The notes: generated by a model not told the origin, from the letters alone. DNA of 48,051 nucleotides from Macrostomum lignano (GCA_002269645.1 NIVC01003203.1:122379-170429), one strand, 5' to 3'. Positions 1 to 48,051 are shown, counted from the stretch's first letter. Numbers and translations: made by a program.

Positions 1-83
1 CGCTGGGCACCTTTGCCTGGGTGAAATTTATTTCGGCAATCTTGCGCATCTCGTCTGAGTTTAATATTATAATAGAACAAGAG

Positions 84-366
84 TAATAATTGATTTCACC
101 TGCCCCCATCGCAGATGTGGCAACCGACAGCTCAGCCGCAGCTATTGTGCGGTGCATCTGAAGGCTGCGTACGGCTGTTCAGTCCAAGGACTGGGGGTCG
201 CCACACACAGCCTCAATTACCCAGCTAATGCTGGCACGCCATTTTACAGCTGGTGAACTGAAGCAATGTGTCTCACTCAAGGACACAAATTGTTCTGAGT
301 GGGTCGAGAATCGAACCCCCGACCTTTCAGTCGTGAGTCCCATGCTTTAACTGCTACTCTACACCA
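84..366 (-). mobile_element. tRNA-derived SINE family A (CORE-like), copy 1
   Basis: A-box/B-box (GGTTCGATTC) head, central GTGTCCTTGAG...CAGCTGTAAAATGG, and a 3' tail shared with the copies at 13.3, 32.3 and 38.2 kb. Confidence 0.8.
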
Positions 367-553
367 AATAGAAATACCTAGAGAGTAAAGAATTAATGTA
401 TCAATTACTTTTTAATTCTTACTTTTAAAGTTATCAGAATACAATGCGAAACACCAAGTTTTAAAATGGCCTAAAACGGCCGTTAGAATGGAGTGATTTA
501 GAACTCTTTATGAGTACATTTTACCAAAAATATATTAAATACTAGGTTATATT

Positions 554-555
<2 letters not shown>

Positions 556-617
<62 letters not shown>
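556..617. repeat. (TAA)n microsatellite, about 20 units
   Basis: Direct reading; starts immediately after the GTAAGC donor on the minus strand. Confidence 0.97.
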
Positions 618-623
618 GCTTAC

Positions 624-766
624 ATCCATTCGATACGTCATCGCACCGTCTAGTGTGTTGACTTCGCGGTATAAAACGGTCCAAGCCATGTCTGTGTACT
701 TGCTGATAACTGGACTCAACGATGGAGCCTTCTGCACCTGGAGCTCGCAGTCCAGCACGCGGTAGA
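624..766 (-). CDS. cadherin-like gene, second coding exon (IYRVLDCELQV...TYRMD)
   Basis: CAG acceptor at 767-769, GTAAGC donor at 623-618; 143 nt, in frame with the previous exon. Confidence 0.7.
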
Positions 767-1726
767 CTGAAACAGGCGAAATTATCAACAAGCTCCTTTA
801 ATATGCTGTTTATACTTGAAAACAGGCTTCTTATGCAACAACTTACTTCCTCGAAAGTTGGCTGTTGCCACTATAACACTGAACAGGATACTCGGCTTAT
901 CGGCAAAGCTCAGCTGTTCATCTAACTTGAGAACAACTTTGCTGGTGACCGGATCCATTTCTAGCTCATGCGGCGCCGGCACCATGAAGATGTACCGCTC
1001 CCGTGAGCTGGGTGTAGACACAACATCGAACAGAGAGCTACCAGGTGACGCGCTTTCGATAGCGCGAAAAACTGTCCTTGGCGAAGCTTGGCGCTTGACC
1101 CGGTTTAGATATTCGTCGTCTGTTTTTGCCGGCCGAGCCTGGCCTTTGTTTCTAACCGGAATAATAGGAAACTGCGGCAGCATGTACGGCAGATTTGGTT
1201 CCGGCTTTGTTTCTGCTTTCATTTCTTCTTCAGACTGCGGCTCTGGTTGCGTCTTCACCGGAGGCTCGGTTTGACGCTCTTCAGCAGACAAGTACTTTAG
1301 TACCGGTGACTCGTTCTGGTCCGGAGAAGCTGAGCCAGAGATGAAGATGTACAACTTTTTAGCCAGTTGACGGGTCTTCGAGCTCAGTAGCTGCAATTGC
1401 AGTACCTGGCCGGCCAGTCGGTGAATATAGCCGTTCAGCTGCAAGTGATGGTCGCCTTTGTCCTTAACTAGACTGAACCATTCGTGAGAACCGTCGATAA
1501 TGTTGTTTAGTTCGACGCCAAACAGCCACGGAGCATTCCGGTAGAGCTTTGCACCGACGCGGGTGTTGTGCGGCAGCTCCAGTCGCACCGAGTCCACCGC
1601 GCTCTTTTGCTCAGGCGACGCTGGGGTGGATGAAGAAGCGACGGCAAGGTGACCACTGGCCAGGATAGTGACGAACAGTAGAAAGAGGTGACGTTTCACC
1701 GCGGATGGATGACTACCAACAGCCAT
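624..1726 (-). CDS. 5' coding exons of a secreted/membrane cadherin-like precursor (signal peptide, prodomain, RVKR furin site, cadherin-like beta repeat); gene continues off the left edge
   Basis: First ATG at 1726 (the ORF-track start at 1744 is GTG). Hydrophobic signal HLFLLFVTILASGHLAVAS; RVKR at 1091-1102. Exon 847-1726 ends A|GTAAGT; 80-nt intron; exon 624-766 starts TTTCAG| and ends GAT|GTAAGC; phases are consistent (ANFRG-IYRVLDC...). Cadherin assignment is by architecture only. Confidence is higher for coding than for the family. Confidence 0.6.
847..1726 (-). CDS. cadherin-like gene, first coding exon
   Basis: Stop-free frame from ATG 1726 to the GTAAGT donor at 846-841 (phase 1). 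Confidence 0.75.
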
Positions 1727-3648
1727 TTTGTGGCCGTCTTTCACGATTTATATCGCTTTTAGCTATTCCAGTTCTCTGTCAGCCGTTCTTTGTCAGATAG
1801 TTTTTCTCTACTTACAGATAGACCGATGCAGATATTGGATGAAGCGGTGGATAACAACACTAAAATTTGAAGACGGTGGGAGCCACGGGGGCAGGGTAGC
1901 TTTTGGCTGTGCCGTCGAGCGCAGACTTCGAACTGGCGTTTATCCGGGCTTGGGTGGTGGAGAGGGGTTGGTTAGTGGCGGGAGGGTAGTCCAGTAAGGA
2001 GAGAGCGAGAGGTAGAGTTAGTAACTGTTGTCTTGGTGGAAGAAGGGTTGAGAGAGACAACATGAGAAGGGCAATAGAAAACTGGTGGCTCAAAGGCAGG
2101 GAGGAGGGGCGGTCGCACAGGCTCTGCGGCGGCAGCAGTGCGCTCAGTAGGTGAGCCGCCTGCCTCTGCCAACTACCCAGCTTTATCAGAAACACAATGG
2201 GAGCACACTTGAACGTCTATAGCGGACAATGTGTATGACAGTACCAAACCGTGCCTGCAGCCCGGGAGTCTCCCTCGTGTTCTAATTCCTCTGACAATGG
2301 GTCATACTCAGTGGCGCACGCGCACAATCCTGCATGGGGAGCGCAGTTGGGCGTACCCCTAATGCGAGAGCATCGCTACAGTGGTACTGACGCTTCCTTC
2401 CAACAGCACTTTAGCCAGATATGAGCATAGCTCCACTAAGCAGACGGCAGGGATTAGCCGCTTGGTAGTCAATAATCCCATTCAGTCAGATCTGTACTCG
2501 TACTGTAGGGTAGAAGCAGTTTTACTAAAGAGCAGTAGCTCCACGACACTTCTTGACCTACATGTATTCTTTTGACTGAAATTTAATGCGATTTTAGATT
2601 AGAAATCAAGCCAATAAAGAAATGTACTGAAGCTCTGAAGGCATTCTTTAGCTGCTTGTGGGTTCATCATATTTCTGTTTTCAGCCTCAGTTTGCAAGCT
2701 AACGAGACCAGTTTGTCACAGTAAATGTAGACTGCGAGCTGGGGCATCAAGAACATAGTTAATTGCGATGAAGCTACGACATTGCTTCAATCCTGTCAAC
2801 CCGCCTGAGGGTAGCATTGCCTGAGACTTGGTCTTAAGAGTTGTGGAGTTGCTAGCTATCCAAAGCACCCAGAGTAGAGACTAAAAACTGCAGAGATGGG
2901 GGGTTAATTTTCTTCGGTGCACCAGATTAATTGCCTGGGGGCATCGGTCCGCCGAGCCTTTTCAAGCGTGACACAGCAACTCTCGGGCTGTCTTCGCTTA
3001 GCGAACCAAAGCAAGAACTCCGCCTTGAGTTGGGTGGCTAAGTCTCCATTGTTCGCTTGTTTTTCATCTTTCTAGGGGGGGAGGGTTAAGTTATTCATTT
3101 TTCGTTTTTTTCGTTTTTTTCTCTTGCACCGAAATAAACTACTGTTTATTCTACAAAAACGTGCTCTGAATTTGTGGTTAATTTGCACAGCACAGACTTG
3201 CATGTGTCTGCGCATAACTCTGATATTGTTACTCTTCTATGTTTAAGTTCTCAAGCTCGAGAATTTTATTAAAATGAAATTATTTTAGATCAGAATTAAG
3301 AATAGACTAAAAACCAAAGAGATATTTGGTTTGTTCTTGACGAAGGACACACGCTATTAGTGATGAAATACTTCATCTAACCCTAGTATGGTTCCTACCA
3401 GAGATTGCTTGCTCTCGGGGGATGCTTGCTCGGGAGAAGTATAAGTTCTTTCCCTTTCTTCACTTCTCTGATCCAACCCCCCGGCTGAGAACTCGGTTAT
3501 ACTTCTCGGAAAGAAAATATTTCTTAATCTTTTGGTCGGTCCATTGATTTATCTGGTCCGGAGGGTAATTTCTTTGGCCGGGCCAAAGAAACAACAATTA
3601 CATTGAACCATAGATATACGCTCGTACATGGAGCGGCCAAATGGGGAA

Positions 3649-3904
3649 GAATTGCTGAGATGTCAAGTGTTGGGGGAATTGCTGAGATGTCAAGTGTTGG
3701 GGGAATTGCTGAGATGTCAAGTGTTGGGGGAATTGCTGAGATGTCAAGTGTTAGGGGAATTGCTGAGATGTCAAGTGTTGGGGGAATTGCTGAGATGTCA
3801 AGTGTTAGGGGAATTGCTGAGATGTCAAGTGTTGGGGGAATTGCTGAGATGTCAAGTGTTGGGGGAATTGCTGAGATGTCAAGTCTTGGGGGGATTGCTA
3901 AGAT
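3649..3904. repeat. 27-bp minisatellite (GAATTGCTGAGATGTCAAGTGTTGGGG), about 9.5 units
   Basis: Direct reading. Confidence 0.95.
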
Positions 3905-3995
3905 ATAAATGCTGAGGTCAGAAGCTACATGTAGTTCATTTAAAAAATTATTACATTCTTTGTTTGCTCCCCAACGGGGGCCTAGATTGCTAATT
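3649..3995 (+). mobile_element. possible Helitron-like 3' end preceded by a 27-bp minisatellite
   Basis: Hairpin GCTCCCC-AAC-GGGGGGC (3966-3982), 8 nt, then CTAA|T; related sequence at 43.8-44.15 kb. Confidence 0.45.
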
Positions 3996-4029
3996 AAGCA
4001 ACTAAAGTAAGACGCTGCACTCGCGAGTC

Positions 4030-4475
4030 GTGCGAATTACGCTAGAAGCCGGGTTTCGATGCGAAATGCACTGGCGAGATGGGAAGGTTTCAGTTTTTAG
4101 CAGCACTGAATTCCCAACATCTCACCTGCTGGACTTCCAAATTGCAAATGCAGCCAGCAGGTGTTTTGTCCGAGCTGCGCTCAGAAGATTGAAAGAAATC
4201 GGGGTTTTCTAAACAGCAGCTGTGTTTTCTAAACAGATTTGGGAGTTTTTTCAGCACAGCGCTGACTGGGGTTTGGCCATAGACAGGTCCGTCCAGAAAA
4301 AACACTGCAGAGACAGGAGCAGCTGCAATTTCGCCGCAAATTTGCTTGCTTGCCGGTCTCCGGCAGCAGTTCATGAAAAAGCAGCTTGATAAACTTGTGA
4401 GCGCAGCTCAGACAAAACACCTGCTGGCTGCACTTGCAATTCGGAAGTCCAGCAGGTGAGATGTTGGGAATTCGC
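4030..4475. repeat. dispersed repeat with a 76-bp internal inverted repeat; related copy at about 31880-32230
   Basis: Arms 4108-4183 and 4398-4473 differ at 3 positions; the left part matches 31900-32040. Confidence 0.75.
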
Positions 4476-6945
4476 AGCGAAAACCGACAGCCTCCGGGGA
4501 ATTCTGCAAGACATGCGAATTCTAGCTGCCATGGGTGCTATTCAAATTGCCGCACTAACAAACCACACGGCTGGTGCACAAAGCGGTGAAAAATTGAACA
4601 TGAAGACAGCACTCTGCAGCCGATTAGCTAATAATATATGAGACCCATTGTACCCTCGTAATATGAATAACATCAGTATCAAAAATATATTAGTACCGAT
4701 ATGGGGTATTTTTCCCTACTGATTGTGAGTGCAATCAAAGGAATGAAAACCCGTGCAGCATAGAATTGACTCAGAGGTGCCAAGGTGAGCGAGCTTAACA
4801 GTGTTGGCATAATGTATAATGCACAAGACGCGATTTCCGTTCGAAGCGACAATACCTGTTCAGGGACAACTGGAAAGGGTCCCTGGACCTGGATACCTGG
4901 ATCCCTGGATCCCTGGATCCCTGGACCCTGGAATAGAATACGCAAAATACGGGAAACGCCTCAATTCATGCAGAAAAAGCTTGAAGGCCTGTTAATTTCT
5001 GTGTCTTTGTGTCTATTATAGCGTAGTTATGTGTCTATGGCTGCATTTTGGCTCATGCTGGTAGCATTCGATTTTACGCGATATACACGAGCCGTGACTA
5101 AAACTTACAATCAGACCGAAACACCCAAAACCGATGTTTTCAATACGACGTATTTAGTAAAACTGCTGTCGATCAATTTACAAGTGCATTTTTGTTGACT
5201 ATAAGTCCATCAACATGTTATTTCTTTGCTGCCTTGTTAAGTAACTACTCGTATTTTAACCCAGTTCTGTTTGTACTTGTGTAGCAAATAGTTTATCCAT
5301 CTCATTGTAATAGCGCTGTTTAGGCAAGAGTCATCAATAATAGAATCGGCATCCGACTGTTCACGATACAAGTTGCGATCGGGGTAAAATTTTACTAGTC
5401 CTAGTCGTTTAGCTTTCTTGCTTAAAACATGCTGTTGCATCATTTTTGCGTCACACGTGTTGTAATAACTTTACGGTATTTGTATTGTATCTTCTGTTCA
5501 AAATATCAATTCTAATTGTTTCCATTTTCCTAAACAGCACATTTGCATTCGCGATCATGTATTTAATAGCCCATAGGAATAGCACTAAAAAGTCATGGAC
5601 ACGTAGAAATGAACAGGCCTTCAAGTTTTTTGCATGAATTAAGACGTTTCCCGTCCCCCTTTCTAGTTGTCCTTGTACCTGCCCTGAAAAATATTCTGTA
5701 TTAAGAATGCTAATTTGCCTATGCATATGACACTTCTATTTCCTAATACTGTTGCTTGGTAGGGCGTCAAACACAAGGTTTTTTAAGTTCAATTAGAGTA
5801 CCGAAAGTAGCACTGTCTGATCCCTCTCCGTGTCTGAATCCAATTATATAGGCCCCTCTCCGTGTCTGAATCCAATCATATAGGAGTCTTATTGTACTGG
5901 TAATTAATATTTGCAAGAAAATATTAATATGTCTGCAAATTTACCAAAGCGGAGAGAAAGTGGACTGACTGCCTATTTTGGCGCGTTCTGGTATGCATTG
6001 AGAGCTGCTGCTTAGTCGGCAGCACTAGGGGCGCCACCCAAATTTTCACGCAATAACTTGAGCAGACCTGAACAGAGGGCAGTGCGAAACTTTAATAGGC
6101 GAATAGCGCGGGACCAACTGAGGGTCGGCGTGTGGAATTCTCACCCATCACAGACTGCGGGCAGACACTTCCAATCCAATTTCCCTGTCCAGGACTCCTT
6201 GACTAGCAAGCTCTGCCCTCTACTGGCTGCGCAAGCAAGAGAAGAAAATGTTTCTGAAGCACAATGGAAGAATCAATGAGGGGACTAGCTAACAGCTTGA
6301 GTCTTACTGCACTAAGACTGAGTCAGCAAGCGCTGACAAAGCTATAAAATGTCTTTTCTTTTCGTCTAGCTCTACATAAGCCTAGAGTGGGGTTTAGCAA
6401 AGTCTGCAGCTGCTAGGGCCATCAAAAAGACATTCAACTTCAGCTTGCTATTGTTAAAGAAAAATGTAGCCACCGTAGTTCTTTTGTGCATTTTTCTGCT
6501 TCTCTCACTCACTATACTCTTCTTTCGTAACGCACCTCCATCTGTGCCTGACTCGTTGCTTCCGAGCTCTTCTCTATTGTGCTCGATCTTCGAGCTGGGC
6601 TTCCATGCGTCTTTATTATTAAATCTCGGGAAACAAACGCGTCAAACCGACATTAACAAAACATTCTTTAACTTAATCGCGTACTCATTTACATGTGCCC
6701 GGTTTATTTGTTAAAATATGTTTACTAGAAAAATAGGCTGCACTATGGACAGCTAATCATTGCTTGCATCATTTTTATAACTATAAAATGTATCGCTATT
6801 ACACTAAAGGTGAAACACTTGATCTATCCTTTCCAATGGACGTCTTCCCAAGTTCAAAAAAGACCTTGAAATAACATTGAAATAGTGCTTGCAGTCAGTA
6901 TAGACATCAAGCTGACGCCCCTAGCACCTATGACCAGTTGCCTTT

Positions 6946-8346
6946 GTAGCTGCCACCATTGCCTCTGCAGCTTCCATTATTGTCCCCGTAGCTTCTATTA
7001 TTGTCCCTGCAGCTTCCATTGTTTTTCATGTAGCTTCCATTTATTGTTCATGTAGCTTCCAATATTTTTCATGTAGCTTCCATTATTGTCCCTGTAGCTT
7101 CCATTGTTTTTCATGTAGCTTCCATTTATTGTTCATGTAGCTTCCATTGTTTTTCATGTAGCTTCCATTTATTGTTCATGTAGCTTCCATTGTTTTTCAT
7201 GTAGCTTCCATTTATTGTTCATGTAGCTTCCATTGTTGTTCATGTAGCTTCCATTTATTGTTCATGTAGCTTCCATTGTTGTTCATGTAGCTTCCATTGT
7301 TTTTCATGTAGCTTCCATTTATTGTTCATGTAGCTTCCATTTATTGTTCATGTAGCTTCCATTGTTGTTCATGTAGCTTCCATTGTTTTTCATGTAGCTT
7401 CCATTTATTGTTCATGTAGCTTCCATTGTTTTTCATGTAGCTTCCATTATTATCCCTGTAGCTTCCAATATTGTCCCTGTAGCTTCCATTATTATTCCTG
7501 CAGCTTCCATTATTGTCCCTGCAGCTTCCATTATTATCCCTGCAGCTTCCATTATGGTCCCTGTAGCTTCCATTGTTTTTCATGTAGCTTCCATTTATTG
7601 TTCATGTAGCTTCCAATATTGTTCATGTAGCTTCCAATATTGTCCCTGCAGCTTCCATTATTGTCCCGCAGCTTCCATTATTGTCCCTGCAGCTTCCATT
7701 ATTGTCCCTGCAGCTTCCATTATTATCCCTGCAGCTTCCATTATGGTCCCTGTAGCTTCCATTGTTTTTCATGTAGCTTCCATTTATTGTTCATGTAGCT
7801 TCCAATATTGTTCATGTAGCTTCCAATATTGTCCCTGCAGCTTCCATTATTGTCCCGCAGCTTCCATTATTGTCCCTGCAGCTTCCATTATTGTCCCTGC
7901 AGCTTCCATTATTATCCCTGCAGCTTCCATTATTGTCCCTGCAGCTTCCATTATTGTCCCGCAGCTTCCATTATTGTCCCGCAGCTTCCATTATTGTCCC
8001 TGCAGCTTCCATTATTGTCCCTGCAGCTTCCATTATTGTCCCTGCAGCTTCCATTATTGTCCCTGCAGATTCCATTGTTTTTCATGTAGCTTCCATTTAT
8101 TGTTCATGTAGCTTCCAATATTGTTCATGTAGCTTCCAATATTGTTCATGTAGCTTCCAATATTATCCCTGCAGCTTCCATTATTGTTCATGTAGCTTCC
8201 ATTATTGTCCCTGCAGCTTCCATTATTGTCCCTGCAGCTTCCATTATTGTCCCTGCAGCTTCCATTTTTGTCCCTGTAGCTTCCGTTGTTTTTCATGTAG
8301 CTTCCAATATTGTTCATGTAGCTTCCAATATTGTTCATGTAGCTTC
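6946..8346. repeat. 21-bp minisatellite (GCAGCTTCCATTATTGTCCCT / GTAGCTTCCATTGTTTTTCAT variants), left part
   Basis: Direct reading; higher-order blocks of variants. Confidence 0.95.
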
Positions 8347-10938
8347 CCCGGGTAGCAAAGTGACGTTGCGCGACGTCAAAATGACGTTGAAAATAGGTCA
8401 AAGTGTAACGTCGAAATGACGTCAATTCTGTCGATGTTTTTTACGTAATTTTGACCTAGATCTGTGACGTTGTTTTGACGTCAAAATGTACCGAAATTTT
8501 ACCGTCTTTATTTAATATATTTAATGGCTTTTGAATGCACGAAATGACTGGTATGATGTCTTTTAAGAAAACAAATGTTGCTGGCTTTATGATTGATGGT
8601 TATCTTTGCATTCTGAAGTCAACTTTCTTTGAATGTGTGTAGGCAGTACATGTACCCATCTTATTTCTAGAAGCTAATTGCAGTGGCGTAGCTAGGAATT
8701 TCCTTCTGGGGGTCACAGTCACAGCGGCAACCGGGGGCGGGGTGCTAGGCCTCTGCGACGGGGGAGGGGGGCTGCTGCCTGTATTTGGCCTGGATCAGCC
8801 GGCTAGGGGGTTCATGACCCCAATGACCCCACTTGGCTACGCCTCTGGCTAATAGTTACATTTTTACCAGAAAATATTAAACAAGAATACATGCGGACAA
8901 AGCCTTATATTCATCTTCTCTTGTATACATACATATTGTAGACATTGGATTTAGAAGTTATATTATGGACAAGCAAGCATACAAACCTTAGAGATTTAGT
9001 ACTGGTATATTTAGATATAGGATGTTACTTTTCTTCGTAAATTTTTATTTTAACACAAATTAAGTTGATGCTTGCATATGAAAATTTATGAAAAGGATGG
9101 TAATAAATTAAATTTTAAAAGTTGAAAAAATTACAATAGTGCCAAAAACGACAGTACTGACAAAACAGAATAGAATGTTGAAAACAGTGTCATTGAAACA
9201 AATATAAGGGTGAAGGCAGCAAACAACAGAACTGTAGAATAAATAAATAGAGAGTAGTTGCATATTGCTGCATATTGCCCAGTCTTTCACTCAGAAGATC
9301 TACATCAAATTCTTGATAGTCCTCAGTCTCTGAATTGGAGGAGACTGAATCAAATGGTGAATTGTTATCCTCTTCCACAACTCCTTCCTCAAATTGACTA
9401 GCTGACATCCCTTCATGACAACCTGTTCCAATAAGCAGGGATGATGTCATCATAGGAATGAATTTTCTCCTCCTCATCTAGGAGTTGGAATTAGTATCAT
9501 TGATGGCATATAGTAGCAATCTCTCCTGTCCTCTTCACACAGGTGGCCATCTGAAATAGGCAGAAAAAAGTATATTTTTGATTTTGACTTATGCATTGGT
9601 AAAGTTATATTTTATACATCCATAAATTGCAATATATAAAACTATATTATACAGAAGTCTTTAGCCTTACTCTTAGTCTTAGGATTTCTATACATAATCC
9701 TATAAATCTTTTTACTTTTGTTCAGACTTTCTATTCAACTAAAAAATCTGCTCAACCACAAATTAAACAATAGTGCCCTAGCAATGCTATAATAATGTCT
9801 AAAATATGTCTAAATATGATTAACAATCTATAGGCTACTTAATGGGGCAAAACATTAATAAATATATGTTTTAATATAGAATATAGCTTAGCATAAGTTT
9901 GTTAAGGAAATTGTAGCTCTAAGAGTGCTACAATGAGAAATTAGAGCCTACTAAAGATTTTAATGAGCTAACTAGGAAACTAAAGTATATATTAAATGCT
10001 AGGCCTAACATGAACTTAGCATGTATAATAAATATTATCTCATTAAATGGCTGATTAGTAAAACTAAGAAACAAGAAATATTAATTTCAAACCAAGTATG
10101 CCAAGATTTTTTGTATGATAGGCCTAGAAATGCTAGAACAACTGCACCTTCTAAATAAAAATTTGAAATTGAATCTTGGATATGATATCTAAGGTCCAAT
10201 GATTATATATGATTTATAGGCTGAGAGTAAGACTGATTCGAAAATCAAGCAGTTCTCTGCAAACTGTATGTATGTAGGAATTTGATTTCCAGACAATTAT
10301 TGTTTTGATAGGAATAATGTTTAACTCTAGTAGTTGTAATCAATGCAATACTTGTGGTAGGCAAGGCTATTATTACTGTATATTTCCAATATAAACAGCA
10401 GTACTGATAGGAAATGGGAAGAGAGAAAGTAGTAGAATTAAAAATCATATAGCAGGTAACACTAACTAAATAAAAAAGCAACGCCACTTATGATCTTCTA
10501 TATATATAAAGCGATTTATCATGCAGCAAAATATTCAAATATGTACGAGTTTAATAATACGTATTAACAAAATAAAACTGTTAAAAAACGAGCCTTACTT
10601 TTTCCCTTACTTTTTTCAGTGTTATAAAAATCATTCAATCTACGTTATTATATAGTAATGCAGCATAGAAACGTCAAATTTTGGGTTCCATAATGACTAA
10701 AGTTTGACGTTGATTTTTCAACCTACTTTCAACGAATATTTTACGGTTACTTCTTTGCTATTTTACAGGTATAATTGAGCTAGCAAAATGATGACTATAA
10801 ATGCATATTGACTCTGGCATCTAATTCTGCAAAAATAAACTACAATATCAACGAAGACGGGCTGGGGTGAATAGATTTGCGAAGGTAATTTTTGCGACGT
10901 CAACGCAACCGCAAATTGACGTCAAAATGCTACCCGGG
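8347..10938. mobile_element. 2.6-kb non-autonomous TIR DNA transposon, CMC/EnSpm (CACTA)-like
   Basis: Perfect 11-bp TIR CCCGGGTAGCA/TGCTACCCGGG; many subterminal GACGT(C/T) motifs at both ends; 3-bp TSD TTC; interrupts the 21-bp minisatellite in register. No intact transposase seen. Confidence 0.8.
8681..8847. mobile_element. hAT-type MITE nested in the CMC-like element
   Basis: TIR CAGTGGCGTAGC/GCTACGCCTCTG (1 mismatch); 8-bp TSD GCTAATTG/GCTAATAG. Confidence 0.78.
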
Positions 10939-11478
10939 TTCCATTATTGTCCCTGCAGCTTCCATTATTGTCCCTGCAGCTTCCATTTTTGTCCCTGTAG
11001 CTTCCGTTGTTTTTCATGTAGCTTCCAATATTGTTCATGTAGCTTCCATTATTGTCCCTGTAGCTTCCATTGTTTTTCATGTAGCTTCCAATATTGTTCA
11101 TGTAGCTTCCAATATTGTTCATGTAGCTTCCATTATTGTCCCTGCAGCTTCCATTATTGTCCCTGCAGCTTCCATTTTTGTCCCTGTAGCTTCCGTTGTT
11201 TTTCATGTAGCTTCCATTATTGTTCATGTAGCTTCCAATATTGTTCATGAAGCTTCCATTATTATCCCTGCAGCTTCCATTATTGTCCCTGCAGCTTCCA
11301 TTATTGTCCCTGCAGCTTCCATTATTGTCCCTGCAGCTTCCATTATTGTCCCTGCAGATTCCATTGTTTTTCATGTAGCTTCCATTTATTGTTCATGTAG
11401 CTTCCAATATTGTTCATGTAGCTTCCATTATTGTCCCTGCAGCTTCCATTATTGTCCCTGCAGCTTCCATTATTGTCT
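10939..11478. repeat. 21-bp minisatellite, right part
   Basis: Same variants as 6946-8346; resumes in register after the transposon. Confidence 0.95.
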
Positions 11479-12079
11479 CAGCAGCTCTCACTGTTCCCCA
11501 TGCATCTGTCTGCGTAAATCAATAAAGTCACGGAGAAACTTGTGATAAGTTAAGCCTACGCTCGTATTTGTTAGTTTATTTCAATTTTAAATAGATTCTG
11601 AATTGGACTGTTTTAGTACAAATGTATATAGATTATAAAAAATGGTTTGTGAAATATTGTAGGCTGTTTTATTAAAGATACGTATTGAAGTCTGATATCA
11701 CAGCAGTACGGTATTTATTATATAGCTATAAAATTATTTAAGCATATATTTGAGATGCTAAACTCTCCCTCCTCAGTATCTACCGAGACCGATAATTAAC
11801 GAAATGAGCTGTCAATAAAGAATAAAATACTTGCGAAATAGGCAAAGATAAGCGTTTGGATGTTGAGCAGCAAAATTAACTATAGAATGGGCTGATAGTA
11901 GGTAACCGCAGTTAGATGTCCAACGGTCTCAGTGGGAGGGAGAGTGCATGGAGACTGCTATAAATCGGCTATCTTAAGTTACTAATCATGTAATTTTTCA
12001 AAGTTTGTATAGCATAAATTGTGACAGTATCGAATAAAATTTTCTTGAACTGTTTCAATAGATGGGCCGGACTGCAGAT

Positions 12080-12124
12080 TTAGTTGGCCGAGTACACAGT
12101 CTTCTGGGTGTGCGTTGCCCGCTC
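12080..12124 (-). CDS. IF terminal coding exon (ERATHTQKTVYSAN*)
   Basis: TTGTTTTCAG acceptor; ERATH motif typical of IF tail ends; TAA at 12080-12082. Confidence 0.85.
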   Translation of the reverse strand, partial: ERATHTQKTVYSAN

Positions 12125-15100
12125 CTGAAAACAAATTGCATAATTTAGATTTTATTATTTGCGAGAAAGGATGTACAGCCCTATACAATGACTAGAGGGT
12201 TGAAGGGGTCTACTGAAGGGCCAGAGGGTTGCCGTATGGCCGTAGCCTAGTGATCTGGTGCGGCGCTCTGATGTGCCAGCGGCCCAGGCTCGATTCCAAG
12301 CAGGGGCGTAGCCAGAGGGGGGGGGGCAGGGGGGCCGTGGCCCCCCCATAATCACCAACTCTGGCCTTGGCGCCCCCCTCCCCCTAAAAGAAACTGGCGC
12401 CCCCCCCCTAAAAGAAACTGGCGCCCCCCCCCTAAAAGAAACTGGCGCCCCCCCCCTATAAGAAACTGGCGCCCCCCCCCCTATAAGAAACTGGCGCCCC
12501 CCCCTAAAAGAAACTGGCGCCCCCCTATAAGAAGCTGGCGCCCCCTAACTCACGGCCCCCCCAATCAAAATTCCTGGCTACGCCCCTGATTCCAAGTGCA
12601 GTCACATTACCGGTAATTTGAGGCTAAATTGGAATCTCGGCTTGGCTCTGCTCGTGCAATTAACGGCCTTGAGGGCCAACCCCCCAAGGCACAGTGAAGT
12701 GTACATGCCTAACGATAAAATAAAGTTAGGGCCGCTGTACACTCCTGTGTGAGTGCGTGCCTGTGCGTATGACTGCGTACGTATCCGCGCGCTTGTGTGC
12801 CTGCTCAGGGGAGTCGGCGGAATGGGCAGTAATGCCTCTCATCGATTGTGGGACAATGTCGCTTAAAGTGCGCCAGGGTGCACACAACCCCTGCCTCTAA
12901 CTAAAAAGGGTTGCAGTGAGTGATCTACTGAAGGGACCACAGTGTTACAGAAGGACAGAAGTAGTGAGCGAAGACAGCAATCAGAGCTTAAAGCACCTCT
13001 CCCTCGGTGTTGTACAACGAGGTGTTGATGTTGGCGCCGACGCCCCAGCTGGACTCAGCAGCTTCAAGGTCGTCGCTGCCGGGCGGCTTCAGTCCGCGAG
13101 CCCAGATCTGCAATGAGACGGACGGACGCTTGAATAATGGCTAATAAATACTTCGGCACGAAAGAGATGGATCTGAACAGTTGACCTAGGTGACCAAGGA
13201 TAAATTTTAGCAAAAATGCTAAGCAGTCAATCATTACTGTTATTGACTACAGCTGGCCTAATTGGCAGATGTGCAACCAACAGCTCAGACGCAGCTATTG
13301 CGCGCCGCATCTGAAGGCTGCGTACGGCTGTTCAATCAAAGAACTGGGGGGTTGCAACACAAAACCTCAATTACCCCCAGCTAACGCTGGCACCCATTTT
13401 AAAGCTGGGGGTGAACTGAAGCAATGCAGACTTAAGTGTCTTGCTCAAGGACACAAATTGTTCCAGATTGGGTTGAGAATCGAACCCCCGAATTTTCAGT
13501 TTTGAGTCGGACACTCTAGCCACTAGACTACAACCCCTCACTAGACTACAACCCTCACTAGGCTACAACCCTCACTAGGCTACAACCCTCACTAGGCTAC
13601 AACCCCTCACTAGGCTACAACCCTCACTAGGCTACAACCCTCACTAGGCTACAACCCTCACTAGGCTACAACCCTCACTAGGCTACAACCCCTCACTAGG
13701 CTACAACCCCTCACTAGGCTACAACCCTCACTAGGCTACAACCCCTCACTAGGCTACAACCCCTCACTAGGCTACAACCCTCACTAGGCTACAACCCTCA
13801 CTAGGCTACAACCCTCACTAGGCTACAACCCCTCACTAGGCTACAACCCTCACTAGGCTACAACCCTCACTAGGCTACAACCCTCACTAGACTAAAACCC
13901 ACAGTACTTTTAAGGGGGTTTTAGCCTAAGCAGTCAAACAGTGGGACTAAAATGTACAGCTTAATTACACTCAGAGGAAAATTTTTAACGCACCCGGATG
14001 TTCTTGTGCGGGCCGTCGCCCAGCACGACACCGTTGGGCACGGTGAACTTGATGACTTGTCGGCCGTTGTCGATGTTACGCAGCAGTCGCCAACCGCTGA
14101 TGTCCTCCTTCTGCAGCCAGAGAGACCAATTTTACAATTCAAAGCGGGAAAAATGGAATAAATAAATAAAATCAAAGATTTACACTCGCCTTCTTGCCGG
14201 TGTTCTCAAGCAGGATGTACTTTCCGTCGGCTGAGCACTCCTGGATGCTGACGTTGCCCTTGGCGGTGCGCTGGTAGGTGGTCTTAGCCGACATCTCGCC
14301 CTTGATCAGGCTCACTAAAGTGATCGTAGAATGCAGCGTGTAGTTAAGCTAATTTGTTAGAAATCGGTATTTTGAATTTTTATACTGTAAATGCAGTCCG
14401 CTGCTGTGTCTACTCACTCTGCTGCTTGTCTGCAATGTGCGGGGTGACGTGGGGTGGGAAAGACCGTTATTTTAATCACACAATGCTTTACAGTTTGCAT
14501 TATTAGCAATAGTAAAGTTCGACGAAGATGTTTTAATAAATTATTGTCCCGCTTGCCGCTAACTCACTTTGTCCCTGGTGCATGGCCTGCTGTTCCACCG
14601 CAAAGGAGCGACTCTCCACAGTAGAAGACTTTTGCGACATCAGTTCCTGCGTCCGATGGTGCTGATTGATTCTGGAGAAAGAAGAATAGGGAGATGCGAT
14701 TGATGGACTACATTCATGTAACACGATGGACTGCCGTGATTGAGCAATATTCATGAAGGAATGCCTAACCGGGTCTCCTCTCCTTCCAGAAGCTTCCTGT
14801 ATGCGGCGATCTCCAGTTCGAGACTCAGCTTCATATCCATGAGCGTCTGGAGCTCTTTGAGGTACTCCTCCAGAGTGGCCTGCGTGTTGGCGAGATCCGT
14901 GCGCAGGCGGCCCTTCTCCATCTCGCATTCGCGCTCAGCCTCCTCCATCTCGCGTCGGAGCTCTTCGAGCTCGCGCTCGAGCTGTGCGTTGCGCGCCTCC
15001 AGCTCCGGGATGCGATTGCGCGCGTCGGTCATCTGACCTTTGATGCGCTTATTCTCCTCGCGCAGATGGGACAGCTCCATGTTGTCCCGGGTGTTTGTAG

Positions 15101-17434
15101 TACGCGCCTCCTGCACCTTCATGCTGTACTGGGACTCGATCTCGGAGCGCATGACGTCCATCTTGTTGTCGTACTCGCGCTGGATCTCGTGCAGCGCCTG
15201 GGCCATTTCGTTCTTCCAGAATTCGCGGTTCTCGCTAGTGGTGTCACGGTAGGCCAGAGCGGCGAGCTCCTTCAGCTCCTGGAGAGGACGGTTTTCATGT
15301 ATGCTTTATTGACATTATGACATCTCTTCAAATGCTTCGGGTCGCTATTTTATGAACATAAGGTAATACTCATTTAAACGAGTGATGTAAATTTTGGTAT
15401 ACAATTATACTGCGAACCCTGAACGGAGAGATTTGGAGCCTTGTTTTAGTTTTCGGGTGATATTTAATGAGGTGGTGGATTATTACGACGAGGTCTTCTA
15501 GTCTGGTACCGTCAAGTCTGGTGTACAAGCTAATCTGATGTTATTGAGGCATGGTGTGGTGAGATCTAGCGTGATGACATTTGGTGTGATGAGGTCTGGT
15601 GTGATGAGGTCTGGTGTGATGAGGTCTGGTGTGATGAGGTCTGTTGTGATGAGGTCTGGTGTGATGAGGTCTGGTGTGATGAGGTCTGGTGTGATGAGGT
15701 CTGGTGTGATGAGGTCTGGTGTGATGAGGTCTGGTGTGATGAGGTCTGGTGTGATGAGGTCTGGTGTGATGAGGTCTGTTGTGATGAGGTCTGGTGTGAT
15801 GAGGTCTGGTGTGATGAGGTCTGGTGTGATGAGGTCTGGTGTGATGAGGTCTGGTGTGATGAGGTCTGGTGTGATGAGGTCTGGTGTGATGAGGTCTGGT
15901 GTGATGAGGTCTGGTGTGATGAGGTCTGGTGTGATGAGGTCGGGTGTGATGAGCTTTATTGCAGTATTATTAGATAAGAGATTAGATATTAGATAGATTC
16001 GCTACTATATAGAGGGAAGCTCACGTTGCGAGTTTTTCAGCCGCTCCAGTGTCCCACTTACCGACTCGTGGATCTGCTTCATAAACTCCAGCTGCTCTCT
16101 AAGCGATTGGGCCTCATTCTCGGCGTTGATGTGATTCAGCGTCTCCGCATCCAGATCCTGCGAGGGAATCGAAGCGCTGTGAATAGCGCACGCTCGTATT
16201 TCATAACATAAAAATAATGCACTCCTGGATTTTAGAGCCAAGCATCCGAAATCGCACTAACTGACCCCTCGCAGCCTGTTGACTTCATCCCGCAGCCGCT
16301 TGATCTCCTTCTGATCGCGGCTGCGCTCCTCGTCGAAGGTGGCCACCCGGCGGCGCAGCAGCGAGATCTCGCCGTCATAGTCGGCCAGCTGCTGGTTGAG
16401 CTTGTCGATGGTCTCCCTGTCCACCTGGTGCTGCCTGTTGGCCTCGTCCAGGCTGCAGATTTTAAATAAAGAGTATCAGTCCTGTGATAAATCTCGAATG
16501 CTCGAATGTGGCTACTCATATACGATCAGTAGTGCGGTGCGATCTGCTTTTAAACGACATGACTTGTTACCTGTTACAGAAGACACGAGCCAGAGTATTT
16601 TAGAGTTTTTAATTCAAGAATAGCTAGTAAATTTATAGACTTTTCAGTCTGAAAAAACCAAATACCAAGAATTAAACTCGCTGTACCACTTACAGAACTT
16701 GCAGCTCATTCAGCTGATCCTCCAGCGACGAGATTCGAACCTCGGCCTCGGCCTTCTGCTTCTCGGAATCGTCCAGCAGTTTTCTCAGCTGGGCCAGCTC
16801 GGTCTCGTAGGTTTGCTTCACTCGCTCAGTCTCCTTGCCCCAGCGGTCCTTCAGCTGCTGCAGCTCGTTGGACAACTTCTTGTTCTGGGCCTCCAGGAAG
16901 CGGACCTGCGACAAGGAGAGAGACGCAGAGAGGAAGAGGCGGCTGCCAAACCATTCAAATCAAAGCTCTAGAAAATCCGCGCAAAACATTTCCTAACCTT
17001 TTCAATATAGTTGGCAAACCGCTCGTTCAACTCCTGCATGTCCTTCTTCTCCTTCTCGCGGCCGTTCAGCATGTTGTTGACTTCGGCGTTGGTCTGCTGG
17101 ATGCCCGATGCCGAGGCCATGCTCCGCGTCACCCGGACGCTCTTCACGGAGTCTACAGTGTCGCCCCGACCAATGCCGAAGCCCGGAAGAGTCCGGTTGA
17201 TGACAACCTGAGGAAGGAGGAGGTTTCCCTGATACTTTTTTGTTACAGTATGGGACCTTGGCTCACAAGGATAGCCTAGTATCTGTCGAGCTCTTCATCA
17301 CAAACAGGCAGCTAGCATGAAAATCGATAATAGCTAGTTGGACTCACCGTCTTGGGCGCCGAGATCGGACCTCGGGTGCCGCCCGACGTCTGCATCGAGT
17401 ACCGAGTCGTCTTGGTGGTTGTCTTGCTAGCCAT
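12080..17434 (-). CDS. cytoplasmic intermediate filament protein, invertebrate (lamin-like) type with long coil 1b and lamin-tail domain; about 600 aa; no CaaX
   Basis: Exons 17348-17434, 16998-17207, 16694-16905, 16266-16452, 16062-16157, 14770-15278, 14568-14671, (14418-14429), 14190-14314, 13994-14110, 12997-13107, 12080-12124. Without the microexon they sum to 1803 nt, one open frame. IF signature motifs ELNERFANYIEKVRFLEAQN and LELEIAAYRKLLEGEETR; LTD TYQRTAKGNVSIQEC...ISGWRL...IWARG...WGVG. Ends TQKTVYSAN* (no CaaX, so not a nuclear lamin). Confidence 0.93.
12242..12893 (+). mobile_element. tRNA-derived SINE family B, copy 1 (interrupted by a hAT MITE)
   Basis: A-box-like TAGCCTAGTGATCTGG, B-box GGCTCGATTCC; body aligns in reverse to 28697-29048. 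Confidence 0.75.
12301..12588. mobile_element. hAT-type MITE with internal ~20-bp repeats
   Basis: 15-bp TIR CAGGGGCGTAGCCAG/CTGGCTACGCCCCTG; perfect 8-bp TSD ATTCCAAG; empty site present in the other SINE-B copy. Confidence 0.92.
12997..13107 (-). CDS. IF exon 10 (LTD)
   Basis: IWARGLKPPGSDDLEAAESSWGVGANINTSLYNTEGE; CAG acceptor, GTGCTT donor. Confidence 0.88.
13243..13537 (-). mobile_element. SINE family A, copy 2 (IF intron)
   Basis: Near-full alignment by eye to copies 1 and 3; its 5' end runs into a tandem array. Confidence 0.82.
13521..13893. repeat. 17/18-bp minisatellite (CACTAGGCTACAACCC[C]T) derived from the SINE 5' end
   Basis: About 21 units; the first unit overlaps the SINE head. 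Confidence 0.93.
13994..14110 (-). CDS. IF exon 9 (LTD)
   Basis: KEDISGWRLLRNIDNG...KNIR; CAG acceptor (NAGNAG), GTGCGT donor. Confidence 0.9.
14190..14314 (-). CDS. IF exon 8 (lamin-tail domain start)
   Basis: TAG acceptor; MSLIKGEMSAKTTYQRTAKGNVSIQECSADGKYILLENTGKK. Donor is either GC (AAG|GCGAGT) or GT 6 nt further on. Confidence 0.88.
14418..14429 (-). CDS. candidate 12-nt microexon of the IF gene (adds NKQQ)
   Basis: C-rich tract + TTGCAG|ACAAGCAGCAGA|GTGAGT; symmetric phase 1-1; frame-preserving. Confidence 0.55.
14568..14671 (-). CDS. IF exon 7 (rod-tail linker)
   Basis: TTCTTTCTCCAG acceptor, GTGAGT donor; phase 2 to 1; needed to keep the frame. Confidence 0.85.
14770..15278 (-). 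CDS. IF exon 6 (coil 2)
   Basis: ELKEL...LELEIAAYRKLLEGEETR; CAG acceptor, GTTAGG donor. Confidence 0.94.
15583..15953. repeat. 15-bp minisatellite (GGTGTGATGAGGTCT), about 25 units, IF intron 5
   Basis: Direct reading. Confidence 0.96.
16062..16157 (-). CDS. IF exon 5
   Basis: DLDAETLNHINAENEAQSLREQLEFMKQIHES; CAG acceptor, GTAAGT donor. Confidence 0.92.
16266..16452 (-). CDS. IF exon 4 (coil 1b)
   Basis: TGCAG acceptor, GTCAGT donor; LDEANRQHQVDRE...RLRG; phase 2 to 0. Confidence 0.9.
16694..16905 (-). CDS. IF exon 3
   Basis: VRFLEAQNKKL...; CAG acceptor, GTAAGT donor; phase 0 to 2. Confidence 0.93.
16998..17207 (-). CDS. IF exon 2 (head and coil 1a start)
   Basis: CAG acceptor, GTTAGG donor; encodes EKEKKDMQELNERFANYIEK. 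Confidence 0.92.
17348..17434 (-). CDS. IF exon 1 (MASKTTTK...SAPKT)
   Basis: ATG at 17434; GTGAGT donor; 87 nt, phase 0. Confidence 0.8.
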
Positions 17435-17889
17435 GGCTCCGCCGAGAGTTGTACCAGATGAGAAAGAACCGATGAAGCGCACGAGAGTTTGGATGCCAGC
17501 GTGGGTTACCAACTGGAAGCTTGTGATAAGTTTTATAATCGCAAGAAAATCGTGGGAACGCCTGGAACACTAGCGGCGTTTTAGGCCCATGAGAAGAATT
17601 CAGCACCCGGTCTCAAAGGTATGGATCGCTTCTACTGGCTCGGCCGAGCTCGCGGCCGCGCCCAGTCCGGCCTGAGAAAGCAGGGCGAGGGCAAGGCGCT
17701 GAGCAGCTGCAGCGGAGGATCGCACCCATTCTGTCCGAGTTTGCATAAGCTGAACTGGCGAAACTAAATTAAGTTTACGACTTGGTTGCTTACTTACTAC
17801 TGGTGGGGGGTGGGGGGGGGGGCGCAGGCACCGCGATCAGACCGCGAGGCCCTATCGCAACCTAACCCCCCAAGGTAAAAGAATCCAAG

Positions 17890-18480
17890 GCTTAACCCTG
17901 GGAGTGCTAGTAGTCAACAGTTCAAAGGGGAGCCATCGGTGACCTCATCATCGGTGACCAAAATCTCAGACGAAGGCGCGAAGATCACGGATGTTGTTCG
18001 GGGTGGTCGAGGTTTGCCGCGCCTTATTGAAGCAAGGACAGAAGGTGACGTGATGCTCCGCGGTCTCCTTTCCTACGCCACAGAAAAGACAGGTAGGAGG
18101 GCAACCGGTTTGCAACGAGATATGTCTCTGGAAGAATCCATGGCCTGTTAGGACTATGCACATCTCCCTGAGGTCGGTTCTTGTAAGTGAAATCAGATAA
18201 TCAGAGACTTTCCAGTTCAGGTTAGGCATGGCAGAACGAGTCTGACTGTCTGGAACGAGAACAAGGTTCACATCGACATCCAGTGGGTTGCTGTCTCGAC
18301 TAGTGATGGCAAGCCCCTGGAAGCCCCTGCTGGCGGAAGTTTAGGACTTGTAAAACCTTTCTTGTTGAAGCAGTCCCGAACGTTAGCTGGGCTGACAATG
18401 ACTGAGAAACCCAGAGTCGTCAACGCGAATTCAAGCGCTTGAAGGTTAAGCACCCTGGAAAGAAACTTATGTCTTAAAAT
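17890..18480 (-). mobile_element. 5'-truncated, degenerate non-LTR retrotransposon (LINE) 3' fragment, I/R1/LOA-type C-terminus
   Basis: [10 protein letters not shown]...[21 protein letters not shown] matches the LTGH + C-x2-C-x8-H-x4-C knuckle of LINE ORF2 C-termini; the upstream frame is broken. Boundaries approximate. Confidence 0.7.
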
Positions 18481-19095
18481 AGGCAAATCGTGATTCGTGA
18501 TACTGTAGCCTGCATGTACATGTAAATGAAGTTATTAATTGGTAATTCTGGTGATAGCCTGCTTGTACATGGAGGTTTTAATAGGGAAATTGTGATAAGC
18601 CTGTAAGGAAATTACATACGAGCGTAAAGATCTTAAGGCAATTGTGATAGCAAGAACAATATGAGCAAATATGTAACGCAACACAATAGTTGCTTTTAGT
18701 AGCAGTTTCATCTTGCTCTGAGTGCCTCTTCGCGCGACCAAATATGGTAAATAATAAGTTCCACTGTTCCCATCGCGCAAGGGCGTTGTTGAGCTCGCAA
18801 ACTTGAGTCAAAATTGAGAGAAAAGCGACACCCGGTTCTCACGCCAATAGCCTACAGGAGCAGAAAGATCCGTCACTATACACGAAGAAATCCAAATTGC
18901 AACACTCGCAGTTTTGCTGTGCAGCTGCAGGCCCAAATAATTCTCACAGAAACCTATTGTAACTAAATCTGAATGGCCGCCAAAACCCAGCTCCCACGAC
19001 ATCAATAGCCCCACCCGCTAATTATTAAACAAAGGCCTGCTTTTACTACTAAAACTGCATTGCAAGCAGTCTAGGATAAGATAATCCTACAAAAG

Positions 19096-19991
19096 ATGCC
19101 AGTTCACCCAGCAACAGGCCTGTACTCAACTGTATCGATGCCAGTTGACCCAGCAACAGGCCTGTACTCAACTGTATCGATGCCAGTTCACCCAGCAACA
19201 GGCCTGTACTCAACTGTATCGATGCCACTTCACCCAGCAACAGGCCTGTACTCAACTGTATCGATGCCAGTTCACCCAGCAACAGGCCTGTACTCAACTG
19301 TATCGATGCCAGTTCACCCAGCAACAGGCCTGTACTCAACTGTATCGATGCCACTTCACCCAGCAACAGGCCTGTACTCAACTGTATCGATGCCACTTCA
19401 CCCAGCAACAGGCCTGTACTCAACTGTATCGATGCCAGTTGACCCAGCAACAGGCCTGTACTCAACTGTATCGATGCCAGTTCACCCAGCAACAGGCCTG
19501 TACTCAACTGTATCGATGCCAGTTCACCCAGCAACAGGCCTGTACTCAACTGTATCGATGCCAGTTCACCCAGCAACAGGCCTGTACTCAACTGTATCGA
19601 TGCCAGTTGACCCAGCAACAGGCCTGTACTCAACTGTATCGATGCCAGTTGACCCAGCAACAGGCCTGTACTCAACTGTATCGATGCCAGTTCACCCAGC
19701 AACAGGCCTGTACTCAACTGTATCGATGCCAGTTCACCCAGCAACAGGCCTGTACTCAACTGTATCGATGCCAGTTCACCCAGCAACAGGCCTGTACTCA
19801 ACTGTATCGATGCCAGTTCACCCAGCAACAGGCCTGTACTCAACTGTATCGATGCCAGTTCACCCAGCAACAGGCCTGTACTCAACTGTATCGATGCCAG
19901 TTCACCCAGCAACAGGCCTGTACTCAACTGTATCGATGCCAGTTCACCCAGCAACAGGCCTGTACTCAACTGTATCGATGCCAGTTGACCC
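19096..19991. repeat. 42-bp minisatellite (ATGCCAGTTCACCCAGCAACAGGCCTGTACTCAACTGTATCG), about 21 units, intergenic
   Basis: Direct reading; only two recurrent variant positions. Confidence 0.96.
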
Positions 19992-21639
19992 CATTAAATT
20001 CCCTGAACGAAGCAATCAGCTCTGAGCTAAAATAGACAACAATTCTGAAATGCCAAAGAGGAAAACAAAAGCAAGGAGCTTAGCAACAATCCAAATTTCA
20101 CATTAAACAGCAGATTTTTGATTGCTTAATTCAATTTAATATTTTTTCGCGTTGTGTTCCTTTTGCATATTTGAGCAAAAGTGCGCTTGCGCAGTGGGCT
20201 TAAAAATGATTTATTGTATTTTTAGCGAGACACACAAGGAGATACAGAGAAAGAGAGCGAAGTGAATTAGCTTGCTTGGTTTTGACACTGAACGCTTGAT
20301 AATATTTATTGAGGCTGAAGGGAGCTAATTGAAACTTGTTTATAAGCATTTCAGCAACACTATTAGCTATATATATATATATGCAAAAGTCTAAGCCTAG
20401 AAAAAGACAATTAAAGCGAGCAGGCCAACATTTAAGCTTGGCGATACTTTAACAAAATATTTAGATAATAATAATAAATAATTAGGCATGCTTGCTAATG
20501 GTAGCTTTGCTTAACATTATTGAATGTTAGGTATAAATATAATTTTATCAATATAGAAATATTAGAGACGTGATCTCTCTTTTGCAGGTAAAAAAACAAC
20601 AGCAACAGAAACCAGGGAGTGCTACATAATACTCGGGTTTTAGGGTGGCAGTCTGCATAAGGTGAAGCCTTAAGCGAGGGTCGGATGAATTACAAGCACA
20701 GCAGATAACTGAAGCAGGTTTTGCATAGATACATAAATCAATACGAGGGCAGTTCAGAAAGCAGACAACCATTTGGATTACCCTTTTCCCAGTCTATTTC
20801 AACAAAACCGATATGCAATTTTGAATTTTTACACTGTTAGACACACCAATTTAAAGTTTCTTTTTTAGACAAGTCAACATCCCACACATTAGATGTCTAT
20901 GCATTCGTTGTCTTTGAGCAATGCTTTTAAACGAGTCTCATACTTTCTTCACCATGATTTTCGAGTTTAACCGTCCTGAGTGATTAAGATGTCCTTGTCT
21001 CTTATGCTACTAATCTAAGTTGAAGCTAACGGTGAGCTGCAAATCGCTACTTTCCGGACATCTCTCGTAAAATAAATAGAAAAACAGCAATGATTCTTTT
21101 TAATTGCCCATGCGTCTTACATATACTACTCGAACTTAACTGGCCTTTGCTAGTTTAGCGTATTGTCATTATTAATTATATTATTGACCAACTAGTAAGT
21201 CTAGGAACCGAATGTTTAGGAAATTTCTGAAGGCCCCTTTAACATGAGCCACTTCGAAGCATCATTTATCAGATTCCTTCATCCCAGGTGCTCAGCCTGC
21301 AATTTAGCCCGGTGATGATGCAGTGAAACAGAAGTCCGCACGGGTTCTCTGTAATTCCCAATGCCTATTCATAGGGTTCATAATGACGCATCTAAGCACA
21401 GAAATAATTAGGCCTGCCGCCTTCTACCTTTTAGAAGGAAAAAATAAACAGAACCCGTTTATTAGTATCCAAGGCCGTCCCCGGCCACTCGCTTAACTAG
21501 CACTCGGCGCACACGGGGATGCGGCGGTAAGGGCATTATCATAATCATTTTTAAACTATAATCCGCTAAGCTTAGTGTCAATGCGCGAGTAACTATAGAT
21601 TAGCTATACCATAGTAAAAGTTTATTTAGCAGCACTAAG

Positions 21640-23303
<1,664 letters not shown>

Positions 23304-26300
23304 TCAGTTGTCAATGGCAAATCAACAGTTACTGTCATTGTGCTACTTATAATTAACACTAGCATATATTCTATGACTAGATTTTAATCCTTACTTTGAC
23401 ATTTTGTTTAAGAAAGTATATTAAAAATTTGCAAGTTATTATTAGAGATCAAGAGAGACAAGAAATTGGGCAAAAAATTCTAAGCCAAGACTTGCTTTTG
23501 AGGTAAGACTTCCTATTATGTTCCTATTTTAATGTTAAAACATTAATATCTATAGCTAACAAATATGCAACCTGTTATATATATATTTATTATCAATGGT
23601 TGAAACTAGGCTAGTAAATGAGATTAGTCTTTTGTTTTAGTTTATAAAACTTTGTTATTTAAAATACTGGCAATCATACATATAAAACCTTTGAAATTAT
23701 ACTAGAGATGAGGTAAATTTTCATTTTGATTTTTGCAAAAAATCAAATTTGAATTTGGGCCTTAAAAGTTTAACCTCAATTTAAAATCCTGAAAATTCTA
23801 ACTTATGAAATTAAATTCGAAAATTTAATTTTAAAAATTTAATTTTTCAGAAATTTTAAACATGCTTTTGTTTATAAGAAATGTAGAGCAAAAGAGATAG
23901 ATGCTATATAAAAAGCATGGGGATTTAGGGTAATAAAAGAGACCTATGATAGGAGAGATAAAGGACAAGGAGAAAGGAGAAGGAAATATTTATGGAGAGA
24001 TATAAAACAAGGAAGAAGAGAAAGCAACTTCTAAGACTTAGTAAAAAGATATAAAATAATAAAAATGATATATAATAGGCAATGGTGACTGTAGACTAAT
24101 ATTGCTATAAGGGCTAAAGTTCATTTGCTAAAAATAACTTCAAATTCCCTTATTTTGTCTATGAAGATTTTTGCAATGTGTTTATTTAGATTTATAAGTC
24201 TCTATTAGCCTAAACAATATTTTGTAGCTTGCCTAAAAACAAAATATAGATAATAGTTTTGCCATAACCAAAATTTCTTATATCCATATCTATATCCATA
24301 GCTAGTAAGCTTAACTCTAAAGGCCTTACCATATTAATCACAGTATTTATAGTGTCAAAAATATTGTTTAAGTCTTTGACCCAATTAAAAGGGACTTAAA
24401 AGCTTCTCTTATGTCATAGTTTAGAACACTTTATATCTACCCTAAAAAAATGACCCATATTTTTTGTATATATCAATGTATACTAAATATATTATCTTAT
24501 ATAAAGCTCTAAATCTTTAATTTTAAAATGTTACTACTAGACTAATGATTTTTATATTTAATTTTAATTAAAAAGTAAAATATTTATTATATTTACAAAA
24601 TGTTTTATCTGTATTATAATATAATAATATATATAAAAGTAAAATTTGTATATTTTTGTTAAATACTTAAACCTTTACTTTGTAAAAACAGAATTCAGTT
24701 TTGGGTTAATTAGCTATTAAATGTTATGATTATATATGTATAGATCCCTATTGTGACTATTATTCATAATCATAATGTAAAGTCTTTAAAATTTTTGGTA
24801 GGCCCTATATAATATATAAATATACCAAAATAATAAACAACCAAAAGCCCAAAATCACTTTTGAATACCAATATGTATACCAAGTTTCTTAAGTGTACCA
24901 TAGAAATTTTTGACATTATGCCTTTTTTCTGACTAGGCCTATGCCATGGCCCTTAAATATTGAAAGTGAAAACTATAGAAATAAACTTTAGCCTTTTCTC
25001 CTAACCCTAGGAGCTATACCTAGTCCCTTCTAGTCTAACCCCAATGCAATTTTGCATCTCATGTCAAAATTTTTGTCTTTGACTTTGTTGCTTAAGTCAA
25101 GAGTTAAATCCCAAATTCTAGGACCTTAAGAGCTTTTTTTCTCACATCAAAAGTGAAAACATTTATCTTAAATTTAGCCATAACCATCCTAACCCATCTT
25201 CCCTAGAATAAGTGTAGAAAACCTGTGGACACACAACATAGGATCTAAAATTGTAGCTAAAAATGCGACGTAACAAAGAACATGAACTAGCTTTTATGCT
25301 AAATATAAGCATAATACTAATTAGATTTGATAATGAAGCATTTAGCCTAAATAAGATAGTCATAGTTACTCTTGCCATTTACCCAAAACTGTACTGCACA
25401 ATAACACTACCTGCCTTGATTCTAGCTGCAATGCAACGTTGGAAAATTCCAAAATTGCAATAGCTAGCAGCCTTTTGTCTACTTATTCTAATAAGGCCTA
25501 ACCCTATCCCTAAGTTTCTAATTCCAAGGACTTAAAGCTCTTCTTAAAAGTGAAAGCATGGATTTTAACATTAGTCCCCAACCACTTAACTACAATATGC
25601 ATGTACCATTGAAATTATTTGTTGTTTAAGTTGAAGTGGAAACCTTGTTTCTTGGAAAAATTTGAGGCAGGTCTTTCCAAAGAATATAGCTTGTACTATA
25701 ACAGACATAGCGAGCTTTCATTTTTCAGCACAAAAAAATGTTATTGTTATTGCTAGGCCTATTATAATTCAAAATTAACTCAAGCAAAATAACACTAAGT
25801 CAAGACTATCATTATCCCACAGTCAAGACAAGTGAATGTGTGACACAAAAATATGGTTACGACTATTAATGACAATCAGCGAATAAACTGCTTGAAAATG
25901 GTCAAAGCAGACCAAAAACGCGTTGCACTAATTACTATGTTTGTTCGGAATTATTCCAAATCTGAGTTTCACTTTACATAATTTCAACTTTTTCTTAGCC
26001 ACTTAGGCCTAATTGGTTTTATTGTTAATATACGATGATAGTAATGATAGAAATAATTGGCGACTTGATATTGATGCTTCAGGTCAGCTTGTGACTTAGA
26101 ACTTTTTTTAACCACTGCTTCTTATTATTCTGCTGATTAAATTTTTTTAGACAAGTTACATTACGCTAATTAAATAAAAATCACACGAATCTCTGAATTT
26201 GAGTTAGTTCTGACTGCAATTAAAAACGTTTAAACTGAATAACAAAAAAGTTGGAAACGTCTAATTTGGAAAAGTCCGATCGAGTTAAGCAACACTTTAA

Positions 26301-28696
26301 TGTTTCTGGAATCATAAGTTTATAGTTGATCTCAAATTTCTTCCGTATCAAAAGTTGATTTCGAGATCAAAGAAGTTTGAGGGCCGTTGGAAAATCTGCC
26401 TCCATATTGGCCGGTCATCATCTCACGTTAGTGAACATCAAACAAATATTTGGGGTCCAATTGGCCCGACGATAATTTTTTCCATGTATTTCTCATGTAC
26501 ACTCCTGAAGCTAACTACAGCCATCAAGAGAATCCTTAGATCTTATTCTAATGATTCATTCCTGCCTATTCGCCGCCTGGGCCACATTAATAATTAAAAT
26601 TATTTAGGAGTCTGACTGATTGATAGATTAATTGCAACTGGGATATGCATCGCTTTCGGTCCATTACGACTTTCGCCTCAAAAAGAAAAAATAAGCTGCA
26701 TTGGCTCGGACAATGATGCACCCGATAGTTCAAGATGGCTTCTCTATCAAAAAACCATATCAGAGTTTCAAGTTGCCTGTGACCAGGAAGTCCCCAGTGA
26801 CTGAGACAACTAGACAGGGTTACTGCTGCTGCTCTTAGATGATGTGGTTAGGCCGGGCGTGGGCATGGGCGCGAGCGGGTCCGTGGGAATTGTGTTTAGC
26901 CCCTTTTTGTCCATGGTAATCCGGGGCCGAGGCACCACCTTAATTGTAACTTCCAGAAGCCGATTCTTTAAAACGAACATCGAATTTTCTGATTGGACAA
27001 GCCCGAGATGACTCGCTCGATTCTGATTGGCTGAGCTCTAAACCTTAAATACTTTTCCACTGGGTGACCTCTCAGATCCCAGGGAACTTGCCAGTTTCGG
27101 TCATAAATATTGTAATTAAAAGTAGGAATTGAACAAGGAAAAGGCAAGTTTAGATTCGAAATCTTAGGCATTTATATAGGAGCCAAAAATAAGAGCTTGA
27201 CAATAATATTCATAAAAACTGTCAAAAACTAGGTAGAAAAGCTACCAAGATATCCAGCTGCAGATATTCATTTTAAAGATCCCTTTTAGAGACTCCTCGG
27301 CACCAAAAGTGACAGGTAGCTGATTTTAAATCTCTAAATCGGCCCAGACAGGTTGGCCTCTAGACGTTTAGATATAGTATACTCGACTAAACCGAACGCA
27401 CAGTGCTGAAAGGGGTTTCACCATAGACAATTGAATTCGGTAGAGAAAATTCCGCGCGAGAAGTAGAAGATAAAGCACGCTTTTCCGGGCACTATTTTTT
27501 TAGGGCCCGAGAGCCGAAAATAAAGCCCGCAACTTGACTAACTGCTTAGAATAGCGGGCAATATAAGGCTCACACCATGCTCTATTATAAAATACTCAAT
27601 TTCTCGAGAGCAAACCTTCTGTAAACCAATGGATCAGACGCGAGTAGCGGTTGGTTCAAGCCCGCTAAAACTAAAAAAGTTCTTGTACGCTCTTAGGGAT
27701 ATCAAAGAGGCACCCTACCTTTCATCAGACTCTGCAATTCGATGCGTGCAAACTTTCATTACACTCGGTTAGCGGCTAAAATCTTTTCCAAACTCATTGT
27801 CATAGACTGTATGAAAATATTAAGCAAAGGCGGGGACCGTACTAGGGCTGCTCTACAGATATCCAGCCATTTACATGTACTGTAGGTTTGCAGCCAGCTA
27901 GCTCACTTGGAGACCACACCCATGCTAAATGCACCCACCCTGCACGCACAAGTTTGACAAATTTCACAAAACTGATATGCGACTTGCTTTGGTTGAAGTT
28001 TGCAATCACTTTGTAATCGAAGCATAAGTTTACACAATGAAGACGTCACCTTAACCAAAATAAAAAATTGATTTCCTTTCCTAGAAAACAATTGGAGCAG
28101 CTCGCCCTGTTTAGTCAAGCGCAGGACAGGGTGATAGCGGCTTCCTTGCTCAACCAATTTTTCTCAAGCTGTGCTCTTACCGTGCGACCACACAAAAGGA
28201 AATTGTTTGGATAAGGATTGACAAAGGAAGAAGCCGCGCAGGCAAAATGTAGGCTTTTGCTGGCAGAATGCTGGGTGGAGCAAAAATCCCTTAATCCACC
28301 CCCAGCACCTGCGCAACTCAGAATTCTGGCACAGCCAATCCAATCGCCCTCTGCTGCTCTGGGCGGGGTTCGGCAGACAGTCCTCGGGCGCGGGCCCATC
28401 GTTATGCAGATGGAGTTGGGGAGGGCTCTGGACCAGCTGGAAGAAAAGGCCCTGTGCCAGCAAAACAGGAATGCTCATCGGCACCGCTGCGACTCGCCCC
28501 AAGATGAAGAAATTTCAAAGCTTTGCTAATTGACAGCGATAGGTAAGTCATTATTGGCAGGTTTGACTAATACCATCGCGTTAATCCACTTTTTTTGAAC
28601 TTATTTGCACTTGGAGGATTCCCTGAGATATTTTGAAATCGAAATATAATTTTCCTCTTGCATCAAATCTTGAATTAGGGGATTCTTCATTAAAAT

Positions 28697-29048
28697 CAGG
28701 GGCTGTGTTCACATTGGAGCACTTTAAGCGACATTGTCACACAACCGGCGAGAGGCATTACTGCCCATTCCGCCGACTCCCCTGAGCAGGCACACAAGCG
28801 TGCGGATACGTACGCAGTCATACGCACAGGCACACATTCACACAGGAGTGTACAGCGGCCCTAACTTTATTTATCGTTAGGCATGTACACTTCACTGTGC
28901 CTTGGGGGTTAGCTCTTGAGAGCATTAATTGTAGCATGAACAATTCCAAGCCGAGATTCCAATTTAGTCCCAAATTAATGTGACTGCACTTGGAATCGAG
29001 CCTGGGCCGCTGGCACATCAAAGCGCCGCGCTAGACCACTGAGCTTAG
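28697..29048 (-). mobile_element. SINE family B, copy 2 (uninterrupted)
   Basis: Reverse complement of 12242-12300 plus 12597-12893; has a single ATTCCAAG at the site of the MITE in copy 1. Confidence 0.78.
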
Positions 29049-29357
29049 CCCCCCCCCAAATGAACTAGGGGATACTTTTGATTCATGCATGCTTGGACTA
29101 CTGCAATTACTGAATACAGTCCGGGCTAGTGGCTAAGAGCGCATGAGTCCCACATATCGATCGTCTGAAATACCGCTTAGGCCGCGGAAATTTTCTAAGG
29201 CTTTTACACCCACCACTCTTAAACAAATAGAGACTAATTTCTAAAATTTCTGATTTTCAAACTGCGAGCCACTCATGTATTGTCCACCTCAATCCGTATT
29301 TTAGAGTGGTGTTTTACCCGAGGCCAACTTGCAGCGGACCCGAGCCGCAAGGCAGAC

Positions 29358-29906
29358 ATGGAAAAAGTGTGGCGAGACTACAAGCGTCAGCAGTCCGGAG
29401 GCAATGCAGAGGAGGCCGCCGGCGATGCGGAGGCCGGCGGCGGCGCCACCGTTTTCGACCGCACAATGGAGCTATCGCAGATCATCGAGCAGCTTGGAAT
29501 CGATTTGGAGGAGGCGGGCGGAGGCGGTGGTGGCGGCGGAGGAGGAAACGGCGGCTCTGGCGCTGCCGGGAGCGCCGCGGGCGGCCTCTTGCGCAAGGAT
29601 TTCGACCTCAACATGAACGAGCGGCGCTATCTGCAGGCAGTGGAGCTCGGCGACCTCGCCACGGTTCGGCGCAGCATCGAAAGCGCCTCCTCGCTAGGCA
29701 TCAACATCAACTGCCGTGACTCGCTCGGCCGCTCAGCCCTCCACGTCGCCATCGAATACGAGCACATCGAGCTGCTGGAGGTGCTACTGGCGTACAACTT
29801 GGAGCTCGGCGACGCGCTGCTGCACGCCATTCAAGAGGAGAACATCATCGCTGTGGAGATGCTGCTCAGCTCGCAAACCGAGCGACAGAAAAAGAAGGAC
29901 TTATCC
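29358..29906 (+). CDS. TRPC: TRPC coding exon 1 (poly-Gly N-terminus, ankyrin repeats)
   Basis: ATG at 29358; [12 protein letters not shown]...[21 protein letters not shown]; GTGAGT donor at 29907; upstream acceptor TTTTAG at about 29303. Confidence 0.9.
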
Positions 29907-32900
29907 GTGAGTTTACCATCCGATTTTGACGCTTTTTATTGTCTGCATTTCTACTTTACGAGTATCGGCTTAGCCTGTGCATCGAACTTAAGCTCAAACG
30001 TAATTATTTGACGGGGGAGAATGCAGAAAAATAATCTTTCTATGGCTGATCTGGCTTAGTGCTCATTTATCACCACATACGAGTAAGTACCCTAAAGCAT
30101 ACTCTGGCGACCCCATGACACCCCTTCAATAATGATTACGAGCTCGTTTTTTATTAGCTGGAGGGCTTTGGGCACCCCGGCAACATTGTTCCCTTTTGTC
30201 TATGGTTTCCGGCATTCATACTTGCGGTAACAATTTAATTGTTTGTCGGCTTTTTTCGATTGTTGCCGGATTTCAGACGAATGTATTTGGCTATCAAAAC
30301 AAGGAACAACAATAGCAACACGGCGAAAGTGTTTCATAGTCACAAAAAGTTCTTAAGAACAAACCGCAGAAAAGCCTCAGATAATCTTTCAAAAATCGAT
30401 CCGGAACACGCTCAAACTCCTGGCAGAGCCCCTTCTCGTTGAGGAACTGTCGGAACCTTGCCACGTGAAGCTTCCGTTGCGTCTCGGTCGATTTCGGCAC
30501 TGAGTCACTCTCAAGTTGGTCCAACATTTCCAGATCTTCGCTACCTAGCTCAGGCAGCCCGTTGGAACTGGACGACGCATCCAGGTTGTCCATCTCCAGA
30601 ACGTAGCGCGTGCTCGACTCTCGGGTGACAAAAGCCAACTCGTCCGTGGAGAGTCCACATATTTCTCCGCCAGGAATGTTTGCGTAGCGAATCATAGCTA
30701 GTTTTCCTATTTGCACTCCGAATAGGAGAATTAATTCAAGCTCAAAATCAACTTGAGAATTAACTCATGGCAGCCAGGCTAGCTGTCTTCACTGTCCTTT
30801 AAATTTGCCATAAACGATTAATTATCTCTACAACCCTTTCATTTAGAGAGCAACTAAATTTGCCATAGACGATTGATTATCTCTACAACCCTTTCAAAGC
30901 GCATTCCGGCAACAATCGCATTTCATACTCAGCATCCGCACTATACATGTCTGGGCCATAGACAGGGGAAGTCAAAAGGGTACAATAATGACATGTACCG
31001 ATTTTTTTCGGCAGCAATTGCTCTACTAAGCTTCAGCCGCTACGCGGCTTCAGCTTACGCAATTGCTGCCGAAAAAAATCGGTATATATCGTTACATTGT
31101 TTCGCAAACTGTGGCAGGGGCGTAGCCAGGAATTTTGATTGGGGGGCCGTGAGTTAGGGGGCGCCATCTTCTTATAGGGGGGGCGCCAGTTTCTTTTAGG
31201 GGGGGGGCGCCAGTTTCTTTTAGGGGGGCGCCAGTTTCTTATAGGGGGCGCCAGTTTCTTTTAGGAGGGGGGGCGCCAGTTTCTTTTGGGGGCGCCAGCT
31301 TCTTATAGGGGGGGGGGGCGCCAGTTTCTTTTAGGGGGGCGCCAGTTTCTTTTAGGGGGCGCCAGTTTCTTTTAGGAGGGGGCGCCAGTTTCTTTTAGGG
31401 GGGCGCCAGAACGCGTAGTGACATTTAGACTTCAGAATGAAGGGACAATCGCTCCATAAGAAGTTTTACCTGGGCGGTTCCGAATGGATTATTAAATCAT
31501 TGTCATTGTTGCACGAAATCATTGCCAATTAACTGCGGCAAAATTACAGTCGGATAACTGCCGCAGCTCCGCTCCATCCATGGCCTACTTGCAAATCAGA
31601 GATTGGGAGCGCATTGCCGGTCGCTTGCGATCCAAGTTTTCTTTGCTAGTAAATTTTGCTTTTTTCTTAACTATTCGTTTCTCTTTTCCTTCAGCCTGCT
31701 TAGCTTTATGTGTTTAAGAATTCAGTTAAAGGGTTCAGTCACACGAGTTGTTATGTTGAAGCTGACCGGCATGGAAGCAGTGTCACGCCTGGTTGCAAAC
31801 TGCTCAAATTCCTCTACTCATATTTTCCGTTGTAGAATTTTATTTATTTTCTTTTTTCTTTTCCATTCCGCTTAGAAGGCGTTCAGATTTCGCTGGAGGC
31901 TGCCGGTTTTCACTGCGAACTGCACTGGCGAGCTGGGAAGTTTTCAGGTTCTAAGCACTGAATTCCCAATATCTCACCTGCTGGACTCCCGAATTGCAAA
32001 TGCAGCCAGCAGGTGTTTTGTCCGAGCTGCGCTCACAAGTTTAAAAAGTAAAGATTGAAGAGCTTTGCGCCGCTCAAAATACATACAGACAGGAACAGCA
32101 GAAAGTTCACGGGAGCTTTGCTTGTTTGCCCGTCTCTGGTAGCAGTTCATGAAGAATGTGCATTGCAAGCCTGATAAACCTGTGAAGCAACCTTTTAAAA
32201 GCACTTCATTTGTAATCCGGAAGTCCAGAAGGAGAGATATTGTATATGTTTAGTGCTAAAAATCTTCAATCATCTTATCTTAAGATATGGGGTTGTAGCC
32301 TGGTGGTTAGAGCGTCGGACTCACGACTGAAAGGTCGGGGGTTCGATTCTCGACTCACCAGGAGCAATTTGTGTCCTTGATCACGGCACTTAACTCTGCA
32401 TTGCTTCACTTCACCCAGCTGTAAAATGGGTGCCAGCATTAGCTGGGGTAACTGAGGGTGTGTGTGGCGACGCCGCCCCCCCCCCCCCCCCTAGTCCTTG
32501 GACTGAACAGCCGTACGCAGCCTTCAGATGCGCCGCGCAATAGCTGCGGCTGAGCTGTCGGTTACAAATCTGACCATTAGGGCAGTTATAATCAATTATT
32601 ATTTTATATATTTTTAAGTTGATGCATTTCACCGTGAAAATCGGCCTACAGCAAAATTCACAATATCTGCGAGCCTAGCGTCTTTTAATTCAGTTGACCT
32701 GTCCATGAAACCACCAACAGCCTCCGATCCTCTAACCGCAGGGCCTCCTCGGCACAACACCGTCCAGCAGTTTCACGCCGGACGTCACGCCGATCATCCT
32801 GGCCGCCCAGATCGATAACTACGAGATCATCAAGCTGCTGCTGGATCGCGGCGACCGCGTACCCAAGCCGCACGAACTGCGCTGCGCTTGCGTCGACTGC

Positions 32901-35900
32901 GTCAGGGCGCACAAGGAGGACAGTCTGCAGCACTCGAAATCGCGCATCAACGCCTACAAAGCCCTGGCCAGCCCGTCGCTGATTGCCCTGTCTAGCAAGG
33001 ATCCGATTCTGACAGCCTTCGAGCTCAGCTGGGAGATGCACCGACTCGGCCGGCTCGAGCACGAGTTCCGCGAGGAGTACGAGAACCTGTCGGCCGATTG
33101 TCAGAAGTTTGCCACGGCTCTGCTGGAGCAGACTCGCAGTTCCGAGGAGCTGGCCATCGTGCTTAACCAGGACGCCGGACAGGGCAACGCAAAGCTCAAC
33201 GACAAAACCCTTACGGAGGGTGAGAGGATGAACTTGTCCCGACTCAAGATGGCCATCAAGTACAAGCAGAAGAAGGTTAGTTCGACGTCCCGTTCCGTCC
33301 CGTTCCGTCCCGTTCCGTCCCGTTCCGTCCCGTTCCGTCCCGTTCCGTCCCGTTCCGTCCCGTTCCGTCCCGTTCCGTCCCGTTCCGTCCCGTTCCGTCC
33401 CGTTCCGTCCCGTTCCGTCCCGTTCCGTCCCGTTCCGTCCCGTTCCGTCCCGTTCCGTCCCGTTCCGTCCCGTTCCGTCCCGTTCCGTCCCGTTCCGTCC
33501 CGTTCCGTCCCGTTCCGTCCCGTTCCGTCCCGTTCCGTCCCGTTCCGTCCCGTTCCGTCCCGTTCCGTCCCGTTCCGTCCCGTTCCGTCCCGTTCCGTCC
33601 CGTTCCGTCCCGTTCCGTCCCGTTCCGTCCCGTTCCGTCCCGTTCCGTCCCGTTCCGTCCCGTTCCGTCCCGTTCCGTCCCGTTCCGTCCCGTTCCGTCC
33701 CGTTCCGTCCCGTTCCGTCCCGTTCCGTCCCGTTCCGTCCCGTTCCGTCCCGTTCCGTCCCGTTCCGTCCCGTTCCGTCCCGTTCCGTCCCGTTCCGTCC
33801 CGTTCCGTCCCGTTCCGTCCCGTTCCGTCCCGTTCCGTCCCGTTCCGTCCCGTTCCGTCCCGTTCCGTCCCGTTCCGTCCCGTTCCGTCCCGTTCCGTCC
33901 CGTTCCGTCCCGTTCCGTCCCGTTCCGTCCCGTTCCGTCCCGTTCCGTCCCGTTCCGTCCCGTTCCGTCCCGTTCCGTCCCGTTCCGTCCCGTTCCGTCC
34001 CGTTCCGTCCCGTTCCGTCCCGTTCCGTCCCGTTCCGTCCCGTTCCGTCCCGTTCCGTCCCGTTCCGTCCCGTTCCGTCCCGTTCCGTCCCGTTCCGTCC
34101 CGTTCCGTCCCGTTCCGTCCCGTTCCGTCCCGTTCCGTCCCGTTCCGTCCCGTTCCGTCCCGTTCCGTCCCGTTCCGTCCCGTTCCGTCCCGTTCCGTCC
34201 CGTTCCGTCCCGTTCCGTCCCGTTCCGTCCCGTTCCGTCCCGTTCCGTCCCGTTCCGTCCCGTTCCGTCCCGTTCCGTCCCGTTCCGTCCCGTTCCGTCC
34301 CGTTCCGTCCCGTTCCGTCCCGTTCCGTCCCGTTCCGTCCCGTTCCGTCCCGTTCCGTCCCGTTCCGTCCCGTTCCGTCCCGTTCCGTCCCGTTCCGTCC
34401 CGTTCCGTCCCGTTCCGTCCCGTTCCGTCCCGTTCCGTCCCGTTCCGTCCCGTTCCGTCCCGTTCCGTCCCGTTCCGTCCCGTTCCGTCCCGTTCCGTCC
34501 CGTTCCGTCCCGTTCCGTCCCGTTCCGTCCCGTTCCGTCCCGTTCCGTCCCGTTCCGTCCCGTTCCGTCCCGTTCCGTCCCGTTCCGTCCCGTTCCGTCC
34601 CGTTCCGTCCCGTTCCGTCCCGTTCCGTCCCGTTCCGTCCCGTTCCGTCCCGTTCCGTCCCGTTCCGTCCCGTTCCGTCCCGTTCCGTCCCGTTCCGTCC
34701 CGTTCCGTCCCGTTCCGTCCCGTTCCGTCCCGTTCCGTCCCGTTCCGTCCCGTTCCGTCCCGTTCCGTCCCGTTCCGTCCCGTTCCGTCCCGTTCCGTCC
34801 CGTTCCGTCCCGTTCCGTCCCGTTCCGTCCCGTTCCGTCCCGTTCCGTCCCGTTCCGTCCCGTTCCGTCCCGTTCCGTCCCGTTCCGTCCCGTTCCGTCC
34901 CGTTCCGTCCCGTTCCGTCCCGTTCCGTCCCGTTCCGTCCCGTTCCGTCCCGTTCCGTCCCGTTCCGTCCCGTTCCGTCCCGTTCCGTCCCGTTTCTGTC
35001 TCTGGTCTTTACGCAGTCTTTGTTGGAATCAAGCTCAGTTGAGCGTATAGATGAAACTTCATAGCAGAAAGAATTATCCAAGTGCTTTTTTAATTGCACC
35101 CCTCAGTTTGTGGCCCATCCGCACTGTCAGCAGTTGCTAGCCGCACTCTGGTACGAAGGCCTACCCGGTTTCCGTCGGAAGCACATGTTCTTTCAAATGG
35201 GCATGATTGGCACCTTTGCCGGGATTTTCCCGCTGCTGTCAATGGTCTACCTGGTGGCGCCTCGATCGGAACTGGGACAGAAGATGCGAAAGCCGTTTAT
35301 TAAATTTATCTGCCACAGCGCCTCCTACATGTTATTCCTCGGCTTTCTGGTGCTGGCTGCCATCCGGGTTGAAGATCTCATCATGGACACCCTGGAGGAG
35401 AAAATGCAGGAGAGAGGCGGTGCGCCGAGCATTGTAGAATGGATCATTGTGATCTATATCCTAGGTGAGATGCTCTGTGCCATGCCATCTAGATATGGTG
35501 GAATGGACCATTGTGATCTATGTCCTAGGTGAGATGCTCTGTGCCATGCCATCTAGATATGGTGGAATGGACCATTGTGATCTATGTCCTAGGTGAGATG
35601 CTCTGTGCCATGCCATCTAGATATGGTGGAATGGACCATTGAGATCTATGTCCTAGGTGAGATGCTCTGTGCCATGCCATCTAGATATGGTGGAATGGAC
35701 CATTGTGATCTATGTCCTAGGTGAGATGCTCTGTGCCATGCCATCTAGATATGGTGGAATGGACCATTGTGATCTATGCCCTAGGTGAGATGCTCTGTGC
35801 CATGCCATCTAGATATGGTGGAATGGACCATTGTGATCTATGTCCTAGGTGAGATGCTCTGTGCCATGCCATCTAGATATGGTGGAATGGACCATTGTGA

Positions 35901-38900
35901 TCTATGCCCTAGGTGAGATGCTCTGTGCCATGCCATCTAGATATGGTGGAATGGACCATTGTGATCTATGTCCTAGGTGAGATGCTCTGTGCCATGCCAT
36001 CTAGATATGGTGGAATGGACCATTGTGATCTATGCCCTAGGTGAGATGCTCTGTGCCATGCCATCTAGATATGGTGGAATGGACCATTGTGATCTATGTC
36101 CTAGGTGAGATGCTCTGTGCCATGCCATCTAGATATGGTGGAATGGACCATTGTGATCTATGCCCTAGGTGAGATGCTCTGTGCCATGCCATCTAGATAT
36201 GGTGGAATGGACCATTGTGATCTATGTCCTAGGTGAGATGCTCTGTGCCATGCCATCTAGATATGGTGGAATGGACCATTGTGATCTATGTCCTAGGTGA
36301 GATGCTCTGTGCCATGCCATCTAGATATAGTGGAATAGACCATTGTGATCTATGTCCTAGGTGAGATGCTCTGTGCCATGCCATCTAGATATGGTGGAAT
36401 GGACCATTGTGATCTATGTCCTAGGTGAGATGCTCTGTGCCATGCCATCTAGATATGGTGGAATGGACCATTGTGATCTATGTCCTAGGTGAGATGCTCT
36501 GTGCCATGCCATCTAGATATGGTGGAATGGACCATTGTGATCTATGTCCTAGGTGAGATGCTCTGTGCCATGCCATCTAGATATGGTGGAATGGACCATT
36601 GTGATCTATGCCCTAGGTGAGATGCTCTGTGCCATGCCATCTAGATATGGTGGAATAGACCATTGTGATCTATGTCCTAGGTGAGATGCTCTGTGCCATG
36701 CCATCTAGATATGGTGGAATGGACCATTGTGATCTATGCCCTAGGTGAGATGCTCTGTGCCATGCCATCTAGATATGGTGGAATGGACCATTGTGATCTA
36801 TGTCCTAGGTGAGATGCTCTGTGCCATGCCATCTAGATATGGTGGAATGGACCATTGTGATCTATGTCCTAGGTGAGATGCTCTGTGCCATGCCATCTAG
36901 ATATGGTGGAATAGACCATTGTGATCTATGTCCTAGGTGAGATGCTCTGTGCCATGCCATCTAGATATGGTGGAATGGACCATTGTGATCTATGTCCTAG
37001 GTGAGATGCTCTGTGCCATGCCATCTAGATATGGTGGAATGGACCATTGTGATCTATGCCCTAGGTGAGATGCTCTGTGCCATGCCATCTAGATATGGTG
37101 GAATGGACCATTGTGATCTATGTCCTAGGTGAGATGCTCTGTGCCATGCCATCTAGATATGGTGGAATGGACCATTGTGATCTATGCCCTAGGTGAGATG
37201 CTCTGTGCCATGCCATCTAGATATGGTGGAATGGACCATTGTGATCTATGTCCTAGGTGAGATGCTCTGTGCCATGCCATCTAGATATGGTGGAATGGAC
37301 CATTGTGATCTATGTCCTAGGTGAGATGCTCTGTGCCATGCCATCTAGATATGGTGGAATGGACCATTGTGATCTATGTCCTAGGTGAGATGCTCTGTGC
37401 CATGCCATCTAGATATGGTGGAATGGACCATTGTGATCTATGCCCTAGGTGAGATGCTCTGTGCCATGCCATCTAGATATGGTGGAATGGACCATTGTGA
37501 TCTATGTCCTAGGTGAGATGCTCTGTGCCATGCCATCTAGATATGGTGGAATGGACCATTGTGATCTATGTCCTAGGTGAGATGCTCTGTGCCATGCCAT
37601 CTAGATATGGTGGAATGGACCATTGTGATCTATGTCCTAGGTGAGATGCTCTGTGCCATGCCATCTAGATATGGTGGAATGGACCATTGTGATCTATGTC
37701 CTAGGTGAGATGCTCTGTGCCATGCCATCTAGATATGGTGGAATAGACCATTGTGATCTATGTCCTAGGTGAGATGCTCTGTGCCATGCCATCTAGATAT
37801 GGTGGAATGGACCATTGTGATCTATGTCCTAGGTGAGATGCTCTGTGCCATGCCATCTAGATATGGTGGAATAGACCATTGTGATCTATGTCCTAGGTGA
37901 GATGCTCTGTGCCATGCCATCTAGATATGGTGGAATAGACCATTGTGATCTATGTCCTAGGTGAGATGCTCTGTGCCATGCCATCTAGATATGGTGGAAT
38001 GGACCATTGTGATCTATGTCCTAGGTGAGATGCTCTGTGCCATGCCATCTAGATATGGTGGAATAGACCATTGTGATCTATGTCCTAGGTGAGATGCTCT
38101 GTGCCATGCCATCTAGATATGGTGGAATGGACCATTGTGATCTATGTCCTTGTCATAGCAAAGCGGTGGGACGATCTTAATAAATAAAAATAATTGATTA
38201 AACCTGCACTAATGGCTAGATGTGCAACCGACAGCTCAGCCGCAGCTATTGCGCGGCGCATCTGAAGGCTGCGTACGGCTGTTCAGTCGCCCATGGTGAC
38301 AGTCTTGAAAAGTTTATACCCTCAGTCCATGCATCCAAAATCCAGCAGTGGGGCAAATCCAATCAAACAAGCGTTGGGCGTGGTCGAGCCAAGCCATACG
38401 CCAAGCTTTCTCTTGTCTCTACGAATGGACTTTGCTAGCCAAGCAAGCAGGAGCGGCCAACGCCCACGTCTGCGTCATAATTTCAATAGAAATATTGTCA
38501 ATAATAACGAAAGAAGAATTGAGTACATTAGTATGTGGGCTAATACGCTAGTTAGTGATAAACATGTGTTACAGGTTAGATTACATTATGCAACTTTAAA
38601 TTGGGGCGACTTTCGAATGTTAAAAAATCAAACAGATTCTTTGGAGGGTTTTAAATGAAGGATAAAAATACACCGGGAAAGGGGGCAGACTGTAACAACG
38701 TTTTCTGACAACAGTAGAGAGTAGTTCTGAAAGAATAGAACGCACTGATGGTAATTTAATCGGTAGATAAGCCTTGATCCATCGCGTGCTGGGCCAAGGA
38801 CTACACTAGTACCGATTGCTATCTAGCAGTCCTTGAATTAGGTGAACCGGGCAGGGCCACTCAATATTGCATTGGCAGTAAATGAGGGATAATTAAACCT

Positions 38901-41900
38901 ATCGAGCATGCATTCAGCAGCTTCTTTTGGCCGCCCAGCCCGTCCGGGGAAACCGGCTGGCAAGCATAAAAACCACACCCAGATTCCCTCTCCTTTCTTA
39001 CATCGCTTTTGTCCACCTCTCTCGCTCCCTTCTATTGAGGCAGACAGATGGAGAAAGAGGGGGGATTAAATTGAAGCTCGGTTCTCCCCGAGCTAGCTGG
39101 CCCCAATTTGGCATTCATGTCTGGGCGTGGCAGATTTGAATCGAATTCCAATTCCCATTTCCCCCCCCAACTGCCTCGCTTTCCCCCATATCCGGCTGTG
39201 AGGCCCCTGCCTCAAAGATAATCTACCTTTGGCTTCCCGTAGTTGCGGCAAGCAAATGCCATCGTTTTATTGCTTCTCTCCTAACTGCTAAATCGTAACA
39301 CGCTATGATGGTTGCTATGTAGCGGTGATTTACAACCTAATACCAGACTTTAACAATTGATCATCTACGAATTACTACCATTCATTGATTTTATATACAT
39401 GCCTAATCATTTAAACGCCCACATGCACCTGTATATTCTCTCACCTATCTACTCTCACCTGTTTACTGTCTCCCCTGTCTACTCTCTTACCTGTCTACTC
39501 ATCTCCGCCTACTCTCTCACCTCTCCACACTCTCACCTGTCTACCTACTGTATTTATCTATCAGAAATTTTCTTATCAAACTCTGCTAATTGCCACCACA
39601 GGCTTTGTCTGGCAGGAGATCAAACAGCTCTGGGGCGAGGGCATCAAAGCGTACGTGACTGATATGTGGAACCTGCTGGATTTCATCACCAATGCTCTGT
39701 ACGTGGCCACCATCACACTGCGAGGAGTATCTTATTATAGGGTGAGTGCCTCTGCTCAGGAAATCCGGGAGCATGCAGCTTTGGAAGCATGTAACTTAGG
39801 AAACATGTAGCTTAGGGAACATGTAGCTTAGGGAACATATAGCTTAGAGAACATGTAGCTTACGGAACATGTAGCTTAGGGAACATGCAGCTTAGGGAAC
39901 ATGTAGCTTAGGGAACATGTAGCTTACGGAACATGTAGCTTAGGAAACATGCAGCTTGGGAAACTTGCAGCTTAGGGAACATGTAGTTTTGAGAACATGT
40001 AGCTTAGGGAACATGTAGCTTACGGAACATTTAGCTTAGAGAACATGCAGCTTAGGGAAAATTTAGCTTAGAGAACATGTAGCTTAGGGAACATGCAGCT
40101 TAGAGAACATGTAGCTTAGGGAACATGTAGCTTACGGAACATGTAGCTTACGGAACATGCAGCTTAGAGAACATGTAGCTTAGGGAACATGTAGCTTACG
40201 GAACATTTAGCTTAGAGAACATGTAGCTTAGGGAACATGCAGCTTAGGGAACATGTAGCTTAGAGAACATGTAGCTTAGGGAACATGCAGCTTAGGGAAA
40301 ATTTAGCTTAGATAACATGTAGCTTAGGGAACATGTAGCTTAGGGAACATGCAGCTTAGGGAAAATTTAGCTTAGAGAACATGTAGCTTAGGGAACATGC
40401 AGCTTAGGGAACATGTAGCTTAAGGAACATGCAGCTTAGGGAACATGTAGCTTACGGAACATTTAGCTTAGAGAACATGTAGCTTAGGGAACATGTAGCT
40501 TAGGGAACATGTAGCTTAGGGAAAATGCAGCTTAGGGAACATGTAGCTTACGGAACATGCAGCTTAGAGAACATGTAGCTTAGGGAACATGCAGCTTAGA
40601 GAACATGCAGCTTAGGGAACATGCAGTTTAGGGAACATGCAGCTTTATTTTTGCTAACATTATTTATGCAAGGAAAAGTTTTTTGTGGATCGATTTAAGA
40701 TAACTCTGGGCAAATTGTCGCAAGTTTTCGTCAGTTGATGCCTATAAAACAAGAAGCCAAAGGAGAATGCGAGCTATCTCGGGTTGTCAGGAGCGGGTCA
40801 GTTTCCAGGTTTTTGGCTGGGAGAAGCAACAGTAAGCCTTGCTGTCACTGAGTGAGAAATTTCCTTGCAGAGCAAAAGTGGCCCATGCGTGGGCGCGGAC
40901 TAGCTGTCCATAGCGCAATTAATCACGGATTAGGTAATTGGGAGACAATCTCATAGTCGTTGCTGGAGGTACCAGCATATTCGCCATCTGCATTAAGTTA
41001 TGTTCCTATGCTTACAGAAGTAAAGCTTTCAGCAGCAGCTTTTATCCTACGCTCTTATTTCGTCCAGGTGAGGAGATTAAGTACTTGTGCACTTTTATTG
41101 TGAATGGCGGAGCTGTCAAACTAAATACTGGATGGCCGATTCTTCGCCTCTCACTTCGATTCGTCAAAATCAAACAAATATTGAAACTGGAACTCGACTC
41201 TCAGTTCCGCGTGCGTGCATGCACATCTCACCCGATAGCTGCTTTGTCTGTGTTGACAGTGCTAAGTGCCGCATTTACCCTTCAGTGCAAACTAGCCTTT
41301 ACGAGCTATACCCATCGACTGTGCTATCCGAAGCTGTCTTAAAAGCTGTTTTTTCCCGCAATGATACAGCCTGATAGCTATTACAAGCGTAGATAGTAAA
41401 AACTTTTAACTACTTTTAAAAAATTCAGACTAAAATGTTTTTGGAAAGCCTCGTGTTTCGTGTTCCCAGGTCAGCGCTAGTAACTTTACAGCTGAAAAAT
41501 TTGAAAAAAAGTTTAAAATTATTAAGATCTGTAGTTTTCAGCAGCAATGGCAGGGAAACCGTCAGCTACAGAAGTAGGGCAACCGTCAGCTACAGAAGTA
41601 GGGCAACCGTCAGCTACAGAAGTAGGGCAACCGTCAGCTACAGAAGTAGGGAAACCGTCAGCTACAGAAGTAGGGAAACCGTCAGCTACAGAAGTATGGC
41701 AACCGTCAGCTACAGGAGTAGAGCAACCGTCAGCTACAGAAGTAGGGCAACCGTCAGCTACAGAAGTAGGGCAACCGTCAGCTACAGAAGTATGGCAACC
41801 GTCAGCTATAGAAGTTGGGCAACAGAAGTAGGGCAACCGTCAGCTACAGAAGTAGGGAAACCGTCAGCTACAGAAGTATGGCAACCGTCAGCTACAGGAG

Positions 41901-44900
41901 TAGAGCAACCGTCAGCTACAGAAGTAGGGCAACCGTCAGCTACAGAAGTAGGGCAACTGTCAGCTACAGAAGTAGGGCAACCGTCAGCTACAGAAGTATG
42001 GCAACCGTCAGCTATAGAAGTTGGGCAACAGAAGTAGGGCAACCATCAGCTACAGAAGTATGGCAACCGTCAGCTATAGAAGTTGGGCAACAGAAGTAGG
42101 GCAACCGTCAGCTACAGAAGTAGGGCAACCGTCAGCTACAGAAGTAGGGCAACCGTCAGCTACAGAAGTAGGGCAACCGTCAGCTACAGAAGTAGGGCAA
42201 CCGTCAGCTACAGAAGTATGGCAACCGTCAGCTATAGAAGTTGGGCAACAGAAGTAGGGCAACCGTCAGCTACAGAAGTAGGGCAACCGTCAGCTACAGA
42301 AGTATGGCAACCGTCAGCTATAGAAGTTGGGCAACAGAAGTAGGGCAACCGTTAGCTACAGAAGTGGGGCAACCGCCAGCTACAGAAGTAGGGCAACCGT
42401 CAGCTACAGAAGTTGGGCAACCGCCAGCTACAGGAGTAAGGGCAGTAGGGCAGTACATCAATAGGGCTCTCCTTCACCACAACGTCGCCAAAATGCCAAC
42501 CTTCCAATTCATCCAGGTGCACCAGAACTCGGAGCTGCGCAGCCTACACCGCAAGTACTGGGACGCGTACGACCCAACTCTGATCTCGGAGTGCCTATTT
42601 GCCATAGCGAACATCTTCTCAATGCTGAAACTGGTTAACATCTTTACTATTAATCCTCACCTGGGTCCGCTGCAGATCTCGCTAGGCCGCATGCTAAATG
42701 ATATTCTGAAATTCCTGTTCGTTGTGGTGCTAGTGATCTGCTCGTTTGCTTGCGGCTTTAACCAGCTCTACTGGTTCTACGCCTATCAGAGGAATAAGTA
42801 TTGTCAGGATAACAAATTCTACTTCGGCATCACGGGAACCGACTTGGACAAGTACAGCTACTGCGTGACAAGGGGACGGACCTTTTCCAAGTGAGTCTTT
42901 CTTTGATGGACACTGGCAACTGAAGTATTTTCAAATGCAGAGACTGCACAGACAGACAATTTTTGAAAGCTAAAATTGACAGTAAAGTAAGATGAGAGAA
43001 GTGCAAATAAGCAGTGCAAAATGAGAGAGATGGACGACTGTGAGTAAAGTACAGTTTTGGGTTTATTTGCTGTTCCGCTTGAGTTCGCTTCAGCGCTATC
43101 TAAACATGACAATGCCAAACATACATGTACATGCTGGTAGTGGGTTGAAGTAAATAGCGAGAGCTGATGAGGGAGCGAGGCTGAAGTGGATGAGGAAAAA
43201 CTAGATGAGACAGACTAGATGAGAGAGACTAGATGAGGGAGAGACTAGATGAGGGAGAGACTAGATGAGGGACAGACTAGATGAGGTAGAGACTAGATGA
43301 GGGAGAGACTAGATGAGGGACAGACTAGATGAGGTAGAGACTAGATGAGGGAGAGACTAGATGAGGGAGAGACTAGATGAGGGAGAGACTAGATGAGGGA
43401 GAGACTAGATGAGGGAGAGACTAGATGAGGGAGAGACTAGATGAGGGAGAGACTAGATGAGGGAGAGACTAGATGAGGGAGAGACTAGATGAAGGAGAGA
43501 CTAGAGGGAAAGAGAAAAGAACAGAGAAATCAATTGCGTCATCACTCTAACCGACTTGATGTGAGTATTGAATTATAAGTGCTAAAATTCATGTCATCGA
43601 TGTGAAGAGACTGAACTGCTAATGCAGCGACCTGGGTTCGAATTTTGATAGCGTAATTTTGCATTAAAAGCTTTAACGGAAAACTTTAGGTTTAACAGAC
43701 TTAACGAAAGAAAGAATAAAAGAATCGCCATGTGAACCATAAAAACTCATTGGGTTTCTGCTAAGATGTCCAGGCTCATTTGGGGTTGAATTACGAGTTT
43801 TCATGGCTCATGGGGGAATTGCTAAGATTTCAATGGCTCATGGGGGAATTGCTGAAATGCTGTGGCTCAAGGCTCATGGAGGAATTGCTAAGATGTCAAG
43901 GCTCATGGGAAATCGCCGAAATGCTTGGCTCATTGGGGATTGCTCAGATACCATGAGCCAAAGCTCATAGGGATCTGATATCTTAGTCTAGATAGCTGGC
44001 TTTCGGAGCAGTGCTTTTCTGCTTTAGAAAATCATTTTTTCCTCTAAAAATGCAAAAATGATAACTGTGCAAGATCATAACCTACGTGTAGTTTATTCAA
44101 ACATTTTTATTTCTTTTTTGTTGCCTCCCCAACGGGGGGCGCAGATTGCTAGTCCAATATACTAAATAAGGTTGCTTTTATGCATATGGGTATGCAATTT
44201 ATTCTAGCAAAACAGCTAACTAAAATACGTATGAGCCATGTCAGAAAGTCAGAGGCTGCCAATATAATCTCATATGAATTCTACCGTAAAGTGCAAGTAG
44301 GTTTGAAGCGCAAACGACAATAAAACTGTAGCACTCTGAGTACTGCAGAGATCCGCCTACATTTTCCATTATGTCGTTTTACTCGATAACCAATGGCAAC
44401 CTGCAAACCCCACAGTCTGTTTGAGATCACCCAGTCCCTCTACTGGTCAGCCTACGGCCTGATAGATTTGAGCAACACCGACCTCGAGTACGAGCACTCG
44501 TTCACGGAATTCATTGGTAATGGTCGGCTATTTAATGGACTGGTTGATTTATCATCATTTGACAACGTTGAGAGCCTCCTATCACTTTCATTTTCGCATC
44601 TGGCACCATAATTAATTAATAACGTTTCAGGGGGAAAGTAGTTAGGTAAAATCCATTAAAAATATCTTCTGACGCGTAAATGAATATATTTTAATTGTTT
44701 ACTCTCACTCACAGTCCGAGAGTCAGTCTCACCCGTCACTCTCACAGTCCGAGAGTCAGTCTCACCCGTCACTCTCACAGTCCGAGAGTCAGTCTCACCC
44801 GTCACTCTCACAGTCCGAGAGTCAGTCTCAGCCGTCACTCTCCCAGCCCGAGAGTCAGTCTCACCCGTCACTCTCACAGTCCGAGAGTCAGTCTCACCCG

Positions 44901-47750
44901 TCACTCTCACAGTCCGAGAGTCAGTCTCAGCCGTCACTCTCCCAGCCCGAGAGTCAGTCTCACCCGTCACTCTCACAGTCCGAGAGTCAGTCTCACCCGT
45001 CACTCTCACAGTCCGAGAGTCAGTCTCACCCGTCACTCTCACAGTCCGAGAGTCAGTCTCACCCGTCACTCTCACAGTCCGAGAGTCAGTCTCACCCGTC
45101 ACTCTCACAGTCCGAGAGTCAGTCTCACCCGTCACTCTCACAGTCCGAGAGTCAGTCTCACCCGTCACTCTCACAGTCCGAGAGTCAGTCTCAGCCGTCA
45201 CTCTCACAGTCCGAGAGTCAGTCTCACCCGTCACTCTCACAGTCCGAGAGTCAGTCTCACCCGTCACTCTCACAGTCCGAGAGTCAGTCTCACCCGTCAC
45301 TCTCACAGTCCGAGAGTCAGTCTCACCCGTCACTCTCACAGTCCGAGAGTCAGTCTCACCCGTCACTCTCACAGTCCGAGAGTCAGTCTCACCCGTCACT
45401 CTCACAGTCCGAGAGTCAGTCTCAGCCGTCACTCTCACAGTCCGAGAGTCAGTCTCAGCCGTCACTCTCCCAGCCCGAGAGTCAGTCTCACCCGTCACTC
45501 TCACAGTCCGAGAGTCAGTCTCAGCCGTCACTCTCCCAGCCCGAGAGTCAGTCTCACCCGTCACTCTCACAGTCCGAGAGTCAGTCTCACCCGTCACTCT
45601 CACAGTCCGAGAGTCAGTCTCACCCATCACTCTCCAAGCCGAGAAGCAGTCTCAGCCGTCACTCTCCCAGCAGCCCGAGAGCCAGTCTCAGCCGTCACTC
45701 TCCGCAGGCAAGCTCATGTACGGCGCCTTCTCTGCAATAACATTCATCGTCCTGCTCAACATGTTGATTGCCATGATGAACTGCAGCTTTGAAGAGATTG
45801 TGGTACGTTTCTAATATTCAGTGCCTGCTACTCAAAGTAGAGCGGCGATAGAAAATAAAAAACAGATTTTTCACATCTGCAGGCCCAGGCAGACACGGAG
45901 TGGAAGTTCGCCCGCGGCAAGCTGTGGATCAGCTACTTTGACGAAGGCGGCACCCTGCGACGCCATTCAACATCATCCCGAGCCCGAAGTCTTTCCTGTA
46001 CGCGATGGCCTGGCTCAAGGATAAGGTCTGCTCCTGCTCTAAGCGGCACCAGCGCAGCAAGTGGCAGAGCATCCGGGTAAGACTGCAAGATTTTATCTAA
46101 GTGAATTTTGCATCATGTTTGCAATTGAGAAGCGGCTTATCTCTCCTGTTGCAGAAAGTGGTGAAGAAAGTAAACGAGAAGGAGGCTCGGTACCAGGTGA
46201 AGAAGCCTGTTTGCTTGTTGATGTCGTCCCACATTAAAACTAAACGGAAATCCTAACCCCAACCCTCAGTCGGTGATGCGCGACCTTATCAAGCGCTACT
46301 TGATGGTCCGTCAGAAGTCGGACGACAAGCAGGGCGTCACAGAGGATGACTTGAACGAGATCAAAGGCGACATATCGGCGTTTCGCTTCGAATTGTTGGA
46401 GATTTTCCGAACCAACGGCATGCGAACGCCCGCCCACATGCAGCAGCGGTCCAGTAAGGGGTCGGGCTGACCGTAGCGCTGGGAAACAAAGTGGCTGGCT
46501 AGATTAAAAGAGAAACGGGAACATAAATCAGTCACGTGCAAAGAAAATAAATCTATCAATAATTTCCTGACTTGATTCCACTAGTACCAAAAAGCCACTT
46601 TAGGAAATGTATCTCAGTCAACATGAAGCTTATAAAGCTCAGGAAACATGTATGTAGCTTAGGGAACATGCAGCTAAAGAAAAATGTAGCTTAAGGAACA
46701 TGCAGCTTAGGAAACATGCAGCTTAAGGAACATGCAGCTTAGGAAACATGCAGCTTAAGGAACATGTAGCTTAAGGAACATGCAGCTTAGGGAACATGCA
46801 GCTTACGGAACATGCAGCTTAGGGAGCATGCAGCTTACGGAACATGCAGCTTAGGGAGCATGCAGCTTAGGGAGCATGCAGCTTAGGGAGCATGTAGTTT
46901 AGGGAGCATGCAGCTTAGGGAACATATTCTATAATTCAAGGAAGCTTAGGGAACATGCAGCTTAAGGAAACGCAGCTTACGGAACGTGCAGCTTAGTGAG
47001 CACTGGCCGAAGTATTTGTGCAGGTGTGCGCTCTCGTGCGGGATGAAGTTACCCAAGTCGGTTGAAAAAAACTCACCATGGCGATTCTCCCCAGCCAAGC
47101 TGCGGCGCCGCGGCAGCAAGCGGTCGATGCAGAGCCGGCGCTACGGCCGATTCCCCGGCGGCGAAGACCAGCAGCAGCAGCAGCAGGAGGGCGGCAGCAT
47201 CGGCCGGTTCGACACCATCAGCGAGGAGGAATCAGACAGTCTCAACGGCAGCGTCAACGGCTGGCCGCTGGCCGGTCGGCAGGCCGGCGCCAGGACGCCG
47301 ACGACTCCGCCGCGACGCCGGCTACCGCCGCTGAGCTCGCAGGACAGCTCGGAGAGCTTCCAGTCCAGCGGGGCCCAGGCCAGCCCGCCGGAGCGGCGAC
47401 CGCGGCAGCAGCAGGCGGAGCTGGCCCTGGATCCGACCCAGCTGCCCGGCTACCAGCGGTCCGGCACCGCCAACTCCGACACCGCCGCCGCCAACGCCGC
47501 CGCGGCCGCGTTCACCAAGAAGACAATCGGCGCCGTCAAGAAGGTGTCATTCAACTGGAACCAGGAGGACGACAACAAGCAGGAGCGGCAGAGATCTGCC
47601 GAAGGTGACGGCGGCTCTGTTTACGTGTACGACGGGTCACCGGAAGCTTCAACACCTCAGCCGCAGCCGCCGCATCAAGCTGCGACAAGAGAGCAGCAGC
47701 AGGCGCCGCCGCAGCGAGCTCGGGGCGAGCGGCGCAGCGATCTGGTCTGA
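29358..47750 (+). CDS. TRPC: TRPC (canonical TRP / TRP-gamma-like) cation channel, about 1075 aa; as given it has a 1-nt deletion at about 45958
   Basis: Exons 29358-29906, 32742-33275, 35107-35464, 39602-39741, 42517-42890, 44416-44516, 45708-45802, 45883-46076, 46155-46196, 46270-46453, 47095-47750. Ankyrin repeats, [20 protein letters not shown]_2 motif, [21 protein letters not shown], pore [33 protein letters not shown] box, [20 protein letters not shown] coiled coil. Orthologue within the TRPC family not determined. Confidence 0.93.
30369..30593 (-). mobile_element. possible Crypton (tyrosine-recombinase transposon)/DUF3504-type N-terminal remnant
   Basis: [25 protein letters not shown]...[12 protein letters not shown] resembles the PKST...F..FL....L..YLR.FY pattern I recall from Crypton-derived proteins; no catalytic domain follows. 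Confidence 0.45.
30996..31084. other. perfect 26-bp inverted repeat with nested inner hairpins
   Basis: TACCGATTTTTTTCGGCAGCAATTGC (30996-31021) and its exact reverse complement (31059-31084); inner TAAGCT/AGCTTA and GCCGC/GCGGC pairs. Confidence 0.9.
31115..31409. mobile_element. truncated inverted copy of the 12.3-kb hAT MITE
   Basis: One TIR (CAGGGGCGTAGCCAGG) plus expanded GGGGGCGCCAGTTTCTTTTA repeats; second TIR missing. Confidence 0.8.
31880..32230. repeat. second copy of the 4.0-4.5 kb dispersed repeat family
   Basis: GCACTGAATTCCCAATATCTCACCTGCTGGAC...GAGCTGCGCTCA is shared with 4103-4183. Confidence 0.7.
32289..32605 (+). mobile_element. SINE family A, copy 3 (TRPC intron 1)
   Basis: GGGGTTGTAGCCTGGTGGTTAGAGCG...GGTTCGATTC head, CORE-like middle, shared tail. 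Confidence 0.85.
32742..33275 (+). CDS. TRPC: TRPC exon 2
   Basis: CTAACCGCAG acceptor; [12 protein letters not shown]...[11 protein letters not shown]; GTTAGT donor; 534 nt. Confidence 0.95.
33286..34994. repeat. perfect (CGTCCCGTTC)n 10-bp satellite, about 171 units, TRPC intron 2
   Basis: No variant units seen by eye; starts 10 nt after the donor. Confidence 0.98.
35107..35464 (+). CDS. TRPC: TRPC exon 3 (pre-S1, S1, S2 start)
   Basis: [24 protein letters not shown]...[12 protein letters not shown]; GTGAGA donor; phase 1. Confidence 0.95.
35437..38150 (+). repeat. 64-bp tandem array, about 42 units, containing a copy of the TRPC exon 3 end plus its 5' splice site
   Basis: Unit GTGAGATGCTCTGTGCCATGCCATCTAGATATGGTGGAATGGACCATTGTGATCTATGTCCTAG; period confirmed from 35465 to 35529. 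Confidence 0.97.
38188..38288 (-). mobile_element. 5'-truncated SINE family A tail
   Basis: Matches only the 3' ~100 nt of the other copies. Confidence 0.75.
39602..39741 (+). CDS. TRPC: TRPC exon 4 (S2-S3)
   Basis: [14 protein letters not shown]...[14 protein letters not shown]; CAG acceptor, GTGAGT donor. Confidence 0.95.
39785..40645. repeat. 16-bp minisatellite (AGCTTAGGGAACATGT), TRPC intron 4
   Basis: Direct reading; same family at 46640-46995. Confidence 0.95.
41548..42440. repeat. 24-bp minisatellite (CCGTCAGCTACAGAAGTAGGGCAA) with higher-order structure, TRPC intron 4
   Basis: Direct reading; recurring short-unit variant CTATAGAAGTTGGGCAACAGAAG. Confidence 0.95.
42517..42890 (+). 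CDS. TRPC: TRPC exon 5 (S4-S5)
   Basis: [25 protein letters not shown]...[19 protein letters not shown]; CAG acceptor, GTGAGT donor; phase 2. Confidence 0.95.
43201..43505. repeat. 16-bp minisatellite (CTAGATGAGGGAGAGA), TRPC intron 5
   Basis: Direct reading. Confidence 0.95.
43755..44153 (+). mobile_element. possible Helitron-like 3' end preceded by degenerate GGGGGAATTGCTAAGATG repeats
   Basis: Hairpin GCCTCCCC-AAC-GGGGGGC (44123-44140), 8 nt, then CTAG|T. Confidence 0.45.
44416..44516 (+). CDS. TRPC: TRPC exon 6 (pore)
   Basis: [19 protein letters not shown]...FTEFIG; CAG acceptor, GTAATG donor. Confidence 0.93.
44701..45707 (+). repeat. 33-bp minisatellite (GTCAGTCTCACCCGTCACTCTCACAGTCCGAGA), about 30 units, ending in the TRPC exon 7 acceptor
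   Basis: The last, degenerate unit ...CCGTCACTCTCCGCAG| is the functional 3' splice site. Confidence 0.95.
45708..45802 (+). CDS. TRPC: TRPC exon 7 (S6)
   Basis: [32 protein letters not shown]; GTACGT donor. Confidence 0.95.
45883..46076 (+). CDS. TRPC: TRPC exon 8 (TRP domain) with apparent 1-nt deletion
   Basis: [25 protein letters not shown] in one frame, then (P)[11 protein letters not shown]... in another. The exon is 194 nt but its neighbours need 195. Confidence 0.92.
46155..46196 (+). CDS. TRPC: TRPC exon 9 ([14 protein letters not shown])
   Basis: TTGCAG acceptor, GTGAGA donor; 42 nt, phase 0-0. Confidence 0.88.
46270..46453 (+). CDS. TRPC: TRPC exon 10 (C-terminal coiled coil)
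   Basis: [10 protein letters not shown]...[24 protein letters not shown]; GTAAGG donor; phase 1. Confidence 0.93.
46640..46995. repeat. 16-bp minisatellite (AGCTTAGGGAACATGC), TRPC intron 10
   Basis: Same family as 39785-40645. Confidence 0.93.
47095..47750 (+). CDS. TRPC: TRPC terminal exon (low-complexity Ser/Gln/Ala tail ending RRSDLV*)
   Basis: ACTCAC...TTCTCCCCAG acceptor at 47094 gives the required phase 1. The other CAG at 47023 gives an early stop in phase 1. Confidence 0.8.
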
Positions 47751-48051
47751 GCTGTCCCCTGGGCCCGAGCTCAACTCGTAAGTTCGCATTCCAAAGAATC
47801 GGATCAAAGTTTCATGCTTGGAGTTTTGCTGGATAAATATGGCAAAATCTAATTGCGTTTTCATTGGTTCACAGCCTTTGTCTATGGTAAAATCTGGCGT
47901 CTCTTCGCAAAATCCTACAGCAATTCGCAAGCAATCAATCTGCCTAGACAATGCGTCAAAAAACACAAGTTACTAAAACAGTTTACAAGTTGACTAATTT
48001 ATCATCTCCTAGATGGTCTGTCACTAGCTAGCTTTTTGTATGCTCGTATTC

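Follow-up and report, generated by a model that had tools for sequence, protein, structure and literature searches.

In a 48,051-nucleotide stretch of Macrostomum lignano DNA (GCA_002269645.1, NIVC01003203.1:122379-170429), referred to here as the window, intron 3 of a TRPC channel gene opens with a 64-bp array that repeats the end of exon 3 together with its 5' splice site. The array is most probably a young, lineage-specific intronic minisatellite that arose by chance across the donor and supplies pseudo-donors. It is a further example of a described class, the boundary-spanning minisatellites with reiterated 5' pseudo-splice sites, and not a new mechanism: its monomers are intronic and arranged head-to-tail, the first monomer spans the exon-intron boundary, and the authentic donor is repeated identically. 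A preliminary description of this DNA had offered three readings of the array, and we adopt the one in which the copies are decoy donors, which matches the documented human class. Coordinates are positions in the window; the exons, the array, its units and splice sites and the unique remainder of intron 3 all lie on the plus strand.

The array and its host gene

The tandem array seen in the preliminary description is real and its anatomy was described correctly. TRF and unit alignment place the minisatellite at 35437..38150 with 98% identity (TRF values in the window: period 64, 42.4 copies, 98% matches, 0% indels, score 5288), and 42 donors 64 nt apart agree with the earlier count of about 42 copies. 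The monomer size is within the minisatellite range (about 10-100 bp). When the register starts at the authentic donor, 35465, the array reads as 42 units of GTGAG...CCTAG. The claim that each unit ends in CCTAG abutting the next GT holds for 41 internal AG|GT junctions, to which the authentic one is added, but the last, truncated unit (38089..38150) ends in CCTTG (...TATGTCCT|TGTCATAGC) with no AG|GT beyond. The 3' end of the array falls inside the exon-derived half of the unit, giving a non-integer copy number; one simple duplication does not explain this, and it counts against the minisatellite account.

The source segment, or unit zero, lies at 35434..35497 and consists of 31 nt of the end of exon 3 and 33 nt of the start of intron 3. 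Similarity to the repeat sets in at about 35431-35437, that is 28-34 nt within exon 3, and continues across the donor. Against the repeat consensus the exon copy, GTAGAATGGATCATTGTGATCTATATCCTAG, shows three transitions, as had been noted before, and the first intronic half-unit shows 0 differences. Of the 34-nt half derived from the intron, the window contains 42 copies, all within the array; 100 shuffles gave an expectation of 0. Only four variant sites were found in about 2.6 kb of array: position 41 is G>A in seven units, position 59 is T>C in nine, and positions 33 and 50 vary in one unit each. These are distributed in interspersed and alternating patterns, and the position 59 variant occupies every second unit across 35721-36168, creating a 128-bp higher-order pattern. 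Such an interspersed variant map is consistent with ongoing unequal exchange, and variants so few and so shared point to a young array that evolves in the manner of a minisatellite.

The array makes up 65% of the 4137-nt intron 3. The unique remainder (38151..39601) ends in the acceptor region TGCTAATTGCCACCACAG and contains a truncated copy of a dispersed element of about 110 bp (38179-38288) and a degenerate 16/30/46-bp array (39426-39544). Tandem repeats account for 28% of the window; in other introns of the TRPC gene and in the RhoA intron, minisatellite sequence predominates, in places adjoining splice sites, and the RhoA exons in the window are intact. A neighbouring 10-bp array has 171 copies at 100% identity. 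In what may be called a mirror case, a 33-bp array in the TRPC gene repeats the acceptor of exon 7 and places 28 acceptor-like copies upstream of that exon. For one neighbouring gene, the closest relatives that carry a name are flatworms.

The host gene encodes a TRPgamma-like TRPC channel, with collinear full-length similarity covering the TRP_2 domain, S1-S6, the pore and the TRP box. Matches to Drosophila TRPgamma (9vqq) have E = 2.8e-166 and 1.2e-106 and those to TRPC4 have E of about 1e-150. The protein search gave no match above 55% identity. Exon 3 (35107..35464; 358 nt, ending in phase 1), defined by tblastn with homologues and gap-free alignment to structures, covers the pre-S1/S1 region and the first part of helix S2, and exon 4 (39602..39741) encodes the remainder of S2 and S3. 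The spliced exon 3/exon 4 junction aligns with no gap to TRPgamma 9vqq and TRPC4 5z96, as well as to three homologous proteins (P0001-P0003), and no insert was present at this point of S2 in the solved structures or in the three proteins compared.

Derivation of the array from the exon

The preliminary description had suggested comparing the homologous locus. We fetched 44 loci and read the boundary in 16 of them, from other invertebrates. In 16/16 the exon breaks off at the identical codon, in the same phase (...G|GT), and is followed by an intron; none of the 44 had an array at the homologous donor, the relatives being distant ones with 31-76% protein identity, which limits what their lack of an array can say. 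The exon 3 end is ancestral and the array its derivative, since the exon end encodes conserved S2, its junction aligns gap-free to TRPgamma and TRPC4, and the 16 loci share the boundary. The earlier view of the array as an amplified exon end plus donor agrees with this, and the exon copy has kept conserved hydrophobic residues that are absent from the array copies. Intron gain by tandem duplication of AGGT within an exon, the Rogers model, was considered and rejected: the duplication spans a pre-existing boundary common to the 16 loci and creates no new intron position in the mRNA.

Unit translation bears out the earlier division of each unit into a 36-nt segment of symmetric phase 1-1 and a 28-nt remainder, so that adjacent segments are spaced 28 nt apart. 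The segment is divisible by 3 in length and matches the phase of the host exon. Translated in phase 1, it gives one 12-aa sequence in 25 units, a Val>Ala change in nine and Val>Glu in one. A TGG>TAG change is found in seven of the 42 units (changed base at 36337, 36657, 36913, 37745, 37873, 37937 and 38065), among them the four reported previously near 36336, 36656, 36912 and 37744, and the unit at 36297 combines it with Met>Ile. All four variant sites in the segment are protein-changing or nonsense, and in 42/42 copies Thr occupies a position that is I, L, F or M in the exon and in all homologues seen. The array copies are under no coding constraint, because they combine this fixed Thr at a hydrophobic position with seven TAG codons, nine Val>Ala changes and one Val>Glu; the stop codons had already been read as an argument against coding selection, and rightly so.

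Donor choice and alternative readings

Intron 3's authentic 5' splice site (CTAG|GTGAGA, 35465..35470) is the first of 42 identical donors. The other 41 are pseudo-5' splice sites GTGAGA (35529..38094), each following an exon-like ...TATGTCCTAG and starting from 35529 to 38089 at a spacing of 64 nt. Both GTGAGATGC and CCTAG|GTGAGA occur 42 times from 35465 to 38089 with a constant 64-nt spacing, and there are 0 donor variants. The 64 nt of a unit are not a multiple of 3, and every alternative donor yields a premature stop: retention of one unit shifts the frame into a stop in exon 4, and retention of at least two units leads to a stop at 35530. A stop near 35530 on use of later donors was predicted correctly for the second case. 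No special RNA folding that could hide the pseudo-sites was found (z = -1.05 and -1.9). Annotation software may put the exon 3 donor in the wrong place or predict spurious 36-nt exons in the array.

The array probably began with tandem duplication of 64 bp lying across the boundary of exon 3 and intron 3, followed by growth to about 42 copies via unequal exchange or replication slippage, in a genome that is unusually prone to minisatellites. The exon and the original donor were preserved at the 5' edge of the array, leaving the other 41 donors as intronic 5' pseudo-splice sites. By analogy with what experiments show for the equivalent human arrays, productive mRNA would be spliced from 35465, the donor lying furthest upstream, to the acceptor of exon 4 at 39601|39602. 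The array would have no selected function, its likely effect being an intron 3 longer by 2.7 kb, and perhaps a minority of transcripts would be diverted to the next one or two donors, with a frameshift and a premature stop. Preference for the most upstream donor was shown in mammalian cells with 5-9 repeats of 37 bp and may not transfer to 42 invertebrate repeats. Eperon et al. reportedly found in 1993, in vitro, that the donor nearest the acceptor is favoured when all sites are occupied by U1, a result that counts against the expectation of upstream donor use for this array.

Exon 8 is one nucleotide short near 45958, so that the assembled frame breaks after ...YFDEGGTL, and addition of one C restores a TRPgamma-like frame with 13 residues that align gap-free to TRPgamma. 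The missing base could mean that this TRPC gene is a pseudogene, or that the assembly is faulty at that point. The frameshift counts against the minisatellite account in that the gene copy is possibly non-functional, and the same array could then sit in a recently inactivated duplicate, as unconstrained change or even as the inactivating lesion, with no splicing solution needed. We consider this unlikely. All the other exons examined have an open frame and strong conservation, as do about 100 codons past the frameshift, the exon copy still holds the hydrophobic residues that the array copies lost, and the RhoA exons nearby are undamaged; an isolated indel of 1 nt within a run of CC also resembles an assembly error.

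Another of the earlier readings was recursive splicing, in which CCTAG|GTGAGA would provide 41 ratchet points for taking out intron 3 in steps. Equivalently, in our own formulation, units retained through use of a downstream donor would later be removed from 35465 to a unit-end AG, and both routes would end in a normal exon 3|exon 4 mRNA. Every unit end is formally a 3' splice site adjoining a 5' splice site, and each step would recreate the exact exon 3 end, making the products self-correcting. The internal acceptors had been described as having weak pyrimidine tracts, yet their pyrimidine fractions (0.65 at the acceptor of the 36-nt segment, 0.60 at the unit-end AG) are within the 0.50-0.75 of eight real acceptors of the TRPC gene; the difference is rather in the acceptor triplet, TAG in the array versus CAG in 8/8 real ones. 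Known recursive sites are confined to very long introns, for the most part over 10 kb and in flies the longest 3%, and recursive splicing is called a conserved mechanism (PMC6110457). Only the formal AG|GT part of this reading stands; the intron, at 4.1 kb, is not a very long one. The sites are moreover 64 nt apart in a lineage-specific array, a good branch-point motif at a usual distance upstream of the unit-end AG was not found by eye, and a single unit of 64 nt is shorter than the shortest validated intron in the window, at 73 nt (46197-46269), a value that agrees with the preliminary description. Overall, recursive splicing at this array seems very unlikely.

It is likewise very doubtful that the array is anything but inert, with 42 identical U1-binding donors abutting AG permitting a short-intron ratchet from 35465 through successive unit-end AGs, or a copy-number-dependent brake on TRPC expression through frameshifted products or nuclear retention of U1-coated pre-mRNA. 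If this were true, the genome, with its 33-bp array of exon 7 acceptors, would be a natural system that amplifies and tests splice sites. Mis-assembly or over-polishing of a shorter repeat, affecting the array or its copy number, is highly improbable. The implausible perfection of the neighbouring 10-bp array and the possible 1-nt error in exon 8 point in that direction, but the irregular, non-periodic pattern of four variant types resembles a real minisatellite and not a collapsed or stuttered assembly, and two or three copies would suffice for the same qualitative conclusion.

The remaining earlier reading, a micro-exon array whose 36-nt segments are spliced in singly or multiply as 12-aa cassettes varying the S2 region, is scarcely credible: the symmetric, in-phase segments (which is arithmetic only), the pyrimidine content of their acceptor and the sufficient 92-nt intron from a donor to the internal acceptor of the next unit speak for it, but adjacent cassettes would require 28-nt introns, 7/42 contain stops, no variant site in them is silent, each one replacing a residue or creating a stop, Thr is fixed, an inserted cassette would repeat half of a membrane-spanning helix at a point where the solved structures and the three proteins compared have no insert, and in the human precedents array pseudo-sites are silent or only the first one or two are used.

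Comparison with known systems

In schistosomes, micro-exon genes code for secreted proteins, with ordinary introns between micro-exons that are kept open. The segments of the TRPC array are similarly short, symmetric, a multiple of 3 in length and bounded by AG and GT, but they are only 28 nt apart, seven have stops and the host is a transmembrane helix of a channel. The 41 internal AG|GT junctions are reminiscent of Drosophila and human ratchet points; those are few per very long intron and validated by splicing intermediates, whereas the array offers near-identical young copies in a 4.1-kb intron.

A closer parallel is found in boundary-spanning minisatellites that supply multiple donors. 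The human IFI6 (6-16) gene is said to contain a 12-nt minisatellite with 25 pseudo-donors, as described by Turri and colleagues in 1995, and CBS intron 13 has a 31-bp VNTR; in both arrays the first one or two pseudo-sites are usable. A 12-nt unit would add in-frame residues, in contrast to the 64 nt of the TRPC unit, which shift the frame and lead to a premature stop.

Minisatellites with the first monomer across an exon-intron boundary are known from F7, IFI6/6-16, CBS, LMNB2 and PDGFA, and in those human genes either only the authentic donor is used or it and the first two pseudo-sites (PMC1557585). The PDGFA intron 4 array is 81 bp x 16-18, and in PDGFA, as in a second human gene described in 1997, the authentic donor alone is used (PMC1557585). 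The TRPC array resembles these two in its long monomer, in filling most of the intron and in repeating the exon/intron junction, and differs from these arrays, which are vertebrate and have fewer copies.

The F7 intron 7 minisatellite consists of 5-9 copies of 37 bp, its first monomer bridging exon 7 and IVS7 (Borensztajn et al. 2006, PMC1557585), and experimentally only the most upstream site is used (PMC1557585). As in F7, the TRPC array begins within the exon and places identical intronic pseudo-donors after the authentic one, and use of the later sites would be mostly non-productive. Otherwise an ordinary by-product of a minisatellite-rich genome, the array represents a hard test of the long-standing question of how the spliceosome selects one of many identical 5' splice sites, with 42 identical strong donors in near-identical upstream context, an invertebrate host and a non-productive outcome for each wrong choice. 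It could reveal whether the preference for the most upstream site seen in human F7 also applies beyond mammals and with many times more copies, the F7 unit including 4 nt of exon in 5-9 copies and the TRPC unit about 31 nt in 42 copies.

The TRPC host gene and the exon 3 boundary

The forward strand carries a TRPC/TRPgamma-type channel gene, whose exons were placed by homologues and then checked against solved structures. The N-terminal exon lies near 29238-30008, followed by exon 2 (32742-33275, with an uncertain 5' edge), exon 3 (35107-35464), exon 4 (39602-39741), two exons at 42517-42890 and 44416-44516, exon 7 (45708-45802), exon 8 (45883-46076), an exon at 46155-46196 and the last exon placed, 46270-46454, which extends further. 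Introns 2 to 9 measure 1831, 4137, 2775, 1525, 1191, 80, 78 and 73 nt, and all eight acceptors read CAG. The spliced protein aligns with Drosophila TRPgamma (structure 9vqq) at E = 2.8e-166 and with mouse TRPC4 at about 1e-150. The junction of exons 3 and 4 is gap-free in the alignment to solved structures and likewise uninterrupted in the homologous proteins P0001-P0003. TRPC protein matches are a mixture of insects, spiders, rotifers and flatworms. When the joined exon 3-4 peptide was searched against proteins, no match exceeded 55% identity, and neither this search nor that with the intermediate-filament ORF yielded a Macrostomum lignano protein.

Exon 8 has a 1-nt frameshift relative to all TRPC homologues (45949-45965), being one base short near 45958. 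As assembled it reads ...GGCACCCTGC^GACGCC..., giving EGGTLRRHS; an extra C after 45958 restores the frame, and the restored stretch is gap-free against TRPgamma. The missing base is an assembly error or else a recent mutation on the way to a pseudogene. If it marks a young pseudogene, the repeat array in intron 3 would need no tolerance mechanism.

A metagenome scan provided 44 homologous loci at 31-76% identity, which are informative on the intron position and too distant to date the array. At the 16 of these invertebrate loci read at the boundary, the exon ends at the same terminal codon and phase (...G|GT), so the intron position is old. None of the 44 fetched loci has a tandem array over or beside the homologous donor.

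Anatomy and origin of the 64-bp array

The preliminary description of a tandem copy of the exon 3 end and its 5' splice site was confirmed, with 42.4 copies of 64 bp and 42 donors 64 nt apart. Tandem Repeats Finder reports a single array at 35437-38150 (98% matches, no indels, score 5288). Counted from the authentic donor at 35465, it consists of 42 units of the form GTGAGATGCTCTGTGCCATGCCATCTAGATATGGTGGAATGGACCATTGTGATCTATGTCCTAG. There are 42 occurrences of GTGAGATGC and as many of CCTAG|GTGAGA, at a constant 64-nt spacing from 35465 to 38089. Three transitions separate the last 31 nt of exon 3 from the repeat consensus, and the first intronic half-unit matches the consensus exactly. The unit has stops in every frame, and 64 nt is not divisible by 3. 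The final unit terminates in ...CCTTG, and unique sequence begins at 38151.

Only four sites vary across about 2.6 kb of repeats. Seven units have the transition G>A at position 41 (TGG>TAG) and nine have T>C at position 59 (Val>Ala), while positions 50 (Val>Glu) and 33 vary in one unit each. Variants are common to scattered units, as seen in the unit-type string ..e.C.C.C.C..A...CAC..A.C.C...C....A.AA.A., and between 35721 and 36168 the state of position 59 switches every second unit, creating a 128-bp higher-order pattern. This is the pattern of a young minisatellite expanding via unequal exchange or slippage, not that of a coding sequence under selection or a stuttered assembly.

The end of exon 3 is the original and the array the copy: the duplicated part of the exon codes for the conserved beginning of helix S2, the intron position is old, and the fetched homologous loci lack an array at this donor. 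At a position that is I, L, F or M in the exon and in every homologue seen, all 42 array copies have ACC (Thr), a change that arose in unconstrained sequence. The array also has GTC (Val), the most frequent state among homologues, which may be ancestral. Capture of a pre-existing dispersed satellite by the exon was rejected since all 42 occurrences of the 34-nt intron-derived half in the window lie within the array (shuffles expect 0).

A single simple duplication does not explain 42.4 units with an end inside the exon-derived half. A truncated dispersed element 28 nt downstream of the array hints at later rearrangement. We also considered a transposon origin of the array edge; homology of this element of about 110 bp stops short of the array boundary, and therefore it does not account for the truncated last unit. 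Four copies of the element are found in the 48 kb (38179-38288, 85-184, 13242-13337 and, in reverse, 32501-32612), with 87-91% identity across roughly 100-110 bp. In the longer ones a tRNA-like stretch, ...GGGTCGAGAATCGAACC..., follows, pointing to a SINE-like repeat.

Tandem repeats across the window

Tandem arrays with periods of 3-189 bp make up 13.6 kb of the 48 kb (28%), compared with mostly below 2% at the 44 homologous invertebrate TRPC loci; the Macrostomum lignano genome has about 15% tandem repeats. With so many arrays, one that by chance begins some dozens of bases into an exon belongs to the expected tail of the distribution. Several loci share minisatellite families: a 16-mer GGGAACATGTAGCTTA at 39767-40645 and 46652-46995, a 21-mer ...TGTAGCTTCCATTA... 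at 6938-8347 and 10939-11477, and a G-run/CGCCAGTTTCTTTTAG unit at 12376-12545 and 31157-31409 in opposite orientations. Many arrays are therefore dispersed families; in contrast, the 64-bp array is unique to its own locus in the window.

Other introns of the TRPC gene are also repeat-rich. Intron 2 contains a perfect (CGTCCCGTTC) array (33286-34994, 170.9 copies, 100% identity) that begins 11 nt into the intron, after the exon 2 end at 33275, and fills 93% of it. Such perfection over 1.7 kb is unusual, so the array either expanded very recently or is an artefact of assembly or polishing. A 16-bp array starts 26 nt into intron 4. At the end of intron 6, a minisatellite of 30 33-bp units (CTCACAGTCCGAGAGTCAGTCTCACCCGTCACT, 44708-45707) stops no more than 5 nt short of the exon 7 acceptor and places 28 acceptor-like CACTCTC(N1-2)CAG motifs before the real acceptor (45696-45707), to which they are homologous. 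Its units are stop-free and in frame with exon 7, and thus splicing to a pseudo-acceptor further upstream would place additional 11-aa repeats ahead of S6. This acceptor array is the mirror-image case of the 64-bp donor array.

Two genes on the minus strand were also identified. A RhoA-like GTPase gene (22330-23310) has a 38-bp minisatellite of 7.8 copies (22776-23070) that fills about 68% of an intron of about 434 nt, with CCTCCCAG and TCCTCAG motifs in its units. An intermediate-filament rod-domain exon lies at 14754-15305; the nearest named relatives of its ORF are from monogenean flatworms (57-63%), and its best match overall is 81% identical.

Splice-site choice in intron 3

Computed splicing from donor 35465 to acceptor 39601|39602 yields the conserved protein. 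Retention of one unit (+64 nt) causes a frameshift with a stop within exon 4, and retention of at least two units leads to a stop at AGG TGA (35530). Among the interpretations offered in the preliminary description, that of decoy donors appears to hold: later donors lead to premature stops and the arrangement matches a described class of minisatellites. Predicted RNA folds for three units and for the native junction showed no significant gain in stability over shuffled sequence (z = -1.05 and -1.9), giving no sign of a structure specifically masking the pseudo-donors. An Rfam scan of the whole window found no family at the gathering score.

The other two interpretations did not stand as well. 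As to recursive splicing, AG and GT are juxtaposed 41 times, and the sequence before the unit-end AG has a pyrimidine content of 0.60, compared with 0.50-0.75 for the eight real acceptors; the earlier caveat of a weak pyrimidine tract is therefore not decisive. However, the array acceptors read TAG where the real ones read CAG, no good branch-point motif was seen by eye at the usual distance, and even the shortest real intron exceeds one unit in length. Known recursive sites moreover occur only in very long introns, and the process is described as conserved (PMC6110457), whereas intron 3 is 4.1 kb and the array is lineage-specific, making recursive splicing unlikely here. Micro-exons of 36 nt, one or two of which would insert 12 amino acids in frame once or twice in mid-S2, are also unlikely given their 28-nt spacing, stops in 7 of the 42 cassettes, variants that are without exception non-synonymous or nonsense, and an insert duplicating half a transmembrane helix.

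The decoy-donor arrangement has precedents, since minisatellites spanning an exon-intron boundary were already described by Borensztajn et al. (PMC1557585). In F7 IVS7 (37 bp, 5-9 repeats) the most upstream site alone is used, and 50 F7 constructs showed that the pseudo-sites are functional yet outcompeted by it (PMC1557585). Among the other genes in the same paper, the authentic site alone is used in LMNB2 (100 bp, 10-15 repeats) and PDGFA (81 bp, 16-18 repeats), two pseudo-sites are used in CBS IVS13 (15-20 repeats), and the authentic site and the first two of 25 pseudo-sites are used in IFI6/6-16 (Turri et al. 1995, cited in PMC1557585). The TRPC array agrees with this F7-type class in three of three structural features, and its 41 intronic pseudo-donors may offer a natural setting in which to examine the choice of a 5' splice site.
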